This document shows positions 1 through 64,000 of a DNA stretch of 64,000 nucleotides, piece after piece. Each line of letters opens with the position of its first letter. Within the stretch, counting starts at the first letter, position 1. Under the pieces are notes generated by a model. It was not told the origin of the DNA. It did no database searches and saw only the letters and a program-made list of their open reading frames with translations. This DNA comes from Planctomycetota bacterium. GTDB taxonomy: Bacteria > Planctomycetota > E44-bin39. The stretch covers positions 36,013 to 100,012 of the forward strand of contig SOJX01000023.1 in the NCBI GenBank assembly GCA_004376375.1. Reading direction: 5' to 3'. The position numbers and the translations under genes are program-made.

Positions 1-220
1 GTGATTTCCATCTTTACTCCCTAATATTTCCCTCTTCCCTCAACTCCTCCCCCATCATTTCAATTTTCGATTAACGATTCTCGAATTTCGATTTTTTGCC
101 TGACTCTGCTTTGGAATTATCGCGCCGCAAGCGGCGCCTGCGGTCGACAGACAGGAATGTCTGTCCCACGATCTTATTATTTCTTTTTCCCGGTACTCGG
201 TACTCGGTACTTCTTATTCC

Positions 221-442
221 CTATTTCCGTTTATATATATTCAATCCGATTTTTATTTCTTCGTTCTCGGGGAGGGAAACGTTCCCCGAGGTCGTGGCGA
301 TAATCGTGGTCTTGCCGGATTTGGACGGCCCGAAATCCTTGGCCAGGTCAACCGTGATCGTGAGGATGTCTCCCTCGATTTTCATTTCTACATTCTTCAT
401 GGTTTGCTTCCCCTTATAAAAAGGCCTGATTGCATTGCCCAT
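221..442 (-). CDS. small hypothetical protein (73 aa)
   Basis: Intact ORF with a non-repetitive, hydrophilic sequence (MKIEGDILTITVDL...GPSKSGKTTIIATTSG). I do not recognise a family. The start could instead be an internal Met at residue 15 or 20. Confidence 0.3.
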   Translation of the reverse strand: MGNAIRPFYKGKQTMKNVEMKIEGDILTITVDLAKDFGPSKSGKTTIIATTSGNVSLPENEEIKIGLNIYKRK

Positions 443-515
443 ATTGTACCCTGAAACACCGGGAGTGCAAGAAGAAGGGACAAGGTAATAAGGGATAAGG
501 TAATATGGTCCGAGA

Positions 516-746
516 CTAGGTTGTTTTGAGTCGCTGCATGGGGGTGCGTCTGCCCATTCTGGTGCCGAGCTTGAGCTGCCAGACGCGGCGCAGGTTCATC
601 ATGTCGCGGCGGCCGGCCATGGCCCACGCGCTGGAGGTCGCGGTGTGGCTTGCGCCGTTGCCGCCGGTGAATCCGGTCTGTTCCGTACTCAGGTATGCAT
701 TTATCGCAGAGACAATAGCTGCAATCTTTTTCGAATCAATATCCAT
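516..746 (-). CDS. small hypothetical protein (76 aa)
   Basis: ORF begins MDIDSKKIAAIVSAINAYL. It is bracketed by inverted heptamer arrays (TAAGGGATAAGG at about 475-500, CCTTATTCCCTTATT at about 860-905). Coding status is uncertain in this high-GC context. Confidence 0.25.
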   Translation of the reverse strand: MDIDSKKIAAIVSAINAYLSTEQTGFTGGNGASHTATSSAWAMAGRRDMMNLRRVWQLKLGTRMGRRTPMQRLKTT

Positions 747-888
747 TTTGCCTCTTTGCTTTTAAAACACAAGCGGCTCATGCCGCTCTCAGTGTTTTTT
801 TGCTTACAGAATGTTAACCCATGGCTCGAGTTTTGTCAAGGTTTTTCTGCGCAGGATTGTTCCCTTTGTTCCTTATTCCCTTATTCCC

Positions 889-3066
889 TTATTTCCTTAT
901 TTCCTTGCACGAGCGGTAGATGAATCGAATTTCCTCAATCTTCCACGTGCCCGGTCCAGGGGGCAGATCGAGCCACAGGCTGTCCGCGATGCCGCGCTGA
1001 AAAACTGACTCGACCGGCTCTGAAAAGCGCCCGCTTCCCCCGGATTTATCAATGGAAACCAGGATATCTGAAAGCCTCATCCGCACGCCACGGACGCCCG
1101 GAACTTTCCCGATACCTCTCAGCCTGATACGCACGGGGAAACTCTCGTCAGGTTTCATGCGTAGGGGCAAGGCATGCCTTGCCCCTACAGACAATTCAAT
1201 CTCAACTTTCCACAAGCCGCAGAGCGGGACCGGCCGGTCCAGGAGCAAAGCCGTGCCGCCGCGGCCCGCGCGAAAAACGCCGGGGGAAACTATCTCGACA
1301 TCATGGCTCCGCGGTGAAAACTCTTCACCGGAAACGGTAACGGTTTCGTCGGCGCCGGCATACGCCTTCGCGGCCTCCGGGGTAACGTCTTCAAGCGTCA
1401 TCATGTCCGGATCGTACGCAATAAGGTGTGCGCCGTTCCCGAAGCGCGCGCAATCGTTTTGAAAATCTCCCGGCACGTGTGCGGAACCGGGAAAAAACGT
1501 CCATACATTTGCAGACATGGGAAAACCCGCGTGCGTAACCAGCATCGTCCTGAACCCGACCGCGAACGCCATCGCGCCGTCGACGTGCGGCGGGATATAG
1601 AGAAAATAGTAGCTGCCCGCGGCCGGCCCGGACTCCTTTACCAGCTTCCGCGCTTCACTCTCCAGCGATTTGCAGTGCATGCCCGCTTTCGTCCAGGGCG
1701 TAGTATTCAACTGGAGCATAACGCTCCACGCCAGCACAAGAAACAGTACGGCTGCTTTTCCGGGCGCACCCCGCCTTGCGAGTGCGGCCAGCGCCAGTGC
1801 AAGAATAATGCTGACCCCGAGCGTCGGCATATAGACGTACCTGGCGCAGCTCTGATAGTCGAGGTCCCTCAAGAGATGGAACACGGGCAGGAAGCTGAAC
1901 AGTGTTGCCGCGCCTGCAAAAACCATCAACCGCCAGCGGCGTCTGCGAAGGCAGAGAATTATTCCGAAACCGATAATCCCCGCGCAGATCGCCGAAAGCA
2001 ATATCGCAATAACGGGAATGCTTTCGCCGTACATCGCACGGTTTACCGGCGCCAGCCATGCGCCGAAAATATACCTCGGGTCGGCAAGCGCCCTTTTCAG
2101 CATCGTTATATGTCTTCCGGCGCTCGGGGGAATTGTCCTGTACGCGACAAGTCCCCCCAGGACACAGCATCTGATAATAAAAATGGTAATCACCGTAATC
2201 GAGCCGGCAAACCCAAGCGCCAGCCGCCGCCTGAAAACCTTTTTATTCAACGCCGCGCAAGCGCGGCCGCTAACATCACATGCCGGCAGGAGGATTACCA
2301 GCAGCAGTATGAGCGGCAGGGCCGCAAACCCGTTCTCTTTCGTCATCGGTGCCGTGCACAAAAAGGCCGCGCTGAGGACACACCGCCACCAGCCGCCGTG
2401 CCGCAGATAATTCAGACCGAAAATGAGCGCCAGCAGCGTAAACATCACGGTCATCTGATCGTGTATGCAGGAAGGCCACGCCACGGTCCCGACCGACGCG
2501 GGGTAAAGCAGGAAAAGCAGCCCGGCCAGCGCGGCCTCGATATTCAGGCGGAAAGCTCTCTTCATAAACAGGAATAGAAGCATGGCGCAGAGCGCATGAA
2601 CGACCAGGCTCGTCAGGTGGAATATCACCGGCGTAAAACCGAAAAGGCTGACCATGCAGTACCACTCGAGCCACGCGACGGGACGCCAGTACCCGACCAG
2701 AACCTGCTGCGAAAAAAAATACCCGACGCCCCGGGCACGGTGAACCGCCACGAAATTCTGCACATAGTCGTCGCAGAGGAAGCCGATTCCCAGCGTGCGG
2801 GAAAAAAGCAGAAGCGTTATCACGAAAAATACGGCGCCGACGACGGGAGCGCTAAGTCGGCGCGTCTCGCCCGGCAGCCGTCGTGACTCTTCCGGCATGC
2901 CGCTGCAAAGCGACAGGGCGATTCCAATCACAGCGACAGCAAGGCCCGGATAGTAATTAATCACATATTTCAGAAACCCCGGCAGAGCGGGAAGCTCGTT
3001 CCGGAAGAAACAGGAGACCGAGACGATAACAAACCCGAGAGCCGTGAGCGCGCACCCGGCATACAT
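889..3066 (-). CDS. polytopic membrane protein, GT-C-fold glycosyltransferase-like (YfhO/PMT-like), with a C-terminal extracytoplasmic domain
   Basis: At least 10 predicted TM helices, then a roughly 250-aa soluble C-terminal domain. The track ORF extends to 3603 but overlaps lspA, so the start is taken at the in-frame ATG at 3066 (residue 180 of the track ORF). The stop lies inside a CCTTATT tandem array. Two palindromic repeat copies sit in frame at 2246-2274 and about 1150-1185. Confidence 0.55.
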   Translation of the reverse strand: MYAGCALTALGFVIVSVSCFFRNELPALPGFLKYVINYYPGLAVAVIGIALSLCSGMPEESRRLPGETRRLSAPVVGAVFFVITLLLFSRTLGIGFLCDDYVQNFVAVHRARGVGYFFSQQVLVGYWRPVAWLEWYCMVSLFGFTPVIFHLTSLVVHALCAMLLFLFMKRAFRLNIEAALAGLLFLLYPASVGTVAWPSCIHDQMTVMFTLLALIFGLNYLRHGGWWRCVLSAAFLCTAPMTKENGFAALPLILLLVILLPACDVSGRACAALNKKVFRRRLALGFAGSITVITIFIIRCCVLGGLVAYRTIPPSAGRHITMLKRALADPRYIFGAWLAPVNRAMYGESIPVIAILLSAICAGIIGFGIILCLRRRRWRLMVFAGAATLFSFLPVFHLLRDLDYQSCARYVYMPTLGVSIILALALAALARRGAPGKAAVLFLVLAWSVMLQLNTTPWTKAGMHCKSLESEARKLVKESGPAAGSYYFLYIPPHVDGAMAFAVGFRTMLVTHAGFPMSANVWTFFPGSAHVPGDFQNDCARFGNGAHLIAYDPDMMTLEDVTPEAAKAYAGADETVTVSGEEFSPRSHDVEIVSPGVFRAGRGGTALLLDRPVPLCGLWKVEIELSVGARHALPLRMKPDESFPVRIRLRGIGKVPGVRGVRMRLSDILVSIDKSGGSGRFSEPVESVFQRGIADSLWLDLPPGPGTWKIEEIRFIYRSCKEIRK
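2246..2274. repeat. REP-like element copy located in frame inside the GT-C-like membrane protein gene
   Basis: TTCAACGCCGCGCAAGCGCGGCCGCTAAC on the plus strand encodes VSGRACAAL in the minus-strand CDS. Confidence 0.7.
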
Positions 3067-3134
3067 GACGGCGGGCCGACGAAAGACCTGGGGCAGTCCG
3101 GAATTTTCTTTTGCGTTATCGCTCAAGGTTGACT

Positions 3135-3851
3135 TCAGGATTCCTTCGGGGTCTCGGTTTCCACTTTGCGGGTAAGGAATTGCTTCGCCAGAATAAGCAC
3201 CACTCCGGCGACGATGAAGACGTCCGCCGGGTTGAAGGTCGGCCAGTGCGCGCCCGCCGGCGTACCGCGGACTTTTATCAGCCAATCGGCAAGGCCGGTC
3301 CAGAACTCGACTGAGAAATCGAGAAAGTCGCGGACCGCGTGGTGGAACATCCTGTCCCAGAGGTTCGCCACCGCGCCCGCCCCGATAAGAGAAAGCCCGA
3401 TCTGGTACACGCGCTCGCCGCCCGAAAGCCGGCTCAGAATCCAGATTATCACGCCGACGGCGACAACCGTGAAAACAATCAGGAAAGCCACGTTGGGGAG
3501 CATCCCGAACATCGCACCCGGGTTGAAAGAGAGCTGGACTGTAAAAAACTTTCTGATAACAACACGCCTGGGCGGCCGGACATCTACAACCCGTACGGGC
3601 CACTCCCCGGGGACGAGGGCAACCGGGTGAAGCCCGCTCCCGTACTCTTTTTGAAACATTGATTCAAAGGCTTTGGTATTTTTAACGTAGCCTATCTTGA
3701 ACGGGTCCTCGACGTAGACTATTCGATGGGGAACCGACCGAAACGCCAGCCACTTGCTTCCGAGGTCGATGAAGATGCCCGTAACCACCAGCACGTAAAA
3801 CAACCAGTGCGCCCTGAAATGGCGTGCAAGTTTTATTCGCAACGCTTTCAC
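3135..3851 (-). CDS. lspA: lipoprotein signal peptidase II (LspA), insertion-bearing
   Basis: Conserved LspA motifs NPGAMFG, GAVANLWDR, VRDFLDF and HWPTFNPADVFI, including both catalytic Asp residues. A roughly 70-aa insertion lies between TM1 and the NPGA motif. GTG start overlaps the stop of the upstream paralog (GTGA). Confidence 0.8.
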   Translation of the reverse strand: MKALRIKLARHFRAHWLFYVLVVTGIFIDLGSKWLAFRSVPHRIVYVEDPFKIGYVKNTKAFESMFQKEYGSGLHPVALVPGEWPVRVVDVRPPRRVVIRKFFTVQLSFNPGAMFGMLPNVAFLIVFTVVAVGVIIWILSRLSGGERVYQIGLSLIGAGAVANLWDRMFHHAVRDFLDFSVEFWTGLADWLIKVRGTPAGAHWPTFNPADVFIVAGVVLILAKQFLTRKVETETPKES

Positions 3852-4915
3852 TCTGAAGCCTCCGGCGCCTCTGGTGTCTCCGGTGCCCCTGGTGTCTCCG
3901 GCGGCTCAGGCGGCTTCGGCTTGAGAATACGGGGAAACGGCTCAGGCCCGTCCGGTATTCCCGGCCCATCCGCCTCGCGAGCGGAAGGCGGCGAAAAATC
4001 ACCGTCAGACACTTCAGGACCGTCCCATGTCTGTATTATCTGTTCCCCTGCATCTCCGGCAGCGCCTGTGCCGGATTCCGGAACAGGAGATGTTCCATCC
4101 AACACGGGCTGCGGAACAGCACCACCGGCTTCCCCTTCCGCCGCCATGTGCCCTTCACCGCTTATGACCTGCTTGATAAAGACGGTGAACACCCCGACGC
4201 AGATAAAAATATCGGCCACGTTGAAGGTGGGCCAGTGGCTCTGCCCGATCCATTCCACGCTTTCGAGCCAATTCGCAAGGCCCGGCCAGAACCCTGCGTG
4301 AAAATCCAGGAAGTCGCGCACGGCGTGGAAGTTCAGCCTGTCCCACAGGTTCCCGATCGCGCCGGCGACGATAAGCCCGAGGCTTATATGCATGGCATAC
4401 TGGGTGGGCATTAGGAACTGATGCACGATCCCGAGCATTATGGCAACCGCGACCGATGTGAACAGGATTAGAAACGCGGCCTTTGTCGGGAAAATCCCGA
4501 ACATCGCACCCGGGTTGAACGAACAGCGGACGTTCAGGAAGCCGGGAATCACCGTCCGCATGACATTCTTCTCGTCAACTCCGTCGGGGATACCTGGAAA
4601 ACGGTTTGGTTCATTGCCCCGGGCAGGCACTACGTATGTTTTGCCATCTTCTTTCTTAAGCACATATTCGCGTTGCGGCGGGTCTATAATGCTGAAAACC
4701 AGCTTCTTCGTGCCTATATCGGCGACAATTCCAAAAACAATCACGAAGTAGAAAATCCAGTGAACACGTACGGAACGGGCCATGCGAACCGCAAGCGGAA
4801 GGGATTCTTCCCATTCGGCAGCGCCGTCAACCGTTGAAGGTGGCTCGGATGTGACATCTTCGTGAACAACCGAGTCCGGAGCCGCATTATCTCTCAGTTC
4901 CGGGTTCTCATCCAT
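3848..4915 (-). CDS. lspA: lipoprotein signal peptidase II paralog with acidic N-terminal extension and Pro/Glu-rich C-terminal tail
   Basis: Same motif set as the downstream paralog (NPGAMFG, GNLWDR, VRDFLDF, HWPTFNVADIFI). Extra roughly 45 aa at the N-terminus and a roughly 100-aa low-complexity tail (PEPPETPGAPETPEAPE). Confidence 0.75.
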   Translation of the reverse strand: MDENPELRDNAAPDSVVHEDVTSEPPSTVDGAAEWEESLPLAVRMARSVRVHWIFYFVIVFGIVADIGTKKLVFSIIDPPQREYVLKKEDGKTYVVPARGNEPNRFPGIPDGVDEKNVMRTVIPGFLNVRCSFNPGAMFGIFPTKAAFLILFTSVAVAIMLGIVHQFLMPTQYAMHISLGLIVAGAIGNLWDRLNFHAVRDFLDFHAGFWPGLANWLESVEWIGQSHWPTFNVADIFICVGVFTVFIKQVISGEGHMAAEGEAGGAVPQPVLDGTSPVPESGTGAAGDAGEQIIQTWDGPEVSDGDFSPPSAREADGPGIPDGPEPFPRILKPKPPEPPETPGAPETPEAPEASE

Positions 4916-5034
4916 CTAGTATCTTTTACGCAAATAAGGGGTTCGGGTTTCAAAATATATATATGGTGTTCAGATTATAGCCCGAATTTGCCGATAGCCA
5001 AACAGGATTTGAAGTTTTTTAAGCGTACCGGTGT

Positions 5035-5904
5035 ATGTGCACCGGTATGTCCGGGGAGCGGTTTATGGCTGCCGAAAGCATGGCAAGTCGAATCTTTGTG
5101 GCGCCGATACGGGACAGAATACTGTCGCCCATCGGCTCGTACGTTGGCCGCAGCGTCCACAGCGCCGGCTATACCATGCTTATGACCTGCGAGGCGATTA
5201 TCAAGATCCCGACCCTTCTGAACTGGCGCAATTTCTGCGAGTTCCTGAGGCAGTGCTACCTGGCGGGCATCCAGAGCCTCCCGGTCGTATTCCTCGTCGG
5301 GCTTTTCGTAGGCATGATCCTCTCACTCCAGAGCGGGCTCACGCTCATGCAGTTCGGGCTTGAGCGGTTCATAGCGGAAATCACCGGCGCGGCCTTAACC
5401 CGTGAAATGGGCCCGCTCATGACGGCTATTATTCTTACCGGCCGGGTCGGAAGCTCGATGGCGGCGGAGCTGGGAACCATGTCCGTCTCCGAGGAAATCG
5501 ACGCCCTGCGCATCATGTCGATCAACCCGGTACGCTTCCTCGTCCTCCCGCGGATACTGGCGACGGTAATCATGATGGTGGTCCTTACAGTTTTCGCCAT
5601 CCTGATCGGAATATTCGGCGGTGCATTAATCGGGCAGGCGCAAATCGGAGTATCTTACGACATGTTCTTCAAGGGCGCATTCGACGTAATTACCTACAAA
5701 GACCTTTATTCCGGGCTTACCAAGGCCGCGGTTTTCGGCCTGCTGATTTCGATGATTTCCTGCTCGGAAGGCCTGCGGACCACCGGCGGCGCCGAAGGCG
5801 TCGGACGTGGCACCAGGCGGGCGGTCGTGAACTGCCTGCTTTACATAATCATGTTCAATTACATCATGGACAGCTTTATATTCCTCTTCGTTTATGGACG
5901 CTAA
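5035..5904 (+). CDS. mlaE: ABC transporter permease, MlaE/YrbE family
   Basis: Multi-TM permease with the typical MlaE core (EIDALRIMSINPVRFLVLPR). The real start may be an internal Met at about 5065-5080. A hairpin (ACCGGTG-N6-CACCGGT) overlaps the annotated start. Confidence 0.85.
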   Translation: MCTGMSGERFMAAESMASRIFVAPIRDRILSPIGSYVGRSVHSAGYTMLMTCEAIIKIPTLLNWRNFCEFLRQCYLAGIQSLPVVFLVGLFVGMILSLQSGLTLMQFGLERFIAEITGAALTREMGPLMTAIILTGRVGSSMAAELGTMSVSEEIDALRIMSINPVRFLVLPRILATVIMMVVLTVFAILIGIFGGALIGQAQIGVSYDMFFKGAFDVITYKDLYSGLTKAAVFGLLISMISCSEGLRTTGGAEGVGRGTRRAVVNCLLYIIMFNYIMDSFIFLFVYGR

Positions 5905-6724
5905 CGGAAACATCGTCATAAGCTTCGAGAACGCGTACAAAACGCTTTCCGGGCGCAATGTGCTCGACGGCATGACGTTCGACGTCAGGCGCGGCGAGAC
6001 GTTCGTCATCATCGGACCTTCCGGGATGGGGAAATCGGTCACGCTCAAGCACATGGTCGGCCTGATGCGGCCGGACGACGGCGAAGTCATTATCAGCGAC
6101 GAAGGCGAAGGCGGGCGGGTGAGATACGACGTTTCCCATCTGAAACCAATCCAGCTCGAGCGGCTGCGCGCAATCTTCGGTTACCTTTTCCAGGACGGCG
6201 CCCTCCTCGCCTCGCTCACGGTAGGTGAAAACGTCGCGCTGCCTTTATTCGAGAGGCGATTGCACGTCTTCCGCGAAAAGTACGGCCGCAGAAACGCTGA
6301 AAATAAAATCTGGGAGCGGGTCAGGGAAAAGCTCGGCATGGTCGACATGGTGCACGCCATCGACAACCTGCCGGCCGAGCTCTCGGGCGGTATGAGGAAA
6401 CGCGCGGGACTCGCCCGCGCCATCATACACGAGCCGAAGATAATCCTTTACGACGAGCCGACAAGCGGACTCGACCCCGTGATGGGCACGAACATCAACC
6501 GGCTGATACGACACCTCCAGGAAAAGCTCGGTGTAACAAGCCTGGTCGTCACGCACGATATCGACAGCGCATACTACGTCGGAGACCGCATCGCCATGAT
6601 TAACAGGGGACGCATGGAGCAGATCGGAACGCCGGATGAAATAAAAAACACGACCAATCCCGTCGTAAGACAGTTTATCGAGGGGAATATCGAAGGCCCG
6701 CTTACCGCTGGAAGAAAGCACTAA
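5894..6724 (+). CDS. mlaF: ABC transporter ATP-binding protein, MlaF family
   Basis: Walker A GPSGMGKS, signature LSGGMRKR, Walker B ILYDEPTSGLD. Overlaps the mlaE stop. Confidence 0.9.
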   Translation: MDANGNIVISFENAYKTLSGRNVLDGMTFDVRRGETFVIIGPSGMGKSVTLKHMVGLMRPDDGEVIISDEGEGGRVRYDVSHLKPIQLERLRAIFGYLFQDGALLASLTVGENVALPLFERRLHVFREKYGRRNAENKIWERVREKLGMVDMVHAIDNLPAELSGGMRKRAGLARAIIHEPKIILYDEPTSGLDPVMGTNINRLIRHLQEKLGVTSLVVTHDIDSAYYVGDRIAMINRGRMEQIGTPDEIKNTTNPVVRQFIEGNIEGPLTAGRKH

Positions 6725-6763
6725 AAAAAGAAACAGGGAAACAAGAAAACAGGGGAATAAGTA

Positions 6764-7147
6764 GTGGGGAAAAGTTTTGAAGATCTTGAAGTATGGAAAC
6801 TGGCAAGGAAATTACGGGTGGACATCTATGACATTACGGAGAGCTTTCCATCACGCGAAAAGTATTCTCTTGTGAGTCAAATGCGACGGGCTGTACTCTC
6901 TGTTCCGGGCAATATAGCGGAAGGATACGGCAGATATCACTATAAGGAAAACATTCAGATGTGCAGGATTGCACGAGGCTCTTTGAACGAGTTGATTGAT
7001 TATTTATTCGCATCTGTGGATACAAAATACATTACTCAGGCGGTTTTCGAAACTCTTTACGCACAGGCAAGGGAAGTGGAAAAGGTTCTGAACGGATATA
7101 TAAAGTATTTGCAGAAACAGGCCGGCAAGGAAAAAGAGAAAGAATAA
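6764..7147 (+). CDS. four-helix-bundle protein (TIGR02436, 23S rRNA intervening-sequence protein family)
   Basis: MGKSFEDLEVWKLARKL...FPSREKYSLVSQMRRAVLSVPGNIAEG is characteristic of the family. Inserted between mlaF and mlaD and flanked by inverted AACAAGG/CCTTGTT tandem arms (6725-6760 and 7150-7200). Confidence 0.8.
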   Translation: MGKSFEDLEVWKLARKLRVDIYDITESFPSREKYSLVSQMRRAVLSVPGNIAEGYGRYHYKENIQMCRIARGSLNELIDYLFASVDTKYITQAVFETLYAQAREVEKVLNGYIKYLQKQAGKEKEKE

Positions 7148-7206
7148 GTTCTTTACCTGTTTCCTTGTTGTCTTGTTCCCTTGTTACCTGTTTGAGGACT
7201 ATTATC

Positions 7207-9051
7207 ATGGATGAAAAAAAGCAACAGGATGCGCCGAAAGACCAGGTCGCAATAAGGCGCTCTCAGACACGCCGCGTTAACGCGATTGTCGGCCTAATCA
7301 CCGCGATCGGCGTGGTGGCGCTCCTGTGGTTTACCGTTAGGGTCACCGACGCGACGTTCTTCAAGTCCGGCTACTGGATCAAGGTCCGCTTCGACGAAAT
7401 CATCGGCCTGCAGGAAGGCGACCTCGTGACCTTCTCCGGCATGGTGGTGGGAAAAGTAAAATACATCGATCTCGTGGAAGACAGGGGAAAAACGCGCATC
7501 CAGTTGACCTGCTTTATCGAAGACAAGACACGTAAAAACGTGAAGGGGGAAGAAGAAACCTACCCCATCTACATCCCGGACGATTCCGTTTTCGATATCC
7601 GCTCGTCCAGCCTGCTCGGCGGCGTTACGCTCGTAATCGACCGCGGACAGTCGAAAGTCCCTATTCCTGATACGCGGAATCCTGACAAAATAGAAAAGGA
7701 AGACATTCGAAACGGACTGACTCCAATCTCTCTTGTTAAAGAAATTGAAAGAACCGCGAAATCCGTCGGCGACCTTGCGACGGAAACCAAGCCGTATATA
7801 AAAAACACTCTGCAGAACGTGGAAAACATAACCAGGAATGCCGAGGAATACGTCAAGCGGATGAACGAAGGCCCCGGCCTCCTCCACGGGCTCGCATACG
7901 ACAAGGAAACCTATGTGAAACTACGGTCCACCGTCGATTCGCTCAACAAGTTCGTGGGCAAGCTCGGGGAAAAGACCTCGATAGTCGATAACCTGGACGC
8001 TTCAATCTATAACGTAAAAAAAATCACCGACAACTTTGCCGGCGGCGAAGGGTTTCTCCCCTACCTGATAAGCGACAGATCGAAACCGATGGTCGGCAAG
8101 GTCAATTCAATACTGGACAACGTGAGCATCTTCTCCGCCAGGCTCGCGGCCGACAACAGCTTTATCGCGAGAATACAGGGACCGGAAGGCGAAGCCCTCT
8201 TCCACGATATCAGCGAAATCATAGGGCGTGTGAGGGCCCTCACAAACAACATGGAAAACTCCTCGGTCCACATGCTCCTTTCGGACGAGGGCAAGCTCTA
8301 CGAGGATTTCAAGGATTTCGCGGAGTCGCTGCGGCTTCTGGGACGCCAGGTCACCGGCCGCGGTGTTCCGAAGGACGAGCGTAACTCGATCGCGAGGCTC
8401 CTCACCGACAAGGGCGAACTGTACGACGACGCCATGGTGGGCGTAAAAAGTCTGCGCAAGTTCATGGAGCCGCTTGCGAGGCTTAAAACGAACGTCATCG
8501 TAGGTCATCACTCCTACAACGGTCAGGAACTCGGCGTCACCAGGTTCGGCATCAAGCTGATACCGCGCAGGTCGCGCTACTTCCTCCTCGGCGGCTCCCT
8601 CATGAGCCCGGACAAGAACGGGCCGATAGTCTTCGACGAAGACGATAAGGATAACGGTAAGAGCATTATATTCATAGACCTGCAGGTCGCGCAGCACATC
8701 TGGCTCAACGAAGTCGAGAACAAGCCCGACGACTGGCGCAACGTCATCCTTACCGGCCGCGTTGGCCTTCTCGAAGGCAAGTTCGGCGCGGGCGTCGACC
8801 TCGATTTCTGCAAAAATCTCCGCCTGACAGTCGAGGCGCGCGACTCCCACACCGACCACAAGGACTTCGACGAAAACGTGGAAGGCACGCTCCTGCGCTC
8901 CGAAATTTCATTCAAATTCGCAAAGTACTTCCGCGTCCACGTCGGGGCAGACAACCTTATCGACGACCCAGACTGGTCATTCGGCTTTTCGGTCGAATTT
9001 GAAGACCCCGACATCCGCGCGCTCGTGGCCGTCGCAGGAACCGGGCAATAA
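7207..9051 (+). CDS. mlaD: MCE-domain protein, long MlaD-like with beta-rich C-terminal domain
   Basis: N-terminal TM helix plus MCE domain, a long helical middle, then a C-terminal roughly 170 aa with alternating amphipathic beta-strand patterns (IIFIDLQVAQ, LRLTVEAR, SFGFSVEFE). Start taken at ATG 7207 (MDEKKQQ) rather than the track start at 7165. Confidence 0.8.
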   Translation: MDEKKQQDAPKDQVAIRRSQTRRVNAIVGLITAIGVVALLWFTVRVTDATFFKSGYWIKVRFDEIIGLQEGDLVTFSGMVVGKVKYIDLVEDRGKTRIQLTCFIEDKTRKNVKGEEETYPIYIPDDSVFDIRSSSLLGGVTLVIDRGQSKVPIPDTRNPDKIEKEDIRNGLTPISLVKEIERTAKSVGDLATETKPYIKNTLQNVENITRNAEEYVKRMNEGPGLLHGLAYDKETYVKLRSTVDSLNKFVGKLGEKTSIVDNLDASIYNVKKITDNFAGGEGFLPYLISDRSKPMVGKVNSILDNVSIFSARLAADNSFIARIQGPEGEALFHDISEIIGRVRALTNNMENSSVHMLLSDEGKLYEDFKDFAESLRLLGRQVTGRGVPKDERNSIARLLTDKGELYDDAMVGVKSLRKFMEPLARLKTNVIVGHHSYNGQELGVTRFGIKLIPRRSRYFLLGGSLMSPDKNGPIVFDEDDKDNGKSIIFIDLQVAQHIWLNEVENKPDDWRNVILTGRVGLLEGKFGAGVDLDFCKNLRLTVEARDSHTDHKDFDENVEGTLLRSEISFKFAKYFRVHVGADNLIDDPDWSFGFSVEFEDPDIRALVAVAGTGQ

Positions 9052-9097
9052 AACGCGTCAAACGTCGAACGTCCAACGTCAAACGTAATATTAAATT

Positions 9098-9130
9098 GTA
9101 GGGGCGGGTCTCAGACCCGCCCAATTCTTT
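9098..9130. terminator. GC-rich hairpin between convergent mlaD and lipoprotein genes (putative bidirectional terminator)
   Basis: GGGGCGGGTC-TCA-GACCCGCC stem-loop followed by AATTCTTT. Confidence 0.5.
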
Positions 9131-9145
9131 AACCTTATTCCCTTA

Positions 9146-10189
9146 TCAACTTGTTTCCTTATCCCCTTTTTCGACCGGCGGTTTTTCTTCTTCTTCCGAT
9201 TCGGATTCTTCTTCTACTTTTTCGGGGTCAATACGAAACTCATATAATGCTTTCCTTGCCGCCCGCCTTACACTGCTGTTACTATCTTCAAAATATGCCT
9301 GCTTCAGAGGTTCAATAGCCTTTTTATCACCAGTTGCGCTCAGGCAGTGTGCAGCTTCCCTGCGTACGCCTCCTGCCGGATCGTTCAGTAAAGCATAAAT
9401 TAGAGTCTTCATGTATTTCCTGCGATTCTTCCGGGTATTCTCCCAGAGCATTTCTTCACGCTTTCCAGGGTCTTGTTCATTTTTAAACTCATTCAGCAAC
9501 CTTTCAACTTCATCTTCATATCTTTTCTTCCGGGCTATATCCGTAGCTTCGTCATCTTGTTTAATGTCCAAACCGAACCAGCCACTTAAAAAGTCGGCCA
9601 TTTCAACCAGGCTGAGACCGAGTTCTATTCCTATTCCCACGCTTGCATGGACCGTCAGGTCCAGAAACCTGTCACTGTCTTCTGACCTCCAGTAATCACC
9701 TACCGTTCCCCATAAATCAGTGCTTACATCCAATCCGAGTATACCGCAATTACGCACTACCCATTTTCCATCCCAATCGACAATTTCAACACCGCTGGAG
9801 AACGGAAGGCAACATATTATTACCGTACCCTCAATCACTTCACCTAAGCCATCAAAGCTTGGAGTGTTGGTCGTTGTTGGAAAAGCACTGCTCTTCTCAA
9901 GTGCAAGGGAAGGACCCACTATATTAATAACAGGCAAGCCCAGGACAATAACTTTCTCGTCAACAAAATCGCGGCCAATAAACCCGATTCTTCGCTCCCA
10001 ACTCGCGCCGGCGGAGACATAAAACACGAGGCCCGATGTTCCAGCCGAAACGCCGTACCCATATCCGGCCTTTACCGTAAACATATCCACAAAATCCAGA
10101 CCGCGGTCTTTCAAATATGTCCCCAGCGACGCGCAGCCGGAAAAGGAAACAACAAACAGGAGGAGTAATGGAAAGATAAATCGTAACAT
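9146..10189 (-). CDS. lipoprotein with C-terminal HEAT (PBS-lyase-like) repeats and acidic tail
   Basis: Signal peptide with lipobox FSGC at the chosen ATG (10189). HEAT-like repeats (DPAGGVRREAAHCLSATGD, NSSVRRAARKAL). The track ORF extends upstream through a REP palindrome, so the shorter start is preferred. Confidence 0.6.
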   Translation of the reverse strand: MLRFIFPLLLLFVVSFSGCASLGTYLKDRGLDFVDMFTVKAGYGYGVSAGTSGLVFYVSAGASWERRIGFIGRDFVDEKVIVLGLPVINIVGPSLALEKSSAFPTTTNTPSFDGLGEVIEGTVIICCLPFSSGVEIVDWDGKWVVRNCGILGLDVSTDLWGTVGDYWRSEDSDRFLDLTVHASVGIGIELGLSLVEMADFLSGWFGLDIKQDDEATDIARKKRYEDEVERLLNEFKNEQDPGKREEMLWENTRKNRRKYMKTLIYALLNDPAGGVRREAAHCLSATGDKKAIEPLKQAYFEDSNSSVRRAARKALYEFRIDPEKVEEESESEEEEKPPVEKGDKETS

Positions 10190-10207
10190 TCTGCTACTCA
10201 TAAGGAT

Positions 10208-10271
10208 GTTAGCCGCGCCGCTTGCGGCGCGCGGTTTTCGGCACACCCGCCGCGCAAGCGCGGCGGCTAAC
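10208..10271. repeat. inverted pair of REP-like 29-bp elements upstream of the HEAT lipoprotein gene
   Basis: GTTAGCCGCGCCGCTTGCGGCGCGCGG ... CCGCCGCGCAAGCGCGGCGGCTAAC. Confidence 0.8.
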
Positions 10272-10441
10272 ACTGATTTCAATCAGATTACTTACATTCT
10301 ATGGCCGAATAACAATATTGCAATAAGAACATTCAACCGCCTGTCTTCCGAACCTCTTAACTTCTGAACTTCAACACTTCAGCACTTCAGCACTTCTTAA
10401 CCCCGGCACCCCAGCACCCCAGCACTCCTCCAAATTTCCCC

Positions 10442-10470
10442 TTGACAACAACAATCCATAACAGTATTAT
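10442..10470 (+). promoter_or_regulatory. sigma-70-like promoter upstream of nusA (TTGACA-17-TATTAT)
   Basis: TTGACA at 10442-10447, 17-nt spacer, TATTAT at 10465-10470. A GC-stem hairpin (GCGGGG...CCCCGC) lies in the leader. Confidence 0.5.
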
Positions 10471-10610
10471 AGGAATGTTTGGTAGACACTATAGCGCGTA
10501 TCTGTCAAATAGTGGGTCATGTCCCACTTTTTTATTTGTGCGGGGAAACCAGAGACCCGAAAAGATACAACCCCGCGCGAATGAAGCCGTTAGTGAATTA
10601 CAGGTAGAAT

Positions 10611-12029
10611 ATGAACCAGGATTTACTGCGCCTTGTGGATGTTATTCACAGGGACAAGAACATCGAGAAAGACATCATCTTCAGCGGCATCGAGGCGTGC
10701 CTGCTCTCGGCCGCGCGCAAGAACCTGGGCACCACTGACGATGTCGAAGTAACGATCGACCATGAAAGCGGCGATATCGTTATAACATGTAACGGAACGC
10801 CGCTTGACCCGAAAATGCTGGGCCGAATATCCGCGCTAACCGGCAAGCAGGTCCTCATCCAAAAGATAAAGGAAGCGGAGTCTAACACCATTTTCGAGGA
10901 CTATTCCGTAAAGCTCGGACAGGTCGTTACCGCGCAGGTGCAGCGCTTCGAGGGGCCGAACGTCATTGTAAACCTCGGCAAGACCGAGGGCTTTCTGCCC
11001 CGCAGACAGCAGATTCCGGGCGAAACGTACCAGCCGGGCGAGCGCCTCAAGCTCTTCATCACCGAGGTCAAGAAATCGGGCCAGAGGGTGAAGATAATGC
11101 TTTCGAGGGCGCACGCCGATTTCATACGCGCCCTCTTCGAGATCGAGGTGCCCGAGATAGCCGAGGCGATTATCGAGATCAAATCACTCGCCCGCGAGCC
11201 CGGCTACCGCACAAAGATAGCCGTACGCTCCCTCGACCCGAAGGTTGACTGCGTCGGCGCGTGCGTCGGCGTCCGCGGCGCGAGGATTCGCAGCATCGTC
11301 GACGAGCTCAACGGAGAGAAAATCGACATCATCAAGTGGAGCGATTCGCCGGAAGTGCTCATCATGAACTCTCTCAAGCCGGCGGAGATCGATGCCATTA
11401 CGCTCGACTACGAAAACGGCCGGGCACAGGTTATCGTCGACGAAAGCCAGCTCTCGCTCGCCATCGGGCGGCGCGGGCAGAACGTGCGGCTGGCCGCGAA
11501 ACTTTCCGGCTGGGAGCTCGACATCGTCAGCCCCGATAAAATCGCGGCCGGAGAAGCAATCGACATCGGCCTCATCGACGAGGAAGACCTTAAGAAAAAA
11601 CCGAACAAAAAACTCACGGCCGAGCAGGTCTTCGGCCCGGATAACGACGAGACGCAGGAAACGGACGCGGCGAAAGAGAAAGCTGAAGATACCGAGGCCG
11701 CAACCGAAGACGCGCCCGAAACTGAGGAAGATACCAAGGCGGAAACCGAAGACGCGCCCGGGACTGAGGAAGATACCAAGGCGGAAACCGAAGACGCGCC
11801 CGGGACTGAAGATGATTCAGAACCGGATTCGGCAGAGGATTCCGGTGAGTCGGAAGTAAAATCCGAGACGGACGACCTCGCGCAGTGCGCGGAAAAAGCC
11901 GTTTCGGACGCTGAAGAAGCGGTTCCCGACGACGAAGCGGATGAGACACCGCAGTCGGAAGAACCTGAAAAGGAAACAATTGACGCTCAACCAGAGAGCG
12001 TAACGGACGACGGCGATGAGACGACCTGA
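10611..12029 (+). CDS. nusA: transcription termination/antitermination factor NusA
   Basis: Full-length NusA with S1 and KH regions and an acidic C-terminal tail encoded by a tandem 48-bp DNA repeat (11700-11815). Confidence 0.95.
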   Translation: MNQDLLRLVDVIHRDKNIEKDIIFSGIEACLLSAARKNLGTTDDVEVTIDHESGDIVITCNGTPLDPKMLGRISALTGKQVLIQKIKEAESNTIFEDYSVKLGQVVTAQVQRFEGPNVIVNLGKTEGFLPRRQQIPGETYQPGERLKLFITEVKKSGQRVKIMLSRAHADFIRALFEIEVPEIAEAIIEIKSLAREPGYRTKIAVRSLDPKVDCVGACVGVRGARIRSIVDELNGEKIDIIKWSDSPEVLIMNSLKPAEIDAITLDYENGRAQVIVDESQLSLAIGRRGQNVRLAAKLSGWELDIVSPDKIAAGEAIDIGLIDEEDLKKKPNKKLTAEQVFGPDNDETQETDAAKEKAEDTEAATEDAPETEEDTKAETEDAPGTEEDTKAETEDAPGTEDDSEPDSAEDSGESEVKSETDDLAQCAEKAVSDAEEAVPDDEADETPQSEEPEKETIDAQPESVTDDGDETT

Positions 12030-12123
12030 TCATCTCATTGCCGATACATAAGCACCGGCGCCCCTATTAAAGTGGAGGCGCGCGGCGCTTCCACCGAATG
12101 AATGCTGAAAGGGGCTCCGGAGA

Positions 12124-14760
12124 ATGCGGGTTCGCGAGTTCGCCAAAGAATTCAACGTCACGCCGAAAGAGATCATCGCGCTTCTCGAAGCTGACGGTAT
12201 TACCGGCAAAGTTCCGGCAAGCTCGATGCCGGAAGATTCCATAAAACCCATTCGCGAGAAGGTCACCTCACCCGATTACGCCCCCCTCGTAGAACCCAGG
12301 AAAAGCCGCTCGCGTTCCAGGAAAGCAAAAAAGCCCGAAGGCCCCGCCACCCTGGAGCTATTCGACGAGGACGAGCCGCCGCCTCCTCCGCCGCCCAAAC
12401 CGAAAAAGAAAAAACCGAAAAAAGAAAAGAAAAAACCCGCCGCTGCGGCGACGGCGGTTGCTGAAGCGCCGCCCGGTAAGAAAACAGTAAGTGCCGAGCC
12501 GGGGAAAGCAGCGGCTGCGGCAGGAACAGTCGAAGCGCCGCCCGGGGAAGCGGCGGCTGAAGCCGCAAAAGCTGACGTTGCGACCGTAAAGAAAGTTGAG
12601 AAACAAAAGAAGAAAACCAAAAAGAAACCGAAGACCGTCGAGCGGGACCTGATGCCCGAGCGCGTTATTCCGACGATAGTTTTTCGCCCGCCCAGGCCCG
12701 AGAAACCGGTTGAAGAAAAACCGAAGCGCAAGAAAAAGGACAAGGCCATAGATAAAAGCGCTGAAAAGATAGAAACGCACCGGGTCGCCCGCATCCCGGA
12801 TTTCAAGCAGGGACCGCGGGAAAGCACGGAAAAAACCTCAGCGCCCGCAAAGGGGCGCCGGCGCGAACGCGAGCGCTTCTCCCGCGCACAGATTGCCGAC
12901 CGGCACGACCGGGGCCGTGGCCCGAGGCGAAGACAGAAGTTCGTGATGAAGAGAAGCGCGCCCGTTATCGAATTCAAGCGGCCCGAAGAACTTGAAATAT
13001 CTCTCCCGCTTACGCTGAAAGACCTCTGCCCCAAGATCGGCATCAAGGCGAACGAGATAATACGCGACTACATGATGCAGGGCATGTTCATGACAATCAA
13101 CGACTATCTCGACGAGCTTCAAGTTCTCGAGATAGGCGAGAAATACGGCGTCGACATAAACATTACCAAGGCCCGTGACGAAGAAGACGCGCTTGCCGAG
13201 TACCTGAAAAGCTTTACACGCGACCCGGCAAACAAAATTCCCCGCAACCCCATCATCACGCTGCTCGGTCACGTCGACCACGGCAAGACAACCCTGCTCG
13301 AACGCTTTCTCGACGTCACAGGCCTGGCAGCCGCGGAGGCCGGCGGGATTACGCAGCACATCTCCGCTTTTTATCTTGAACACAGCGAGGGCGATATCAC
13401 ATTCGTCGACACGCCCGGTCACGCCGCTTTCTCGGAAATGCGCGCCCGAGGCGCAAACGTTACCGACCTCGTCGTGCTCGTGGTCGCCGTGGACGACGGC
13501 GTCATGGAGCAAACCAAGGAAGCCATCGCGCACGCGAGAGAAGCCAATGTCCCGATAATAGTCGCGCTCAACAAGGTAGATAAGGCGAATGCAAACGTCA
13601 TGCGCACAAAGCAGCAGCTCGCCGGTCTCGGTCTTTCTCCGCCGGACTGGGGCGGCAATACGGAAATGATAGAAGTCTCGGCTTTGAAGGGGGGGGACGA
13701 AATCAAGACTTTGCTTGAGACTATCGTGCTTGAAACACAGATCATGGAGCTCACAGCCGACCCGACAATCCCCGCGGTCGGCACCGTGCTCGATGCGCAC
13801 CTCGACAGCGAGGTCGGCGTCGTGGCGTCCGTGCTGATAAGCGAGGGAACACTCCACCGCAGCGACATCGCGCTTGCCGGACCGGGTTTCGGAAAGGTCC
13901 GCGCAATGATGGACGTAGGCGGGAAGCCGATTGAGGAAGCAGGACCTTCAATGCCCGCGCGGATGCTCGGACTTTCGGCCGTGCCGTCCGCCGGCGATCG
14001 TCTTAATGTCTGCCCCAACCTCGAAACCGCGAAAAGGACTGCCGAAAACAGGCAAAAGCGGGCGCGCGAAAGCCAGCTGGCCAAGCGCAAGAGGCATATA
14101 ACGCTGGAAGGCCTTTTCGGCGCCATCGAGGCCGGTAAAATCGAGGAACTCAACCTCGTCCTCAAGGCGGACGTCCAGGGCTCGCTCGAGGTGCTCACAA
14201 AAGAGTTCAGCGAGTTGTCCACCGATGAAGTCCGCGTGCGGATAATTCATTCCGGCGTCGGCGGCATCAACCATGCCGACGTCGCGCTCGCCGATGCCTC
14301 GAACGCAATCGTAATCGGCTTCCACGTCGTGCCGGACGACGCGGCCCGCGGCTACTCGGAAGAGCACGGCGTTGAAATGCGTCTTTACCAGGTCATCTAC
14401 CACGCGACGAGCGAACTGAAAGACGCTCTCGAAGGCCTGCTCAAACCGGAAATAGAGGAGGTCGTGGCCGGCCACATCGAAATCCGCCAGGTCTTCCAAG
14501 CCTCTAAAATCGGAAACATCGCCGGCTGCTACGTCAAGGACGGCAAGGTCGCGCGCAACCACCGCGTCCGCCTCATCCGCGACTCGGTGATAATCTACGA
14601 CGGTGAAATCCAGACGCTCAGGCGCTTCAAGGATGACGTGAAAGAAGTGCAGACCGGCTACGAGTGCGGCCTGAAAATAAAGAACTACGACGACATCAAA
14701 ACCAACGACATCATCGAAAGCTATTATACACGCGAAATCGCCCGCACGATCGAAGTCTAA
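12124..14760 (+). CDS. infB: translation initiation factor IF-2
   Basis: G-domain motifs GHVDHGKTTLL, DTPGH and NKVD. Low-complexity Pro/Lys-rich N-terminal region. Confidence 0.95.
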   Translation: MRVREFAKEFNVTPKEIIALLEADGITGKVPASSMPEDSIKPIREKVTSPDYAPLVEPRKSRSRSRKAKKPEGPATLELFDEDEPPPPPPPKPKKKKPKKEKKKPAAAATAVAEAPPGKKTVSAEPGKAAAAAGTVEAPPGEAAAEAAKADVATVKKVEKQKKKTKKKPKTVERDLMPERVIPTIVFRPPRPEKPVEEKPKRKKKDKAIDKSAEKIETHRVARIPDFKQGPRESTEKTSAPAKGRRRERERFSRAQIADRHDRGRGPRRRQKFVMKRSAPVIEFKRPEELEISLPLTLKDLCPKIGIKANEIIRDYMMQGMFMTINDYLDELQVLEIGEKYGVDINITKARDEEDALAEYLKSFTRDPANKIPRNPIITLLGHVDHGKTTLLERFLDVTGLAAAEAGGITQHISAFYLEHSEGDITFVDTPGHAAFSEMRARGANVTDLVVLVVAVDDGVMEQTKEAIAHAREANVPIIVALNKVDKANANVMRTKQQLAGLGLSPPDWGGNTEMIEVSALKGGDEIKTLLETIVLETQIMELTADPTIPAVGTVLDAHLDSEVGVVASVLISEGTLHRSDIALAGPGFGKVRAMMDVGGKPIEEAGPSMPARMLGLSAVPSAGDRLNVCPNLETAKRTAENRQKRARESQLAKRKRHITLEGLFGAIEAGKIEELNLVLKADVQGSLEVLTKEFSELSTDEVRVRIIHSGVGGINHADVALADASNAIVIGFHVVPDDAARGYSEEHGVEMRLYQVIYHATSELKDALEGLLKPEIEEVVAGHIEIRQVFQASKIGNIAGCYVKDGKVARNHRVRLIRDSVIIYDGEIQTLRRFKDDVKEVQTGYECGLKIKNYDDIKTNDIIESYYTREIARTIEV

Positions 14761-14866
14761 AGAAGTACCAAGTACCGAGTACCGGGTACCGAGTGAAGAA
14801 TACCGTGATTATATTCTACTCGATACTCGGTACTCGGTACTTGGTACTTGGTACTTGGTACTTCTT
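14761..14866. repeat. about 100-nt imperfect hairpin built from GGTACTC/GAGTACC heptamer arrays, between infB and the DUF503 gene
   Basis: Left arm GAAGTACCAAGTACCGAGTACCGGGTACCGAGTGAAGAATA. Right arm TATTCTACTCGATACTCGGTACTCGGTACTTGGTACTTGGTACTTGGTACTTC. The right arm overlaps the DUF503 RBS and start. Confidence 0.85.
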
Positions 14867-14867
14867 C

Positions 14868-15149
14868 ATGATACACGGCACCGTCGTTCTGAAATTTTCA
14901 ATCGCTGAGGCCCGCAGCCTCAAGGACAAGCGCCGGGTCCTCAAAAGCATAAAGGACCGCCTGCGCAACAAATTCAACGTTTCGGTCGCCGAGATCGACG
15001 CGCAGGAAATATACCAGAGCGCCGTGCTCGCCGTGGCGATGGTCGGGTCCGACAAGCGGTACGTCGAGGGCGCGCTCTCAAAGGTCGTGAATTTCGTACG
15101 CCTCGCAAAGGGCGCAAGCCTTCTCGACTACGAAACGGAAATCTTCTGA
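14868..15149 (+). CDS. DUF503 family protein (YlxP-like)
   Basis: 93 aa, in the conserved position between infB and rbfA. Start at ATG 14868 lies inside the right arm of a long GGTACTC-repeat hairpin. The track ORF from 14664 runs through the hairpin. Confidence 0.75.
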   Translation: MIHGTVVLKFSIAEARSLKDKRRVLKSIKDRLRNKFNVSVAEIDAQEIYQSAVLAVAMVGSDKRYVEGALSKVVNFVRLAKGASLLDYETEIF

Positions 15150-15234
15150 AGAGGTCGTCCGGTCCTTCGGTCATGTATTTTTATTAAATACTCTTGACCG
15201 ATTGACCGAAGGACCGAGTGACCGAAGGACCATT
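15141..15234. repeat. imperfect hairpin built from GGTCCTTCGGTC/GACCGAAGGACC arrays between the DUF503 gene and rbfA
   Basis: GGTCGTCCGGTCCTTCGGTCA ... TGACCGATTGACCGAAGGACCGAGTGACCGAAGGACC. Confidence 0.8.
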
Positions 15235-15237
15235 CCC

Positions 15238-15621
15238 ATGCGCATCCGCCAGAAAAAAGTCGCCGAGTCGATAAAAAAAGCCGTCGCCGATATTTTCTTG
15301 CGCGACCTGAACGACCCGAGGATACGCCTGGCCACCGTAAACCGCGTGGAGATCAGCGGCGACCTCCAGAACGCAAAGGTATTCGTCTCCATCCTCGGCG
15401 AACCCGCCGAGCAGAGGACCGTGTTCAGAGGCATCGAGTCCGCCAGCGGCTTCATAAGAAACGAGCTGGCGAACAGGGTCTCGCTCCGGTTCGTGCCCAA
15501 CCTGAACTTCATACTCGACCACTCGACCGAGAAGGCCATGGAAATCACTAACCTGATTGACGAGATCTCGGCCGAACGCAGGGAACGCGAAGGCGAAGAT
15601 GAAGATAAGGATGAAGTGTGA
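15238..15621 (+). CDS. rbfA: ribosome-binding factor A
   Basis: RbfA core (KVAESIKKAVADIF...VNRVEISGDLQNAKVFVS). Start at ATG 15238. Acidic tail. Confidence 0.9.
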   Translation: MRIRQKKVAESIKKAVADIFLRDLNDPRIRLATVNRVEISGDLQNAKVFVSILGEPAEQRTVFRGIESASGFIRNELANRVSLRFVPNLNFILDHSTEKAMEITNLIDEISAERREREGEDEDKDEV

Positions 15622-15708
15622 AGTATGAAGGATGAAAAGAAGAATATATTATTAATAATATAATAATTAGCCGCCGAGCTTGCTCGGCGTGTCTTTTGGG
15701 TTAAAATA

Positions 15709-16500
15709 ATGGGCAAACCTTCCTCAAATAACGAAGCAGGTTCCAACGCATCAGCCGCTCCGATTGTGGAGATATTTTCTTCAATCCAGGGCGAAGGCCT
15801 GCGGGCGGGTGAGCGCCACTGCTTCGTCCGGCTCGCCGGATGCAATCGCGCCTGCGCATACTGCGACACTCCCCTGGGTCGTTCGGTTCCGGAAAACGCG
15901 CGGATCGAGCAATACGCAACCAGGCGGGATTTCGAGGAATCCAAAAACCCTCTCACCGCGCAGAACGTACGGAACGCCTGCATGAACCTCGATCTTCCGC
16001 CCGGCTTCCACCATGCCGCAGCCGTCACGGGAGGCGAGCCTCTCCTCCACCCGGATTTCCTCGGCGAACTGCTGCCGCTCCTCAAACAGAACGGCTGGAC
16101 CACGCTGCTCGAAACCAACGGCACGCTGCCCGATGAATTGGCAAGTATTATCGATTCTGTTGACGTCGTATCGATGGATATGAAACTCGAAAGCGCGACG
16201 GAAGAGCCGGCCGGTTTCGATCTCCACGAAAGCTTTCTTGAAATCGCGGCGCAGACGGACGTTTATGTAAAACTGGTTGTAGTAGAAAAAACAACAGAGG
16301 CAGAGCTTGCCGCGGCCGGTAAAATTGTTGCCGGGGTGAATAAGGCGATACCGCTGATTATCCAGCCGTGCACGAAGCCGGACGGCCGCTCTTTCGCCGT
16401 TTCACAGGACAGCCTTGAAAACTTTGCAGCAATATGCCGAAAATACCTCGGCCGGGTTGAAATAATTCCCCAACTCCACCGCCTGCACCGGATTCCGTAA
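15709..16500 (+). CDS. queE: 7-carboxy-7-deazaguanine synthase QueE (radical SAM)
   Basis: CNRACAYCDT cluster motif and overall QueE-like layout. Confidence 0.8.
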   Translation: MGKPSSNNEAGSNASAAPIVEIFSSIQGEGLRAGERHCFVRLAGCNRACAYCDTPLGRSVPENARIEQYATRRDFEESKNPLTAQNVRNACMNLDLPPGFHHAAAVTGGEPLLHPDFLGELLPLLKQNGWTTLLETNGTLPDELASIIDSVDVVSMDMKLESATEEPAGFDLHESFLEIAAQTDVYVKLVVVEKTTEAELAAAGKIVAGVNKAIPLIIQPCTKPDGRSFAVSQDSLENFAAICRKYLGRVEIIPQLHRLHRIP

Positions 16501-16560
16501 GTTTCATAACGCCATGTGCCGTTTACAGTTATCCACAGCATCGGCAGCCGCGTTTTTGTA

Positions 16561-16589
16561 TTGACACTACATACCCCCTTTGCTAGAAT
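16561..16589 (+). promoter_or_regulatory. sigma-70-like promoter upstream of the acyl-CoA dehydrogenase and decarboxylase operon (TTGACA-17-TAGAAT)
   Basis: Consensus -35 and good -10 with 17-nt spacing. Followed by the AGTCGTTAGTG hairpin in the 5-prime UTR. Confidence 0.5.
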
Positions 16590-16591
16590 CC

Positions 16592-16665
16592 GCGCCTGTT
16601 CTCAGTAGTTAGTCGTTAGTGATTAATAATATAGACTAACGACTAACCACTAACCACTAACAACC
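16592..16665. repeat. hairpin of AGTTAGTCGTTAGTG / CACTAACGACTAACC arrays in the 5-prime UTR of the acyl-CoA dehydrogenase gene
   Basis: Inverted arms around an AT-rich loop (TTAATAATATAG). Confidence 0.75.
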
Positions 16666-16676
16666 AGGAGACTGGC

Positions 16677-17876
16677 ATGGTCGATTTTGCGCTTTCCGAA
16701 GAAATGCAGATGGTTCGGGAGACTGCCCGCGATTTTGCGTGGAGCCGAATCTATCCGACCATCGAGGAAGACGAGGAAGCTCACCGCTTCAGGCCCGAAA
16801 TCGTACGCGAGATGGGCGAGCTCGGGTTTTTCGGCACACTTATCGACGAGCAGTACGGGGGCAACCCCGAGCTTGGAATGATGGCCGCCGTCCTCATGTC
16901 CGAGGAAACTGCCCGAGTCTCGGCTTCATGGGGTCTGCCGTTCAACATGCAGATGATCGGCTCTGCGCTCACGATTCAGAACTTCGGCACCGACGCTCAG
17001 AAGGAAAAATACATTCCGCAACTCGTCTCCGGTGAAAAACTGGGCTATTTCGCAATCACCGAACCGAACTCCGGAAGCGACGTTGCTTCGATGGGAACGA
17101 CCGCCTTGAAGAAAGGCGACCGCTACGTACTCAACGGCCAGAAGATGTGGATATCGAACGCACAGGTCGGCGACTACGGCATCACCTTCGCCAAGACCGA
17201 TCCGAACGCGGACAAACCGCACCGCGGCCTGTCGGCCTTCATCACCGAGACAAAGGATGCAAAGGGCGTCGAGGCCAAGGCTATCGAGAGCAAGTTCGGT
17301 CTCTTCTGCGCGCCGACCGGAGAGTTCGCGTTCAGCGATTACGAGGTGCCGGAAGAGAACCTTCTCGGCAAGGAAGGCGACGGCTTCAAGATATGCATGA
17401 CGCTCCTGGGCAATACCCGCCTTTCATGTGCCGCGCGTGCCGTCGGGGTTTCCCGTGCATGTCTGGAAGACTCGACGAAATACGCAAAAGAGCGCACCCA
17501 GTTCGGCAAGCCGATCGCAAGCTTCCAGATGATCCAGGAACAGCTCGCCGAGATGTGGCTCGAGCACGCCGCGGCCGAGCTCCTCGTATGGAAGGCCGCA
17601 TGGAACTATGACCGCATCAAGCGCGAAGGCCTGAAAGAGCGCAACACGATTGCCGTTTCGACGGCGAAGCTTTATTCGGCAACCGCAGCCATGCGCTCGG
17701 CCACGCTTGCCATGAAGATTTTCGGCTCTTACGGCTTCTCGACGGAATACCCCGCGGCGCGGTACCTGCGCGATGCCGCGAGTTACGCCGTGGTCGAAGG
17801 CACGAGCAACATCCAGACCACGATTATCGCTCGCTGGGTAATTGACGAAATGCAAATAACTGGTCCCAAGGCCTAA
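16677..17876 (+). CDS. acyl-CoA dehydrogenase
   Basis: Full ACAD-family protein. Preceded by a consensus-like promoter and a hairpin in the 5-prime UTR. Confidence 0.9.
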   Translation: MVDFALSEEMQMVRETARDFAWSRIYPTIEEDEEAHRFRPEIVREMGELGFFGTLIDEQYGGNPELGMMAAVLMSEETARVSASWGLPFNMQMIGSALTIQNFGTDAQKEKYIPQLVSGEKLGYFAITEPNSGSDVASMGTTALKKGDRYVLNGQKMWISNAQVGDYGITFAKTDPNADKPHRGLSAFITETKDAKGVEAKAIESKFGLFCAPTGEFAFSDYEVPEENLLGKEGDGFKICMTLLGNTRLSCAARAVGVSRACLEDSTKYAKERTQFGKPIASFQMIQEQLAEMWLEHAAAELLVWKAAWNYDRIKREGLKERNTIAVSTAKLYSATAAMRSATLAMKIFGSYGFSTEYPAARYLRDAASYAVVEGTSNIQTTIIARWVIDEMQITGPKA

Positions 17877-17881
17877 AAAAT

Positions 17882-17909
17882 GTAGGGGCACAGCGCGCTG
17901 TGCCCCTAC
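17882..17909 (+). terminator. hairpin TGTAGGGGCACAGCGCGCTGTGCCCCTACA between acyl-CoA dehydrogenase and carboxyltransferase genes
   Basis: Perfect 12-bp stem. Member of the TAGGGGC...GCCCCTA palindrome family. Attenuator or processing-site function is speculative. Confidence 0.4.
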
Positions 17910-17936
17910 AACATATACACCAGCCGGAGATTGAAA

Positions 17937-19496
17937 ATGTCACTCGAAGAAATGAACGAAAAAATCAAGGCCGTCGAGGACCGCCGCGCAGTTATCCACG
18001 CGGGCGGCGGCCCGAAAGCCGTCGAGAAGGTCCACAAGAGCGGAAAGATGACCGCACGCGAGCGGCTCGACTACCTGTACGACGACGGCACCTTCATGGA
18101 GTACGACGTCTTCGCAAAGCACATCGGCCGCGACTACGGCCTCGACAAGAAAGACGTGCCGGCCGACGGCGTCGTCACGGGCTACGGTAAGATCAACGGC
18201 AGGCCCGCATTCTGTTACAGCGAAGACTTCACCGTAATCGCCGGAACATTCGGCGAAATGCACGGACGCAAAATCGGCAAGACCGTCGACCTCGCCCGCG
18301 AAATGGGCGTACCGCTCATCGGCATCAACGACTCCGGCGGCGCCCGTGTCACCGAGGAGATGGGCGCGCTGTCGATGTACGGCCGGCTCTTCTACAGGCA
18401 CGTGCGCACCTCCGGCGTTGTCCCTCAGATCGCGCTGATTATGGGTCCGGTCGCAGGCGGGCAGGCATACTCGCCGGCGCTCATGGACTTCATCTTCATG
18501 GTCCGCAATACAAGCTACATGTTCATTGCCGGACCCCCGCTGGTGAAAGCCGTCGTCTTCGAGGACGTAACCGTCGACGACCTCGGCGGGCCCGACGTCC
18601 ACGCCCGGGTATCGGGCGTAAGCGACCTTACGACCGAAAACGACAAAGACTGCCTCGATAGAACCAAAAGATTGCTTTCGTTTCTACCACTGAACTCAAA
18701 GGAAGACGCCCCTTACATCGAGCCTGAGGACGACCCGGGACGAATCGATGAAGAACTCCGTAAAATCGTCCCGACCGACCCGAACGTGCTATACGACATG
18801 CACGAAGTCATCAACCGCATCGTGGACGGCAGTGATTTCTTCGAGATCAAGCCCGAGTACGCTGCAAACCTTATTATCGGCTTCGCCCGCATGAGCGGAC
18901 ACGTGACCGGCATCGTCGCAAACAACCCGAAAGTCATGGCCGGCTGCCTCGACTTCAAGGCGTCCGACAAGGGCTCCCGTTTTATCCGTTTCTGCAACGC
19001 GTTCAACATACCGCTTCTGAACCTTCAGGACGTGCCCGCATACCTCATCGGCTCCAAGTCGGAGCGCGACGGAATCATCCGCCACGGCGCGAAGATGCTT
19101 TACGCCTACGCCGAGTGCACCGTGCCGCTGGTTACCTGCGTTCTCCGCAAAGCATATGCCGGCGGATACCTTGCGATGTGCTCAAAAGACCTGGGCGCGG
19201 ATTTCCTTTTCGAGCTGCCGACCGGTGAAATATGCCTGATGGGCCCTCCGGGCGCGGTAAATATTCTTTTTAGAAAAGAAATCGCGGCGGCCGACGACCC
19301 GGAGGCCGAGCGCGCAAAGCGCCAGAAAGAGTTCTACGACAAGTTCGTCAACCCGCAGTACTCGGCGGCATTGCAGCATGTTGACGATATCATAGATCCT
19401 GCTATAATGCGGCCGACGTTTATAAAGGCGTTCGACATAATCAGGAACAAGGACGACCGGCTGCCGGACAAAAAATTCGGAATAACGCCCGTTTAG
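17937..19496 (+). CDS. acyl-CoA carboxyltransferase subunit (methylmalonyl-CoA decarboxylase alpha / propionyl-CoA carboxylase beta type)
   Basis: Carboxyltransferase domain pair (GGARVTEEMGALSMYG, AGGAYLAMCSKDLGAD). ATG at 17937 is preferred over the TTG at 17931. Confidence 0.9.
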   Translation: MSLEEMNEKIKAVEDRRAVIHAGGGPKAVEKVHKSGKMTARERLDYLYDDGTFMEYDVFAKHIGRDYGLDKKDVPADGVVTGYGKINGRPAFCYSEDFTVIAGTFGEMHGRKIGKTVDLAREMGVPLIGINDSGGARVTEEMGALSMYGRLFYRHVRTSGVVPQIALIMGPVAGGQAYSPALMDFIFMVRNTSYMFIAGPPLVKAVVFEDVTVDDLGGPDVHARVSGVSDLTTENDKDCLDRTKRLLSFLPLNSKEDAPYIEPEDDPGRIDEELRKIVPTDPNVLYDMHEVINRIVDGSDFFEIKPEYAANLIIGFARMSGHVTGIVANNPKVMAGCLDFKASDKGSRFIRFCNAFNIPLLNLQDVPAYLIGSKSERDGIIRHGAKMLYAYAECTVPLVTCVLRKAYAGGYLAMCSKDLGADFLFELPTGEICLMGPPGAVNILFRKEIAAADDPEAERAKRQKEFYDKFVNPQYSAALQHVDDIIDPAIMRPTFIKAFDIIRNKDDRLPDKKFGITPV

Positions 19497-19510
19497 TGGT
19501 TAGTCGTTTT

Positions 19511-19539
19511 GTTAGCGGCGCCGCTTGCGCGGCGTTGAA
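19511..19539. repeat. REP-like element GTTAGCGGCGCCGCTTGCGCGGCGTTGAA
   Basis: Consensus copy with an internal CGCCGC-TTGC-GCGGCG hairpin. Lies between the carboxyltransferase and gamma-subunit genes. Confidence 0.8.
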
Positions 19540-19560
19540 TAATAAAATCGGATTAAATTC

Positions 19561-19872
19561 ATGTTTCTTGCTGAGACAATCAACATCGACTGGAATTTCG
19601 CAGCCAAGGTTTCCGGTTACGGGTTCGCGGGCGTATTTATCGCCATGAGCGTTCTTGCGCTGGTCATCTGGCTGGTCGGGAAATGCCACAAGGCCTTTGA
19701 TGAAAAACTGAAGGGCAAGGGAGTTCTTGTCGGACTCATTGTATTGTTTGTGCTCGCCGCGCTCATCGCGGCGCATATCGTGACCGAAATGGGGAAGGAA
19801 TCGACCTCATCCCGGTTGGAACAGTCGGAAGTATCCGCAGCCGAACGTCAGGCCGCAATGGAGGACAGTTAG
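19561..19872 (+). CDS. small membrane subunit, OadG-like (gamma) of Na+-translocating decarboxylase
   Basis: 103 aa with an N-proximal TM helix. Positioned between the carboxyltransferase and biotin carrier genes. Confidence 0.5.
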   Translation: MFLAETINIDWNFAAKVSGYGFAGVFIAMSVLALVIWLVGKCHKAFDEKLKGKGVLVGLIVLFVLAALIAAHIVTEMGKESTSSRLEQSEVSAAERQAAMEDS

Positions 19873-19873
19873 C

Positions 19874-20092
19874 ATGGCAACTCAGGTCGTTGCACCTATG
19901 GTGTGTCAGGTAAAGAAGGTTCACGTTGAAGTGGGGGCCCAGGTTCAGGAAAACGATACGCTCGTCACAATCGAGGCGATGAAGGTGGAGATGCCGATCC
20001 CGGCCCCGGTCGCGGGCACGGTCGTGGCGATCCACTGCGCCGAGGGCGACACGGTAGAGGCCGAGACCGTACTTATCGATCTCGACGAGTAA
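19874..20092 (+). CDS. biotin carboxyl carrier (biotinyl domain) subunit
   Basis: Biotinyl-lysine motif EAMKVEM, 72 aa. Confidence 0.85.
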   Translation: MATQVVAPMVCQVKKVHVEVGAQVQENDTLVTIEAMKVEMPIPAPVAGTVVAIHCAEGDTVEAETVLIDLDE

Positions 20093-20185
20093 CCCCGGAA
20101 CTACTGTACTGCATATATCGCGGCGCCGTGGCGGCCGTCACGGCGCCGCGATATAAAAGCAGCCGACCGCTCAAGGAACTTTCGA

Positions 20186-21721
20186 ATGCCCGAGCTTGGC
20201 AAGAAACGCAGACTGCCGCAAACCTGGGTGATTCTTACAAGCATCCTTCTTTTTCTTGCGACGTTGTTCTTCTGCATGCGCGCAGGCGGCGGCGCGCCGG
20301 CCGGCAAACAAACACCCCTCCGCACACGTATCGGCGGTACAATCACCGCGGATGAGACACGCAAAATCCTGAAGAAAACCCGTTTCCACCCGACGCGCGA
20401 TGCCGTAACGCTGGACGAAATCATCGCGTTGGTGGAAGAGACCGGCCTGAAAGTCGAAATTGAAAAGGGGATAAAAACCGACCGCGATCTGAGAATCGGG
20501 AGCAAAGCGCGCAATCTCGAATCAATCCTGAAAGCCGCGGGACACATCGGCCATTTTCGCATGCGGGTTAAAGCCGGCGGTATCGTCATCGAATCGCCCA
20601 GTATCTTCCGCACCGTCGGCCTTCTGCGCCTCACTTTCGGCAACATCATCATGCTGATTATCGGCATGGTTTTCATATACCTCGCGGTTAAAAAAGACAT
20701 GGAGCCTTACGAGCTCCTGCCCATCGGTTTCGGTATTATTCTCGGCAATCTCCCGCTAACCAGACTTATGAGTTTCAGCGGCGCGGAAATCCAGCAGTCC
20801 GGAATTCTTGGCGTGTTTTTCCACTACGGGCTTTACTTTCATAACATTCTGCCGCCGCTGATTTTTCTCGGCCTCGGAGCGATGACCGATTTCGGACCGC
20901 TTATCGCAAACCCGAAAACGCTGATCTTCGGCGCCGCCGCGCAGCTCGGTATTTTTATCGCATTCTGGGGCGCGCTCTTTCTCGGATTCAACATCCACGA
21001 GGCCGCGGCCATAGGAATCATCGGGGGCGCCGACGGTCCCACCACGATCTATACGTCCGCAAAGGTGGCACCCGAAATCCTTGGGATAACGGCAGTCTGC
21101 GCATACACGTACATGGCGCTCGTCGCGATAATCCAGCCGCCCATAATGAAGCTGCTCACGACGAAGGAAGAACGAAAAATCAGAATGAAAATGCTCCGCC
21201 AGGTCTCCAAAGCGGAAAAAATTCTTTTCCCGATTGTCGGCACGTTCGTGATTCTCCTTCTCGTGCCGCTTGCCGCGCCGCTCCTGGGGCTCTTCATGCT
21301 CGGAAACCTGTTCCGCGAGTCCGGCGTCGTCCCCCGCCTCTCCGACGGCGCGCAGAACGAGCTCATGAACATCGTCACCATCTTCCTCATGCTCTGCATC
21401 GGCGCGTGGATGGGCGCGGAAAATATTCTCAAGGTGCGCACGCTCGCCGTGCTCGGGCTCGGCATCATCGCCTTCGCCTTCGGGACCGCGGGCGGTATCC
21501 TGCTCGCCAAGTTCATGAACCTGTTCCTCAAGGAAAAAATAAACCCGCTCGTCGGCTCGGCGGGAGTGTCGGCCGTCCCGATGGCTGCGAGAATCTCCCA
21601 GATAGTCGGCCAGAAGGAAGACCCGCAGAACTTCCTGCTCATGCACGCGATGGGCGCCAACGTCGCCGGCGTTATCGGCTCCGCAGTCGCAGCAGGACTT
21701 TTCCTCTCGCTGTTGACATAG
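20186..21721 (+). CDS. Na+-translocating decarboxylase beta subunit (OadB/MmdB family) with N-terminal extension
   Basis: OadB core runs from [14 protein letters not shown] onward, with [10 protein letters not shown]. An additional roughly 130-aa N-terminal region with one TM helix is not typical. The start is uncertain. Confidence 0.8.
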
Positions 21722-21890
21722 CATCGGTTATTGGTTATTGGTTATTGGTTATTGGTTAAAAATATGGGAAGCACCACGCCGGAAGGCGTGGTGACAATTG
21801 AGCGGGCGGGCTTGCCCGCCGTTAAAACAAAATTCGGGCGGGTCGCCGACCCGCCCAACACATAACGCGCGAAGCTCATTTGATTGGTGG

Positions 21891-21910
21891 GGCAGACATT
21901 CCTGTCTGCC
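21891..21910. repeat. GACAGACA-N4-TGTCTGTC palindrome family member (GGCAGACATTCCTGTCTGCC) adjacent to TAACGCGCGAAGCTC
   Basis: Other copies at 146-165, 23127-23146 and 45289-45310. The TAACGCGCGAAGCTC motif is at 21863-21877 and 45316-45330, and in reverse complement at 49745-49759. Confidence 0.8.
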
Positions 21911-22083
21911 CGCCGCAGGCGAAAGCCTGCGGCGAAACGCGGCGAGCAAGCTCGCCGGCTAATTACTGAGAAAACTCAATATCCATTGTATAAAAAACCG
22001 TTCTTAAAAAAGAAGTGATTCGACACTCGAAAATCGTAAATCGAAAATCACATATCGGCTACAATGAAGGCGCAGGTTGAACT

Positions 22084-22719
22084 ATGACGACAATGTTCGA
22101 GACTTACTACCGTTGCCCCCAGTGCGGCACGGCTTTCCAGAGCACGACCATAGGCTCCTGCGGGCACGCGGACAAATGGTCCGACCTCTGCCCCGACTTC
22201 TGGGGGGCCAGCCCCCGGATGTTTTTCGTCGCCTGCTGCCCCGACTGCGGCTACTGCGACTTCGCAAACGAGTTCGAGGACATGCCGCCCGAAACGGAAA
22301 CCGACGTGACGGACCCGGGGGGCGACATACTCGACCGCTACGTAAAAGCGTACGAACATGCCTTGAGCAGGAAAAAACCGGCGCGCCAGCTCGCCGATTA
22401 CGCGGTCCAGGTCGCGTGGTGCCGCCACGACGAGGATGACGACGCCGACTCGCCCACGCTGAAGAAATACCGCGAGGCAGCCGTCTTTCATTTCGAGGAA
22501 GCGCTGGGCGAGGGAGAGGTCGAAGAAGAGGAAATGCCCACCATTCACTACCTTATCGCCGAGTTCTCCCGCCAGAACGGCGATTTCGAGAAGGCGAAAA
22601 AACACCTCGACAAGATACCCGACGACGCGGGCATTGCCGAGGCAGCGCCCCACCTCCGCAAACATGCTGAAGCTGAAGATTCAGAACCCTACCGCCTGGG
22701 CGAGGAAAAAGCAGATTGA
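22084..22719 (+). CDS. zinc-ribbon-containing hypothetical protein (DUF2225-like)
   Basis: N-terminal CPQCG...CGH and CCPDCGYC motifs followed by a helical acidic domain. Confidence 0.5.
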   Translation: MTTMFETYYRCPQCGTAFQSTTIGSCGHADKWSDLCPDFWGASPRMFFVACCPDCGYCDFANEFEDMPPETETDVTDPGGDILDRYVKAYEHALSRKKPARQLADYAVQVAWCRHDEDDDADSPTLKKYREAAVFHFEEALGEGEVEEEEMPTIHYLIAEFSRQNGDFEKAKKHLDKIPDDAGIAEAAPHLRKHAEAEDSEPYRLGEEKAD

Positions 22720-22721
22720 AG

Positions 22722-22855
22722 AAAGTATGAAGGATGAAGGATAAAGGATGAAATTTATATTTAATAATTCTTAATTCATATTTCAGACTTCACACTTCTG
22801 CCTTCATACTTCAGCCTTCATACTTCATCCTTTCTTTACGGTTCGCGCTCTGAAT
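22722..22855. repeat. long hairpin of AGTATGAAGGATGAAGG / CCTTCATACTTCAT arrays between convergent genes
   Basis: AGTATGAAGGATGAAGGATAAAGGATGAAA ... CTTCATACTTCAGCCTTCATACTTCATCCTTTC around an AT-rich loop. Confidence 0.8.
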
Positions 22856-23099
22856 TTAATCGGTAGACGAAGGCGAGAATCTCCGCGATGACCTGGTAAA
22901 GCTCGTGCGGGATTTCAGTCTCCAGATCGAGCTTTGAAAGGACCGATGCGAGGTCCGCGTCCTCGTGCACAGGCACGCCGGCCTCGCGGGCTATCCGCAT
23001 AATCGCCTCCGCGACTATGCCCTTCCCTTTCGCGACGACGCGGGGGGCGGCGTCGCGTTCGGGCTCGTATCTGAGAGCTACGGCTACCTGTCTTTCCAT
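22836..23099 (-). CDS. FlhB C-terminal-domain-like small protein (YlqH-like)
   Basis: VAVALRYEPERDAAPRVVAKGKG...AEAIMRIAREAGVPVHEDADLA...ELYQVIAEILAFVYRL matches the FlhB/EscU C-terminal fold family. Start at ATG 23099. Confidence 0.75.
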   Translation of the reverse strand: MERQVAVALRYEPERDAAPRVVAKGKGIVAEAIMRIAREAGVPVHEDADLASVLSKLDLETEIPHELYQVIAEILAFVYRLNSEREP

Positions 23100-23182
23100 T
23101 GCGTATACCCGCAAAATAATCGGTACGACAGACATTTCTGTCTGTCGATTGCAGGGGCAAGGCATGCCTTGCCCCTACATTT

Positions 23183-24688
23183 TTACACGATAATATCTAT
23201 CAGTTGCAATCCCTCGGGCCCGCCGAAACCTTCGAGGAAACGCCTCGGCGGCGCTTCCGGGTCGCGCACGGCCGTGCGCACCTCGACCTCGTAACCGAGC
23301 TGCCGGAGCGCGCCCTCGAGAATGTATGCGCGCGTATCGAAAAGCGCCTTCGTCGCCTCGTCATCTACAATGAATCCGACGACGATGTTGCGCCGGTCCA
23401 TCACCACTTCGCCGAGCACGTCGCCGAGATACTCGAGCGACAGATCGATAACCGCCCTGCGCGGGGTTTCGTCATCGCCGGCTTCGCGGCCCCCGCGCCT
23501 GACGTTGAACCGCAGGCGAATGCAATCCTCGGCCGCGCCGAACGCAACGAGAAGCTGGGCGTAGCTGACGTCGTCGAGCGCCGCCGTCGCCGCCGCGTTC
23601 AAAGCCTTGACCGCCGCGAACCTGTCGGAAAGCCGATCGAGCTCTCCGTACGCCCGGGCAAGGGGCTTGAAGATTTCATACCGCGAAATCTCGAATTTCT
23701 CCCGGTCCTGGAGTAATCGGTGCGCGTCTTTCAATTCCGCCGGGCGAAGCTGCTTCAGGAGATTAACCAGGGCATCGCCGTCGGGCTTTTCCGCAATTAT
23801 CGCCGCGCGGACGTCTTTGCCGAGGACAGCCTTTCCCCCCGCTTCGCCTGCTTCCTGACCGGCTTCGGCAATCAGCTTCGCCGCCGCGGCGACAGCCTTG
23901 CCGAGCTCGACGAGCACCGGGTCTGATTTCAGAATGCCGCTTGCTATCGATTCGATCCCGGCCTGGAACGCCCGCGCCTGCTCGACAGCTCCGCCGCGCG
24001 CAAGGTTTGCAAGCTCTCCGGCCGTCCCCGCCTGCTCCAGAGTAACATGCAGGGCGTGAAGCCCGCCCGCAATCTCCTTTACGGCAGCGGTCTGCCCGAG
24101 CCCGGGAAAATGCGCCCGGTCGAGCGCGTTCGCAGCGTTACGCAGAACCCGTGCGGTTTCTCCCACGGGCCGTGCAAGGTCGGCCGCGGCCGCCACCAGG
24201 CGCGGGGTAAGCGGAATATTATTTTTTACCAGATACGCCGCCGCGGTCACCGCGGCGGGGAAATCGACCGGCGCATGCGCCGCAGCCGTTCGGACGGCCT
24301 CGATATTTTCCAGCGTCGCCGACGCGCCCGCGCGGTTGAGCGCTTCTACGATAACCAGGTTTTCGCGCGTCGGCTGCAGCCCCATATCGGCCAGAGCGGT
24401 CATAATCGTCCGCGGCGCGGCCGGCGCAGTCGCGTCGAGGGACGGGGCGACCGGCACAAGCGTAACACCGCCCCCGTCGCGCGGTTCAACGGCAAACTGC
24501 ACAAGTTCGCCTTCGGCGAGCGTGAACGGAACGGTCATTGAAAACGTGGCGCCGAAAAGGTTGACGAGGGGCTGACCGTCGGGCGAAATTCCGACGACGC
24601 GGCCGGTGACGGTCGAACCGATGTAGGCCGCCAGCGTGTCGGGCAGACCGCCCGGAGTTGGTGAAAATCCGAATGCAGATATATCCAT
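23183..24688 (-). CDS. Flg_hook-domain-like protein (FliK-like / YlqG-like), function unknown
   Basis: 501 aa, Ala-rich. The C-terminal segment VIDLSLEYLGDVLGEVVMDRRNIVVGFIVDDEATKALF resembles the hook-length-control C-terminal domain. Immediately upstream of the FlhB-C-like gene. Confidence 0.45.
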   Translation of the reverse strand: MDISAFGFSPTPGGLPDTLAAYIGSTVTGRVVGISPDGQPLVNLFGATFSMTVPFTLAEGELVQFAVEPRDGGGVTLVPVAPSLDATAPAAPRTIMTALADMGLQPTRENLVIVEALNRAGASATLENIEAVRTAAAHAPVDFPAAVTAAAYLVKNNIPLTPRLVAAAADLARPVGETARVLRNAANALDRAHFPGLGQTAAVKEIAGGLHALHVTLEQAGTAGELANLARGGAVEQARAFQAGIESIASGILKSDPVLVELGKAVAAAAKLIAEAGQEAGEAGGKAVLGKDVRAAIIAEKPDGDALVNLLKQLRPAELKDAHRLLQDREKFEISRYEIFKPLARAYGELDRLSDRFAAVKALNAAATAALDDVSYAQLLVAFGAAEDCIRLRFNVRRGGREAGDDETPRRAVIDLSLEYLGDVLGEVVMDRRNIVVGFIVDDEATKALFDTRAYILEGALRQLGYEVEVRTAVRDPEAPPRRFLEGFGGPEGLQLIDIIV

Positions 24689-25164
24689 CAGTCGCGTCCG
24701 CGTTTCATCCGGACCATGTAATCCTTGAAGCCGAAGCGCTCCCAGAATTTCTTCGTCTTTTCATTCAGGACGAGAGCGTTCAACTGAACGGTAACGGCGC
24801 CGTTATTCTCGAGTATCTTGAGCGCGTCCTCGATGAGGGCGGTGCCGAAGCCGAAACTCCGGACTTCCTTTATAACGAAAACGTTTGATATGTAACCGAT
24901 GCGCCTTGTCTTGAAAAACGGCGCATCCGTCACGCTCGAGATGGCAAAACCGAACGGTTTATCTTCCCACGTAATCAGCCTGATAAAGAGGTCGTTGCGC
25001 TTCATCTCGGCAAGGTAGAAATCGCGCGCGCTCCCCTGCCAGTCCGGAGCGGGGGTGAAGTCAGGCTCTATCTCGGATTTTTCCGCAAGGTATTCCCCCA
25101 CGAGGCCGATAAAAACATCTACCCGCTCTTCGGTAAGGTTGGTTATTACGGCTTCTCCCGCCAC
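24688..25164 (-). CDS. GNAT family N-acetyltransferase
   Basis: Acetyl-CoA binding motif RSFGFGTALI and overall GNAT layout. Confidence 0.8.
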   Translation of the reverse strand: MAGEAVITNLTEERVDVFIGLVGEYLAEKSEIEPDFTPAPDWQGSARDFYLAEMKRNDLFIRLITWEDKPFGFAISSVTDAPFFKTRRIGYISNVFVIKEVRSFGFGTALIEDALKILENNGAVTVQLNALVLNEKTKKFWERFGFKDYMVRMKRGRD

Positions 25165-25217
25165 CGTTTTACTCCATTCAGGTAATATCCAATAGTATCA
25201 GGATGAAGCCGCCCCGG

Positions 25218-25300
25218 CAAGCGAAAAGGAAGTGCTGGAGTGCTGGCGTGCTGGAGTGCTGGCGTGCTGGAGTGCTGGGGTGCTGGGGTGCTGGAGTTAG
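25218..25300. repeat. tandem array of nine (A/G)GTGCTGG octamers
   Basis: GTGCTGGAGTGCTGGCGTGCTGG and so on. The same unit appears in reverse complement at 10365-10430 and 40525-40560. Confidence 0.85.
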
Positions 25301-25305
25301 CGGCC

Positions 25306-25381
25306 GTGATTGCGCGGCGTTGATTAATTATGATTAAGACCAACGCGCCGCCGACCACACCCGCCACGCGGCCCCGCTAAC
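25306..25381. repeat. inverted pair of REP-like elements around TTAATTATGATTAAGACC
   Basis: GTTAGCGGCCGTGATTGCGCGGCGTTGA ... CAACGCGCCGCCGACCACACCCGCCACGCGGCCCCGCTAAC. Confidence 0.75.
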
Positions 25382-25411
25382 AAACCCACCAACGGCCAAC
25401 CACTAACGACC

Positions 25412-25447
25412 ATTAAAATACAACGCCCGGGAGCAGAGCTCCCGGGC
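25412..25447 (-). terminator. intrinsic terminator downstream of the LysM-protein gene
   Basis: GCCCGGGAGCAGAGCTCCCGGGC hairpin followed on the minus strand by a U-rich tract (GUUGUAUUUUAAUGG). Confidence 0.6.
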
Positions 25448-25484
25448 AGGTGCACAACACGTAAAGCAGTTACTTCTTCTTCGC

Positions 25485-27257
25485 TTACCAGCTCCGGTAA
25501 GGTTCTCTTTTGACTTCCGAAGCCTTCTTGACAGCCTTCTTCTTTTTCGGCGGCACAAGGATATCCTTCGGCGGCAGCTTGAGCTCCATGCCGATCTTCA
25601 GTATCTGCCCCTTCTTCAGGTTGTTGTACTTCGACAGGGCTTCGTGGTGTATGCCGCTCCCGTACTCTTTCCTGCAGATCACCCACAGGCTGTCACCGGG
25701 CTTTACTTTGTAGATTTTATCCTTCGGCTTCGGCGGCTTTGGTGCTTCCATTTCGGGAAACATCCGCCTCTGCCCGTCGAACTGAATGGGCACCAACGCT
25801 GACGGTCCCCCCCTGTTCTCAATCGCCGGGCCGGCCGGTGCCGCAGCCGGGTTCCAGGACGCGCCGCCGATGGCTGCGCGCTCGGTCTGGCGGATAACAC
25901 CGGTCACGCTGTTATCTTCCCCGGCAACGGTTTGCTCAATCTGCTGCTCCGGCATCTGCGCAAGGTCGGTCTCGCCCGGCGCGTTTGAAAAGAACGCGCG
26001 CGCGCCGAGAACAACCAGGACCAGGAACGCAATCGGCAATGCAACCAGCAGGGCCTGGCGGTAGCGCCGGCTCTTTCCGCGGGTTGAAGAAAGATAGTAT
26101 GCAATCCGGTTTACCGGGGTGGCGCCGGTTTCAACAGCGGCGCCTTTCGTTTCCGCTTGAGTCTCCTTTTCCGGCTCCGGTTTTTCGAGCTCAATAGTCG
26201 GCAGGCCGTCGAAAATCGGGTTGTCCTTGCTCAGGTCGCCGAGGCTGGTGAAGACCGAATCCGACTTGGAGCTGATCTCGGCGGCAGCTTCGGGCACGGC
26301 TTCGGGCGCCGCCGGCCTGGGCGCTTTCCTGGTCTGTATCGTTTCGATAATCGCGGTTATCTTCTTGTTGGCCCGCTCGTCAATCTGTTTCTTGTAACGG
26401 AAAATTTCGCGATCCCTTTCCGCAAGCATATCGCGCAGGCGCATGATTTCGCATTCGGCGTTCATACGCTCGGTCGTGCCGGCCCTGAGATTCCCCATCT
26501 CCATCTTCAGCTCGTCGAGCTCTCTGAGTATCGCAGACTTGGCCTGGGTCTCCATTTTCAGCTTTGATTCGAGCTCGTCCTTTATCCGGCGCTTCTCTTC
26601 GCGCTCCGCCTTGAGAATCTTGCGGGCCGTATCTTCCACCCTCGAACGCGCCTCCGCTTTCAGCCTTGCCTCGCGCTCCGCTCTGAGCTTTTTCTCATAT
26701 TCTTCCTTTATCACTTCCTCCTTCATGCCCGCCTGCTGCAGGGACGGCTCGCTGTTGACGGTATCGCGCAGGATATCATCAGGGAAAGTCGCCGTCCGCT
26801 GCCTGGCAAAAGCCTCGTCGGCCTTCTTCTTTGCAGCCGCACGCCTCGCTTTCGCACGCTCCGCGGCCTCGAACTTCTTCTTCCCGTCCACCGTTTTCGG
26901 CTTCGTTCTGCCCGCGCGTGCGGTGACGAGTCTGTTCTTCAACTTCTCTTCCCTGGGTCTGGGCAAACCATTCGGCGCCGACTCCTCGGGAAGCGGCAGA
27001 TCAGGCACCGTACCTTTCTTCTTCGAGGTCTTCGGCGTCGCGGTCGCCCCGGTTTTCCGCGGCCGGCGGGGCCTGGCCGTTTTTTTCATCTTCCCCGCAC
27101 CGGTCTTGTTGTTGATTTTCTTCCCCCGCCTTTTCTCGAGAATAGCCATTGCAGCGTCGAGAACGCTTTTCCGCTCATCGGCTGTCGCGCGTTCTCTCGG
27201 TTTCTTTCTTGCCGGCTTTCCTTTTTGTTCCGACAAAGCTTTAGTGTCCTGCCCCAC
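25485..27257 (-). CDS. LysM-domain membrane protein with basic N-terminus and long coiled-coil
   Basis: C-terminal LysM (YKVKPGDSLWVICRKEYG...ILKIGMELKLP), one TM helix, and an extended charged coiled-coil region. Confidence 0.65.
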   Translation of the reverse strand: MGQDTKALSEQKGKPARKKPRERATADERKSVLDAAMAILEKRRGKKINNKTGAGKMKKTARPRRPRKTGATATPKTSKKKGTVPDLPLPEESAPNGLPRPREEKLKNRLVTARAGRTKPKTVDGKKKFEAAERAKARRAAAKKKADEAFARQRTATFPDDILRDTVNSEPSLQQAGMKEEVIKEEYEKKLRAEREARLKAEARSRVEDTARKILKAEREEKRRIKDELESKLKMETQAKSAILRELDELKMEMGNLRAGTTERMNAECEIMRLRDMLAERDREIFRYKKQIDERANKKITAIIETIQTRKAPRPAAPEAVPEAAAEISSKSDSVFTSLGDLSKDNPIFDGLPTIELEKPEPEKETQAETKGAAVETGATPVNRIAYYLSSTRGKSRRYRQALLVALPIAFLVLVVLGARAFFSNAPGETDLAQMPEQQIEQTVAGEDNSVTGVIRQTERAAIGGASWNPAAAPAGPAIENRGGPSALVPIQFDGQRRMFPEMEAPKPPKPKDKIYKVKPGDSLWVICRKEYGSGIHHEALSKYNNLKKGQILKIGMELKLPPKDILVPPKKKKAVKKASEVKREPYRSW

Positions 27258-27271
27258 AGTTCATCCTCCTT

Positions 27272-28000
27272 TTATGCTACCAAAGGTTTTATCGTAGTCT
27301 TAGCGGAACCTGCCTTTCCTGCACGAGCCTTCCGGCCCCACGCATGTTCCAAACTAAAAACGGCAGCTCGCCCGTGCCCGGCTGCCTCTGAATTCCTGCT
27401 TTTATCCGTGCCCGAGAAAATCATCGTCCCTGCAGAATCGCATTCCTTGAACGTTCGAAGCGGAACAGAAAAAGGGATGCGGTCAATAAAGCGGTATAAC
27501 CTGAAACGCTCCCGCCTCAGGTCGAGAACCAGCATGACCTGGTTCGGACGGCGGAAATAACATTCATGCGTTACGGCATCAACATGCAGGGGATAAAGCC
27601 CGGTTTTCCTGGCCGCAAACCAGCCAAGCAACTGGCGGCCGCCCATTTTCAACTGGTTTGACTCGAAGGCTTCAAGAAATACGTCTTCACTGAAAAGGGG
27701 TGTGCGGCAAATGCCGTCGTCAGCATCCAGCAATACACTGGATGTAATCGAAAGCAGGTCGTTGCGCCGCCTTTCTTCAAAACGGCCGAGAAGTATGCCG
27801 TAAACAGCTCTGTCAGGCTGCAGGCTTGCAATCCTGTGAATTCTCTGAAGCAGAGGCTCAGAAAGGTAGGCCTGGACCGGGATATGCTGAAGGCGGGTGC
27901 CGGCACAACTGTCGGCACTCCGGTTAGTTATGTTCCTCATTTTCCCCCTCTCGCGGATCGGCAGAGACCGATTCCGAACCGAGAAACATCTTCCTCGCAC
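27272..28000 (-). CDS. hypothetical protein, possibly degenerate MPN/JAB-like
   Basis: Co-directional and adjacent upstream of the LysM gene. GILLGRFEE and LLGWFAARKTG loosely resemble an MPN scaffold lacking the His ligands. Low confidence. Confidence 0.3.
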   Translation of the reverse strand: MRGRCFSVRNRSLPIRERGKMRNITNRSADSCAGTRLQHIPVQAYLSEPLLQRIHRIASLQPDRAVYGILLGRFEERRRNDLLSITSSVLLDADDGICRTPLFSEDVFLEAFESNQLKMGGRQLLGWFAARKTGLYPLHVDAVTHECYFRRPNQVMLVLDLRRERFRLYRFIDRIPFSVPLRTFKECDSAGTMIFSGTDKSRNSEAAGHGRAAVFSLEHAWGRKARAGKAGSAKTTIKPLVA

Positions 28001-28136
28001 TACTTATTTTAGGTCGCCCGGGAGTATGGTCAAGTCAACAGATGTGTTTTTTTATACGCACGACATAACGCAAATGGAAATATATAGTTATAACAAGCAT
28101 ACCCCCGGATGATTTTTCAAATCACATTATTTTCCG

Positions 28137-28310
28137 TGCGCTGTCACAAAAAGTTCACTAATTATTCAGTTATTCAGTTACCCGGTTATTCAGTTATTCA
28201 GTTACCCGGTTATTCAGTTATTCAGTTAAAAATAAAACTGAATAACTGAATTACTGAATTACTGAATAACCAAAATAGCTGATAGCTGATAGCTGAACGC
28301 TGACAGCTCA
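28137..28310. repeat. hairpin of CAGTTATTCAGTTA / TAACTGAATAACTG arrays followed by a TAGCTGA tandem array
   Basis: Inverted arms 28137-28200 and 28215-28265. Then TAGCTGATAGCTGATAGCTGAACGCTGACAGCTCA. Confidence 0.8.
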
Positions 28311-28376
28311 TAATTATCTCTAAATACAAACTTATCGAACCCGAATAACGTCTGATAATAAGTATAAAGTTTTTGC

Positions 28377-28405
28377 TTGACAAGGATTGCAGAAAATGTT
28401 ATAAT
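28377..28405 (+). promoter_or_regulatory. consensus sigma-70 promoter (TTGACA-17-TATAAT) upstream of 28488-28952
   Basis: Perfect -35 and -10 hexamers with 17-nt spacing. A second TTGACA and a GCCGGCAA...TTGCCGGC hairpin sit in the leader. Confidence 0.55.
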
Positions 28406-28487
28406 TCGGTGGAAAATGAGTTGACAGGCCGGCAACGCGGGTCGTTTGCCGGCTGGCTGAACTGTGCGTCCTGAGAGGGAGAAGTAA

Positions 28488-28952
28488 ATGGTCGCGCCTC
28501 TGGCCGAAAATGCGTTCTATTTCAACGGCATAACGTCGCCGGGCAACAGCCCGAACGCAGCCCAGGTGGCGCAGTCTACGCAGACCACACCGGCGACTGC
28601 TGACCGGGTTGAAATCTCCAATGCGGCTGAAGACGTCCTCCGCGCGGCTACGGGAACGCCCAAAACGACTGAAAGCCCGCAAAGCAAGGCATCGACGGCT
28701 GAAAGTGCAAGCAGAATGCCGCCGCAGTCTTCTGTCGCGGCCCAGCAGCAGGTTGCGGACGAGACACGCGAACGGCAGGTGCGAAATATTTCCACAACAT
28801 ACAAGGTTGTCGGTGAATCCGACGACATTCAGTCCAACCTTATCGACCCCATCACCGGCGAAAACTTTTATCAGGCCCCGACCGACCAGACAGTTGTCGT
28901 CGAGGAGCAGGATATCGTCCTGGTCGGCCAGATTTTCGATTCGCTGATGTAG
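28488..28952 (+). CDS. hypothetical secreted/disordered protein, possibly FlgM-like
   Basis: Ser/Thr/Gln-rich N-terminal half and a DRVEISNAAEDVL segment reminiscent of FlgM. Flanked by a consensus promoter upstream and a clean intrinsic terminator downstream. Confidence 0.35.
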   Translation: MVAPLAENAFYFNGITSPGNSPNAAQVAQSTQTTPATADRVEISNAAEDVLRAATGTPKTTESPQSKASTAESASRMPPQSSVAAQQQVADETRERQVRNISTTYKVVGESDDIQSNLIDPITGENFYQAPTDQTVVVEEQDIVLVGQIFDSLM

Positions 28953-28985
28953 AGTTTCGATCACAATTCGCAGAAGCAATATAAA

Positions 28986-29011
28986 CCCGGAACAGGACTC
29001 CGGGTTTTTTT
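28986..29011 (+). terminator. intrinsic terminator downstream of 28488-28952
   Basis: CCCGGAACAGGACTCCGGG stem-loop followed by TTTTTTT. Confidence 0.7.
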
Positions 29012-29134
29012 ACAGCGTTATGAAAGAATTGTAACCGTCATGTCATGATTGCGGGCATATCAAAAAAAACCGTTGCAATCCGGGCTCCGGGTGATAATAT
29101 CGTAACTAATAGAACGCCTACAAACCGGATTTAA

Positions 29135-29821
29135 GTGAGTACTCGTGTGGCAATACTATTACCATGCCCGAAGTGCGGCAAACGCGTAAACCTTCAGAAC
29201 GAGTACGCTGGCAAAAAGTGGAAGTGCGCGGGCTGCAAGCTCAAATTCCGCGTACCGGACCCGAAGAGACACAAGCTCGGTTCCGTTAAATGCACCTGCG
29301 GAAGCATGATCGAGACGTGGGACGTTTTCGCAAAAGAGGGGGTATTCTGCCCGGGGTGCAAAAAAATCTACTCCTCCGGCAAGGCCTCAAAACTGCCGTC
29401 CATAATTCCCGTCGGGGGGAAGAAAAAGAAAGGAAAAGAAAAAAAGAAAAAGAAGGAAAAGAAAAAAGCACGTCCTTCCCCTGCCCCCGAAGTCCTGGAA
29501 ATCCCCGAGCTGGAAGTCGACGACGAAGACCTGCTGCTTAACGTGGAAGAGGAAGTGATAGACGGGGCGGAACTCCTGATCGAAAACGATCTGGAGCTTG
29601 CCGACGAAATCAAACTTGTTGAAAACATCGAGCATGTTGAAAACATCGAGCTTGTTGAAGACATCGAGCATGTTGAAAACATCCAGCTTGTTGAAGAGAT
29701 CGAGCTTGTTTCAGACGAACAGGAAAAGCTCCCGTTTCCCGACCGCCGCAGAGGCGCCCGCAGAAAAGGCGACAGGCGCAAGGGCGACCGCCGCAAAGGC
29801 GGCAGAAGGAAAAGCGAATAA
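29135..29821 (+). CDS. double zinc-ribbon protein with poly-Lys, acidic pentapeptide repeats and Arg-rich tail
   Basis: CPKCG...CAGC and CTCG...CPGC ribbons. Repeats of VENIEH/VEDIEL are encoded by six tandem 15-bp DNA repeats (29610-29710). C-terminal RRKGD repeats. Confidence 0.55.
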   Translation: MSTRVAILLPCPKCGKRVNLQNEYAGKKWKCAGCKLKFRVPDPKRHKLGSVKCTCGSMIETWDVFAKEGVFCPGCKKIYSSGKASKLPSIIPVGGKKKKGKEKKKKKEKKKARPSPAPEVLEIPELEVDDEDLLLNVEEEVIDGAELLIENDLELADEIKLVENIEHVENIELVEDIEHVENIQLVEEIELVSDEQEKLPFPDRRRGARRKGDRRKGDRRKGGRRKSE

Positions 29822-30035
29822 GAATTATGAAGTATGAAGTATGAAGGCTGAAGTATGAAAAAGAATTGTAAATTGAGAATTGTAGATTGAGAATTGCAAA
29901 TTGGAAATTGTCAATACTCAATTTCCAATACTCAATTCGCAAACGGAAAGGACGAATTAAGAATTATTAAATATAAATTTTATCCTTCATCCTTCATACT
30001 TCATACTTCATACTTTATCCTTCATCCTTTGTTTA
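29822..30035. repeat. nested double hairpin: outer ATGAAGTATGAAGG arms, inner AATTGAGAATTGTAGATTGAG arms
   Basis: Outer arms 29825-29855 and 29970-30035. Inner arms 29860-29905 and 29905-29945. Directly upstream of the GH lipoprotein gene. Confidence 0.8.
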
Positions 30036-30047
30036 AAGAGGTGTAAC

Positions 30048-31112
30048 ATGCAAAAACGTCTTCTTCTCCCCGTTCTGCTTGTACTTGTTTTCCTTCTCAG
30101 CACCGGAGCCTGCAAAGACAAGAAAAAGACGCCGTTCTTCCCGATATCGCTGACGGTAACGCCGCTCGACAACCCCACGCTTCCATCACGCGGGTATTTC
30201 ATGGGAATGCTGCCCAATCCGGCGACGGGGTCGGACTATGATATCTCGACCACGCTTGCCGCGCAGTACTGCGACTGGACGCCGATATGGGGCACGCCGT
30301 CGCCTTTCTGGGAAATGGCAACCGACATCGGAGGCGGCTGGGGCGATATCTTCGTCGACCAGTTCTGCCGCGCAAAAGGCATGTTCCCGCTCATGCACTT
30401 GTCGTTCATGGACGCGGGGATGATGCTCGCGCTACCGCCCGAGCTTGCAAGCGCTACGCTCGAGTTGCCTGCATGGCGGACGGCCTACAAGGCGGCGGCG
30501 ATCGCGGTCGTAAAAGCCGGACGGCCCAAGTACTTCTCGGTCGGTAACGAAGTAAACCGCTGGTTCGAGACCTACGGCACGGACCCCGGCAATTCGAACG
30601 GCTTCCAGCATTTCGTAAGCCTGTACGAGGAAGTCTACGACGAGGTAAAGGCCCTCTCCCCCGACACGCAGGTCTTCTGCACATTTGCAAGAGAAATCGT
30701 CGACAACAACTCCGAAGCCGACGTCCTGACCGTACTCAACATGTTCAACTCCGACAAAATGGACATGGTTATGCTGACTACATACCCGTACGCACTCGCG
30801 GGCGTGAACAATGTCAGCGACCTGGCGAATGATTACTACTCGAGCGTTATTCCCGCCGCGTTCCAGTCCAAGCCGTTCGGTTTCAGCGAGGCCTGCTGGA
30901 CATCCCTCGCTCCCTTCGGCGGCGAGCAGGGCCAGGCTGACTTCATAAACGAGGTCGTGACGCGGCTGACCGTGGACCAGTCTCTGTACTTTCAGTTTTT
31001 CGGCTGGCCGTGGCTGCACAACCTCGACGACGTGGTCGGCGCAGGCCTGATTATGAAGGACGGCACGGAGAAACTCGGCTGGCTCGCATGGCAGGCGCTC
31101 GCGGGGTCGTAG
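30048..31112 (+). CDS. lipoprotein, clan GH-A-like glycoside hydrolase
   Basis: Signal peptide plus lipobox STGAC. Candidate acid/base motif VGNEVN and nucleophile context FGFSEACW. Confidence 0.5.
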   Translation: MQKRLLLPVLLVLVFLLSTGACKDKKKTPFFPISLTVTPLDNPTLPSRGYFMGMLPNPATGSDYDISTTLAAQYCDWTPIWGTPSPFWEMATDIGGGWGDIFVDQFCRAKGMFPLMHLSFMDAGMMLALPPELASATLELPAWRTAYKAAAIAVVKAGRPKYFSVGNEVNRWFETYGTDPGNSNGFQHFVSLYEEVYDEVKALSPDTQVFCTFAREIVDNNSEADVLTVLNMFNSDKMDMVMLTTYPYALAGVNNVSDLANDYYSSVIPAAFQSKPFGFSEACWTSLAPFGGEQGQADFINEVVTRLTVDQSLYFQFFGWPWLHNLDDVVGAGLIMKDGTEKLGWLAWQALAGS

Positions 31113-31174
31113 AGCACGGCTATTACGAAACAGGATTTGTCTTTCACTTTCAGTCAAACACTAAAGAACACGCC

Positions 31175-31480
31175 ATGAGAAAACTTGTTATTATATTAGC
31201 GGCAATCGTATCACTCTCACTGCTTGCCGGCTGCACCGATAATCCGTATTCAGAAGGTAAGGCACTCGGCATAAAACATGCCGAAATGATCATCAAGTCA
31301 GGCAAAGTGGACAACGCGGTAATGGAAGCAGACATCAACAAGTATAGTGCAAAATACGAAAACAACGAAATAGCGAAAAGAGCATTCAACAAAGGCTATA
31401 TGGAGGCAATGGAATCCATGATGGGCGAAATGATGAAAGGCATGGAAGAGGCAACGAAAAAGGAAATGATGTCGAAATAA
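31175..31480 (+). CDS. small lipoprotein (101 aa)
   Basis: MRKLVIILAAIVSLSLLAGC lipoprotein signal. The track ORF from 31010 is longer, but ATG 31175 fits the signal peptide. Confidence 0.5.
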   Translation: MRKLVIILAAIVSLSLLAGCTDNPYSEGKALGIKHAEMIIKSGKVDNAVMEADINKYSAKYENNEIAKRAFNKGYMEAMESMMGEMMKGMEEATKKEMMSK

Positions 31481-31546
31481 GGTGAGTAATCCTCCGCCAA
31501 TAATCATGAAACATAAAATCGGGACGGCTCCTGACCCGTTCCAACA

Positions 31547-31575
31547 ACGCGCCGGACATTACCGGCGCGTTTTTA
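31547..31575 (+). terminator. intrinsic terminator downstream of the small lipoprotein gene
   Basis: ACGCGCCGG-ACATT-ACCGGCGCGT stem-loop followed by TTTT. Confidence 0.65.
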
Positions 31576-31595
31576 ATCAATAAAAAGACGAACAT

Positions 31596-32063
31596 TCAGA
31601 ACCGCGACCCGGACAAAACCCACCACAGTAAAAAAAATGTCCAAAACGCAAGCGGAATGCCAACAATGTAAAACAATGCTTGCCCGGACGCCCTTGCAGA
31701 AACCACAATCAGTTTCCTGACACTCGTCGGTCCCCTATCCAGATTCACTCCCCACAGAATCACCGCGCACGACAGAAAAGCGGTTGAATAGAAAACAAGC
31801 AGTGCGAGCAAACTCCATAAATCGGACGAACCCGGAGCGGCAAGAATCACGCAGGCAGAACAGATCAGAGCAAACACTATCATTATCAGCGCTTTTACTG
31901 CACCTTGAGAACGGGGCATATCGTATTGCTTTTTGAAAAAAGACGAAACGCGAAGTAACGAAACCGGTACGCTTATTAAAAGAGCTACAACGAACACTCC
32001 AAGTACAGGGTCCTCTGTGAACCTGTCAAAACGGAAGTAGGAATAACCGAACAGTGTTATCAT
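31596..32063 (-). CDS. integral membrane protein, hypothetical
   Basis: Four predicted TM helices. No recognised family. Confidence 0.45.
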   Translation of the reverse strand: MITLFGYSYFRFDRFTEDPVLGVFVVALLISVPVSLLRVSSFFKKQYDMPRSQGAVKALIMIVFALICSACVILAAPGSSDLWSLLALLVFYSTAFLSCAVILWGVNLDRGPTSVRKLIVVSARASGQALFYIVGIPLAFWTFFLLWWVLSGSRF

Positions 32064-32114
32064 AACATTACAGCGCTCCGTAGCCGGACCGGGCAGCCTT
32101 CCTTCCCGTTCTAC

Positions 32115-32558
32115 TTAGAATGGTTTCGACCACAGGTCTTTAGGCTCCATCCCGTATTTCGGAATGTTCCTGTAAAGAACCGATGTCGGGTCGACCTTGA
32201 GGACCATAAGCTGCGGGTCATCAACGCCGCCGGGGAAAGCGAACGTGAACGCGTCAATCCAGATATCTTCCTTCGCCTCTTTTGTGTCGATCTGCTCCAC
32301 GTTTCCGTAAACCCTCAGGTCCTGCTGCTCGAGCAGATATGCCACGCATATTTTCGGATTATCCGTAAGCTGCTTCACCTTTGCGCTCGACTTATGAGTT
32401 GCAAACCAGAGTGTGAAATCGTCCTCGATTTTCGCGGTGGTCATCACGCGCACATGGGGCGTATCGCCATCGACCGTACCTACATGCACAAGCGGATTCG
32501 CCCGGGCGAACTCCAGGGCTTCATTTCTCATTTCACCTGACATGCTTATTCCTTTCAT
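32115..32558 (-). CDS. pyridoxamine 5-prime-phosphate oxidase-like FMN-binding protein
   Basis: Split-barrel PNPOx-like pattern (VHVGTVDGDTPHVRVM). Confidence 0.7.
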   Translation of the reverse strand: MKGISMSGEMRNEALEFARANPLVHVGTVDGDTPHVRVMTTAKIEDDFTLWFATHKSSAKVKQLTDNPKICVAYLLEQQDLRVYGNVEQIDTKEAKEDIWIDAFTFAFPGGVDDPQLMVLKVDPTSVLYRNIPKYGMEPKDLWSKPF

Positions 32559-32581
32559 CTCAACTTCGAACTTGAGGGATT

Positions 32582-34852
32582 TTACTTAACGCCCCTTATC
32601 GCCGCAAGAACCTTTTCCGGCGTAATCGGCAAATCCCGGATGCGGGCGCCGATGGCGGATTCGACCGCGTTCGCAATCGCGGCCGCCGTCGGGATCAGCC
32701 CGGCCTCGCCGATACCCTTCGCACCGTACGGACCCTCCGGGTCGTCGGTCTCGATAAAAATAAGCTCCATCGGCGGCATGTCGCGTGCCATGACGAGTTT
32801 ATAATCGAGCAGGTTGGGATTGAGCAGTTTGCCGTCCTCGAAAACCATGTCTTCCATCAACGCGTAGCCGATGCCCTGTGCGATACCGCCGTGGAGCTGG
32901 CCCTCGATGCCCTGCCGGTTAATAACTTTTCCGACGTCGTGCGCGGCAACGAACTTCAGAATCTTCACCTTCCCGGTTTCGGGATCGACCTTGACACGGC
33001 ACGCATGCGTCCCGTATGCATAGGTTGACGAAACGTTGCCTTTAAGAGTTTTCATATCCTGCAATTCGTTCGGCGGGTCGTAATAGTAGGTCGCCATCGG
33101 GTGTTTGCCCTGCCGGCGAAAGTGCATCGAGCGAGCGACCTTGTCAACCTTCATCCCGTCTTCGGGCGAGCCGCCTTCGGGATAAAAAACACCTTTCTCG
33201 AAAACAACTTTTCCCGGCTCGATTTTCATCTTCTTCGCGGCAGCCTCGATAAGCTGTTCCTTCACCATCCTGCATGCACGGAGCGTTGCGTTGCCGACGA
33301 TAAACGTAGTGCGCGAGGCATGCACGCCCGCGTCCCACATCCCGTAATCGGTATCGCTGTTCAGAATGGAAATATTTTCAAGCGGCACGCCGAGCTCTTC
33401 CGAGGCGATCATCGCCATCGCGGTGTCGGTCCCCTGCCCTATCTCGGTCGCGCCGGTGATAATCACGACGCGGCCGAAGTCGTCCACCTTGACCGTGACG
33501 CCGGAGCCGTCGGAAAGGTAGATGCGCGCGCCGCCACCGACGTGTATCATGTTCGCAAACCCGACGCCTTCCCACTCCTCGAGCGGTTTGTCGTAATCAA
33601 TCGCCTCGACCGCGGCCTCGGTGCACTCCTTCATGCCGCATGTAGTAATTTTCAGGTCCTGCGGCGTTGTCTCGCCCGGCTCGTTGAAGTTCCGCCTGCG
33701 CAATTCCAGCGGGTCTATACCCGCGACCTTCGCAAGCTCGTCGAGGTTGGACTCTATCGCAAAGGTCGCCTGCGGATTGCCGTAACCGCGAAACGCGCCC
33801 GCGTATGCGTTATTCGTGTAGACCATCTTCGCTTTCATGCGGACGTTTTCGACCTTATAGAGCGAGCTGACCGGGTTCGCCATGATGTGCGGCGTCGTCG
33901 CGCCCCAGGAAGAGTTCGAGCCGTTGTCGAGGACGGCATCGAAAATCCGCGCCGTGAGTTTGCCGTCTTTCGTGCAGCCGTGGGAAACCGTGATAACCGC
34001 GGGCTGGCGGGTTACCGAAGCAATAAACTCTTCCTCGCGGTCGAACGCGATGCGCACGGGCCGCCCCGTTTTCTTTGCAAGCAGGCAAGTAATGATTTCG
34101 TATGGATATGTATCCAGCTTCGAGCCGAACGCGCCGCCGATTACCATCTGCTTGATGCGGATATGCGCGGCCGGGATGCCGAGGACGCGGCCGAGGTCGC
34201 GCTGCATCAGGTGCGGTATCTGCGTCGTCGAATAAACCGTGAGCCGGTCCGGCCCGTCCCACTGCGCGGCCGCGAAACACGGCTCCATGCAGCAGTGGGC
34301 GACGTACTGAAGTCTGTAGGTCGAAGTGACTTTGAAGTCGGCCTCTTCGAGCGCTTTTTCCGGATCGCCGTGAACGAAGTCGTAACGGTGCTTGAGAATA
34401 TTGTCAGGCGCATGCTCGTGGAGCACAGGTGCATTTTCCATGCAGGCGAATTCTATATCGCATACATTCGGCAAATCCTCGTACTCGACTTCGATTGCAT
34501 TAATCGCATCCTCAGCCGTTTCAGGATTCACCGCTGCGACGGCTGCAATCTCGTCGCGGTACGAACAGACCTTTCCTTTTTTGAGCGCAGGGTTATCCTG
34601 GAGAAAACCGAGGTTTTTCACATGCGGGTAAGTCTCGGCCGTGATAACCGCGACGACGCCGGGAATCTTTTCCGCCTTCGATATGTCGATTGTGAAGTTT
34701 GCATGTGCCCGTTTGCTGCGAAGAATTTTCCCCTCGAGCATTCCCGGCAGTCTGAGGTCATGCCCGAAAATCGCCGCCCCCGTCGCCTTCTCGCGCGCAT
34801 CAACCTTCGGCACGCGTTTGCCGATAACGTTGTATTCGTTATTCTCAGTCAT
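32582..34852 (-). CDS. xanthine dehydrogenase family molybdopterin-binding large subunit
   Basis: 756 aa with aldehyde oxidase/xanthine dehydrogenase a/b hammerhead and Moco-binding regions. Confidence 0.9.
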   Translation of the reverse strand: MTENNEYNVIGKRVPKVDAREKATGAAIFGHDLRLPGMLEGKILRSKRAHANFTIDISKAEKIPGVVAVITAETYPHVKNLGFLQDNPALKKGKVCSYRDEIAAVAAVNPETAEDAINAIEVEYEDLPNVCDIEFACMENAPVLHEHAPDNILKHRYDFVHGDPEKALEEADFKVTSTYRLQYVAHCCMEPCFAAAQWDGPDRLTVYSTTQIPHLMQRDLGRVLGIPAAHIRIKQMVIGGAFGSKLDTYPYEIITCLLAKKTGRPVRIAFDREEEFIASVTRQPAVITVSHGCTKDGKLTARIFDAVLDNGSNSSWGATTPHIMANPVSSLYKVENVRMKAKMVYTNNAYAGAFRGYGNPQATFAIESNLDELAKVAGIDPLELRRRNFNEPGETTPQDLKITTCGMKECTEAAVEAIDYDKPLEEWEGVGFANMIHVGGGARIYLSDGSGVTVKVDDFGRVVIITGATEIGQGTDTAMAMIASEELGVPLENISILNSDTDYGMWDAGVHASRTTFIVGNATLRACRMVKEQLIEAAAKKMKIEPGKVVFEKGVFYPEGGSPEDGMKVDKVARSMHFRRQGKHPMATYYYDPPNELQDMKTLKGNVSSTYAYGTHACRVKVDPETGKVKILKFVAAHDVGKVINRQGIEGQLHGGIAQGIGYALMEDMVFEDGKLLNPNLLDYKLVMARDMPPMELIFIETDDPEGPYGAKGIGEAGLIPTAAAIANAVESAIGARIRDLPITPEKVLAAIRGVK

Positions 34853-34856
34853 GATG

Positions 34857-35363
34857 TTATCTCACGCTTGTTTCAACCGCATTCATCTGTTGGGCGGCCG
34901 TAAGAACCGCGTCGACGATTTTTTCGTAGCCGGTGCAGCGGCAGAGGTTGCCTTCGAGTCCGGCGCGGACTTCTTCCGGCGTCGGATCGGGGTTCTGCTT
35001 CAGAAACCAGATCGCCTGCATAATCATCCCCGGCGTGCAGAAACCGCACTGGATCGCGCCGCAGTCGATAAAGGCCTGCTGGACCGGGTGCAGGTCGCCG
35101 TTCGGTCCGCCGATTCCTTCGATTGTCGTCACTTCTTTTCCGTCCGCGTCTACCGCGAGGACGATGCACGAGTTGACCGATGAACCGTCGAGGAAAACGG
35201 TGCACGCGCCGCACTCGCCCTCCCCGCATCCGACGTTTGTGCCGGTCAGGTTGGCGACCTCGCGGATGAAATCAGTAAGATTCATTGTAGCCGACACGGC
35301 AGCCGTATACGGCAGGCCGTTTATCGTTACCGTTATACTTATCATTTCACCTTTTGCCGTCAT
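34857..35363 (-). CDS. (2Fe-2S)-binding small subunit of xanthine dehydrogenase family enzyme
   Basis: CGEGECGACTV and CGFCTPG cluster motifs. Start at ATG 35363 (MTAKGEM). The track ORF extends spuriously upstream. Confidence 0.9.
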   Translation of the reverse strand: MTAKGEMISITVTINGLPYTAAVSATMNLTDFIREVANLTGTNVGCGEGECGACTVFLDGSSVNSCIVLAVDADGKEVTTIEGIGGPNGDLHPVQQAFIDCGAIQCGFCTPGMIMQAIWFLKQNPDPTPEEVRAGLEGNLCRCTGYEKIVDAVLTAAQQMNAVETSVR

Positions 35364-36223
35364 GAAGTTGCTCCGTCGGCGATCTCCTGCAGAGTCCGCC
35401 TGGTGAGTATCTCGACAATATGCCGTCGGTAGTTCGCGGACGCGCGGACGTCGTCTATCGGTTTGCAGGCCTCGCGCGCCTCGACGCCGGCCGCGATAAT
35501 CCGTTCGGGAATAAACGGCTGGCCCTCGAGCACCTCGGCGGCCTCGGGCACGAGCATCGGCACGGGCGCGACCGCGCCGAGGGCGACGCGCGCTTTGCCG
35601 ACTTTTCTCCTGCCCTTGATATACGCGGCGACGGAAACCATCGAGATGTCCATTGCCTCGCGCAAAGTATGGACGCGATAGATGCATCGTGCACCCTTCG
35701 GCATGAGCGGGATTTTTATCCGTGTAAGAATGTTCTCACCCGTCATAACTGTCTCGCCCGGACCGGTGAAAAAATCGGCAAGCGGGATCAACCGTTTTTT
35801 CGGAGGTCCGTGAATTTCAACCTTTGCAGCAAGCACCAAAAGCGGCGGCGCCATGTCGGCCGAAGGCGCTGCGTTTGCCAGGTTGCCGCCGACGGTCGCG
35901 ACGTTGCGCACCTGCGGACTCGCCATGAGCGATGCCGTGTACGGCAGGACGGGAAAATGCTCGGCAAGAATTTCCGAGTTCTGTATCTCGAAAAGTGTGG
36001 TCAGCGCACCGATGGTTACGGTCTTTCCCGTAACGGCAATGCCGCGCAGCTCTTCAACGTCCTTTAAGTTCACAAGCGCGGCCGGCGTTTTCGCGCCTTT
36101 CTTGATCTGGTTCAGAAGGTCGGTCCCGCCGGCGATTATTTTAGCGTTACCGCCGTGCTTCTGAAGAAACTTCAGCGCTTCTTTCACCGTCTTCGGCTTC
36201 ATATATGCGATAGTAGTTTCCAT
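35360..36223 (-). CDS. FAD-binding subunit of xanthine dehydrogenase family enzyme (CoxM-like)
   Basis: FAD-binding PCMH-type domain (AGGTDLL, VGGNLANA). Stop overlaps the small-subunit start. Confidence 0.85.
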   Translation of the reverse strand: METTIAYMKPKTVKEALKFLQKHGGNAKIIAGGTDLLNQIKKGAKTPAALVNLKDVEELRGIAVTGKTVTIGALTTLFEIQNSEILAEHFPVLPYTASLMASPQVRNVATVGGNLANAAPSADMAPPLLVLAAKVEIHGPPKKRLIPLADFFTGPGETVMTGENILTRIKIPLMPKGARCIYRVHTLREAMDISMVSVAAYIKGRRKVGKARVALGAVAPVPMLVPEAAEVLEGQPFIPERIIAAGVEAREACKPIDDVRASANYRRHIVEILTRRTLQEIADGATS

Positions 36224-36263
36224 GGAAACCCCCGCGGATTGTTGGCGGTTTTGAAGGAAAGGT

Positions 36264-36292
36264 ATTTAATCACAGGCAGGGATAAGTGTCAA
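36264..36292 (-). promoter_or_regulatory. candidate promoter on the minus strand for the xanthine-dehydrogenase-family operon (TTGACA-17-TTAAAT)
   Basis: The reverse complement of 36264-36292 reads TTGACACTTATCCCTGCCTGTGATTAAAT. Confidence 0.4.
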
Positions 36293-36363
36293 CAATTATA
36301 ATAGGCCAATGCAGGTCTTCCAGGTTCTTAACTTATAACTTTTAACTTAAAACTTATAACTGA

Positions 36364-37314
36364 TTAGAAGCGCTCGATATGGCCGACGAGGCGCCACCAG
36401 TCGATAATTTCCTCGCGGTGGAAGATCGACGGCGCGTAGTTCCTGTTCAGGGGCTGGAGGCGGATGGTTCCGTTCGGGTCGAAGAAAACCTGGCGGAAGG
36501 TCGGGCGCTCGCCCTCGATTCGGGCGAAGACGAAATCGCGGCTCTTGATTTCGACCTTGGATGCGAACGCGGCGATATCGCCCTCGCGGAACGACGGCGC
36601 CTGGTCCTGCGTCATCGAGTCGCCGATGACGTAGATCGCGAACGCGTGCTTGTCGTCGATGCGCGGCAGGAAGATGTAATCGTCGACCTCGCCGAGCGGC
36701 ACGCCTTCCTTTGCGAACTCGGTCGGGTAGCCGCTCGAAAGAGTATTGATAATCGGGATGCTCTGCCTCTGGACGGGCTCGCCTTCCTCATCGGTCAGTA
36801 TTCGGCCGAGCGTCGAGTCGGCGTGCGCGCGCTGCATCCTGAGCACCTGCTGCTTGAGCGAGTCGATAGTATCCTGCTGCGTCTCGAAGAAATAGGTCGG
36901 TTCGATTTTCAGGACCTTGCAGATCCGCTTTGCAAGCTCGGACGTCATGAAGTCGAGGTTGCCGTTCTCGATCTCGTTTATATAACTTTTTGTCTTGCCG
37001 ACTTTCGACGCGAGCTCCTCGGGCGTGAGGTGCCGCTCGCGGCGGCGCTTCCTTATCAGGCGGCCGATGTTCCTGTTCACCAGCGCGATGTTGATGTCTT
37101 TAAGTTCTTCTTCGTCTTCCTTGAAAAAGAAAGACGGCTTAACGTCGAGCGCTTCGGCGATTTTCGCAAGCGTTTTCGTGTCGATCCGCCGCTGGCCTTT
37201 TTCGAGCCGCGACATCTGGCTCTGCGAAAGGTCGATCTTTTCGGCGAGTTCTTTGCCGGTGACACCCTTCCGCTCGCGAAGAATTTTTATTTCCATGCCG
37301 ATGTTGTGTATCAT
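36364..37314 (-). CDS. transcriptional regulator with two XRE-type HTH domains and a C-terminal LexA/CI-like S24 peptidase domain
   Basis: Two HTH_XRE segments (LRERKGVTGKELAEKIDLSQSQMSRLEKG and RRRERHLTPEELASKVGKTKSYINEIENG) and an S24 motif GDSM with downstream Lys. Confidence 0.7.
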   Translation of the reverse strand: MIHNIGMEIKILRERKGVTGKELAEKIDLSQSQMSRLEKGQRRIDTKTLAKIAEALDVKPSFFFKEDEEELKDINIALVNRNIGRLIRKRRRERHLTPEELASKVGKTKSYINEIENGNLDFMTSELAKRICKVLKIEPTYFFETQQDTIDSLKQQVLRMQRAHADSTLGRILTDEEGEPVQRQSIPIINTLSSGYPTEFAKEGVPLGEVDDYIFLPRIDDKHAFAIYVIGDSMTQDQAPSFREGDIAAFASKVEIKSRDFVFARIEGERPTFRQVFFDPNGTIRLQPLNRNYAPSIFHREEIIDWWRLVGHIERF

Positions 37315-37551
37315 GACAGACTCCGTGCGCGCCTGAGGTATGGTTTTACGCGCCGCCCCCTCGAGTTACGGACTTGCAGTTACGTCATTCCAGAAAGCAG
37401 TATAACACAAATATCGCGTTTCGGCAAGTCCAAAGGTAAATTTTCAACGGAGTTGCAACGTATTGCAATTGCGGGGATTAGAGAAAACACACCAAGGGGG
37501 GAACATTTAAAAGGACGATACCTTTGCCAAAAGCGCAACAACCAGGATTTA

Positions 37552-38313
37552 TTAAAGTTCGGTCTTTTTCAGGATTTCGGAGACCGCTCTCACTGCCGGC
37601 GAATCGGCCGGCAGATCCAGAAGCGAATCGCCGTTCATGTTGGCGGCCATAACCGCTTCGTCGTCCGGTATTCTGCCGAGGTATTCTGCAGACCCGGTTC
37701 CGGTCAGTTTTTCTTCCATCGATTCGGGCACGCCCGCGCCCGCGACGACGTATACGTATTTGAACGTCACGCCGACCTCGCCGAGAATCACGCGGGAGCG
37801 GTCGAGGTTTGCGCGCGCTTTTTTCGACGCGTCGACAATCTGGATTATCGCGTCGACGTCACTGAAGAGTTTGCGGTTGAGATGCTCGAGCCCGCCCGGC
37901 GAATCGACTACGACGTAATCGTAACCGTTGACCAGACCCTCCATAATGCTTCGCAGCGTGTTGTTTGCGCTACAGTAACAGCCGCGGTCCCACTTCGTAC
38001 CGAGCGCGACAAGGTCGAACTTCTTACTTTCGTAAAACTCATTATGAAAGAGGTATTCGACCTGCTCGGTAAATGGAAGGTTTCCGACCGAGTCCGAAAC
38101 TTTTTTCTTTTTTATATCGTAAAGCAGGTCGCTAATGGTCCTGATGCCGGCAGCCTCGAGGTCAACGCCAAGCATCTCGGCCAGTGAAGTGTCGGGGTCG
38201 GCGTCGACGGCAAGGATTCTGCCGCCGCCTTTTTCGGCAAAGTGTTTAATGGCAAGCGCGGCAAAAGTGGACTTGCCGACGCCGCCTCTTCCTGTTACGA
38301 CCATGATGGCCAC
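37552..38313 (-). CDS. CooC-like P-loop ATPase (MinD/ParA superfamily)
   Basis: Deviant Walker A GRGGVGKST. Size and layout match CooC-type maturation ATPases. Confidence 0.7.
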   Translation of the reverse strand: MAIMVVTGRGGVGKSTFAALAIKHFAEKGGGRILAVDADPDTSLAEMLGVDLEAAGIRTISDLLYDIKKKKVSDSVGNLPFTEQVEYLFHNEFYESKKFDLVALGTKWDRGCYCSANNTLRSIMEGLVNGYDYVVVDSPGGLEHLNRKLFSDVDAIIQIVDASKKARANLDRSRVILGEVGVTFKYVYVVAGAGVPESMEEKLTGTGSAEYLGRIPDDEAVMAANMNGDSLLDLPADSPAVRAVSEILKKTEL

Positions 38314-38430
38314 TTATTCCTCCCAGCGCACAACAAACTTGTTAAGTCCAGACGCGGCGACAAGACGACAAGGAGACCCGGCGACAAGGAGACAAGGAGA
38401 AATATTCTATTTTAAGAATTTCAAGGCTCG

Positions 38431-38820
38431 TCATTTTTTGCTTTCCCCTATAATCCAGTCTTCAGGCTTATTAATCATTATTACCAGCTGTGAGCAAACA
38501 TGCTCGTATTTGTTCGACAATTCCGCTGCTATTGCGCTATCAAGATACTTGCATCGGACTGCAATTTCGATCCATGTCTCAGTTTCAGCAGCTTCACTCT
38601 CCGAGTCATTGAGTTTGCTTATGAATGCCGCCTTATACCGCCTTTTCCTCCAGGCCTCTGCAATATTGGCTGCAACTGACCTGGATGATCTGCGTATCTG
38701 ATCGGTTAACGAATATTTCTCTTCAGGTGGAAACTTTTTGGATATCTCAAATATTTCCATTGCCAGTTCAAACGCTGCCTGCCAGACCCTTAGTTCTTTG
38801 AAGTGATTTATTTTCCCCAT
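38431..38820 (-). CDS. four-helix-bundle protein (TIGR02436, 23S rRNA intervening-sequence protein family)
   Basis: MGKINHFKELRVWQAAFELAMEIF...PPEEKYSLTDQIRRSSRSVAANIAEA. Flanked by inverted GACAAGG/CCTTGTC tandem arms (38330-38400 and 38840-38880). Confidence 0.8.
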   Translation of the reverse strand: MGKINHFKELRVWQAAFELAMEIFEISKKFPPEEKYSLTDQIRRSSRSVAANIAEAWRKRRYKAAFISKLNDSESEAAETETWIEIAVRCKYLDSAIAAELSNKYEHVCSQLVIMINKPEDWIIGESKK

Positions 38821-38918
38821 TTTCTCTCCGAAAGCCTTGTTTTATTTTCGCCTTGTCTCCTTGTCTCCTTGTCAACTTGTCTGAGCGCTCAACACATTAT
38901 CGTCCAAACAGGCAGAAC

Positions 38919-39476
38919 TTATCGATTGCCAATCAGCGACATGGCCTCGTTACGGGTCGCGATTTTGTCGCGGAAGATGCCGCGGACGACCGAGGTCACC
39001 GTGCGCGCGCCCGGTTTCTTGACGCCGCGCATGGTCATGCAGAGGTGCTCGGCGTCCATGACGACAATCACGCCCTTCGGGTCCAGGTCGCGCATCAGGG
39101 TGTCGGCAATCTGCGAGGTCAGGCGCTCCTGCACCTGGAGCTTGCGGGCGTGGAACTCGACGACGCGCGCAAGCTTGGAGATGCCGCTTATCGATTCTTT
39201 CGGGATATACGCCACGTGGCAGATTCCGAGAAACGGAATCATGTGATGCTCGCATACGGAATAAAACGGGATGTCCCGCACGAGTATGATTTCGTCGTGC
39301 CGCTCGGCGGGCAGTTTCTTGATAATATCCTCATCCGACTTGCCGATGTTGCCGCAGATCTCGCCGTACATCCTGGCGACACGCTCGGGCGTCTCGGCCA
39401 GGCCGGGCCGCTCGGGGTCGTCGCCGAGGCCATCAATCAGCAGGCGAATCGCTTCTTCGATTTTCTTTTCATCCAT
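38919..39476 (-). CDS. folE: GTP cyclohydrolase I
   Basis: FolE core with the CEHHM motif. Confidence 0.95.
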   Translation of the reverse strand: MDEKKIEEAIRLLIDGLGDDPERPGLAETPERVARMYGEICGNIGKSDEDIIKKLPAERHDEIILVRDIPFYSVCEHHMIPFLGICHVAYIPKESISGISKLARVVEFHARKLQVQERLTSQIADTLMRDLDPKGVIVVMDAEHLCMTMRGVKKPGARTVTSVVRGIFRDKIATRNEAMSLIGNR

Positions 39477-39491
39477 GTGGTTCTCCGCAAG

Positions 39492-40370
39492 TTATTTATC
39501 CAGCAGGCCGAGTTTCCGCATTACCTCGAGCATTGTTTTCTCGTTCTTTTCCAAAAGCGGTACAAGCGGCAGGCGAAGCTCGCCCGTTATCATGCCCATG
39601 CACTTCATCATCGCCTTCACGGGGATCGGGTTCGACTCGATCATCGACATTTTGAAAAGCAGCCAGAGCTCATCGTGGATTTCCCTCGCGCCCGTAAAAT
39701 CGCCCTCGAGCACTTTACGTGCAAGCTCGGCCATCCGCGCAGGCACGACGTTGGCGACGACCGAGATAACGCCTTTCGCGCCGACCGACATGAGCGGAAG
39801 CGTAAGCGCGTCGTCGCCCGAAAGAATCGTGATATCGCAAAGGTTCAGAATCGAGCTCGCCTGCGCAAGCGAGCCGGTCGCCTCTTTCACCGCCACGATG
39901 TTGGGATGCCCGGCAAGCTCGGCAATCGTCTCCGGCGTCATGCTTATTACGCTGCGGCCCGGGATGTTGTAAAGCACGATCGGCAGGTCAACGTCGTCGG
40001 CGATCTTCCTGAAATGCGCGACAAGGCCGGCCTGGGTCGGCTTGTTATAGTACGGCGTGACCTGGAGAGTCGCGTCCGCGCCGACGCTTTTTGAAAACTT
40101 TGTCAGGCTTATTGCCTCGGTGGTATTATTCGACCCCGCGCCCGCGATAACGGGAACGCGCCCGCCTGCGGCCTCGGTCACGGTTGCGATAACTTTTTCA
40201 TGCTCCCCGTGGGAAAGCGTCGGCGATTCGCCGGTAGTGCCGACCGGGACAATCCCATCGGTCCCGTGCTTTATATGAAATTCGACGAGCTCTTTCAGCT
40301 TTTCATAATCCACATCGCCGTTTCTAAACGGCGTTACCAGCGCGACAATCGATCCTTTGAACACATTCAC
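39492..40370 (-). CDS. dapA: 4-hydroxy-tetrahydrodipicolinate synthase
   Basis: DapA motifs GTTGES and the conserved Lys-containing region. Confidence 0.95.
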   Translation of the reverse strand: MNVFKGSIVALVTPFRNGDVDYEKLKELVEFHIKHGTDGIVPVGTTGESPTLSHGEHEKVIATVTEAAGGRVPVIAGAGSNNTTEAISLTKFSKSVGADATLQVTPYYNKPTQAGLVAHFRKIADDVDLPIVLYNIPGRSVISMTPETIAELAGHPNIVAVKEATGSLAQASSILNLCDITILSGDDALTLPLMSVGAKGVISVVANVVPARMAELARKVLEGDFTGAREIHDELWLLFKMSMIESNPIPVKAMMKCMGMITGELRLPLVPLLEKNEKTMLEVMRKLGLLDK

Positions 40371-40374
40371 CTCC

Positions 40375-40470
40375 GGTTATTCGGTTCTTCGGTTACTCGG
40401 TTCTTCGGTTCCTCGGTTATTCGGTTATCCGGTTCTTCGGTTCTTCGGTTCTTCGGTTTTATTTCTTAAG
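40375..40470. repeat. tandem array of about twelve CGGTT(C/A)TT octamers between dapA and pdxJ
   Basis: CGGTTATTCGGTTCTTCGGTTACTCGGTTCTTCGG and so on. Followed by GCGCAGCAAGCTGCGC palindrome, CACTTCAGCACTTCAAC and CATCCTTCATACTTCAT arrays up to 40600. Confidence 0.85.
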
Positions 40471-40587
40471 AAACGCGCAGCAAGCTGCGCCGCTATATAT
40501 ATTATTAAATTATTCCCTCTTAACTTCAGCACTTCAACACCTCAGCACTTCAACACTTCTTAACTTTCATCCTTCATACTTCATCCT

Positions 40588-41322
40588 TCATACTTTCTTC
40601 TCGAATTTATCCAGGAGTTCGCGCATCTCGCGCACGGCCGGGCCGATGCCCGTGAAAATCGCGCGCGCGATAATCGCGAACCCGATGTTGACTTCCTCGA
40701 GCTCGGGAATCGCCGCCACCGGGCCGATGTTATGGTAATCAAGCCCGTGACCGGCGATAACGGCCAGGCCATTTTTCGCGGCAATCTGCGAGCCGAGAAT
40801 CAGGTCGGCCAGCGCTTGTTCCCGCGCAGTGCCGCGGGCGTTGCAGTATATTCCGGTGTGAAGCTCGACGGCCTGCGCGCCGACCTTTGCCGAAGCCTCG
40901 ATCTGCTCCGGCACGGGGTCGATGAACAGCGACACGAAAATCCCGCTGTCCCGAAGCCGCCCGGCCACGGCCTGCACTTTGTCTGCCGAGCCCGCGACGT
41001 CGAGACCGCCTTCGGTCGTCACCTCTTCGCGCCGCTCGGGGACGAGCGTGCATTGATAAGGTTTCACCTCGCATGCGATATCGACGATTTCATCCCACGT
41101 CGCCATTTCAAGGTTGAGGTGCGTCTTCACGGTTTCGCTCATCAGGCGCACGTCGCGGTCGTTGATATGTCGTCGGTCCTCGCGCAGGTGAATAGTTATC
41201 CCGTCGGCACCGTTCATCTCGCAGACGGCCGCGGCCGCCACGGGGTCGGGAAACGGCTCACGCCTCGCCTGCCGCACGGTTGCGACATGGTCTACATTAA
41301 CACCAAGACGAATCATTTTCAC
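40588..41322 (-). CDS. pdxJ: pyridoxine 5-prime-phosphate synthase
   Basis: PdxJ N-terminal signature [15 protein letters not shown]. Confidence 0.95.
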
Positions 41323-41451
41323 CCTCCGTATACGTTGTTCGGTCCGGAAATTATAACACCATGCGCCTGTTTAGCAAAAATCTTTTCAGGAAAAAACGGA
41401 AGAAGAAATTCGTCGTTGAAATGGGAGAGTAAATCATTCATTATATGTTCC

Positions 41452-42162
41452 ATGAAATGGCCCGCTGACTTGGAACTAGTATTGATGCCAGGGCTGGACG
41501 GCACGGGGATAATGTTCGAGCCGTTTCTCAAGGTCCTGGCTCCGGAAATCAGAACAACTGTAATAAGCTATCCCAGCGAAGACAAGCCTCTTTCATATCA
41601 GCAACTTATAAGTCATGCTGAAGGGAAAATCCCAAGAGACAGGCCGATTGTAATTCTTGCAGAATCGTTTTCCGGTCCGATTGCAATCAACCTGCTCGGG
41701 CGCGGCATGCCGAACGTAAAAGGGGCGGTTTTCTGCGCGACTTTTGCCAGGCCGCCTTACCCGTTCCTGCTGGAATTCACAAAACTTCTTCCTCTCGACC
41801 AGCTTTTTCGCCTGCCCATGCCTGATTTTGCACTTGGAAAGTTCTGTTTCGGACCGGACGCTCCCGATTCACTGCCCGCTTTACTTCAGAAAGCTGTCGA
41901 AACTGCAAAGCCGGTCAACATTGCCGCGCGGTTCAAAATGCTGGCCGACATCGACGAGCTTTCAGCGTTGCGTAAAATTAAAATTCCCTGCTGTTATATC
42001 CAGGCATCGGCGGATCATCTCGTCCCGTCCAACTGCATCGAGCCGTTCAGAGAAGCATTGCATGATTTAGTTGTAAGGAAAATAGATGGGCCGCATTTTT
42101 TATTGCAGGTCAAGCCGGCCGAGACACTTGAAGTCATTTACGAATTCGTCAATAACCTGTAG
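41452..42162 (+). CDS. alpha/beta-fold hydrolase
   Basis: 236 aa. Start at ATG 41452 (MKWPADLELVLMPG). The 5-prime part of the track ORF 40732-42162 is antisense to pdxJ and rejected. Confidence 0.65.
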   Translation: MKWPADLELVLMPGLDGTGIMFEPFLKVLAPEIRTTVISYPSEDKPLSYQQLISHAEGKIPRDRPIVILAESFSGPIAINLLGRGMPNVKGAVFCATFARPPYPFLLEFTKLLPLDQLFRLPMPDFALGKFCFGPDAPDSLPALLQKAVETAKPVNIAARFKMLADIDELSALRKIKIPCCYIQASADHLVPSNCIEPFREALHDLVVRKIDGPHFLLQVKPAETLEVIYEFVNNL

Positions 42163-42198
42163 CCTCATAAAAGCTGATTTCAAGGGCCTGCCGAGTAT

Positions 42199-43359
42199 TT
42201 AACTTTTCAGCCGCCGTCTGCGCAGGGCGATAAGGAGGATAATGCCGAGGGCGCAGGCGGCGAGCGAGCCTGCCACAAATCCGCCTCTGTATTCGCGCAT
42301 GAGGTCGGGAAGGTGCCACGCGAAGGAAAGCATCCTGTCGCCGGCTATAAGGTAGACAAACGCGCCGCCGACAAGGAACGGGCCGAACGGAACCTTCGCG
42401 TCGCCCTTGCGGTAGAACAATCGGATGGGCGCGCCGATAAGCGTTGCCGAAAGCACGCCGACCACGAGAATCGAAAACACGCCGATAACGCCGAAAAAAC
42501 CGCCGAGCATCGCCATCAGCTTGACGTCCCCGAAGCCCATCGCCGCAGGCGAAGGCTTACCTGCATCGCCCTCTCCCTCTTCTTCTGAAATTCCAAGCTC
42601 CTTCCGCTCGCGCGCCTCGTCCTGTTCGAGCGTCTTTTTGAATACTGCGCCGCCGAGGATGCCGAGCGACCAGATAATCGCGCCGCCGACGCACATGCCC
42701 ACGATGGAATGCGCAAACGCGGCAACGTTTTCAAAAAGCGGCGTGCCGAGGACGGGCGCGGTCATCTTCTGAAGGCCTGCCGTAAATGAGGGCCAGTTCG
42801 CGTCAAAGACTTTCTCCAGGTACGGCATCGCGGGCGCGTGGAGCGCGGGTATAAGAAAACTTATAATCGGTGCGGCGATTATTCCGGGGATGTCAATCTC
42901 ATCGGGGATAATGCGAAAATCAACGTCGATGAAGAGAATAACAATAAACGCGCCGGTCAGGACGGCCCCGATGAAAAGCATTTCCCATTGCGGGTCGCGC
43001 GGCTGCGAGGCGACAAACCTCCAGGCAAGACACCCGAAGAGGACGGCCGTGAGTAATTCTATCATGGCGTAGCGGATGGAAAACTTCGCCCCGCAGTGCC
43101 GGCACTTCCCCCCGAGAACAAACCAGCTTATTATCGGGATATTGTCGAACCAGAAGATATCTTTTTTACACGCCGTGCAGAACGAATGCTTCGGGCGGAT
43201 AATGGAAAGACAGTTTCTCGGCAGGCGGTAGATGCAGACGTTGAGAAAACTTCCCACCACGGCGCCGAAGATAAACGAGAACGGCACCGACAGCCAGAGC
43301 ATGAACGCGCTCGCCGCCTCGGGTGAATCGACTGTAATATGTATTTGTGAGAGTATCAT
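42199..43359 (-). CDS. prepilin (type IV leader) peptidase, A24 family, with large insertion
   Basis: N-terminal Cys-tetrad region (CxxC...CxxC) and the catalytic-region motif FGDVKLMAMLGGF. At 386 aa it is much longer than typical PilD. Confidence 0.8.
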   Translation of the reverse strand: MILSQIHITVDSPEAASAFMLWLSVPFSFIFGAVVGSFLNVCIYRLPRNCLSIIRPKHSFCTACKKDIFWFDNIPIISWFVLGGKCRHCGAKFSIRYAMIELLTAVLFGCLAWRFVASQPRDPQWEMLFIGAVLTGAFIVILFIDVDFRIIPDEIDIPGIIAAPIISFLIPALHAPAMPYLEKVFDANWPSFTAGLQKMTAPVLGTPLFENVAAFAHSIVGMCVGGAIIWSLGILGGAVFKKTLEQDEARERKELGISEEEGEGDAGKPSPAAMGFGDVKLMAMLGGFFGVIGVFSILVVGVLSATLIGAPIRLFYRKGDAKVPFGPFLVGGAFVYLIAGDRMLSFAWHLPDLMREYRGGFVAGSLAACALGIILLIALRRRRLKS

Positions 43360-43674
43360 ACGTGCATTTCCGGCCCGTTCGGCGGCATGGTAGCACGGTC
43401 CCGCAAAAGCGGCAAGGGGAAAATAGGGTACGGAGCATCAATCGCGTAAGTTCAGACACGGCAATGGGAAGACACGGTGACAAGGAGACACGGAGAAAAG
43501 GAGACACGGAGAAAAAAGATATATTGACGGAAGGACCGAAAGACCGAAGGACCAAAGGACCAATAGACCACTTCACAAAAATGAAAAAAATTCTCGAATC
43601 CGCGTTTGAATCGGTTACAATACCCACTGTAAGGAGTACCCAGCCTGGAAGAATCTTCACCTGAGGGGGATAAC

Positions 43675-44232
43675 ATGGCGACAATCGGGGCCCGCCTGAG
43701 AAACTGGTGGCTCAACCGGTATTACCAGCGGAAATTCAACGAGCTCGGCGGACCGATAAAGTTCCGTGGAACGCCGATAATAAGAAACTCCGGCACGCTG
43801 AAAGCGGGGAAGAAACTATACTTACTTTCATACTGGAAGCCGATCTTTATAATGGTCCGCAGGGGCGGCGTGCTCGAGTTCGGCGACGGGGTGAATATTA
43901 ACCACGGCGTGCACATCGCCGCTTTCAAGAGCATAAAGATCGGACACCAGTGCGGCATCGGCATGGACGTGATGATAATGGACAGCGACTTCCACGAGCT
44001 GGACTCGGAAAAGGGAACAATCGAGGCCGCCGAGGTCGTGCTGGAGGACCACGTCTGGATCGCAAACCGGGCGATCGTGCTGAAGGGAGTGCGCATCGGC
44101 GCCGGGGCCGTCGTCGCGGCGAACTCGGTCGTAACGAAAGACGTGGAGCCCAATATGCTTGTCGCGGGAATCCCCGCGAAGCCGATCAAGAAAGTCAACC
44201 GCAACATGCTGCATCCGGAAGATAAGCTTTAA
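43675..44232 (+). CDS. hexapeptide-repeat (left-handed beta-helix) acetyltransferase
   Basis: Repeated [LIV]-G-x-x-x-x hexapeptides ([17 protein letters not shown]). Confidence 0.8.
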
Positions 44233-45197
44233 TGAAAATCCTTATCGCCGGCGCGTACGACAACGTGCCCCACACGACCGTGAAATTCATGGAAAAGGCT
44301 TTCAGAAGCCTCGGGCACGACGTCGAGATTTTCGATTTCCGCAGGATAAGGAAAGAGCGCGGCGGCTCGGAGATGGAATCGCAAATGCTGGCGACGGTCC
44401 GCGAAACAGAACCGGACACCATGATTCTCATGAAGGGCGAAGACATCAACTTGCGTACTATTATAGCAATAGGAGAACACACGCACGTCTCGCTCAGGTA
44501 TATGGATTCGCCGCTCCCGCGCTGGCTGAGGAAGCTCGCCGCCGCATGCGATTCGACTTTTATCACCGCCGGCGGGCTTGTCGCTGAATTCGAGAAGGCC
44601 GGCGTGAAAAACGTATTCCATCTCTGGGAGGGCGTCGACCCCGAGGTCCACAGGCACTGGGAAACGGATACAGATGATTTCGAATGCGACGTCGCGTTCG
44701 TGGGCGTGAACAAGGCCGGGCGTGACGCGCTTCTCTCCACCGTGATCGAGACCGGCGCGGACGTCGCCGTATACGGCCGCAAATGGCCCGCGGGCTTCCC
44801 GGTCAGAGGCGAGGGAATATATCTGGACGATTTTGCAAAACTCTGCAGCAGGGCGAAAATCGTTCTCGGCATGAACGACAACAACTCTATCGAGAATTAT
44901 TTCTCCGACCGCACGTTCCAGATCCCGGCCTGCCGCGGCTTTCACATTACCAGCCGCGTGCCGGGCATGGAAAACTGGTTCACCGACGGCGGACACCTGG
45001 TATGCTTCGACATAGGGCGCGGACGCGGTAAAAAAAAGTACGCCGACGCGGCGGATAAGGTAAAATACTGGCTCGACCGGCCGGACGAGCGGGTCCGTAT
45101 AGCCGCCGCCGGACAGAAATGGGTCTACGAGCGCTACACCTGGAAAAAAGTGTGCGCCGGGATGACGGGAAAGATAGAAGCTCTGATTTCCTGTTAG
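44232..45197 (+). CDS. glycosyltransferase-like protein (CgeB/DUF3880-like)
   Basis: Soluble GT-B-like layout. Translationally coupled to the upstream acetyltransferase (TAATG overlap). Confidence 0.5.
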   Translation: MKILIAGAYDNVPHTTVKFMEKAFRSLGHDVEIFDFRRIRKERGGSEMESQMLATVRETEPDTMILMKGEDINLRTIIAIGEHTHVSLRYMDSPLPRWLRKLAAACDSTFITAGGLVAEFEKAGVKNVFHLWEGVDPEVHRHWETDTDDFECDVAFVGVNKAGRDALLSTVIETGADVAVYGRKWPAGFPVRGEGIYLDDFAKLCSRAKIVLGMNDNNSIENYFSDRTFQIPACRGFHITSRVPGMENWFTDGGHLVCFDIGRGRGKKKYADAADKVKYWLDRPDERVRIAAAGQKWVYERYTWKKVCAGMTGKIEALISC

Positions 45198-45405
45198 CGG
45201 CCGCGCTTGCGCGGCGCTGAATAAAAAAAGGAAAACAAGGGAACAAGAAAACAAGGAAACAAGGAAGAAAGGAATAAGGAAATGGTAGGACAGACATTCC
45301 TGTCTGTCCATAAGATAACGCGCGAAGCTCCTTAACCCTTGTTGCCTTGTCAACCTGTTACCTTGTCACTTCCCCAGTCAACGCGCCGCAAGCGGCGCCG
45401 CTAAC
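45193..45405. repeat. composite nested palindromic element with no gene inside
   Basis: GTTAGCGGCCGCGCTTGCGCGGCGCTGAA (45193-45221) and its inverted copy (45378-45405) bracket the AACAAGG array (45225-45285), the GGACAGACATTCCTGTCTGTCC palindrome (45289-45310), TAACGCGCGAAGCTC (45316-45330) and the CCTTGTT array (45335-45370). Confidence 0.85.
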
Positions 45406-45426
45406 AAATAAACGCAAAGGGTTTTT

Positions 45427-45933
45427 ATGTTCGACTTCATACGACAATGGAGCTACCGCAGGAAGTTCCACAAGATCGGGCCGGGATCACGATTCAAAGG
45501 AAAAGTTAAAATGCAGGGCACGGGCAAGGTGATCTGCGGCAAGGACTGCCGTTTCGGAGGCCCTGTCACGTTCAAAACGACGCGCAACGGCGTTATCGAG
45601 ATCGGGGACGACAGCCTGTTCTCACCCGCGGTATTCATCGCCGCTGACGAGTCGATTATTATCGAAAAGTACGGCATGATAGGTCCCTACGTGCACATTT
45701 TCGATTCCGACCACGGCATCGGCCGCGACACCCACGTCCGCTGGCAGCCGGTGCACTCGGACCCCGTACGAATATGCGAAGGTGCATGGCTTTGCGCCGG
45801 CGTCATCGTTACCAAAGGCGTTACGATAGGCAAGGGCGCGATAATCGCCGCGGGCGCGGTCGTTACAAAGGATATCCCGGAATGGGCGATTGCAGTCGGA
45901 ATCCCGGCCAGGGTCATAAGATACCGTGAGTGA
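45427..45933 (+). CDS. hexapeptide-repeat acetyltransferase
   Basis: Left-handed beta-helix repeats ([17 protein letters not shown]). Confidence 0.8.
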
Positions 45934-47575
45934 TGACCGAAAGGCATTCACAGCAATCATGATTGCCGGCGCCGCCATCCGGGTGGTCATTGTCGTTCTC
46001 CCCTTTCACTACCTTATGCAGATTTTCCTCCCGGACGACGCTTACTACTATTTCGATATTGCACAAAACATCGCGGCCGGTAACGGCATCACATACGACG
46101 GGCTCGGGCCGACAAACGGGTTCCACCCCTTATGGCTTGCGATACTCGTACCAGTATTCGGAATTCTGCCAAAGCTCGCGGCGGTCCGGGTGGCGGTCGG
46201 GCTCTCGGCTCTGATCGACGTCTTCAACATAGCTCTCGTCGGACGCGCCGCCCGTCAGATAACCGGCAAACCCGCCGCCGCGAATATCGCGGCGTTTATC
46301 TACGCGATAAACGTACCGGTTATTCTGATAGTGATTAATGCGATGGAAAGCGCGCTCCTTGTCGCGTTCATGCTCGGCCTGCTCATCGCCTACCTGGCGT
46401 GGCGGGGGAACTGGACCCTGAAGCGTGCCGTTATCTTCGGGCTGATCGGAGGCGGGCTCATCCTCTCCCGCACGGACGGCGCGATATTCTTCGCAATCGT
46501 CCTGCTGGCCATCCTGATAAGGGAATCCGGGAAGAACCGGATTATGATTCCGGTCATCTCGGGCGTGCTTGCAACTGCCATCGTTGCGCCGTTTCTTATC
46601 TGGAACACGGTAAAGTTCGGAAGCCCGATGCAGGTCTCCGGCAAGGCAATACCGCTCGCCGTACACAGGGAACATAAAGTCCGTTCTGCAGAGCTCGCCG
46701 TACACAGGGAATTTGGTGTCCATCCTACAGAGCCCGGCGTGAAAGTAAGAAGCCCGATCTCCGAGGGAATAAAAAAGGCGCGCAACGCGTTCTTCTCGAA
46801 GATGTTCAGCCTGACCGGCCTGCGCAGGGGCGGCATCTGGCTTTCCGGAGTACTCTTAATCTTTTTTCTGATCATATATATTGTCCAGAAACGCGGAGGC
46901 AACCCTGAACCGACGCCATATTTCAGACACATTGCCGCACTCGGCCTTCCCATGCTCTTCATGCTGCTGCTGGCGGTGATTCACGGCGGTCTAAGATGGT
47001 TTATCATGACGTGGTACTTCGCGGGCGCGGCCGCGATATGGGCGATGTTCCTGGGAATCTCCGCCTACAACCTCCTGTATATAAAAGGCGAACCGCCGCG
47101 CTGGGCGGGGATCATCGCAAGCGTAATAATCGCCCTTCTCCCCGTCGTCGGGCTCGCGGCAAACCCGCCGAAGCTTATAGATGAAAATCCATCCTACGTG
47201 TTTCACAAATTCGTCAGAATACATGTGGACGACGTGCTTCGATCCCGCGACATTCCACCCGATACTCTCATCGGCGCGTTCAACAGCGGTATATTCCGCT
47301 TTTATTCCGATTACTCGTGCGTCAATCTCGACGGCGTGGTAAGCTACAACGCCTTTCGCGCCATTGAAAACAGGACTCTTGACAAGTACATCCGCGACAA
47401 CGAGATTAAATACATAGTCGACCGTAGTATAGATTTCGACCGTTACCGGGACGCGGCCGGTTTGAACATGAAAAGACTGAGGATGGTGCGTGAAATAGAA
47501 GTCGCCGAGAAACGAGACCACTGGACCAGGGAGATTATAAAGGTGAAGCTGGTGCTTTACGAGGTACTGCCGTGA
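45926..47575 (+). CDS. GT-C-fold membrane glycosyltransferase (DDAYYY-motif family)
   Basis: Polytopic membrane protein with a first-loop DDAYYYF motif typical of GT-C enzymes. Internal 17-bp direct repeat at 46650-46700. Confidence 0.6.
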
Positions 47576-48459
47576 GCGGGGAGTTCCTGAAAATCAGGGC
47601 AGGGAAGATGCGCGGATACCTGAATCCGGATTACGATTCGGATGATGTCCGCGAATTCCTCAAAAACCCCGACCGCGCGCTCGTGCGGGGCGCGGAGCTT
47701 CTGAAAGATTCTCCGACAACGACGGCGGCTTTCGTGAAAGTCGGCGTCGGCGGGACGGAGAAGGAATTCCACCTCAAGCGCGCAAACAACAAGGGGTTCC
47801 TCTACTCGCTTGAAAGTCTTGCGAAGAAATCCCGCCCCCTCAGGACGTATAAGAACATCATGAGACTCATGGCCGCGGACATCCCGACCCCGACCCCGGT
47901 CGCAGCGGTCGAGGAAAGGCGCTTTGGAATTCTGAAGCGCAGCTTCCTGATTACCGAGCGCATCACGGGCGGCGCGAACTTCTACTACTGGCTGAAGGCA
48001 AACTTCCGCAACCTGCCCGAGCTGGACAGAATCGCGACGACAAAAGGCTTCGCAGCCTTTGTCCGCAAAATCCACCTCGCCGGAATAACGCACGGCGACC
48101 TGAAATGCTCGAACGTTATTATCCTGCCGGAAGAGCGGCCGTTCAGGTTTTTCATAACCGACCTCGATGCGACACGTTTTTCCAAGAACGGCTGGCCGCT
48201 CGAAGCGGCCGTCACGGAGATCGCCCGGCTCTCGCTTTCGGCTTATGACACGGTTGACGCTGAAGACCGGGAGCGGTTTCTGAAATCGTATTTCGACGAC
48301 GCCTGCGACGCCGACGGGTGGGGCGAGAAAAACCGCTTCCGCCGAATGGCCGCGATTGTCATGAAAAAACACCTTGCACGCCAGCGGCGAAAGAAAAAGT
48401 ATCCCGAAGAATACTTCACCTACTTCGAAACCGGAGCGGGAAAGTGCCCGAGCGACTGA
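47572..48459 (+). CDS. lipopolysaccharide kinase (Kdo/WaaP) family protein
   Basis: Kinase catalytic loop HGDLKCSNVII and a DLD metal-binding region. Confidence 0.7.
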   Translation: MSGEFLKIRAGKMRGYLNPDYDSDDVREFLKNPDRALVRGAELLKDSPTTTAAFVKVGVGGTEKEFHLKRANNKGFLYSLESLAKKSRPLRTYKNIMRLMAADIPTPTPVAAVEERRFGILKRSFLITERITGGANFYYWLKANFRNLPELDRIATTKGFAAFVRKIHLAGITHGDLKCSNVIILPEERPFRFFITDLDATRFSKNGWPLEAAVTEIARLSLSAYDTVDAEDRERFLKSYFDDACDADGWGEKNRFRRMAAIVMKKHLARQRRKKKYPEEYFTYFETGAGKCPSD

Positions 48460-49118
48460 CACGCCGAAACCTCGAAGACCACGTCGAGCGCGTGCTCTGG
48501 AAAGGGCACGGGAGCCGCGCCGACGTGAAGCTCCTCAGGCTCGACGGCGTGCCGTACGTTGTGAAGGACTTCGCGGGCAAGCCGTGGTACACGACGGCGT
48601 TCCTCGGCCCGTGGCTTGTCTCGCGCGAATGCAGGATATACGGCGCGCTTTCCGGCGTCGAGGGCGTGCCGACGCTTATACGAAAAATCGACAGGCTCGC
48701 ATACGTCCTTCAGTACGTTGAAGGCATGCCGCTCAAGGAACACCGCTGGGCCGGACTGCTGCCCGACGAGCTCTACTTCTCTATCGAACGCACCGTGCGC
48801 GAACTCCACCGCCGCGGAGTCGTCCATTTCGACCTGCGCCAGAGACGTAATTACGTCGTAAGCGACGACGCCCGCCGCGCGTACCTTCTGGACTTCGGAA
48901 CAAGCGTGTACTTCGGCAAGAGCGGCATCGCCCGCGACATACTCGTGCCGATGTTCAAAGGCTCGGACCTGGGCGGGCTTCTGAAAATCAAGTGGCGGCT
49001 GTGGCCGCACCTCCTGACGGATGAGGACCGAAGGCAGATCAACCGCAAAAACTTCTGGCGGAAATTCTGGTTTTTCACCCCCACGAGAGAAGACGAATGG
49101 CACACGGCACCAAAGTAA
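48444..49118 (+). CDS. lipopolysaccharide kinase (Kdo/WaaP) family protein, second paralog
   Basis: VHFDLRQRRNYVV catalytic-loop-like segment and a DFG equivalent. Start set at an in-frame GTG overlapping the upstream stop. The track start at 48318 overlaps the previous gene. Confidence 0.6.
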   Translation: MPERLTRRNLEDHVERVLWKGHGSRADVKLLRLDGVPYVVKDFAGKPWYTTAFLGPWLVSRECRIYGALSGVEGVPTLIRKIDRLAYVLQYVEGMPLKEHRWAGLLPDELYFSIERTVRELHRRGVVHFDLRQRRNYVVSDDARRAYLLDFGTSVYFGKSGIARDILVPMFKGSDLGGLLKIKWRLWPHLLTDEDRRQINRKNFWRKFWFFTPTREDEWHTAPK

Positions 49119-49708
49119 TCTATTACGCCCGCAAGCTCGGCGTGTACATTATCATGCTCGTCCTGCTCGCGCTTGCGGTTTTCCAGACGCCGCGCATCGA
49201 CAGCTTCATCGTCGGCGCGGTACTGGCCGCCGTCGGGCTTGCCCTGCGCGTGTGGGCGTGCGGACACCTTTATAAAAACGAAAAACTCGCCTGCACGGGA
49301 CCGTACGCGCACCTGAAGCACCCGCTTTACCTGGGAACTTTTTTCATCGTCTTCGGCCTGCTCTCGCCGATGTTTTTCCATTTCGAAATGACTGCCGACA
49401 ACTTCTTCAAGTTTCCAACCTTCTACCTGGCGATTTTCTGCATCCTGGTTCTTATTATCGTCTACCTGCCCCGTAAGGCGCGCGACGAGCATGAGCGGCT
49501 TGTCAAGCGGTTCGGTGAGCCCTACGTCAAGTGGGACGAAAACGTGCCCAACTACTTCCCCCGCCTGCGCGGTTACGACATGGGCGACAAGGCGCGCTTC
49601 TCGTTCTCACAGATGTTTGTCAACAGCGAGCACTTGACCGTAGCCGCCGTCACGGTCGGATTTATCGTTATTGCCTTCCGCTGGTGGCAAGCACTTTTTA
49701 AGGGATAA
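49097..49708 (+). CDS. isoprenylcysteine carboxyl methyltransferase (ICMT/PEMT) family membrane methyltransferase
   Basis: Multi-TM protein with the C-terminal ICMT-like motif region (HLYKNEKLACTGPYAHLKHPLYLG). Confidence 0.65.
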   Translation: MAHGTKVIYYARKLGVYIIMLVLLALAVFQTPRIDSFIVGAVLAAVGLALRVWACGHLYKNEKLACTGPYAHLKHPLYLGTFFIVFGLLSPMFFHFEMTADNFFKFPTFYLAIFCILVLIIVYLPRKARDEHERLVKRFGEPYVKWDENVPNYFPRLRGYDMGDKARFSFSQMFVNSEHLTVAAVTVGFIVIAFRWWQALFKG

Positions 49709-49888
49709 GGGATAGGGGATAAGGGATAAGGGACAAGTAATAACGAGCTTCGCGCGTTATTAAACAGAAATTCTTCCATATATACACATTCCTGAATTGC
49801 CAAAACAGATACCCGCTACTGAGATTAGGTATTTTATCGGGTATTATATGCCGTTATCGCATTTTTTAGGCAATTATTCATTTTCCAT

Positions 49889-49916
49889 TTGACAATATCT
49901 CAATTATGCGTATAAT
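49889..49916 (+). promoter_or_regulatory. sigma-70-like promoter upstream of the first YfbK-like VWA gene (TTGACA-16-TATAAT)
   Basis: Sits in a 260-bp AT-rich intergenic region. Confidence 0.5.
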
Positions 49917-49971
49917 CCTGATAGAAAGCCTGCGATGTTCAAATTATCGAATTCAAAAAAGGAGAAGTGTT

Positions 49972-51945
49972 ATGACAGCAGGAAAAAAGGAAATCGAGAG
50001 CATTTTCAACAGTAAAGGGAAGCGCAGGTGGATTGGATCATCAGGTGTTTTTCTTTTCTCCATCGGGTTTCACGCCCTTGTTTTGCTCGTCGCAGCGGGA
50101 ATCACGTTCTGCCTGGCGGTGAAGAAAAAGGATATAACTTTTTCTATCAAACGTGAAACCAAGGTGCAGGAGTACGACCCCGAACTCGTGCGCGATATTT
50201 TCAAAAGGCCGAGAGTCCTCGCCGACAGGATTGTAGAAAGACCGATCATAATGCTTGAAGATGAAATCGAAATCACAAAAGACATCCCGCTTGGGACCAG
50301 CTTCGACAGCCTGTCCAACAAACACCTTGAATCCGACTCGATTATCGATGCTTATGGAAGCATCGGCGGCGCTTCCGGCGCCTACGGAGAAAAGGCGCCT
50401 GGCGGAAGTAGTTATTGCATGTGCTGGGGTGCTTGCGGCAGTTGTTCAGCAGAATCAGCCAAAACGCCTGAGGAAAAAGGTCCGCACGCGATTTTCTATC
50501 TGGACAACGGGGAGAATCCGTTCATCGACGCGAGCTGGGACCGCCTCTCCACCTTCGCCATAGACGTTGACACGGCGTCATACACGATAGCGAGAGACTA
50601 TATTAAGAAAGGCGAACTCCCGCCGAAAAAAACCGTCCGCATCGAAGAATTCATTAACTACATGAATTACGAATACACATCCCCCTGGAACAATAATTTT
50701 GCCATCCACCTCGAAGCCGCGCCGTCGAAGTTCGGGAGGGAAGATGCGCACAAACTCCTCAGGGTTGCCATCAAGGGAATGGACCTGACTTCGAGCGAGC
50801 GCAAACCGGCTGTGCTTACGTTCGTCATCGACGTATCGCAGTCGATGAGCGAGGAAAACCGGCTGGTGCTTGTCAAGAAATCGCTCAAACTTCTTCTGGA
50901 CCAGTTGATGGACGGCGACAAGGTCGGGATTGTTATTTACAGCACCGAGGCGACACTTATTACGGAACCGCTTCCGATATCCGAGCGCGAGAAGCTTGTG
51001 AGCGCGATCGAGAGCCTCCAGATCGACTACTGGACCAACCTCGATGCCGGGCTGATGCTGGGTTACGAAATCGCGGAAAGGCATTTCCAGAGGCATGCGA
51101 CCAACCGCATAATCCTCTGCTCCGACGGTGTGCCCACCAGGGGGGAAACTTCTGCGGAAAAAATCCTGGAGAAGGCGAAAAAGTATATCGAAAAAGGAAT
51201 CAACATCTCAACCATAGGTATCGGGACGGGCCACGACGACGAGTTTATGGAAAAACTTGCCGACAAGGGTAACGGAAACTACGTCTACCTGGATACCTGC
51301 AAAGAGGCAGAACGCCTCTTTGCCGACTGCGCGGTCGGCCTTCTGGAGGTTCTCGGCAGCGATATGAAAGTGCAGGTCGATTTCAATCCCGACGTTGTCG
51401 ACTCTTACCGCCTGCTCGGTTACGAGAACCGGAAGATCGCGGACAAGGATTTCAGGAACGATAAAGTCGACGCGGGCGAGATCGGGCCCGGGCATTCCGT
51501 TACCGCGCTCTACGAGCTGAAGCTGCATGACGACGTTGCGGAAGGCATCGTCGCCACCGTTTTCGTCCGCTACAAAGACCCCGAATACCAGGATGAGGTA
51601 AAGGAAATCAAGCAGAGTTTTCCGCTTGCGAGCATAAGGGAGACATTCGAAGACGCCTCGGCCGATTTCCGCCTCGCCGCGGCGACCGCCGAGCTCGCCG
51701 AGGTCCTGAAAGACAGCTTCTTCGCGCGGGAATCCGACCTCGAGCCGGTGGTGGAGCTCACCGAATACCTTGCACACGAGATGTACGACAGGGAAGACGT
51801 TCAGGACCTGGCCAAGCTTGTCAAGAAAGCAAGAGAGGTCCGGACGGATAAGGTTCAAAAGCGCGTCGCTCTTGAGAGAAGCGAAGATAACGTCAGCAGA
51901 ATACCACGCGACAAAAGCGCGATAATAGTCGGCATACCCCGATAA
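49972..51945 (+). CDS. von Willebrand factor A domain protein, YfbK-like (N-terminal TM, VWA, DUF3520-like C-terminus)
   Basis: MIDAS motif DVSQSMS, VWA fold, and a conserved C-terminal domain. Start at ATG 49972 downstream of a TTGACA-16-TATAAT promoter. Confidence 0.8.
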   Translation: MTAGKKEIESIFNSKGKRRWIGSSGVFLFSIGFHALVLLVAAGITFCLAVKKKDITFSIKRETKVQEYDPELVRDIFKRPRVLADRIVERPIIMLEDEIEITKDIPLGTSFDSLSNKHLESDSIIDAYGSIGGASGAYGEKAPGGSSYCMCWGACGSCSAESAKTPEEKGPHAIFYLDNGENPFIDASWDRLSTFAIDVDTASYTIARDYIKKGELPPKKTVRIEEFINYMNYEYTSPWNNNFAIHLEAAPSKFGREDAHKLLRVAIKGMDLTSSERKPAVLTFVIDVSQSMSEENRLVLVKKSLKLLLDQLMDGDKVGIVIYSTEATLITEPLPISEREKLVSAIESLQIDYWTNLDAGLMLGYEIAERHFQRHATNRIILCSDGVPTRGETSAEKILEKAKKYIEKGINISTIGIGTGHDDEFMEKLADKGNGNYVYLDTCKEAERLFADCAVGLLEVLGSDMKVQVDFNPDVVDSYRLLGYENRKIADKDFRNDKVDAGEIGPGHSVTALYELKLHDDVAEGIVATVFVRYKDPEYQDEVKEIKQSFPLASIRETFEDASADFRLAAATAELAEVLKDSFFARESDLEPVVELTEYLAHEMYDREDVQDLAKLVKKAREVRTDKVQKRVALERSEDNVSRIPRDKSAIIVGIPR

Positions 51946-52025
51946 TCAGCCGATTATCCGGCATACAGTCTATGCAGAACTGAAGATTGGACTCAGATTA
52001 TGTTGTTATAAAAAGGAGAAGTGTT

Positions 52026-54017
52026 GTGAAAGAAGGAAAAAGGGAAATTGAAACCAACGCTCTCAGTCAATGTATTCAAAACCGGCTTGGATCGTCGGGT
52101 ATATTCTTTTTCTCTCTCGGGCTCCATGGTTTTCTGATCCTCATTGCCACGGGAATCACTCTCTTTCTGGTTGAAAAGGAAAAAGACATAACACTGACGT
52201 TCAAACGCGAAGCCAGAGAAGAGCAATATGACCCAGAGATCGCGCGCTGGATTTTCAAAACGCCGAGAATCCTCGCAAACCGAATAATTGAAAAACCCAT
52301 ATTAATTTTCGAAGAAGAAGTCGAAATTTCAAGGGACATTACGCGAGGAACAAGTTTCGACAGTCTGGCAAATAAAAACATTAACGCCAGGTCAATTATT
52401 GACGCCTATGGAATGGGAGGAAAAGCAGCCGGCGTTTACGGCCAGCGCTGGGGTAAAGGAGGCGTTATATTATGCGAAGGAGGGTCTCCCGGCAGCTGCG
52501 CATGCTGCATAGGCGGTTGCACGGGTTCACTCGCGCATCCTGAAGACGAAGGGCGAAGCGCCATATTCTTTCTCGACAGCGGCGAAAACCCGTTTATCGA
52601 TACCAGTTGGGACCACCTCTCCACTTTCGCTATAGACGTCGACACTGCCTCATACACGATGGCGAGAAGCTATATTGAAAAAGGCGAACTCCCACCCAAG
52701 AAATCCATCCGCATTGAAGAGTTCATTAACTACATGAACTATGAATACACTTCTCCCTGGAGCGACGTGATAGCGATCCACCTCGAGGCCGCGCCTTCGA
52801 AATTCGGCAGGGAAGACGCGCACAAGCTGATGCGAGTCGCCGTAAAAGGGCTGGAGGCGAATATGGCTGACCGCCGGAACGCTGTTCTCACATATGTTAT
52901 TGACATTTCCGGCTCAATGTCCAGCGCAAACCGCCTGCCGTTAGTAAAGAAATCGCTCAAGCTGCTTCTTGAGCAGTTGACGGACGGCGACAAGGTCGGA
53001 ATTATCGTATACAGTGACGATGCAAAAGTCGTCACCGAACCGCTGCCGATAGCGGAACGCGAGAAGCTAATCAAAACCATCGACAGCCTCGAGACTGAAG
53101 GGTCTACCAACGTAGAGGCTGGGTTGATGCTTGGTTATGAAATGGCGGACAGGCATTTCCGGAAACATGCAATAAACCGCATTATTCTGTGCTCCGACGG
53201 CATCGCCAACACGGGGGAAACGTCTGCGGAAAAAATCCTCCAAAAGGTGAAAACCTACAAGGAGAAAGGCATCTATATTTCAACAATAGGTTTTGGCATC
53301 GATCATAACGACGATCTGATGGAAAAACTGGCTGACAAGGCAGACGGTGTTTACGCGTATATCGATACACCGGACGAGGCAACACGCCTTTTCGTTAACA
53401 ATACAATGGGCATTATGGGCGTCCTCGCGAAGGACATGAAAGTGCAGGTGGACTTCAATCCCGACGTTGTCGACTCTTACCGCCTGCTCGGTTACGAGAA
53501 CCGGAAGATCGCGGACAAGGATTTCAGGAACGATAAAGTCGACGCGGGCGAGATCGGGCCCGGGCATTCCGTTACCGCGCTCTACGAGCTGAAGCTGCAT
53601 GACGACGTTGCGGAAGGCATCGTCGCCACCGTTTTCGTCCGCTACAAAGACCCCGAATACCAGGATGAGGTAAAGGAAATCAAGCAGAGTTTTCCGCTTG
53701 CGAGCATAAGGGAGACATTCGAAGACGCCTCGGCCGATTTCCGCCTCGCCGCGGCGACCGCCGAGCTCGCCGAGGTTCTGAAGGACAGCTTCTTCGCGCG
53801 GGAATCCGATCTCGAGCCTGTGGTGGAGCTTACCGAATACCTTGCACACGAGATGTACGACCGGGAAGAAGTCAAGGAGCTTGCCGGGTTGGTAAAGAAA
53901 GCAAGGAATATCCGGCAGAAGACCATGCAAAAGCGCGTCGCTCTTGAGAGAAGCGAAGACAACGTCAGCAGAATACCGCGCGACAAAAGCGCGGTCATAG
54001 TCGGCCTGCCGAGATAA
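52026..54017 (+). CDS. von Willebrand factor A domain protein, YfbK-like, tandem paralog
   Basis: MIDAS DISGSMS. The C-terminal roughly 175 codons are nearly identical at the DNA level to the upstream paralog (53448-53773 matches 51375-51700). GTG start at 52026. Confidence 0.8.
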   Translation: MKEGKREIETNALSQCIQNRLGSSGIFFFSLGLHGFLILIATGITLFLVEKEKDITLTFKREAREEQYDPEIARWIFKTPRILANRIIEKPILIFEEEVEISRDITRGTSFDSLANKNINARSIIDAYGMGGKAAGVYGQRWGKGGVILCEGGSPGSCACCIGGCTGSLAHPEDEGRSAIFFLDSGENPFIDTSWDHLSTFAIDVDTASYTMARSYIEKGELPPKKSIRIEEFINYMNYEYTSPWSDVIAIHLEAAPSKFGREDAHKLMRVAVKGLEANMADRRNAVLTYVIDISGSMSSANRLPLVKKSLKLLLEQLTDGDKVGIIVYSDDAKVVTEPLPIAEREKLIKTIDSLETEGSTNVEAGLMLGYEMADRHFRKHAINRIILCSDGIANTGETSAEKILQKVKTYKEKGIYISTIGFGIDHNDDLMEKLADKADGVYAYIDTPDEATRLFVNNTMGIMGVLAKDMKVQVDFNPDVVDSYRLLGYENRKIADKDFRNDKVDAGEIGPGHSVTALYELKLHDDVAEGIVATVFVRYKDPEYQDEVKEIKQSFPLASIRETFEDASADFRLAAATAELAEVLKDSFFARESDLEPVVELTEYLAHEMYDREEVKELAGLVKKARNIRQKTMQKRVALERSEDNVSRIPRDKSAVIVGLPR

Positions 54018-54159
54018 AGTATGAAGTATAAAGTATGAAGGATGAAAACAAGAAATACTGAAGTCATTTTGACTTCGGATTGCGGATTGAGAATTAATGT
54101 CAACAGGGGCGCGGCACGCCGCGCCCCTGCAATCCTATTTGTCAATTAATGGACAGCAG

Positions 54160-54963
54160 CTATCTCGGGCCGCCGCCTCCGCGGTCTCCGCCGCCGCCGC
54201 GGTTTCCACCGCCGCCGCGACCGCCACGGCTACTGCGACCGCGTCTGCCGCCGAACATTCCACCCATACCTCCACGACCGCCTTGATTCATTTCCTTGAA
54301 TTTATCATACTGGTCCGGGGTAAGAATTTCCTGCATGGCCAGGTCCATATCCTCGCGTGCCTTCTCCATTAGCGCTCTTCTTTCTTCGCGGGTCATTTGC
54401 TCGTCCTGGTTTCTATTACTCCATATCTCCCGCATCTTCTTACTCATTTCATCCGTGATAGCCTTGACCTTTGCCTTCTGGTCATCGTCCAGTCCCAGGC
54501 GCTCCGCCATCCTGTCGGCGCTGCTGCTGCGATGCCTGTTCATCATGCCGCGCATCAGTTTCTCGGGATTCTTCTGAATCTCCTCTATCACTTTCTCAGC
54601 GAGAGAGGTGGAGCCTTCGCCGTCTCCCGAGTCTGATGCAAGGCCTGACCTTATGTCCTGAATTCCCTCCATCCTGTCTTCCAGACTCGCAACCCGCTCC
54701 TGGAGAGTGTCCACTTTGCCGCCCAGCTTACCGTCAATTTTCGCCAGCGGCCTGTCCGGCTTCATAAGCGCCTTTCTTTCCATCGCCTCGAACCTTGCCT
54801 GATAGTCGCTCTCGAGGTTCTTGATCTTGGCCTCCAGCTTGGCGATCTTCGCGGTATCGCCGGAAGTGCCGGCCTTCTCCTTGCCTGCAGTCGAGATAAA
54901 GGCAATGCCGCCTCCGACTACAGCTGCAATAATAAGGGTCAATACGATTTGTGATGCTTTCAT
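54160..54963 (-). CDS. periplasmic Spy/CpxP-like protein with coiled-coil and Gly/Arg-rich tail
   Basis: Signal/TM at the N-terminus, an LTPDQ (LTxxQ-like) motif, and a C-terminal GGRGGGGNRGGGGDRGGGG tail. Start overlaps the kinase stop. Confidence 0.5.
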   Translation of the reverse strand: MKASQIVLTLIIAAVVGGGIAFISTAGKEKAGTSGDTAKIAKLEAKIKNLESDYQARFEAMERKALMKPDRPLAKIDGKLGGKVDTLQERVASLEDRMEGIQDIRSGLASDSGDGEGSTSLAEKVIEEIQKNPEKLMRGMMNRHRSSSADRMAERLGLDDDQKAKVKAITDEMSKKMREIWSNRNQDEQMTREERRALMEKAREDMDLAMQEILTPDQYDKFKEMNQGGRGGMGGMFGGRRGRSSRGGRGGGGNRGGGGDRGGGGPR

Positions 54964-57116
54964 TTCTCCTCCTTTGTTTTAGGAATATCGGTTTTCCCTT
55001 CTCCGTTTTTCTGCATTCCTTCCAGTCTGTTTCCGCGGTGCACCCCGGGCGGACGCCCGTGTCCGCGCCCGTCTCTGCGGCCCCACCTTCCTCCCCTGGG
55101 GGGAAACATCATACGACGAAAGTCCGGGATTTCCCTGAGGAATTCATCCGCCTCTTCGGGTGTCATATGTTCAAGAAGCTTCGTACGTGTATCCCCGAGC
55201 ATTTCCTGGAGATTCTTACTTCTTTCCCGCCAGTCGTCGGGCGAGTTCTCCGATTGAAAACCCTGGCTGAACACCTTCTCGATACTTTTCACGTGTTCGC
55301 TGAAGACTGCTTTTGCAGCCTCGAGTTTTGTGGAATCCCAGTCGTTTTCCACGGCATACTCGACGATCCTGTCGTCGATTCTCCGGGCAAGCACCTTTAT
55401 GCTTTCCATTATCATTTTGGAGCGTCTTTCACTTTCCTGCTGGCGTCTTTCGGCTTCGCGCTCTTTCAGCGTTTCATCCAAAAGCTGTTTCATCTCTTCT
55501 TTTTTCTTTTTGTCCGTCGTTTTATCGACAACGGGCTTCACGTTATTGAAGACGCTCATCAGGACAGATACCGCGATTACAATCAGTACAACCACGACCA
55601 CGCTGACGGCGGCAATCCACGGGGCGGTTTTCCTGGACGGCTCGACCGGAATAAACTGCGGCACCGATTCCGGAGCGGGCCGTACCGGTTTGGGCACCTC
55701 CGGCACAAACATGTATTTTGCGAGCGCCTCCCTTTCGGCAAACGCGAGAAACACCTTTCTCATGTCCGCTATCAGTTCCGTAACGTCCGGGTAACGCTCG
55801 TCAGGATTCTTTTCCATCATCCTGTAGACGATACGGCATACTTCCGGCGGAATATTGTCGGCCAGCGAATCCAGCGGCGGCGGCGGCGCCTTGGAGTGCT
55901 TTTCATGAAGCTCGGTAAACGAGTCGCCGACAAACGGGGGCCTGCCCGCAAGCATGTGGTAGAAGGTCGCGCCCAGGGAATATATATCGCTCCTTGCGTC
56001 AAGGCGCTCCCCCTCGAACTGCTCGGGCGACATGTACGAAGGAGTCCCGAGCACCGTTCCGGCCGCCGTGACCGCCATATCGGGCGAGGCTTCCCCGCCT
56101 TCAGTATCCGCCTCCGGCAACTCCATCTCGCCCTTGGCGAGGCCGAAATCCGTAACCTTTATCTCGCCGGTCCCGGTAATCATTATGTTGTCGGGCTTCA
56201 GGTCGCGGTGAATCAGTTTCTTCGCGTGCGCCGCTTCGAGGCCCTTTGCGGCGCCCTCGATAATAAGCAGCGCCTGCTCCGAAGAAAACCTGCCTTCCTC
56301 TTTCAGGACTTCGCCGACGCTCTTGCCCTCGATCAGCTGCATTACGATGTAGGAATAGCCGTCTTCCTCACCGGCGTCGTGGACTACGACGACGTTCGGG
56401 TGCTCGAGGCTCGCGGCTGCGCGCGCCTCTCTGAGAAACCGCTGCTTATGGACCTCGCTTATAAGGGCGGGGGTCATAATCTTGACCGCCACCATCTTGC
56501 TCAGGGTAATGTGCCTTGCCCTGTAAACGGCGCCCATGCCGCCTTCGCCGATTTTCTCGATAACCTCGCATGGACCAATCTGCTTTCCGATAAAGCGGGC
56601 ATCAAGGTCCGCCATCGCGTCGGCCATCTCCGGGCTGATGGTTCCCGCAGTCCCCGTGAGTGCCTGGCGGCGCGCCAGAATCTCCTTGAGCCTGCGGCCC
56701 AGGCCCTTGTTCTTTTCCCTCTCCTGCAGGTTCAGGGCGCCCCATACTTCCGCATAGGTAACCTGTTTCTTTTGGGCGGCGTCAAGGCCGAATGCCAGGT
56801 CCGCGAGCAGGTCTTTTTCGCCCTCACCGGACAGCGATTCTTTATAGAGTTTCAGCAGGTTGCCGAGCTGCCTGTCCCGCACGTATTTTCTTTTTGAAAA
56901 CTCTACTGCCAGGGAATGCAGCACGCCCTCAAATTTTTGTGAATCAAGACATTCGAGCAATTGATCCTTGGATATCATTCCTTCCTGGACTGCCGTCGTC
57001 CTCAGGAAAACTTCGGACGTGGTCTCATTTTCCGGATCTTCCAGGCTTATGCCCTCCGAGAGGGCATGCTCCAGCATTTTATCGCTCGTGTCAGATGTAA
57101 AATAATCATCCTGCAT
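54960..57116 (-). CDS. Hanks-type serine/threonine protein kinase, membrane-anchored
   Basis: GEGGMGAVYRA glycine loop, VAVK, HRDLKPDNIM, DFGLA. One TM helix after the kinase domain, then a coiled-coil C-terminal region. ATG 57116 is preferred over TTG 57128. Confidence 0.9.
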   Translation of the reverse strand: MQDDYFTSDTSDKMLEHALSEGISLEDPENETTSEVFLRTTAVQEGMISKDQLLECLDSQKFEGVLHSLAVEFSKRKYVRDRQLGNLLKLYKESLSGEGEKDLLADLAFGLDAAQKKQVTYAEVWGALNLQEREKNKGLGRRLKEILARRQALTGTAGTISPEMADAMADLDARFIGKQIGPCEVIEKIGEGGMGAVYRARHITLSKMVAVKIMTPALISEVHKQRFLREARAAASLEHPNVVVVHDAGEEDGYSYIVMQLIEGKSVGEVLKEEGRFSSEQALLIIEGAAKGLEAAHAKKLIHRDLKPDNIMITGTGEIKVTDFGLAKGEMELPEADTEGGEASPDMAVTAAGTVLGTPSYMSPEQFEGERLDARSDIYSLGATFYHMLAGRPPFVGDSFTELHEKHSKAPPPPLDSLADNIPPEVCRIVYRMMEKNPDERYPDVTELIADMRKVFLAFAEREALAKYMFVPEVPKPVRPAPESVPQFIPVEPSRKTAPWIAAVSVVVVVLIVIAVSVLMSVFNNVKPVVDKTTDKKKKEEMKQLLDETLKEREAERRQQESERRSKMIMESIKVLARRIDDRIVEYAVENDWDSTKLEAAKAVFSEHVKSIEKVFSQGFQSENSPDDWRERSKNLQEMLGDTRTKLLEHMTPEEADEFLREIPDFRRMMFPPRGGRWGRRDGRGHGRPPGVHRGNRLEGMQKNGEGKTDIPKTKEEK

Positions 57117-57200
57117 TTGCCGCCTCAACTCTCTACCTCTATATAGCGAAAAAGGGGGGAACTCCGACAGGAAAAGAAGATTTTTCGGCTTTTATAACCC

Positions 57201-57950
57201 CTATCCCCGGCCCAACATACGCCAGAGGTCGCGGATTTCTTCCTCGATTTCGGACTGTTTTTCGACGTATGCGGCAACTTCTTCCCTAAGCAGAAACCGG
57301 TACCAGCGAAGCGCCTTCTTATAATGGCCTTCGACCTGGCGCACCGAAATGCCCATTTCCCGGGCAATACGATTATTTGCACCGTAGTCCGCAGCCCCGC
57401 CCCGTGCAAACCGCCGCCTGAAAACTTCAAAAGTATCCATGCAGTCACGGTCGGTACACATATCTTTCAGACGTGAAAAAATCGTATTAAGAAGCGAGAT
57501 CGCCCACTGGCGGTTGAACTCTCTCTCAGGCGTGAGCTGATCGCTCGGTTCACAGGCGGGAAACTCCGAGCTTGCCATCTGTTCGATAAACTTCGTTCCT
57601 TTCGGGAAGTCGGTTTTTCCAGCGGCCTGCTGCCCCTCCCTGGACGAAAGGAACCTCGTGACGGACGTCAATAAATAACTTCTGAAACGTCCTTTTGCGG
57701 GATCGGCGCGGCCTACTATATCCACTTCCAGCATTTTCGCAAAAAAGGCCTGGGTGAGGTCCTTTGCCTCCTCGTTGTTTCTGCCCTTCCGGCGGATAAA
57801 GAAATACACGGGCCGCCAGTATCTTTCCAGCAGGAAATCCAGGCGTTTCAGGCGATCTTCGGACGACAGCTCTTTTACGCTCAGGATGTCGGTCCAGGGC
57901 GTCGACATGAAGGCGTATCCGTTTCCGCCGATGTCAGTATCCCGCTTCAT
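57201..57950 (-). CDS. ECF-type RNA polymerase sigma factor
   Basis: Sigma-70 region 2-like (ERYWRPVYFFIRRKGRNNEEAKDLTQAFF) and region 4-like HTH (IAREMGISVRQVEGHYKKALRWYR). Immediately upstream of the kinase. Confidence 0.7.
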   Translation of the reverse strand: MKRDTDIGGNGYAFMSTPWTDILSVKELSSEDRLKRLDFLLERYWRPVYFFIRRKGRNNEEAKDLTQAFFAKMLEVDIVGRADPAKGRFRSYLLTSVTRFLSSREGQQAAGKTDFPKGTKFIEQMASSEFPACEPSDQLTPEREFNRQWAISLLNTIFSRLKDMCTDRDCMDTFEVFRRRFARGGAADYGANNRIAREMGISVRQVEGHYKKALRWYRFLLREEVAAYVEKQSEIEEEIRDLWRMLGRG

Positions 57951-58089
57951 CCGTCACTCCAATTGACGAGAGAAAGTTCCGCCCCGCCCTGCAATACGGG
58001 AAACGATATGGAAATGTTTAAATCACAGGCGGTCCATCCAACGGACCGCCGTCCTGAAACGCGACATTTTTCAAAACATTACTATGGAA

Positions 58090-59622
58090 CTATTTCATAA
58101 GGTTCGGCGGTTTAAGCTGCTTTACTTCGCCGAAGTCCTCGAGCCTGTCCTTGTGCCGGCCGTCGCCTTTTTTCATTTCCTCGATCTTACCTACGACCAC
58201 TACCTTCAAGCCGTCGGGGTTAAGGTATTTTTTCGCCACCTCGAGAACCTTTTCGCGCGTTACCTTCCTGTAGTTGTCCCGGTAATGCTCGTAGTAGTCA
58301 AGCGGGCGCTTATTGTACTCGTTTCCGGCAAGCACCTTCACCTTGGCGTATGCGGACGAGCCCCTGCCGCTGAAGATGCTCGGAAACCGCTCGATATAAA
58401 GGTCTTTTGCGCGCTTGAGCTCTTCCTCGCTGACGAGCTCGGTCCTGATCCTGTTTACCTCCTCCATCACGATGGAAACGGCAAATGCAACGCTTTTGGC
58501 CTTCGTCTGAAACGAACACAGGAACATACCGGTGTATTCCACCGGTATGTCGAACCAGGAGCCCACCGAATAAGCCAGTCCTTCGTCGTTGCGCACGCGG
58601 TTGGGAATCCGGGACATGAACCCGCCGCCGCCGAGAACGGCATTCATAATTCTGACCGTGTAGACGTCCGGGTTGTCTTCGCGGATTCCGACGTGCCCGA
58701 TCCTGACGTATCCCTGGTTTATTTCTTTTTCGAGAAGGAAAACGCCTTTTTTGAACTTTATCTCCACGGCCGGCACTTCGGGGAAATCAACCTTTCCCTG
58801 TTTCCACCCGGAAAACAGTTTTTCAATCTTCTTTATCATCGCGCCGCGCTCGAAATCGCCCGCGACCGCGACGATGCAGTTGTTCGGGTAAAAATATTTC
58901 TTATGGAAAGCGAGAAGGTCATCGCGGGTAATCGAGTTTATCGTCGACTTCTTCGTCACGCGGCCGGCCGGATGGCCGCCGTACAGGAGCTTCCCGGACG
59001 TATCGCCAAGTATGCTGCGGGCCCGGTCGTAACGGTGCCGGAGGCCCTGCAGTGTCTTTTCCCTGTACCTGCGGATCTCGTCCTCAACAAACACCGGGTT
59101 CATCAGCACGTCGGCAAGGACTTTGAGGCCATTGTCGATATCCTCTTTCAGAACGGAAAGGCTCACGGTGCCCGACGTGAACCCGATACGGCTTTCGAGC
59201 CTGCCTGCGAGCTGGGCCATGTAATCGTCGATCTCCTCGCCCGTCATGCTTTTCGTGCCGCCCTTCTTCATAAGGTTCCCGCACGCGGAGGCCAGCCCCG
59301 TCTTCTCTTCGGGCTCGTAAAGCGAACCCGTGCGGACCGTGACTTCCATGTCGAAAGTGGGAAGCTCGCGGTCCTCCGCGATGTAAAGTATCATTCCGTT
59401 TGGCAGCTTTACGCGGTAATCCGACGCCTTCGGCGGATCGAACTTCAGCGGTTTGAACTTGAGCTTTAAAGGATGGTCGGCGATATCCCCCCCGGTTCTA
59501 CCGGCTTTTTCAACGCCTTTTACGGCATCGGCCTTGCCCTTGACCGGCTCCGCGCTGGAACACGAAACAGGCGGAATCGCCAGAGTCACCAGAGCCAGTA
59601 CTATCATGAAACGCTTCAGCAT
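58090..59622 (-). CDS. M16 family peptidase, non-catalytic-type subunit
   Basis: Insulinase fold with lipoprotein-like signal peptide and no HxxEH motif. Confidence 0.8.
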   Translation of the reverse strand: MLKRFMIVLALVTLAIPPVSCSSAEPVKGKADAVKGVEKAGRTGGDIADHPLKLKFKPLKFDPPKASDYRVKLPNGMILYIAEDRELPTFDMEVTVRTGSLYEPEEKTGLASACGNLMKKGGTKSMTGEEIDDYMAQLAGRLESRIGFTSGTVSLSVLKEDIDNGLKVLADVLMNPVFVEDEIRRYREKTLQGLRHRYDRARSILGDTSGKLLYGGHPAGRVTKKSTINSITRDDLLAFHKKYFYPNNCIVAVAGDFERGAMIKKIEKLFSGWKQGKVDFPEVPAVEIKFKKGVFLLEKEINQGYVRIGHVGIREDNPDVYTVRIMNAVLGGGGFMSRIPNRVRNDEGLAYSVGSWFDIPVEYTGMFLCSFQTKAKSVAFAVSIVMEEVNRIRTELVSEEELKRAKDLYIERFPSIFSGRGSSAYAKVKVLAGNEYNKRPLDYYEHYRDNYRKVTREKVLEVAKKYLNPDGLKVVVVGKIEEMKKGDGRHKDRLEDFGEVKQLKPPNLMK

Positions 59623-59689
59623 TGAATCCTCCCCTGTTGACGTATCTGAAGGTTCGGGTGCCGTGGTTCAATCCTCCCGGCGCCCGATT

Positions 59690-61465
59690 CTATCTATCAT
59701 CATCCTCTTCGCCGGAGCCTTCTTCAGAATCACCGACTGTAACAATCCTGGGCCTGAAGGGCAGCATTCCGCCCATTTCATCCATCTTATCCTCTATCAG
59801 TTTCAGTCTTTCTTCGGCGACTTCACGCTCATCGAGTCCGAACCGTCCGACTTCGATATAGATATTTTCGTCATCCATACGGACGCTGACGCCCGCCTGC
59901 TGCGTGCTTATGAACTTTTCCATTCTTCCCATTTGAGTCTCCATCTCGGGCGTACGCGGTACTTCCATAAGCCGTATCGTAAGGTAAGTTTCCAGCACTT
60001 TTTCAGGCTGAGTGATTATGCCGACCGTCCGGTTGGTTTTCACGAAATACTTCTTCGCGACGCGCATTATGTCTTCCTCGGTGACTTTTGCGATCTTCGC
60101 GGGAGACTCGAGCAGGTTCCGCCAGCCGTGCATGCACTCGCCGCCGGCAAGCATGTACGCGAGAAAACCGTTCGAGGCCAGCATCCGTATCACCTGCGCC
60201 CTGATCTGTTTCTTCGCCCTCTCGAGGTCCTTTTTGGGAACGGGTTTGCTTTTTATCTCGTCAATAATTTCATAGATTGCCTCTTCAACCTCTTCGGGCG
60301 AGACTTCGCCCTTCGCCGTGCCGTAAAAGCTGAACGAGCTGGGGAATTTATCCCTGCCGGCGCTGCAGCTGCAGGACGTTGCAAGCTCCCGGTCCCGGAC
60401 TATCTTCTTGTAAAGAGGTCCCGCGTTGCCCGAAAGGACTCTATCAAGCACCTGAAGCGGGTAAATGTCGGGATGTTTGATGGAAGGAGCATGATACGAT
60501 ATCATGACCTGGGGCTGGGTGTCGATTTCACCGTAAACGCGCTTCTCGTAGCGCTGGGGGTGTTCCATCGTCACGACCGGCGGCGGGTCCTCGCCGCGGG
60601 GTATGCGGCCGAAATATTTTTCCGCCAGTTCGAATGCTTCTTCGCTCTTCACGTCGCCGACCAGAACCACCACCGCGTTATTGGGCACGTAATAGGTCTT
60701 CTGGTATTTCAGGGCTTTCTCCAGAGTCATGTTTTCCAGGTCGACCATCCACCCCACTATCGGGTGGGAATAAGGATGAGCGTCATACATCACCGCTTCG
60801 AAGGTTTCATGGAAGAATCCCGTCGGCCTGTTCTCATGGAGCCTGCGCTCTTCCTTGATAACGCCGAGCTCGGCGTAGAACTCCCTGAACACCGAGTTCG
60901 CCATGCGGTCCGACTCGAGCCAGAAAAAAAGCTCCAGCTTGTTCGACGGCACACTAACGACGTAACCGGTATAGTCGGTGCCCGTCATTGCATTCAGTCT
61001 TGTGCCGCCTTTGCGCTGGTAATGCTCCCATATTTCCTCTGAAACAGTTATCTCCTTCTGGGCGACGCGAAGTTCATCCAGTTCCTTCTGAAGCTCTTTC
61101 AGCTTCGCGGCGTTTTTATCAGCGTCAGCTTCCAGGCCGCGCATCTCGAGGACGATTTCATTTATCCGCCTGTTGTACTCGGCGTCCTTTACGGGGTCTT
61201 TTGTGCCGATTATCCCGGTGCCTTTGAACATCATATGCTCGACCAGGTGCGACACGCCCGTAATACCCGGAACCTCGTTGGCCGAGCCCACCTTGAAGAA
61301 AACACGGCAGGCAATCTCCGGCGTCCCGGGGCGCTCCACAACGAGCACTGTCAACCCGTTGTCAAGAATCTTCTCCTTTACGTCAATCTTCAGAACCTCG
61401 TCCTCGGAGTGCGACGCGACGCAGAAAAGGGCTACTCCGATAACTGCAAGAAGAAGCTTTCTCAT
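59690..61465 (-). CDS. M16 family zinc peptidase (HxxEH)
   Basis: Inverted zinc-binding motif HLVEHMMFKGT. Long coiled-coil insertion. Confidence 0.85.
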   Translation of the reverse strand: MRKLLLAVIGVALFCVASHSEDEVLKIDVKEKILDNGLTVLVVERPGTPEIACRVFFKVGSANEVPGITGVSHLVEHMMFKGTGIIGTKDPVKDAEYNRRINEIVLEMRGLEADADKNAAKLKELQKELDELRVAQKEITVSEEIWEHYQRKGGTRLNAMTGTDYTGYVVSVPSNKLELFFWLESDRMANSVFREFYAELGVIKEERRLHENRPTGFFHETFEAVMYDAHPYSHPIVGWMVDLENMTLEKALKYQKTYYVPNNAVVVLVGDVKSEEAFELAEKYFGRIPRGEDPPPVVTMEHPQRYEKRVYGEIDTQPQVMISYHAPSIKHPDIYPLQVLDRVLSGNAGPLYKKIVRDRELATSCSCSAGRDKFPSSFSFYGTAKGEVSPEEVEEAIYEIIDEIKSKPVPKKDLERAKKQIRAQVIRMLASNGFLAYMLAGGECMHGWRNLLESPAKIAKVTEEDIMRVAKKYFVKTNRTVGIITQPEKVLETYLTIRLMEVPRTPEMETQMGRMEKFISTQQAGVSVRMDDENIYIEVGRFGLDEREVAEERLKLIEDKMDEMGGMLPFRPRIVTVGDSEEGSGEEDDDR

Positions 61466-61645
61466 GTTATTTATCTCCCGAACAGCGGTTACCCGTGTTT
61501 ATGGATATTTATACGTACGCGGCGCCCGGATGTTGACGTAAATCCCGGGTTAAACGATTTTTACGCACGCTGCGAAAATATACCCTTATGGCCCGAATAT
61601 GTCACGTTAATTTCGAAAAAACATGGACACAAGGCGGGCATAACT

Positions 61646-63331
61646 TTAAACGTTACGCTCCTCGATCCGAAACAACGCCTGCCGCACGCGGAATAGAACG
61701 TGCTCGTCTTCATCCTCGAACAGCTTCCTCAGTTCGGTTTTTGCATTCTCCGCATCCTGTTCACCGGCAAGGGCGCCGACGGCCAGAGCGCCGGACGAGC
61801 GGACGCGTATCCTTTCATCTTTAAAAAGCTCCAGCAGCAGCGGAACAGCTTCCGAGCAACCGAGCAGTCTTAACGTATTCGCGGCGCGCCCCCTGCCTCC
61901 CTCCGAAAGTCTCGGCCATGCATGTATAATTCTCTGACCCGAATCGGGATTATGAAACTTCCCGAGTGCTTCGGCCGCGTTATCGCACACCAGCATGCTT
62001 GAGTCTTCCAGCGCGTTCCAGATATATGGAAGAGCTTCCTCGTCCCCCGTTTCCGCCAGCGCGGCAACGGCGACAGCGCGCGCATCCGGCTCATTTTCAG
62101 AAAGATAGGGAACAATTATTTCAATCGCTTCCGGCCCGCCTGCCTGCGCTATCGCATATAGCTGGTCTGCAAGATTAATTCCCTTGCGTCGCCAAAGAAG
62201 TTTTTTCATCGCAGGAAGCGCTGCCGGGTCGCCCAGTACCCCGAGTGCCCGATATGCAGCCGCATAGGTTTCATAATCACCGCTTTGAAGCAGTTTTTCC
62301 AGGATTGCCTTTGCATCGGGTGACTTCGTCGCCGCGATTGAAATCATCGCCTCGCCCGCGAGTGTGGGGTGCCTGTCAAGGAAAGGGGTCAGATATTTAA
62401 TATCCTCCGGTTCCGAAATAATCTGAAATGCTCTGATCGATTCCCTGCCCTGCCAGTAGGAGGCCCCGTACTCATCATATAAAAACTGCTCTATGATTCT
62501 TGTCATCATTTCCCGGGTTCCAGCCTTATCAAGCACGTTTGCTGTTATAACCGCATCTTGACTCCACTCTCTTTCAAATCCACTGTAATTCTTTTCAATA
62601 AGTTCAAATGATGATTCACTTCCGATAAGCCGTAACGTTTTCATAATATCGTAAACAGAAAAAATTCTTACATCCTTTCTCCACAGCTCCAGGAGCGGTT
62701 GTTCATCTTTTTCATCCAGTAAACCGCCTATTGCATATATCGCCTCTTTGAAATGCCTGTGCGTGCCTCCCTCGAACAGCCCCGAACCTAGCAGAACTTC
62801 CAGCACGTCCAGTATTGCTGGCGTCGCATCTGACAAAGCCAAATTTCCCAGACCGCGGATAACGCCCAAGTGACCGAAATCAAGCACATCCTTATCCATT
62901 ATGGAAACAAGCTTCGGCAGGTCTTCTTCGTCTCCCACAAGGCCGAGATAATAGGCCGCGCCCGCGCCGAGTCTGTCATTCGATGATTCCAGTTCCGCTC
63001 GGGCCGCTTTCTGCCCTTCACGGTGACGGTCGGGGTCACGATAAGTACGCAGAACTTCATTTACACTTTCGTCGTCCGGAGCATACAGCCTGGCTTTCTG
63101 ATACGCCCAGCGCGCGCAGCAGTAACGGTGGCACAGCTCGAAGGGATGGTAAACTTCATCCCCCTGCGTGCATGAATATAAACCGGAACGCGACAGCAGC
63201 TGCCCCAGCCGCATGTATAACGCGGGATTGTGCGGGTCCAGGCGGATTGCTTCCCGCAGCTCGGATACATTGTTTATATCGGAAGCTGGTGTCATAAGAA
63301 TTATTATACGCCTAATAATACAGACTGGCAA
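61646..63331 (-). CDS. HEAT/TPR-like repeat protein
   Basis: Multiple PBS-lyase HEAT-like repeats (DARAVAVAALAETGDEEALPYIWNALED). Start may be the internal Met at residue 13. Confidence 0.55.
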   Translation of the reverse strand: MPVCIIRRIIILMTPASDINNVSELREAIRLDPHNPALYMRLGQLLSRSGLYSCTQGDEVYHPFELCHRYCCARWAYQKARLYAPDDESVNEVLRTYRDPDRHREGQKAARAELESSNDRLGAGAAYYLGLVGDEEDLPKLVSIMDKDVLDFGHLGVIRGLGNLALSDATPAILDVLEVLLGSGLFEGGTHRHFKEAIYAIGGLLDEKDEQPLLELWRKDVRIFSVYDIMKTLRLIGSESSFELIEKNYSGFEREWSQDAVITANVLDKAGTREMMTRIIEQFLYDEYGASYWQGRESIRAFQIISEPEDIKYLTPFLDRHPTLAGEAMISIAATKSPDAKAILEKLLQSGDYETYAAAYRALGVLGDPAALPAMKKLLWRRKGINLADQLYAIAQAGGPEAIEIIVPYLSENEPDARAVAVAALAETGDEEALPYIWNALEDSSMLVCDNAAEALGKFHNPDSGQRIIHAWPRLSEGGRGRAANTLRLLGCSEAVPLLLELFKDERIRVRSSGALAVGALAGEQDAENAKTELRKLFEDEDEHVLFRVRQALFRIEERNV

Positions 63332-63426
63332 GGCTCGACATTCTTGGGCTCAAACATCTTGCATCGGCAGGTGCAGATGTTATAATGCCCCGCAATCGTC
63401 AATACCTTCCTAAAAGGAGAAAACCG

Positions 63427-64000
63427 ATGATAAGCCGTATCCTTCTTCTCGGACTTGCGGGCTTCGTTCTGTTTTTCGGCACCGGCTGCACGGGCGAGGA
63501 CGAAAACGTCATCGTCATAGGCTTTGCCGGCCCGCTTTCCGGTGGCTCGTCCGCGCAGGGACAGATAATAATCAAGGCCATCCGGATGCACGTCGAGGAA
63601 ATCAACGCAAGGGGCGGCATCAACGGCAAAAAGGTAAAACTGATCGAAATGGACGACGCCTCCAACCAGACGCAGGCGGCCACCGTGGCGACAAAACTCG
63701 CCGGCAACCCCGCGGTTGTCGCCGTCCTCGGACACTTCAACTCCCGCTGCACAAACGCCGGGAAAAACGTCTACGAGCAGGCAAAGGTTCCGCAGTTCAG
63801 CTACGCGTCGACAAACCCGGAAATCTGCATCGGCCACCCGTGGACGTTCCGCAATATCTACAAGGACATCCAGCAGGGCATCAAGCTCGCGCAATATGCC
63901 AAGAAGAACCTCAAGCTCGAGAACGTCGTCGTATTTTTCCAGAAAGACGATTACGGCGAGGGGCTGAAGGATGCCTTCATGAACGAGGCAAAGAACCTGG
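63427..64000 (+). CDS. branched-chain amino acid ABC transporter substrate-binding lipoprotein (LivK family), 5-prime partial
   Basis: Not in the ORF track because the ORF is open at the window end. ATG 63427 has an AAAGGAGAA RBS, lipobox GTGC, and a type-I periplasmic binding fold. Confidence 0.8.
   Translation, partial: MISRILLLGLAGFVLFFGTGCTGEDENVIVIGFAGPLSGGSSAQGQIIIKAIRMHVEEINARGGINGKKVKLIEMDDASNQTQAATVATKLAGNPAVVAVLGHFNSRCTNAGKNVYEQAKVPQFSYASTNPEICIGHPWTFRNIYKDIQQGIKLAQYAKKNLKLENVVVFFQKDDYGEGLKDAFMNEAKNL

Follow-up and report, generated by a model that had tools for sequence, protein, structure and literature searches.

A four-helix-bundle gene with inverted tandem-array arms at an mlaF-mlaD junction, read as an IVS-type cassette outside rRNA

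The gene between mlaF and mlaD

How does a gene of the S23p family, whose members take their name from the intervening sequences (IVSs) of 23S rRNA, come to lie between two genes of an mla operon, and do the repeat arrays on either side of it belong to the gene or to the site? The locus lies in what we call the window, the whole stretch of 64 kb of DNA that was analysed, and we read it as an IVS-type cassette outside rRNA. The cassette, W1 (6730-7194, about 465 bp), is probably a horizontally acquired four-helix-bundle (4HB) gene that carries its own inverted arms, predicted to pair, and that was inserted in the sense orientation at the mlaF-mlaD junction of a Planctomycetota genome. The features concerned are as follows.

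5065-5904, + strand: mlaE permease gene, upstream in the host operon (TIGR00056, 245.8 bits; PF02405, E 1e-76)
5894-6724, + strand: mlaF-like ABC ATPase gene (PF00005), "mlaF-like" from its context
6721-6763, + strand: 5' arm of W1, purine-rich tandem octamers AAACAGGG/AAACAAGA/AAACAGGG (core 6730-6754)
6764-7147, + strand: 4HB gene, S23p or "23S rRNA IVS protein" family (TIGR02436 / PF05635)
7153-7198, + strand: 3' arm of W1, pyrimidine-rich, five CYTGTT-type octamer units (core 7156-7193)
7207-9051, + strand: gene for an MlaD/MCE-domain protein of 614 aa, downstream in the host operon (PF02470; TIGR04430 below cut-off)

The mlaE product is 279 aa long as called in the source contig, and the ATPase scores 149.5 bits against the MlaF equivalog NF008809, under its cut-off of 441. 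An initial annotation had placed a 127-aa member of TIGR02436 between mlaF and mlaD, and profile scores and position bear this out: the ORF, which begins with GTG and encodes 127 aa, matches TIGR02436 with 116.5 bits (cut-off 24; E 6e-34; model positions 1-109 of 109) and PF05635 with 124.5 bits (cut-off 33.8; model positions 1-106 of 106). In a phmmer search of the PDB its product matches chain A of 2GSC, the protein XCC0516 (E 4.4e-14, residues 5-79), and it is a small single-domain protein homologous to a solved four-helix bundle. With a GC content of 42% (GC3 0.45), against 55-60% in the neighbouring genes, the 4HB gene is of foreign composition and, judged by that composition, was apparently acquired horizontally.

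Orthologous junctions were located through homologues of MlaD and FolE, and the two MlaD orthologues, 83% and 63% identical, give the state of the site in relatives. In the fully syntenic locus L003 (MlaD 63% identical) only 4 nt separate the mlaF stop from the mlaD ATG and there is no 4HB gene, a spacing that agrees with the earlier claim that mlaF and mlaD are normally adjacent. In L004 (MlaD 83% identical) the junction holds a 90-nt array hairpin without an ORF, its unit being GACCAAAG. Because the gene is missing from both relatives examined in this comparison, which the initial annotation had proposed, and because of its GC content relative to its neighbours, W1 is a discrete insertion relative to orthologous loci, evident at the DNA level only.

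Arms, predicted stem and a second cassette

The inverted arrays that had been described around the ORF lie where they were placed (6730-6754 and 7156-7193), and the arms that contain them (6721-6763 and 7154-7196, 43 nt each) are inverted and 74% complementary. The array of the 5' arm continues into GGGGAATAAGTA immediately ahead of the GTG start, the stop codon of the mlaF-like gene (6722-6724) sits at the base of the predicted stem, and the end of the 3' arm overlaps the Shine-Dalgarno sequence of mlaD, GAGGA (7194-7198). As RNA, the arms are predicted to form a duplex of 36 bp (20 AU, 11 GC and 5 GU pairs) with an energy of -34.7 kcal/mol. When the 5' arm is scanned across the 64 kb, its own partner ranks about fourth among 4266 windows (z about -3.9), and equally good pairing is given by CCTT-rich arrays at 9121 and 871; the pairing of the arms is above chance, yet not unique. 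The minimum free energy of the whole cassette shows no unusual stability against shuffles (z -0.8), and in an alternative fold the 3' arm can pair locally with the purine-rich 3' end of the ORF. A 15-nt direct repeat, AAAAAAAG[A/C]AACAGG, occurs at 6723-6737 and at 7214-7228, the second copy in codons 3-7 of mlaD, and no target-site duplication flush with both ends of W1 was found. No variation in arm copy number was seen between the window and L087, which are identical across 541 aligned bases, and the ten population copies L091-L100 have identical arms, with no slippage of the strain-level kind reported for Coxiella.

This geometry had been called IVS-like, and in the layout itself the comparison holds: a long predicted stem loops out a small S23p-type ORF, and the 5' arm of this stem, like that of Coxiella, consists of a short tandem array. 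The IVS in the 23S rRNA of Coxiella is 428 nt long, contains an S23p ORF and has a 28-bp terminal stem that is cleaved by RNase III, and two to three tandem copies of the heptamer GACAGAT stand directly 5' of its ATG (PMC4990558). With the 23S IVSs of Leptospira and Coxiella burnetii, W1 shares a loop ORF of one protein family, a length of about 430-480 nt, complementary termini, sporadic occurrence among relatives and a sense orientation that would make it part of the host transcript. It differs from them in its host, which is an mlaF/mlaD junction (for the second cassette described below, W2, a folE/ATPase junction) and not helix 9, 25 or 45 of 23S rRNA; in having octamer arrays on both sides; and in a predicted stem of 36 bp that is interrupted by a mismatch every 7-8 bp or so, unlike the near-perfect 28 bp of Coxiella.

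Because no promoter or terminator signal was found inside the cassette, W1 would be transcribed within the mla mRNA. Within this transcript the 5' arm, rich in purines, would pair with the 3' arm, rich in pyrimidines, in an imperfect stem of 36 bp, looping out the 4HB ORF and moving the mlaF stop beside the ribosome-binding site of mlaD, and the operon may tolerate the insertion because the stem rejoins these two signals, just as a helix of 23S rRNA tolerates its IVS. Judged by the example of proven IVSs, this stem would be a likely substrate of RNase III; that the enzyme does act on it is a proposal to which we would give somewhat less than even chances. The initial annotation further suggested that IVS-like elements may home into mRNAs, and that cleavage here would separate the mlaEF message from that of mlaD; both remain hypothetical.

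The same anatomy recurs further along the window, together with an array hairpin that contains no ORF.

37552-38313, - strand: CbiA/ParA-type ATPase gene
38349-38402, - strand: 3' arm of W2 (gene orientation), an octamer array of GACAAGAC/GACAAGGA as read on the + strand
38431-38820, - strand: 4HB gene of W2, 129 aa (PF05635, E 4.9e-34)
38835-38883, - strand: 5' arm of W2 (gene orientation), an array of CCTTGTCT on the + strand
38919-39476, - strand: folE
45224-45375, + strand: ORF-less hairpin, a AAACAAGG array (45224-45280) and a CCTTGTT array (45337-45375)

The 4HB protein of W2 (117.2 bits) is about 30-35% identical to that of W1, and its gene is flanked by folE and the ATPase gene, all three on the minus strand. 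The arms of W2 are predicted to form a duplex of 46 bp with an energy of -66 kcal/mol, and W1 and W2 give the two strongest flank pairings among the genes of the window, the best of the 21 others reaching -30.1. At the orthologous sites W2 is missing: folE and the ATPase gene are 9 nt apart in L187, and in L188 their junction holds an ORF-less hairpin with the unit GATTTCA. Both cassettes are thus sporadic, W1 being absent at the matching sites of L003 and L004 and W2 at those of L187 and L188. An Rfam scan of the 64-kb window returned no rRNA and no other family.

Arms across the protein family

The question whether other 4HB genes are bounded by inverted arms, raised by the initial annotation and answered by W2 for one further gene, was carried to a survey of 160 4HB loci from many phyla, comprising metagenome and named-genome loci, and there too the flanks pair beyond re-paired controls. 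The flanks of the 4HB gene outpair all 24 decoys from the same locus at 25 of 70 metagenome loci and 29 of 78 named-genome loci, where 4% would be expected, and the mean dG of own-pair flanks is -23.2, against -15.25 +/- 0.40 for re-paired flanks (0 of 5000 permutations). Arrays are present in 70% of the gaps adjacent to 4HB genes, compared with 36% of the remaining gaps (Fisher p 2e-7), and comparably complementary flanks occur at about 12-15% of the other genes within the 160 loci. Rfam detected no rRNA at the 20 best-armed of these loci. The layout of gene plus arms is family-wide, spans many phyla and lies outside rRNA.

The orientation of the cassettes is equally regular. At 104 of 124 loci the 4HB gene is co-oriented with both of its neighbours, compared with about 56% expected (p 5e-11), and cassettes lie preferentially in co-directional strings of genes, in the sense orientation. 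The arm duplex is stronger on the sense than on the antisense strand at 54 of 77 loci (p 7e-5), which hints at a signal at the level of RNA. No homologue of the 4HB protein was found in a phage collection, and no identical second copy indicative of recent mobility was seen.

The unit of which the arms are built tracks the clade of the protein. Arm units match (distance of at most 1) in 60% of pairs of proteins that are 75-90% identical, in 32% of pairs at 60-75% identity, and in at most 0.5% of pairs below 40%; none of 500 Mantel permutations equalled the covariation of arm unit and protein clade. A cluster with the unit AGTAGAC extends over at least seven phyla, and 141 of its 153 pairs have no flanking homologue in common. 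Because the downstream arrays of several members of this clade are in the same sense as the upstream ones and not inverted, stem formation is not universal. The arrays are also ambiguous in register. The unit of W1 itself recurs at L184, where a 4HB gene whose product is 61% identical to that of W1 follows an aaRS gene and has arms of ACAAGG/CTTGT. Since the hairpin of L004 is built of a different unit, since the arms of L184 match, and since unit and clade covary, the arms belong to the cassette and not to the site. Such conservation of unit with clade implies either that gene and arms are mobilised together or that the encoded protein recognises the arms by their sequence.

Competing explanations and related repeats

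The second of these alternatives can be made into an explanation in its own right, in which the arrays would be DNA or RNA binding sites of a pentameric 4HB protein, used in autoregulation or in an array "regulon", and the stem would be secondary. We consider this unlikely as a full account, at roughly one chance in five, and it overlaps with the cassette-and-stem explanation. It accommodates the same-sense arrays found on both sides of the gene in some clade members, and the persistence of the unit at 45-60% protein identity, a range in which neutral intergenic DNA would be expected to have diverged beyond recognition. Orphan arrays, too, share the 4HB arm unit of their own locus in 22% of cases, against 3.3% across loci (p 2e-12). 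Avd binds nucleic acid, and the 4HB family is related to it (PF22296 match). In Xanthomonas campestris, the heptamer GGGAATC, which occurs genome-wide, overlaps the start codon of XCC0516 (PMC4692102, supplement); the product of this gene (PDB 2GSC) is a 4HB protein that forms a homopentameric toroid and is homologous to that of W1, and the gene likewise adjoins a housekeeping gene, bccP, but differs from W1 in having no inverted partner array on record. Set against all this, binding of arrays by protein is purely putative for every member of the family, the G:U bias towards the sense strand and the proven RNase III stem of Coxiella favour functional pairing in RNA, and co-transfer alone could account for part of the covariation.

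A somewhat less probable explanation is that the arrays are generic, the lineage filling its gaps with arrays of 7-8 nt, and that one of many hairpins happened to receive, or to keep, the 4HB gene in its loop. The window offers a good deal that fits: TRF and a custom scan detected no fewer than 23 clusters of arrays with a period of 7-8 in the 64 kb, 7-8-nt arrays lie in 13 of the 33 other intergenic gaps (about 40%, with 36% as the corresponding figure across the 160 loci), short-loop array hairpins stand at about eight other junctions, a non-4HB ORF of 76 aa (516-746) is likewise bracketed by inverted arrays, and the loop of the hairpin at 45224-45375 contains another kind of small element. 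In the sister lineage, hairpins without an ORF occupy precisely the two junctions concerned (L004 and L188), and arrays elsewhere equal the own partner in pairing with the 5' arm of W1. These relatives' hairpins, however, use GACCAAAG and GATTTCA and not ACAAGG, arm unit and protein clade go together from one phylum to another and in unrelated contexts, L184 has the unit of W1 at another locus, own arms far outpair re-paired 4HB arms, and long-loop inverted array pairs in the window number no more than the two 4HB cassettes and one other. The possibility, raised with the initial annotation, that the arms are indistinguishable from generic intergenic arrays is thus half borne out, in that the arrays are generic but comparative data tie the arms to the gene; of the IVS-like reading as a whole, the insertion, the geometry and the association of arms with gene stand, and what qualifies it is how common arrays and array hairpins are throughout this genome. 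The window by itself is insufficient to establish the cassette; the comparative data establish it.

That W1 is an ordinary resident gene of the operon, with a chance likeness of two low-complexity tracts before and behind it, is already disfavoured and very improbable: both arms are indeed of low complexity, the global fold is not significant and the purine-rich leader could be a mere ribosome-binding region, but neither orthologous locus has the gene, its GC is foreign, W2 repeats the anatomy and the family-wide statistics are unlike chance. Least probable of all is a remnant of a diversity-generating retroelement (DGR) in which the ORF would serve as the accessory gene, Avd, a role that a DGR abstract gives to Avd: the distantly homologous four-helix-bundle fold yields weak matches to bAvd PF22296 (E 3.6e-7; 31.1 bits against a cut-off of 40) and NF033474 (29.1 bits against 80), no other model fits nearly as well as TIGR02436, W1 has no reverse transcriptase and no template or variable repeats, and these sub-cut-off scores lead us to reject the identity together with the gene context, where Pfam recognises no reverse transcriptase among the genes called within about 6 kb on either side (one for a 745-aa protein without Pfam match, two lspA genes, mlaE, mlaF, mlaD, a HEAT-repeat gene, nusA and the start of infB).

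The arms of W1 also resemble the STRR repeats of cyanobacteria, the TAACTGA repeats of Beggiatoaceae, Cyanobacteria and Bacteroidetes, and the GGGAATC repeats of Xanthomonas, all of which are intergenic, have units of 7-8 nt and occupy many loci per genome. Arrays of the STRR type often stand immediately 5' of start codons (PMC4679880), and GGGAATC forms 186 arrays in X. campestris, with 70 convergent inverted pairs (PMC4692102). What sets the W1-type arrays apart is that they bracket one gene family and that their unit covaries with it. Neither of the two studies identifies a gene family linked to such repeats, or a 4HB protein; PMC4679880 proposes candidates for an array-binding protein, PMC4692102 gives none, and neither establishes one. 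Beyond the Coxiella IVS, we found no literature that ties PF05635/S23p genes to flanking tandem arrays, within a coverage that is incomplete, so that an earlier description is possible. Pairs of MITEs and transposons, and REP/RAYT systems, provide a further parallel in their terminal inverted repeats, their intergenic scatter and, possibly, their ORF-bearing and ORF-less forms that share an arm type. W1 differs from these in lacking a recognisable transposase or HUH fold (profile searches with the 4HB protein, its only ORF, matched no transposase family) and a clear target-site duplication, in having tandem arrays and not a unique terminal inverted repeat as arms, and in that no multi-copy identical elements were seen.

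A broader proposal, which we put forward tentatively and think less likely than not, is that the 4HB "S23p/IVS" proteins are specific partners of STRR-type arrays, and that gene and arrays together would constitute an autonomous element inserting at operon junctions in the sense orientation, with a unit peculiar to each clade. The IVSs of 23S rRNA would then be a special case, ORF-less hairpins with the same unit would be non-autonomous derivatives or targets, such elements would carry PD-(D/E)XK_3 (GxxExxY) genes as another cargo, and the proposal would span the arrays of Cyanobacteria, Bacteroidota, Planctomycetota, Xanthomonas and others. If true, it would join two puzzles, the role of the conserved ORFs of 23S IVSs and the nature of the intergenic heptamer and octamer repeats of cyanobacteria, Bacteroidota, Beggiatoaceae and Xanthomonas. 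The layout of an IVS, a 4HB ORF within a predicted stem of short tandem repeats, is not specific to rRNA but is that of a widespread cassette in protein-coding operons, its repeat unit conserved along with the protein clade across phyla. Were the stem processed, such cassettes would offer selfish inserts a general route to split or insulate polycistronic mRNAs. Tractable examples are NPUN_RS35280 of Nostoc punctiforme, K6T44_RS09915 of Riemerella anatipestifer and XCC0516 of Xanthomonas campestris, whose crystal structure is solved. In the window, a REP-like palindrome lies in the loop (about 55 nt) of the ORF-less hairpin at 45224-45375; this hairpin shares the AACAAGG unit and aligns to the arms of W1 at 76-77%, a figure that comes from low-complexity sequence, and is possibly a non-autonomous relative.

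A four-helix-bundle gene inserted between mlaF and mlaD

The four-helix-bundle (4HB) gene of the mla operon, together with the octamer arrays on its two sides (cassette 1, ~465 bp, 6730-7194), is an insertion relative to orthologous loci. Its product is an unambiguous member of the TIGR02436/PF05635 family, with profile-search scores of 116.5 bits against TIGR02436 (cut-off 24) and 124.5 bits against PF05635, the '23S rRNA-intervening sequence protein' (cut-off 33.8); matches to the DGR protein Avd were weak and under cut-off, and that identity was rejected. The sole relative of solved structure, XCC0516 (2GSC, E 4e-14), is a homopentamer of four-helix bundles, according to work on the Coxiella intervening sequence (IVS; PMC4990558).

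Features at the mlaF-mlaD junction
5065-5904, mlaE, upstream side of the 4HB ORF
5894-6724, mlaF-like ABC ATPase gene, upstream side of the 4HB ORF
6730-6754, 5' array, AAACAGGG AAACAAGA AAACAGGG
6764-7147, + strand, 4HB ORF, GTG start, 127 aa, TIGR02436 and PF05635
7156-7193, 3' array, five CYTGTT-type octamers
7207-9051, MlaD/MCE-domain gene, 614 aa, downstream side of the 4HB ORF

Only two MlaD homologues other than the protein itself were found at E<=1e-20, and the 4HB gene is absent from both of these junctions, whose comparison the initial annotation had proposed. In locus L003 (MlaD 63% identical), where the whole neighbourhood is syntenic (lspA-lspA-mlaE-mlaF-mlaD-nusA-infB-DUF503-rbfA), 4 nt separate the mlaF stop from the mlaD ATG. 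In locus L004 (MlaD 83% identical), the junction is occupied by a 90-nt ORF-less hairpin of inverted octamer arrays, with a unit that differs from that of cassette 1 (GGTCGTTC GGTCATTC GGTC ... GACCAAAA GACCAAGC GACCAAGC). Because homology to L004 restarts just outside 6730 and 7194, the boundaries of cassette 1 are definable. The window belongs to a Planctomycetota metagenome-assembled genome (contig JAUUWX010000023.1 of GCA_030588815.1). The cassette is also distinct in composition, at 42% GC and GC3 0.45 as compared to 55-58% GC and GC3 0.72-0.75 for its neighbours.

Both arrays recognized in the initial annotation were recovered, and they are indeed inverted with respect to each other, forming 43-nt arms that are 74% complementary. 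As RNA, the arms are predicted to form a 36-bp duplex (20 AU, 11 GC and 5 GU pairs, -34.7 kcal/mol) that begins at the stop codon of mlaF and ends at the Shine-Dalgarno sequence of mlaD. Within the cassette, no sequence stands out as a likely promoter or terminator. Cassette 1 would be co-transcribed with mlaEF-mlaD, and pairing of its arms would loop out the ORF and bring the ribosome-binding site of mlaD back near the mlaF stop. For 4HB cassettes in general, the evidence on stem formation and processing consists of predictions.

Several smaller observations concern the same region. A 15-nt direct repeat, AAAAAAAG[A/C]AACAGG, is present at 6723-6737, the left boundary of cassette 1, and at 7214-7228, codons 3-7 of mlaD, and cores of the arm units are found in uninterrupted outgroup junctions (CAGGGAAA in L003, 5985-5992; GACAAGA in the folE relative L187, 3566-3572). 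The repeat and the cores could hint at insertion by microhomology with Shine-Dalgarno-like junction sequence, or could be a purine-rich coincidence. Between mlaD and nusA lies a HEAT-repeat gene (9146-10282, opposite strand, GC3 0.46) that is not in the syntenic L003, has arrays on its flanks (9056-9172, 10359-10425), and is probably a further lineage-specific insertion. At 3135-4915, two neighbouring signal-peptidase-II (Peptidase_A8) genes overlap by 4 nt, a pair that is kept in L003.

A second cassette and the array background

A second 4HB gene in the window is arranged in the same manner (cassette 2, 38349-38883); it lies in sense orientation, with folE on one side and a CbiA/ParA-type ATPase gene on the other.

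38431-38820, - strand, second 4HB gene, PF05635 E 4.9e-34, ~30-35% identical to the cassette 1 protein

Upstream of its start is a purine-rich GACAAGG-type array, and downstream of its stop a complementary one; the predicted arm duplex is 46 bp (-66 kcal/mol), and the best partner of the 5' arm in the entire window is its own 3' arm. The corresponding junction is a 9-nt gap in L187 (FolE 91% identical) and a 118-nt ORF-less hairpin of another unit (GATTTCA) in L188 (FolE 84% identical). Thus, the mla and folE-ATPase junctions have three states in common: short gap, ORF-less hairpin and 4HB cassette.

One alternative is that the arms are generic intergenic arrays, a caveat raised in the initial annotation. 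Tandem arrays of 7-8-nt units form at least 23 clusters in the 64 kb, occupy 13 of the 33 intergenic gaps that do not adjoin a 4HB gene, and belong to about a dozen unit families, including GAAGTAT, GACCGAAG, TACTCGG, ACTTCAG, TTATTCAG, AGTGCTGG and TAAGGGA. Many are short-loop inverted-array hairpins, also within conserved operons (infB, DUF503, rbfA).

Gaps with arrays, examples: 187-213, 860-906, 9056-9172, 10359-10425, 14762-14866, 15150-15231, 16600-16666, 21726-21758
Gaps with arrays, further examples: 22723-22832, 25231-25297, 28162-28312, 29822-30029, 40374-40595, 43470-43570, 49699-49743, 54014-54046

Unrelated CCTT-rich arrays at 9121 and 871 pair with the 5' arm of cassette 1 about equally well as its own partner, which ranks about 4th of 4266 windows (z ~-3.9), and the minimum free energy of the whole region is unexceptional (z -0.8). 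From the window alone, cassette arms and generic arrays could not be told apart; the caveat stands to this extent, but the comparative data described below tie the arms to the gene. In the window, loops of more than 300 nt between inverted arrays are limited to the two cassettes and one pair around a 76-aa ORF. Flank pairing (~-35 for cassette 1, ~-54 at 60 nt for cassette 2) is stronger than at any of the 21 other window genes that have a gap on each side (best -30.1).

TAAGGGA-type inverted arrays at 475-505 and 860-906 enclose the 76-aa ORF (516-746, - strand), which has no Pfam family; relative to the gene, the purine-rich arm is the upstream one. This ORF may represent a third kind of cargo in the 4HB-cassette layout. 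Separately, an ORF-less hairpin at 45192-45406 has the AACAAGG unit of cassette 1, is enclosed by a further 29-nt inverted repeat (45192-45220 and 45378-45406), and carries in its loop a REP-like palindrome (GGACAGACATTCCTGTCTGTCC) and the motif TAACGCGCGAAGCTC, one or the other of which recurs near 150-175, 21868-21915 and 49745.

Arms, gene and protein clade across the family

Family-wide evidence linking the arms to the gene comes from 80 metagenome loci and a replicate of 80 named-genome loci (Bacteroidota, Nitrospirota, Planctomycetota, Kiritimatiellota, Zixibacteria, Sumerlaeota, Ignavibacteria, Acidobacteriota, Chloroflexota and others), with crude, ORF-based gene calls. The 4HB flanks (80 nt upstream and 80 nt downstream) outpaired all 24 same-locus decoys in 36% of metagenome and 37% of named-genome loci, where 4% is expected (p<1e-17). 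Mean dG of own pairs was -23.2 versus -15.25 +/- 0.40 for 4HB flanks re-paired between loci (0 of 5000 permutations), and in 22 loci the own 3' arm was the single best among 144 candidates. On visual inspection, the arms consist of 7-9-nt units in inverted tandem arrays, locus-specific in sequence, and arrays occupy 70% of gaps adjoining a 4HB gene versus 36% of other gaps (Fisher p 2e-7). In these array-rich genomes, complementary flanks are also present at ~12-15% of the other genes. None of the 20 best-armed loci is in rRNA.

The cassettes prefer operon junctions in sense orientation, being co-oriented with both neighbours in 104 of 124 loci versus ~56% expected (p 5e-11). The purine-rich arm is the upstream one in 66 of 77 loci. 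The RNA duplex is stronger in sense than antisense in 54 of 77 (p 7e-5), a slight indication that arm pairing is relevant to the sense RNA.

Arm unit covaries with protein clade. Units, matched at a rotation-insensitive edit distance <=1, agree in 60% of pairs when the proteins are 75-90% identical, in 32% when they are 60-75% identical, in 7% for 50-60% and in <=0.5% where identity is below 40% (0/500 in a Mantel test). The AGTAGAC/GACAGTA clade spans Sumerlaeota, an anammox planctomycete, Zixibacteria, Ignavibacteria, Terriglobales, Latescibacterota and Thermodesulfovibrionia, and 141 of its 153 locus pairs lack a common flanking homologue. For a protein 61% identical to that of cassette 1, encoded after a class-II aaRS gene (L184), the gene is preceded by ACAAGG arrays and followed by CTTGT arrays. 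Thus, arm type goes with the ORF and not with the insertion site, and retention of the unit at 45-60% protein identity argues for sequence-specific selection on the arms. Downstream arrays in some clade members are same-sense rather than inverted. The most economical reading of these sequence comparisons is that the arms are recognized by the encoded protein, or are required for co-mobilization. Identical cassette copies at different sites were not found, and recent mobility is thus not observed.

Likeness to 23S IVSs, and other carriers and possible cargo

ORF-bearing 23S IVSs are already known; apparently new here is an IVS-type cassette within mRNA operons. The 428-nt IVS of Coxiella burnetii lies in helix 45 and encodes S23p; RNase III cuts its 28-bp terminal stem, and two or three tandem GACAGAT heptamers and a GACAGAA directly precede the ATG, the first repeat being the site of the 5' cut (PMC4990558). 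With repeats ahead of the ATG, this proven IVS and the operon-embedded cassettes share one layout: short tandem repeats, 4HB ORF and complementary arm. Of the IVS geometry originally proposed for cassette 1, the statement that it is built like an IVS stands, but it lacks the defining trait, location in 23S rRNA, and is not a member of the class 23S IVS. By analogy with Coxiella, RNase III may process the cassette 1 stem.

Genes of PF05635/TIGR02436 are known outside rRNA: plasmids from several cyanobacteria, and Riemerella, have annotated paralogous copies. Intergenic heptamer repeats are also known, among them STRR and TAACTGA (PMC4679880) and GGGAATC in Xanthomonas, with 70 inverted pairs (PMC4692102); in X. 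campestris GGGAATC is a genome-wide heptamer of 186 arrays (PMC4692102), and at XCC0516-XCC0517 of strain ATCC 33913 the XCC0516 start codon is overlapped by a GGGAATC x4 array, with bccP 6 nt away (PMC4692102 supplement). A term search turned up neither 'S23' nor hypothetical protein in the main text of PMC4692102, and no literature was found tying PF05635/TIGR02436 genes to flanking arrays beyond the Coxiella IVS. A more speculative reading, of lower probability, is that 4HB proteins are the cognate partners of short tandem repeat arrays.

The layout also exists in cultured, tractable organisms: Nostoc punctiforme pNPUN02 (NPUN_RS35280), with (AGTCAGG)n upstream and (CTGACTC)n downstream, and Riemerella anatipestifer (K6T44_RS09915), with arms GGTTCAAG and CCTTGAAC. 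On pCC7120gamma of Nostoc PCC 7120, arrays on both sides of the 4HB gene are not complementary. Inverted tandem arrays also flank both PD-(D/E)XK_3 (GxxExxY-type) genes among the loci analysed, with units CACAGAT/GCGCAGATGG in L091 (594-1025, dG -58.7) and CGCTCATT/AATTAGCG in L121 (1076-1498), which suggests a second cargo family for such cassettes.

Follow-up and report, generated by a model that had tools for sequence, protein, structure and literature searches.

Do the eight small genes packed into positions 22084-29821 of a 64-kb window (the whole stretch of DNA analysed here) of an uncultured Planctomycetota genome form one functional system, and does the repeat tract inside the last of them act as a slippage or contingency locus, as proposed in an earlier note on this sequence? 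All eight ORFs are present at the coordinates given in that note, and the gene identities and unit boundaries are established here (Table 1). We put at roughly 0.6 the probability that the interval comprises five unrelated, independent transcription units rather than a single system. These units would be a DUF2225 zinc-ribbon/TPR gene; an operon of GNAT, fliK2-like and flhX-like genes; an operon of a degenerate MPN gene and a LysM membrane protein gene; a lone gene for a divergent FlaG-family protein, whose consensus sigma-70 promoter and terminator are both conserved; and a lone gene for a clade-restricted zinc-ribbon protein of 224 or 228 aa. The block does not appear to be one system because the units lie on opposite strands, possess their own promoters and terminators and are interrupted by unrelated genes in the related lineage L003, namely one for an AP endonuclease, one for a PMT_2-like protein of 507 aa and a pair that separates the FlaG-like gene from the zinc-ribbon gene. 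The block is kept only in a narrow clade of metagenome-assembled Planctomycetota genomes: each orphan protein has just 2 to 5 homologues among 5.8 billion clusters, a search of GTDB representative genomes turned up no FlaG-like orthologue, and the block is absent from the nearest Planctomycetota genomes (70% identity in a neighbouring decarboxylase gene). The description of the block as rich in zinc ribbons applies to two of the eight proteins, and the ribbon module occurs nowhere else in the window. Homology searches of the ORFs bore out the DUF2225, GNAT and LysM labels and removed the FlgM label (see below).

Table 1 Coordinates of the features discussed in the text (positions within the window)
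Feature	Position	Strand	Evidence
DUF2225-family protein, N-terminal zinc ribbon then TPR-like C-terminus	22084..22719	+	Pfam DUF2225 E=5.6e-18
Inverted heptamer arrays (AAGGATG... / ...CTTCATA) between convergent genes	22716..22832		Tandem Repeats Finder
flhX-like gene, stand-alone FlhB C-terminal domain	22836..23165	-	Bac_export_2 E=1.7e-22
fliK2-like gene, 501 aa, weak FliK C-terminal (Flg_hook) domain	23183..24688	-	Flg_hook E=1.6e-4
GNAT acetyltransferase	24688..25164	-	Acetyltransf_1 E=1.7e-11
Tandem array of AGTGCTGG, 8.4 copies, upstream of GNAT operon	25231..25297		Tandem Repeats Finder
Terminator-like hairpin past LysM gene	25424..25448	-	11-bp stem, 9 GC pairs, then T-rich tail
590-aa LysM protein	25485..27257	-	LysM 29.9 bits, cut-off 20.9
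Degenerate MPN/JAB-like protein, 222 aa	27272..27940	-	JAB E=0.008
Conserved upstream element (TTTCCGTGC-N4-GTCAC), divergent intergenic region	28120..28159		Invariant block, three-lineage alignment
Lineage-specific arrays: TTATTCAG x8, its reverse complement x4, ATAGCTG x5	28162..28312		Tandem Repeats Finder
Consensus sigma-70-type promoter of FlaG-like gene	28377..28405	+	TTGACA-17-TATAAT, 12/12 matches, TG extension
154-aa divergent FlaG-family protein	28488..28952	+	Homologue P0007 above Pfam FlaG threshold
Intrinsic terminator of FlaG-like gene	28983..29011	+	Stem AAACCCGGA/TCCGGGTTT, then T7 run
Putative extended -10 promoter of zinc-ribbon gene (TTGCAA-16-TGaTAATAT)	29073..29100	+	Read from sequence
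Zinc-ribbon charge-block protein	29135..29821	+	228 aa from GTG at 29135
Two zinc ribbons, C11/C14/C31/C34 and C53/C55/C72/C75	29165..29359	+	Cysteines conserved
Poly-Lys block, net charge +11	29414..29470	+	Length differs between lineages
Six 18-bp units DEIKLV ENIEHV ENIELV EDIEHV ENIQLV EEIELV	29603..29710	+	Codon register
Basic tail PDRRR GARRK GDRRK GDRRK GGRRK, 15-bp period	29738..29812	+	Tandem Repeats Finder and codon register
Composite palindrome of nested heptamer arrays	29822..30029		Tandem Repeats Finder

The DUF2225 protein, whose C-terminus yields weak TPR matches, has an orthologue encoded at the equivalent position in L003. The inverted arrays downstream of its gene fold into a hairpin (RNA fold z=-4.0) that looks like a bidirectional terminator; Rfam 'miRNA' matches in this region were rejected as artefacts of the hairpin. 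In the second unit, the stop codon of the GNAT gene overlaps the start codon of the fliK2-like gene (TGATG, read directly from the sequence), so that the GNAT gene is translationally coupled to the fliK2-like/flhX-like pair, and the same GNAT/fliK2-like arrangement is found in L003. The earlier note had named this pair Flg_hook/FlhB-C. Its FlhB-C half holds, with a further match to TIGR00789 flhB_rel (103 bits, E=5.7e-30) that stays below the 117-bit cut-off; the Flg_hook half is weak but consistent, as the window protein matches at residues 406-469, near the C-terminus, and its L003 orthologue at the corresponding position (E=0.09), in both cases below the Pfam threshold. Homology of the flhX-like protein to L003, where the product was called as 88 aa, starts at residue 23, and the ATG at 23099 is probably the conserved start, for a product of 87 aa. 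The pair resembles fliK2-flhX of Pseudomonas putida which, together with flaG, are class IV flagellar genes (bioRxiv 10.1101/2021.08.29.457346): as in that operon, and with FlhX (HP1575) of Helicobacter pylori as a further counterpart, a FliK-C-terminal-like gene is directly followed by a gene for a stand-alone FlhB C-terminal domain. Unlike the P. putida pair, the one in the window is preceded by the coupled GNAT gene, lies outside any flagellar cluster and has a sub-threshold Flg_hook score.

The product of the LysM gene begins with a basic N-terminus (+31), continues through a charged middle that resembles a coiled coil and one transmembrane segment (the single hydrophobic segment, a 19-mer at residues 401-419) and ends in a C-terminal LysM domain, in agreement with its original description as a basic coiled-coil membrane protein, and has orthologues in L003 and L004. 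The MPN-like gene lies 14 bp upstream. The suspicion that this partner is a degenerate MPN protein gained substance: the match to JAB is weak but consistent, the L004 orthologue (65% identity) scores 23.3 bits, above the Pfam threshold of 22.5, and the best matches in a PDB profile search were all Rpn8/Rpn11. The JAMM catalytic histidines are missing, GWFAARK being aligned to GWYHSHP. In this respect the protein is similar to MPN- pseudo-enzymes such as Rpn8/PSMD7, in which the catalytic HxH is likewise replaced, and the profile alignment covers the entire MPN core. It differs from them in being bacterial and paired with a LysM membrane protein, with no detectable active MPN+ partner and just one orthologue above the Pfam threshold.

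The lone gene downstream of the divergent intergenic region had been read as encoding a disordered FlgM-like protein. This identity was rejected, given that neither the window protein nor its four homologues matched any FlgM model at E<=10, and is replaced here by that of a divergent FlaG-family member. The 62% identical homologue P0007 matches Pfam FlaG with 27.9 bits (cut-off 23.8) over positions 21-100 of the 101-position profile; the window protein itself produced no direct FlaG profile match. Like FlaG (PF03646), it is small and low-complexity in its N-terminal half but, unlike FlaG, its gene does not adjoin fliD, fliS or flagellin genes and is preceded by a sigma-70 consensus promoter, and the protein carries an additional, invariant TADRVEISNAAED motif. 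The perfect promoter and terminator previously ascribed to this gene are indeed present. In a three-lineage alignment, L003 and L004 retain TTGACA-17-TATACT along with the flanking bases, and L001 and L006 share the terminator, albeit with changes in its loop. The lineage-specific arrays further upstream sit between conserved blocks of the promoter region, and L003 and L004 lack them at the corresponding point of the alignment.

For the zinc-ribbon protein, a start at GTG 29147 (224 aa) appears more likely than GTG 29135, as it matches the NCBI call and the homologues. The putative promoter of the gene, nearly identical in L001, is below the threshold of the promoter scanner. The two Cys4 ribbons, the poly-Lys stretch in the middle and the RRKGD tail reported earlier are all there, and the eight cysteines are conserved in the full-length alignment rows. 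In the window protein, the ribbons give only generic Pfam signals (Zn_ribbon_4/5/8/DZR), below gathering thresholds. The module, matched by 620 representative proteins with 1 to 9 ribbons each, resembles the Zn_ribbon_4/5 (MJ0042-type) modules that open multidomain proteins in phyla including Planctomycetota and Myxococcota. They share the pattern CPxC-(N16)-CxxC over about 38 residues, with AGK at the centre and VP at the end; the ribbon is N-terminal and frequently present in several copies, and a linker and membrane segments usually come after it. A transmembrane segment is predicted in 87 of the 149 best of these 620 proteins. The double ribbon is a generic module in wide use, and most relatives have it ahead of transmembrane segments. 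By contrast, the second ribbon of the window protein has a CxC knuckle, and its C-terminus consists of positive, negative and positive charge blocks confined to this clade instead of transmembrane segments or other domains. At the poly-Lys block, the L004 gene contains an assembly gap (run of N). The acidic block comprises 87 residues with a net charge of -29 and contains the six hexapeptides. The basic tail (net charge +11; 15-bp period at 29740-29805) is conserved in length and sequence. L004 keeps it, and so does the syntenic orthologue P0008 (48% identity), alone among the representative ribbon-module proteins in having a DRRK tail. Synonymous to non-synonymous codon changes relative to L001 are 6:1 in the tail and 10:7 in the N-terminus, and the tail is held constant by purifying selection. 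Tentatively, judging from composition and paralogue architectures, the tail could be the working end that binds a polyanion (nucleic acid or acidic membrane lipid), with the ribbons docking a partner and the acidic block serving as a tolerant spacer or intramolecular competitor.

Could the block nevertheless be a dispersed accessory flagellar locus, in which the zinc-ribbon, DUF2225 and MPN-LysM proteins partner FlhX, FliK2 and FlaG in the control of flagellar export or placement? The FlhB-C, FliK-like and FlaG-family genes, three of the eight, are related to flagellar export and fall within 6 kb; their P. putida counterparts share a class, as noted above, and FlaG of Campylobacter jejuni is a filament-length regulator that competes with FliS-flagellin for the FlhA export gate (PMC11536152). 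Furthermore, gene order is kept down to about 50-65% protein identity, and the FlaG-like gene again lies next to the zinc-ribbon gene in L001, L004 and L006. However, descent alone predicts synteny among close relatives, the 64-kb window contains no core flagellar gene, and the features that separate the units, including the insertions in L003, speak against a common locus, as does the sigma-70 promoter of the FlaG-like gene; reading by eye upstream of the GNAT operon, we saw no GCCGATAA-type sigma-28 motif. We regard this scenario as unlikely and prefer five independent units. For the zinc-ribbon gene in particular, the JGI name given to the orthologue P0002 would make the product a YacG-like DNA gyrase inhibitor, and the protein is small, zinc-binding and endowed with basic segments; yet it has no YacG Pfam match at E<=0.1, its relatives match YacG only in fragments of 13-25 residues and match dozens of other zinc-ribbon families just as weakly, and a PDB search returns generic ribbons only, which makes this assignment very improbable. 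More improbable still is a spurious or decaying low-complexity frame. Low-complexity sequence makes up more than half of the protein, the L006 version is truncated past the first ribbon and an antisense ORF overlaps the gene, but there are syntenic orthologues in four lineages, down to 48% identity, in addition to the promoter-like site shared with L001, the conserved cysteines and tail, and the excess of synonymous changes in the latter.

The tract within the acidic block had been described as 15-bp repeats encoding pentapeptides. This is incorrect: VENIE(H/L) has six residues and Tandem Repeats Finder reports a period of 18 (5.3 copies, 29615-29710, score 150), the 15-bp period belonging to the tail. 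The units are imperfect (87% matches). Compared across four lineages, the hexapeptide count is 6 in the window, 4 in L001, about 3 in L003/L005 and about 2 in L004. Related lineages thus differ by whole units, and therefore the tract does lengthen or shorten the acidic spacer that separates the ribbons from the basic tail, as originally anticipated. Because units 2-5 form a subfamily specific to the window, mutually identical at 15-17 of 18 bases and sharing an Asn codon that L001 lacks, the comparison points to a recent 36-bp duplication in the window lineage. The variation anticipated within a population was not observed: in three independent assemblies of one population the 228-aa product is the same, and L002, which derives from a different sample, runs collinear with the window for 14,483 bases (zero gaps, 99.97% identity), with every array in these 14.5 kb equal in length to its counterpart. 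At the assembly level, the repeat is invariant within the population.

We therefore had to weigh whether the tract is a contingency locus, in which frequent slippage would generate selected heterogeneity in spacer length within the population. The repeats are tandem and in frame, as in bacterial coding minisatellites and the simple-sequence contingency loci of pathogens, where units also stand head-to-tail within an ORF; unit identity is 87%, copy number is lineage-dependent, the recent duplication fits such a process, and short tandem arrays are common throughout the genome. Unlike the loci of pathogens, however, the 18-bp unit is a multiple of three, therefore no on/off frameshift is possible; the units have diverged, the assemblies of the population do not vary, and the product appears to be disordered and cytoplasmic rather than a surface antigen, with no signal peptide or surface features. 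Similar in-frame charged repeats also occur in housekeeping genes such as NusA, as well as in IF-2 and other window genes. The contingency reading is accordingly improbable, and we favor, with about the same probability as the five-unit reading, an ordinary coding repeat undergoing evolutionary slippage in a disordered spacer, not a phase-variation switch. Such a coding minisatellite would gain or lose whole hexapeptides through replication slippage or unequal recombination over evolutionary time, which would only lengthen or shorten the disordered acidic spacer.

Finally, the genome is packed with intergenic 7-8-bp tandem arrays. A composite palindrome begins one base past the zinc-ribbon stop codon (RNA fold -72.2 kcal/mol, z=-8.9) and is absent from L001. 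The closest counterparts of such arrays are the short tandemly repeated heptamers of cyanobacteria and the TAACTGA heptamers of Beggiatoaceae (PMC4679880). Abundant intergenic arrays are a feature in common, and one unit family of the window (AACTGAAT/TTATTCAG) contains AACTGA. The present genome differs in using many different units instead of one, in arrays that are often inverted pairs forming long hairpins, and in its host, a planctomycete, a phylum not named in the abstract of the Beggiatoaceae study. These intergenic arrays may be worth more than the repeat finding itself.

The repeat tract of the zinc-ribbon gene consists of 18-bp units and not, as the earlier note proposed, of 15-bp units encoding pentapeptides: VENIE(H/L) has six residues, the period is 18 with 5.3 copies according to Tandem Repeats Finder, and in the codon register the tract comprises six units (DEIKLV ENIEHV ENIELV EDIEHV ENIQLV EEIELV). 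The 15-bp period belongs to the basic tail of the same protein. The number of hexads does vary among related metagenome lineages: there are six in the window, four in L001 (87% nucleotide identity to the window), about two in L004 (~76%) and about three in L005 (a single lineage with L003, at ~70-75%). Units 2-5 of the window are identical to one another in 15-17 of 18 bases and share an Asn codon that is absent from L001, and the 12-residue gap in the alignment with L001 corresponds to two units, which points to a 36-bp duplication in the window lineage. The length of the poly-Lys stretch also differs, by 3-4 residues. The L004 contig has an assembly gap (a run of N) exactly at the expected position of this A-rich tract, a sign that in that sample it may be difficult to assemble or heterogeneous. 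In the basic tail the unit number is constant across all lineages, and relative to L001 there are six synonymous codon changes and one non-synonymous change, indicating that both its length and its sequence are under purifying selection. The zinc-ribbon gene is real and under selection; in its product the ribbon domain precedes three disordered blocks, charged positively, negatively and positively in turn. Gains and losses of whole units are tolerated and build up in the acidic block, but not in the basic tail.

Slippage at this site, as envisaged in the earlier note, has thus occurred over evolutionary time, but nothing in the data marks the tract as a contingency locus. The unit length is divisible by three, so every gain or loss keeps the reading frame and the tract cannot work as an on/off switch; the copies are, moreover, imperfect, and high-frequency slippage is not expected. 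At the assembly level, the repeat does not vary within the population: the same 228 residues are encoded by the JGI 139-kb contig, by a JGI contig from another sample of the same population (L002) and by a Logan assembly, and the alignment of L002 with the window is gap-free over 14,483 bases at 99.97% identity, including all intergenic arrays in that stretch. A protein scan of public metagenome contigs and a search for the exact 32-mer beside the repeat gave no matches and added no population variants. Charged repeats of a comparable kind are also found in frame elsewhere in the window, namely a 42-bp unit present in 3.1 copies in the C-terminal extension of NusA (encoding the 14-residue acidic EDTKAETEDAPGTE), an RGG-rich tail and a Pro/Glu-rich tail in two further genes, and a poly-Lys stretch in IF-2; such repeats are a general trait of this genome and nothing peculiar to the zinc-ribbon gene.

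Judging from homology and the NCBI call, translation of the zinc-ribbon protein probably starts at a GTG codon, giving 224 aa. An extended -10-like site of its own precedes the gene and is conserved in L001. The ribbon cysteines (C11/C14/C31/C34 and C53/C55/C72/C75) are conserved and fit the CxxC-N(16-19)-CxxC spacing. Pfam searches with the ribbons yielded only generic Zn_ribbon_4/5/8/DZR signals, near or under threshold; the window protein itself does not match the MJ0042-type Zn_ribbon_4/5 profiles at E<=0.1, and its relatives do so at 14-36 bits, around the cut-off of ~30. Likewise, only generic zinc fingers and ribbons were retrieved from the PDB. The YacG annotation (PF03884) that JGI assigns to the orthologue P0002 is unsupported, the window protein having no match to the profile at E<=0.1. 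Searched exhaustively with HMMER, the first 95 residues matched 620 representative proteins at E<=0.001, most of which match a single ~38-residue ribbon and contain 1 to 9 such ribbons each; a transmembrane segment is predicted in 87 of the top 149. The full double ribbon was found in a few proteins with terminal transmembrane segments (one with a CD225 domain, one with WD40 repeats) and in P0008, the syntenic orthologue from L003/L005, which is only 48% identical yet retains the acidic hexad-like region and the GDRRKGDRRKGDRRR tail. Among the 149 ribbon relatives and 1.4 Mb of fetched loci, the (GDRRK)n tail is confined to syntenic orthologues. A left-handed beta-helix was considered for the hexads and rejected, given that there is no Hexapep Pfam match and that the small-residue position is occupied by glutamate. 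In L006, an ENA contig, behind the 3' end of the FlaG-like gene and its terminator comes a zinc-ribbon gene with 89% identity over 38 residues, which then runs on into an unrelated acidic C-terminus resembling the end of an ABC ATPase, the contig terminating in a short tandem array; this copy is either rearranged or decaying, or the product of a chimeric assembly.

Coordinates of features in and around the block (window positions unless a related contig or residues are named)
Feature	Position	Remarks
GNAT stop/fliK2-like start overlap	24684-24692	TGATG
LysM domain	residues 516-562	LysM protein
Conserved intergenic element	28120-28159	TTTCCGTGC-N4-GTCAC-N6-TTCA
Its counterpart in L004	about 3490-3530
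Its counterpart in L003	about 9715-9750
FlaG-like gene	28488..28952 (+)	154 aa
Best-conserved FlaG-like segment	28590-28630	residues 35-51
Zinc-ribbon gene	29135..29821 (+)	probable GTG start at 29147
Two Cys4 ribbons	residues 1-93	net charge +14
Poly-Lys	residues 94-112	net charge +11
Acidic block including hexads	residues 113-199	net charge -29
Basic tail	residues 200-228	PDRRR GARRK GDRRK GDRRK GGRRK, net charge +11
Hexads, codon register	29603-29710	six units
Hexads, Tandem Repeats Finder	29615-29710	period 18
15-bp period of the tail	29740-29805
Assembly gap in L004	about 4700-4710	at poly-Lys
L006 segment	1-553	FlaG-like 3' end and zinc-ribbon gene
NusA repeat	11685-11816	42-bp unit
IF-2 poly-Lys stretch	12330-12430
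Gene with RGG-rich tail	54160-54963	repeat at 54169-54253
Gene with Pro/Glu-rich tail	3848-4915	repeat at 3858-3907
Nested inverted arrays downstream of the zinc-ribbon gene	29822-30029	folded segment 29815-30040
Nested inverted arrays between convergent genes	22716-22832	folded segment 22712-22840
Arrays after the conserved element	28162-28312
Other arrays (examples)	860-906, 9056-9086, 10360-10425, 14763-14863, 16634-16661, 21726-21758, 25231-25297, 36329-36361, 38350-38400, 38851-38882, 40374-40595, 43470-43563, 49699-49743, 54014-54046	7-8-bp units
Variable spot	29821-32595	window
Variable spot in L001	1415-2683
Variable spot in L004	4981-5483
Variable spot in L003	13633-14205

All eight ORFs previously noted in the block are present and most of their labels stand, the repeat unit and the FlgM assignment being the parts that do not. 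The block comprises five separate units and not one system. Four related metagenome lineages show the same order, DUF2225 / flhX-fliK2-GNAT / LysM-MPN / FlaG-like / zinc-ribbon gene, and in L003 an AP endonuclease gene, a 507-aa PMT_2-like gene and two further genes, one of them for an ankyrin-repeat protein, are inserted between the units. The window (G+C ~55%) contains, 5' of the block, genes for MlaD-domain and HEAT-repeat proteins followed by those for NusA, IF-2, acyl-CoA dehydrogenase and carboxyltransferase, then a short ORF that looks like a biotin-carrier domain and a gene homologous to those of decarboxylase beta-subunits; on the 3' side lie a xanthine-dehydrogenase-like operon and genes for a prepilin peptidase, VWA proteins, a Ser/Thr kinase and M16 peptidases. 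The spread of the block appears narrow: the orphan proteins have 2 to 5 homologues each among 5.8 billion protein clusters, a scan of the GTDB representative genomes with the FlaG-like alignment detected no orthologue, and the Planctomycetota genomes closest by the neighbouring decarboxylase gene (70% identity) lack every block gene. The NCBI label for the 154-aa (E3J72_03000) and 222-aa (E3J72_02995) proteins, from a metagenome-assembled Planctomycetota genome, is hypothetical protein. A defence-system reading of the block was dropped because none of nine proteins matched a PADLOC component of known anti-phage defence systems.

Among the individual units, the DUF2225 gene (PF09986, E=5.6e-18, 65.9 bits against a cut-off of 21) stands alone on the strand opposite to that of its neighbours. 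In the next unit, the stop codon of the GNAT gene (PF00583, E=1.7e-11, 44.9 bits against 20.7; no specific NCBIfam equivalog was reached) overlaps the start codon of the fliK2-like gene, which lies directly upstream of flhX. The FlhB-C label of the latter holds, with a Bac_export_2 match at E=1.7e-22 (profile positions 261-335 of 335) and a match to TIGR00789 (flhB_rel) at E=5.7e-30 (103 bits, under the cut-off of 117); the conserved core of 87 aa falls within the ~80-93 aa of FlhX proteins, homologues of the FlhB C-terminal domain without the membrane domain. The Flg_hook label of the fliK2-like protein is less firm, the PF02120 match being sub-threshold (E=1.6e-4, 21.9 bits against 29.8), and a still weaker one (E=0.09, 13 bits) lies at the corresponding position of the L003 orthologue; a PDB sequence search gave no matches. 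The gene pair resembles the fliK2-flhX pair described in Pseudomonas putida (bioRxiv 10.1101/2021.08.29.457346), with the difference that a GNAT gene is added here. The order GNAT-fliK2-flhX is also found in L003, which makes the acetyltransferase gene a conserved member of this operon in the clade.

A gap of 14 bp separates the MPN-like and LysM genes, and a strong hairpin terminator lies after the pair. The LysM label holds (PF01476, 29.9 bits against 20.9), and the suggestion of a degenerate MPN-like partner finds support through an orthologue. The match of the window protein to JAB (PF01398) is weak (E=0.008, 16.4 bits against 22.5), but the 65% identical L004 orthologue scores 23.3 bits, over the cut-off, a profile of three orthologues matched best only Rpn8/Rpn11 chains in the PDB (E ~0.2), and GWFAARK aligns to the catalytic GWYHSHP, with both histidines absent from all three. 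Together, these observations point to a probable MPN domain without the JAMM histidines, the metal-binding motif E...HxH...S..D being missing from the orthologues. AlphaFold2 models built on shallow alignments had a mean pLDDT of 48 for the FlaG-like and 37 for the MPN-like protein, neither being usable. In the divergent intergenic region between the MPN-like and FlaG-like genes, we noticed an element that is invariant in three lineages within unrelated flanks and directly after which the window arrays are inserted; it may serve the MPN-LysM operon as promoter or operator.

The 154-aa protein had been read as FlgM-like, but neither it nor four homologues match FlgM (PF04316) at E<=10, and NCBIfam gave no match. 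Instead, its 62% identical homologue P0007 matches FlaG (PF03646) at 27.9 bits (cut-off 23.8), the match spanning positions 21-100 of the 101-position profile; the window protein itself has no direct match, so that its FlaG membership is by transitivity. The best-conserved part, P-x-TADRVEISNAAED-x-L followed by AESASRMP, lies outside the region matching the FlaG profile. The first of these motifs superficially resembles the V-x-L-S segment of FlgM proteins, which presumably misled the earlier reading. The sole PDB match of the FlaG-like profile is a chance one, to a protease-site tag. The perfect promoter claimed for this gene is confirmed (TTGACA-17-TATAAT with a TG extension); conservation in L004 and L003, where the protein is 71% and 65% identical, respectively, extends over its -35 and -10 boxes and ~40 bp upstream, and the terminator is conserved in L001 and L006. 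A riboswitch in the 5' leader was dropped from consideration as the fold is no stabler than that of shuffled sequence (z=+0.2). FlaG of Campylobacter caps filament length by competing with FliS-flagellin complexes for FlhA (PMC11536152); flagellin, fliD and fliS are all absent from the Pfam-scanned ORFs of the 64-kb window.

With respect to the function of the zinc-ribbon protein, a tentative reading, at a probability of about 25%, is that the basic tail binds a polyanion while the ribbons dock a partner and the acidic block serves as a spacer or an intramolecular competitor. The polyanion would be either nucleic acid or an acidic membrane, the tail in the latter case replacing the transmembrane anchor of most proteins with this ribbon module. 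The neighbouring FlaG-like, FliK2-like and FlhX-like genes invite the alternative of a flagellar role, which we deem unlikely because the units are independent, L003 has insertions between them, and the Pfam-scanned ORFs of the window include no core flagellar gene.

Apart from the binding and docking reading, one may speculate, as something less likely still, that the zinc-ribbon protein founds an undescribed class of charge-block scaffolds in which an electrostatic tail replaces the transmembrane anchor. Such a tail would promote self-coacervation or hold the ribbons on nucleic acid or an acidic membrane, reach or auto-inhibition would be adjusted through slippage in the acidic hexads, and the protein might act with the adjacent FlaG-like protein, taken as strongly expressed; independently, the same speculation would have this planctomycete lineage acquire a dense system of intergenic 7-8-bp arrays resembling cyanobacterial heptamer repeats.

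Tandem arrays with units of 7 or 8 bp and 3.5 or more copies number 29 in the window (4.5 per 10 kb), compared to a median of 0 in 85 other fetched loci and 0 to 1.2 per 10 kb in the close relatives L001, L003 and L004. Those examined lie between genes, many as inverted pairs that fold into long hairpins, and a small vocabulary of units (for example CTTCATA/GAAGTAT, ACTTCAAC, TAAGGGA/TCCCTTA) recurs at unlinked sites. The nested inverted arrays that begin one base past the zinc-ribbon stop codon, absent from L001, fold at -72 kcal/mol (z=-8.9), and those between two convergent genes fold with z=-4.0; both are probably terminators or transcript-end structures. No Rfam family reached its gathering score anywhere in the window, and the sub-threshold 'microRNA' matches correspond to inverted arrays. 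Similar heptamer repeats have been reported in cyanobacteria and Beggiatoaceae, Planctomycetota not being among the hosts named in the abstract (PMC4679880). Directly 3' of the zinc-ribbon gene is a variable spot, occupied in the window by genes for 354-aa, 130-aa and 155-aa proteins without Pfam matches and a PNPOx-like gene, and in the relatives by a gene for a methionine- and glycine-rich protein of 146-151 aa, accompanied in L001 by an IS200-like Y1 transposase gene (Y1_Tnp, E=1.6e-5).

The block is an ordinary lineage-specific neighbourhood that combines known types of accessory flagellar genes, with varying support, and orphan proteins, and it carries little weight for general biology. 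Its gene labels are corrected to a probable FlaG-family protein instead of FlgM, a pair like fliK2-flhX and a probable MPN protein that lacks the catalytic residues. For genome scans, the case is a caution that an in-frame repeat in a disordered, charge-rich protein does not amount to a contingency locus without population data. Were the scaffold speculation true, the zinc-ribbon protein would be a compact natural charge-patterned disordered scaffold with a spacer whose length evolves by slippage. The dense heptamer and octamer arrays in a planctomycete may merit more attention than the original finding.

Follow-up and report, generated by a model that had tools for sequence, protein, structure and literature searches.

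Bacillus subtilis is flagellated and carries, besides the ylqG-ylqH gene pair, a FliK that is separate from YlqG. A comparable pair is described in Pseudomonas putida, whose genome has both fliK and fliK2; the latter (PP_4328) forms with flhX (PP_4329) a FliA-dependent operon located in the flagellar cluster or linked to it. In Helicobacter pylori, FlhX (HP1575) is reported to substitute in part for FlhB_CC. In the flagellar export apparatus itself, the last five residues of FliK are reported to engage FlhB_CCD, which keeps the gate in early mode (PMC13344023), and a 2026 study describes FlhB_CC as the inhibitory piece that is ejected by the FliK tail. An flhX-fliK pair is also mentioned for Nitratiruptor, and published work counts FlhX and the FliK-like protein next to it among the flagellar proteins.

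The locus considered here lies in a 64-kb stretch of planctomycete DNA, the whole of which is called the window. The first-pass annotation had singled out two open reading frames, and both are present on the minus strand, one of 501 aa (23183-24688) and one of 87 aa (22836-23099). They very probably belong to the FliK-type and FlhX families. The locus is a new member of a known and very common pair (ylqG-ylqH, fliK2-flhX), for which housekeeping placement is normal, and it is in that sense ordinary. The annotation gain is a routine one, since two Planctomycetota MAG proteins carried as "hypothetical" or "EscU-family" can now be identified, one as a T3S4 protein of the FliK family and the other as an FlhX.

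The small gene and its FliK-type partner

The small gene (22836-23099, minus strand) encodes a free-standing FlhB_CC homologue of the FlhX/YlqH type, recognized through Pfam, NCBIfam and the FlhB_C structures. Its longest open reading frame would give 109 aa from a start at 23165; the 87-aa start is backed by the orthologue in locus L004, whose N-terminus is MDRQVAVAL. The protein matches Pfam Bac_export_2 over the last 75 positions of the model only (261-335 of 335; E=1.7e-22). Its best NCBIfam model is TIGR00789 (flhB_rel) at 104.3 bits, compared with 83 bits for the full-length FlhB model, and flagellar FlhB models outscore SctU models. The TIGR00789 score falls under the curated cut-off of 117.35 bits, which points to a divergent member and not to a non-member, because relatives at 60-70% identity make one continuous family.

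The 87-aa protein aligns to FlhB residues ~270-353, that is, to the post-cleavage chain B of 3B1S and 3B0Z (E=1e-14). The alignment begins at the H of NPTH, and the N-terminus MERQVAVALRY occupies the place of the FlhB stretch PTHYSVALQY. Neither an NPTH motif nor a transmembrane domain is present in the protein, and the motif NP[TESAQ]H occurs in none of its 120 closest relatives. All of these are 85-110 aa long, the length range of the more than 2000 stand-alone relatives. Judged by sequence, the 87-aa product is the counterpart of the FlhB fragment left after NPTH autocleavage (FlhB_CC). The small protein had been taken for an FlhB/EscU autocleavage domain; the homology to the FlhB C-terminus holds, but what it matches is the post-cleavage fragment and not an autocleaving domain.

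The 501-aa partner (23183-24688, minus strand) is a FliK-family, YlqG-like protein by its reading frame, Pfam, family alignments and a structural model. From the N-terminus onwards it consists of a beta domain, two helical repeats of the LGLPxTxEN type, a helical linker that is long and rich in Ala, a switch domain of the T3S4 type and a tail of the FliK type. The switch domain (Flg_hook; ~aa 374-476, 23261-23569, minus strand) is placed by Pfam, the AF2 model and Foldseek. Taken alone, the protein matches Flg_hook at aa 406-469 with 21.9 bits (E=1.6e-4) and does not reach the Pfam gathering score of 29.8, so the FliK-like assignment made at first pass is sub-threshold for the single sequence. 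It becomes convincing because evidence from the family and from the fold is added to this match. Nine of 11 aligned relatives match Flg_hook, with a best E of 1.4e-9, and the FlhX partner in locus L133 reaches 39 bits. The AF2 model of aa 367-501, built from a 25-sequence alignment, has a mean pLDDT of 77.6 (84-97 in the core), and its top Foldseek match in the PDB is 5CUK, the substrate-switch domain of PscP (E=7.6e-4, probability 1.0, target TM 0.57). 5CUK is the sole PDB match at E<=1e-3; 2RRL, FliK_C, is found with a probability of 0.99.

Other comparisons are less telling. A full-length AF2 model from a 2-sequence alignment (pLDDT 51) was too poor for use, the family sequence profile matched no T3S4 structure across the PDB and gave spurious helical matches only, and hhalign of the family to E. 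coli FliK finds the right region weakly (E=0.013, probability 3%). Relatives were gathered by exhaustive search of representative proteins; searching a word index with the 501-aa protein and with an 11-sequence profile brought up only the protein itself and one relative, probably through flooding by the Ala-rich linker. The 11-sequence alignment has no stretch of 7-10 residues that is conserved throughout.

The protein ends in the pentapeptide IDIIV-COOH (23186-23200, minus strand), of the motif h-D-h-x-[AVIG]. This tail is found in 81 of 100 representative relatives, and its aspartate, D498, is invariant in both family alignments (A2 and A5). E. coli FliK ends in VDIFA, a motif of the same type. 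The tail also resembles ADVIV in the E. coli FlhB strand that precedes the cleavage site (KADVIVNN, then PTH). The model and the alignments give the 501-aa product both a substrate-specificity-switch domain of the T3S4 type and a C-terminal pentapeptide of the FliK type. Between related MAGs the small protein shares 76-92% identity with its counterparts and the partner 52%; both genes are therefore under constraint.

Pairing and genomic context

Most genomes with the small gene have the partner gene next to it. A Flg_hook-type gene lies directly upstream of flhX in 15 of 18 FlhX loci, usually overlapping it or a few nucleotides away, and this, with the conserved terminal motif and the absence of NPTH in the relatives examined, is what the survey adds. 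Flagellar clusters make up ~40% of the FlhX loci examined and the remainder are housekeeping contexts, one of them in a Bacillales genome that is flagellated. The pair is found within flagellar clusters in L008, L009, L125, L130 and L133, and among housekeeping genes in Cohnella (L121), L006, L007 and L122-L124. In Cohnella, of the Bacillales, the order is rnhB, a gene for a 603-aa protein with a weak Flg_hook match, the FlhB-C-like gene and, further on, sucC and sucD, which is the ylqG-ylqH neighbourhood of B. subtilis.

The resemblance to YlqG-YlqH proposed at first pass is borne out by this synteny and by the N-terminal region of the large protein. The region of aa 24-170 (24179-24619, minus strand), comprising the beta domain and the helical repeats, is common to the Cohnella protein in the YlqG position (603 aa, L121:8193-10004), with an hhalign probability of 97% and E=1.2e-10 over profile columns 25-222. 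An HMM of the region finds matches in nine FlhX partners (L004, L006, L007, L009 and L121-L124 among them), and Pfam gives a faint match to DUF6240.

Is the large protein simply the FliK of this organism? In three of the flagellar clusters (L008, L009, L125) the Flg_hook partner stands after fliM-fliN-fliA or before flgF-flgL. Such a position, the pair mentioned for Nitratiruptor and the complete T3S4 fold and tail needed for switching would all suit a sole FliK, secreted as a hook-length ruler, with flhX a mere conserved downstream neighbour and no separate cytoplasmic FliK2-FlhX module. We consider this unlikely. Canonical rulers have an unfolded, export-competent N-terminus, whereas the N-terminal 170 residues here are predicted to be folded and are homologous to those of the Cohnella protein; furthermore, B. 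subtilis has its separate FliK and P. putida both genes. A pair distinct from the ruler remains the preferred reading.

The absence of flagellar structural genes from the window, as reported at first pass, is confirmed. Pfam searches of 49 open reading frames and phmmer searches of all open frames, seeded with 36 E. coli and 4 planctomycete-like flagellar proteins, found no flagellar gene in the 64 kb besides the FlhB-like one. The 154-aa frame at 28488-28952 had been called FlgM-like; it has no Pfam or NCBIfam match at E<=1 and no phmmer match with E. coli FlgM at 1e-4. The product is a hypothetical protein that is conserved in L004 at 65% identity.

It is conceivable that the lineage has no flagellum and that the pair either survives as a relic in decay or now serves a function outside flagella, as the first-pass annotation implied. 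Like the window, the 15-20 kb surrounding the pair in L004, L006, L007 and L122-L124 contain no flagellar gene. In L006 the pair sits between recC and recB/recD, and the coupling to an upstream acetyltransferase gene is kept in two genomes. This explanation is nevertheless very unlikely. The pair is not decaying, because both genes are intact and strongly conserved, the small one at the identities given above and the partner in its tail and fold. Cohnella has the pair in the same kind of housekeeping placement, and B. subtilis, which has this arrangement too, is flagellated. In many genomes the flagellar genes lie scattered, those of Campylobacterota being spread over ~30 loci, and the family tracks flagellar genomes, as the phyletic pattern of COG2257 follows that of flagellar COGs. 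A non-flagellar context, singled out earlier as noteworthy, is typical of the pair and not special, because the same placement recurs in Cohnella and several MAGs; elsewhere the pair is in flagellar clusters. Since the window has no flagellar genes, a flagellar role in this organism is assumed from the relatives.

Apparent operon and spacer hairpins

The acetyltransferase noted nearby at first pass is the first gene of an apparent operon. It encodes a GNAT of 158 aa (24688-25164, minus strand; Pfam Acetyltransf_1, E=1.7e-11), and its stop codon shares 1 nt with the ATG of the 501-aa gene. The orthologue in L004, at 63% identity, overlaps the next gene in the same way, by 1 nt; the more distant L123 has no GNAT upstream of the pair. 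A candidate promoter, TTGCCG-N17-TACTAT (25192-25220, minus strand), can be read upstream of the GNAT gene, and its L004 equivalent is TTGCCG-N17-TACCAT. The site is sigma-70-like and not sigma-28-like, and inspection by eye found no sigma-28 promoter upstream of the operon. At the other end, between the convergent FlhX-like and DUF2225/TPR genes, a low-complexity imperfect inverted repeat (GAAGGATGAAGTATGAAGG...; 22720-22835) may form a bidirectional terminator region. On balance we favour a three-gene operon of GNAT, FliK-family protein and FlhX, the last two genes being the widespread ylqG-ylqH/fliK2-flhX flagellar type III export module.

Between the 501-aa and 87-aa genes lies a spacer of 83 nt (23100-23182), almost all of it two REP-like hairpins. 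Hairpin 1 (GTAGGGGCAAGGCATGCCTTGCCCCT on the minus strand) spans 23151-23178 and hairpin 2 (CGACAGACAGAAATGTCTGTCG) 23126-23147, so that the two palindromes described at first pass are indeed present (as palindromes they extend over 23153-23176 and 23126-23147). Their architecture is GTAG, a stem and CTAC, a short GC-rich palindrome that fits a REP-like dispersed hairpin. The spacer hairpins are best read as a later insertion of such elements, which would at most change how stable the mRNAs of the two genes are relative to each other, or how well they are translated.

The palindromes had been thought to suggest regulated coupling, and they might be a dedicated device, such as an attenuator, a processing site or a protein-binding site, that couples or uncouples the two genes. 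They fill the spacer exactly. The other loci examined are all tight or overlapping (gaps of -4 to +46 nt), so an insertion must change the coupling here, and REP hairpins within operons can stabilise upstream mRNA, as at malE-malF of E. coli. However, both hairpin words recur at unrelated sites in the window (two exact copies of one, three to four of the other), and one of them is found as an exact word of 26-28 nt at more than 109 places, among the matches listed, in genomes of many phyla. In the orthologous L004 pair the genes are 6 nt apart and the hairpins are missing. Moreover, the coding strand lacks a T-tract, so that the hairpins are not an intrinsic terminator for the operon. A dedicated device is accordingly improbable, and dispersed elements inserted later remain the better account of the spacer.

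One spacer palindrome occurs as an identical 28-mer across many phyla, sometimes in frame within genes. A planctomycete MAG with the same word has nothing else in common with the window, and no flagellar match was found in its 8 loci. The palindrome sequence gave no literature match, and Y1_Tnp (RAYT) matched none of the 49 open reading frames scanned in the window.

A possible switch module and its described counterparts

How might the two products act together? Since FlhB_CC is reported to be inhibitory and to be expelled by the FliK tail, an FlhB_CC that is encoded separately, together with a FliK-like partner, readily suggests itself as a candidate means to reset or tune the switch. Through its T3S4 domain and tail, the 501-aa protein would bind FlhX as FliK_C binds FlhB_CC. 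The terminal IDIIV is similar to ADVIV, the FlhB_CN strand before the cleavage site, and this strand is missing from FlhX; the partner may therefore supply it and keep FlhX soluble. If so, the pair could modulate the early-to-late switch in export, or re-arm it, at the flagellar gate, which FlhB_CC would hold in early mode until FliK ejects it. Both the binding of the two products and the strand mimicry are drawn from a motif of five residues and from analogy, and we give the binding and switch mechanism an even chance.

A bolder possibility, which we regard as doubtful, is that the pair duplicates the flagellar specificity switch in a soluble and self-contained form, with the partner tail replacing the FlhB_CN strand, and so mimics cleaved FlhB_C. 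Such a complex would store a spare FlhB_CC and deliver it to gates that have ejected theirs. Gates would thereby be re-armed to early-substrate mode, for example whenever a dimorphic planctomycete builds a new flagellum; alternatively, FliK would be buffered. In a more radical variant the lineage would be aflagellate and a non-flagellar role of the module would be linked to the co-transcribed GNAT.

Compared with injectisome ruler and switch pairs, the modelled C-terminal domain is like that of PscP/YscP, partner of PscU/YscU, in having the PscP structure as its best match; unlike those pairs, the locus has none of their genes nearby and its small protein favours flagellar FlhB over SctU models. 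The likeness to the FliK_C-FlhB_C switch of Salmonella and E. coli lies in the T3S4 fold and terminal h-D-h-x-A/V pentapeptide of the partner and in the FlhB_CC sequence of the small protein. Here, however, FlhB_CC is a separate gene product that does not arise by NPTH cleavage and has no membrane tether, and the N-terminus of the partner is unlike that of E. coli FliK. The small protein has in common with H. pylori FlhX that it is a stand-alone FlhB_CC homologue. With the FliK2-FlhX system of P. putida the locus shares a protein with a FliK C-terminal domain followed by an FlhB_CC-like FlhX, but it has no flagellar neighbourhood and its promoter-like site is not sigma-28-like. Differently to the Cohnella locus, where a 603-aa partner overlaps flhX by 4 nt, the partner here is 501 aa and is separated by the 83-nt REP-filled spacer, and the upstream-coupled GNAT is found only in this planctomycete clade. 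Like B. subtilis YlqG-YlqH, seen through Cohnella, the locus combines a housekeeping neighbourhood with a large protein that has the same N-terminal domain and a weak Flg_hook end and is encoded upstream of an FlhB_CC-like protein of ~100 aa.

The two proteins of the pair

The 87-aa ORF (22836-23099, minus strand) has a longest reading of 109 aa; the shorter one is preferred because the orthologue in a related MAG begins MDRQVAVAL, aligning with the internal methionine. The product matches Pfam Bac_export_2 over the last 75 positions only (E=1.7e-22), and among NCBIfam models TIGR00789, "FlhB-like flagellar biosynthesis protein", scores best, its 104 bits (cut-off 117 bits) exceeding those of every full-length FlhB or SctU model. 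Among PDB sequences it aligns with chain B of FlhB_C crystal structures, the NPTH autocleavage fragment, from the His of NPTH onward. The FlhB C-terminal homology proposed in the first-pass annotation therefore holds, but not the autocleavage loop, since MERQVAVALRY stands where E. coli FlhB has KADVIVNN/PTHYSVALQY (slash, cleavage site). Stand-alone relatives of 85-110 aa number more than 2000, at 60-70% identity, and an NPTH-like motif was found in none of the 120 closest. By sequence, the protein is a member of the FlhX/YlqH family, in which FlhB_CC, the fragment following the cleavage site, is encoded as a gene product of its own.

The 501-aa partner (23183-24688, minus strand) is identical to hypothetical protein E3J72_02980 of a Planctomycetota MAG and is present also in GCA_030588815.1. 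Taken alone, its Flg_hook match (aa 406-469) is sub-threshold, at 21.9 bits against 29.8, and the FliK-like reading proposed earlier becomes solid only when family-level Pfam matches, fold, tail motif and the link to YlqG are taken together. An exhaustive profile search returned 99 relatives, several aligned over their full length, and Flg_hook is matched by 9 of 11 aligned family members (best 1.4e-9). For the last 135 residues, AF2 modelling with 25 relatives in the alignment gave a core pLDDT of 84-97; at E<=1e-3 this model matches a single PDB structure, the substrate-specificity-switch domain of PscP, an injectisome ruler (5CUK), and the FliK C-terminal domain 2RRL matches with probability 0.99. 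The protein ends in IDIIV, as E. coli FliK ends in VDIFA, and a hydrophobic-D-hydrophobic-x-[AVIG]-COOH tail is shared by 81 of 100 representative relatives, the Asp being invariant in alignments. Profile-profile comparison with E. coli FliK (hhalign) aligned the right region at low probability, and the sequence profile of the family retrieved no entry of the FliK-type switch domain (T3S4) from the PDB. The N-terminal 170 residues, predicted to form a beta domain and two LGLPxTxEN-type helical repeats, match a 603-aa protein at the ylqG position in a Cohnella genome (hhalign probability 97%), and that longer protein, which shares the N-terminal domain, also has a weak Flg_hook C-terminus. The comparison with YlqG-YlqH drawn in the first-pass annotation was thus apt.

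Genomic setting

The survey of the pair covered 18 loci that carry flhX as a stand-alone gene and have legible upstream sequence (the window, L004, L006-L010, L121-L128, L130, L132 and L133); upstream genes were called Flg_hook-type with an HMM of the family C-terminal domain or with Pfam. Such a gene lies directly upstream of flhX on the same strand in 15 of them, the two genes overlapping by up to 4 nt or lying up to 46 nt apart, so that the 83-nt gap of the window is an outlier. Compared with the nearest related MAG (L004), FlhX is 76% identical and the partner 52%; against a metagenome contig that is closer still, FlhX identity reaches 92%.

When all open frames of the window were searched by phmmer, using as queries 36 flagellar and chemotaxis proteins of E. 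coli plus four planctomycete-like FliM/FliN seeds, only the 87-aa ORF was matched, via FlhB, which bears out the claim that the window is devoid of flagellar structural genes. By ORF annotation the remaining genes have housekeeping functions and include lspA, mlaEFD, nusA and infB, an acyl-CoA dehydrogenase, a Na+-decarboxylase set, xanthine dehydrogenase, a prepilin peptidase, VWA proteins, M16 peptidases and a Ser/Thr kinase with an ECF-type sigma factor. The supposed FlgM-like neighbour (28488-28952, plus strand, 154 aa) showed no detectable FlgM similarity and no family match; it is a conserved hypothetical protein with a 65% identical counterpart at the syntenic position of the related MAG. 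Three further plus-strand features were recorded: a 127-aa "23S rRNA-intervening sequence protein"/bAvd-like four-helix-bundle gene between mlaF-like ABC ATPase and mlaD-like genes (6764-7147); a 228-aa protein (29135-29821) with N-terminal zinc ribbons (weak matches, and the only ones found), a stretch rich in Lys, acidic repeats of the VENIEHVENIELVEDIEH type and, at the C-terminus, a RRKGDRRKGDRRKG tail; and tandem paralogous VWA/YfbK-type proteins of 679 and 676 aa with the same domain order (49906-54017).

Elsewhere, flagellar genes within 10 kb accompany the pair in several arrangements: fliM-fliN-fliA, two ORFs and partner-flhX (L008, L009); flhA...fliA...partner-flhX-flgF/G/H/I/K/L (L125); and fliD-fliS, with fliC too in L133, followed by partner-flhX (L130, L133). 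On the short contig L131, fliA adjoins flhX. No flagellar gene was found near the pair in the window, L004, L006, L007 (Nitrospinota), L122-L124 or the Cohnella locus. In L006, a 474-kb metagenome contig, the pair (8850-10276) lies between recC and recB/recD, with a 4-nt overlap with the downstream helicase gene, an odd site for a flagellar accessory pair.

The Cohnella order is rnhB - partner - flhX - ... - sucC - sucD - dprA - topA, which we take to match the ylqG-ylqH neighbourhood of B. subtilis, a flagellated organism. Housekeeping placement is therefore a normal state of the pair and is not evidence for an organism without flagella, and the non-flagellar context, put forward as unusual, proves typical of the family. 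In the literature FlhX is routinely grouped with flagellar export proteins, the phyletic pattern of COG2257 tracks flagellar COGs, and in P. putida a fliK2-flhX operon is FliA-dependent, its function not being established.

Transcription unit and spacer hairpins

Three consecutive minus-strand ORFs begin with a GNAT acetyltransferase gene (158 aa, 24688-25164), whose stop codon has one base in common with the ATG of the 501-aa ORF. They look like one transcription unit, since a hairpin with T-tract (25424-25448) ends the upstream LysM gene and a TTGCCG-N17-TACTAT site 5' of the GNAT gene is kept in the relative; this candidate promoter appears to be of housekeeping rather than sigma-28 type. 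The GNAT coupling is kept in the nearest relative (63% identity, same 1-nt overlap) and missing in the next clade out.

The two palindromes between the 501-aa and 87-aa ORFs (23151-23178 and 23126-23147) are real, but the regulated coupling suggested for them is not upheld, as both belong to dispersed hairpin families and the relative lacks them. The 22-nt core GGGGCAAGGCATGCCTTGCCCC of one recurs at 1164-1185; the second word recurs with 2-3 mismatches at 145-166 and 45288-45309, with a related copy at 21890-21911. Intergenic DNA of this genome is rich in such GC hairpins and in short-period low-complexity tracts. The junction in the related MAG is TGA-ggcaaa-ATG, and no T-tract follows the spacer hairpins on the coding strand. 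Because the hairpins are dispersed, the relative's junction has 6 nt and a T-tract is absent, we regard the spacer as a REP-like insertion that incidentally uncouples two cistrons and not as a purpose-built regulator.

Other recurring GC-rich hairpin words in the window are GGGCGGGTC.GACCCGCCC, GGRCAGACATTCCTGTCTGYCC, CGCGCCGCAAGCGGCGCG and CGGCGAGCAAGCTCGCCG; recurring sites lie at 128-166, 9102-9122, 10214-10266, 15672-15689, 21770-21960, where five different hairpins are packed together, and 45288-45400. Low-complexity intergenic tracts (ggtactcggtactcgg, ggttattggttattgg, gaaggatgaagtatgaagg, ccagcactccagcacgccagc, aacaaggaaacaagg) occupy 190-210, 21735-21760, 22720-22835, 25235-25300 and 45235-45270.

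Species-representative genomes of many phyla, among them Chloroflexota, Ignavibacteria, Bacteroidota, CPR, Nitrospirota, Cyanobacteria and Desulfuromonadales, contain the 26-mer GTAGGGGCAAGGCATGCCTTGCCCCT of one spacer palindrome as an exact word, in at least 109 stretches. The exact palindrome GTAGGGGCAAGGCATGCCTTGCCCC(TAC) is found at 1161-1188 and 23151-23178 of the window and in L011-L119; flanks beyond GTA...TAC are unrelated between copies, and low-complexity tracts similar to those of the window flank it in unrelated phyla (e.g., L014, L029, L056, L090, L111). It looks like a GTAG-headed REP, with the same 28-mer across phyla, and a literature search for the sequence found no paper containing it. 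About a fifth of the copies in L011-L119 (25/112) lie in frame inside long ORFs, reading GARHALPL or RGKACLAP, among them two within queA of a CPR Peribacteria genome (L108 3589-4692); the copy at 1161-1188 is likewise in frame, inside a 904-aa ORF (889-3603, minus strand). Such copies suggest that the palindrome is tolerated in proteins as a short insertion.

A putative switch in two soluble parts

According to a 2026 study (PMC13344023), cleaved FlhB_CC holds the export gate of the flagellum in its early-substrate mode and is lost at hook completion; it is engaged and expelled by the last five residues of FliK, with help from the T3S4 region in its folded state. It is exactly these FlhB_CC and FliK switch elements that the pair encodes as separate soluble proteins, and by analogy the 501-aa protein would bind FlhX through its T3S4 domain and tail. 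That tail, IDIIV, follows the pattern of ADVIV, the strand of FlhB_CN preceding the cleavage site, whose pairing partner in FlhB_C crystal structures is the first FlhB_CC strand. Because the tail resembles this strand, which FlhX is without, the partner may complete the FlhX fold, keeping it deliverable. An account of H. pylori has FlhX replacing FlhB_CC in part, which fits a role as spare or modulatory FlhB_CC. We infer this whole mechanism from homology and a short motif.

The initial observation was largely correct, and the aspects claimed as unusual are not upheld. The significance of the locus is modest: it adds a further case of an already known, functionally open gene pair, that of ylqG-ylqH and fliK2-flhX.
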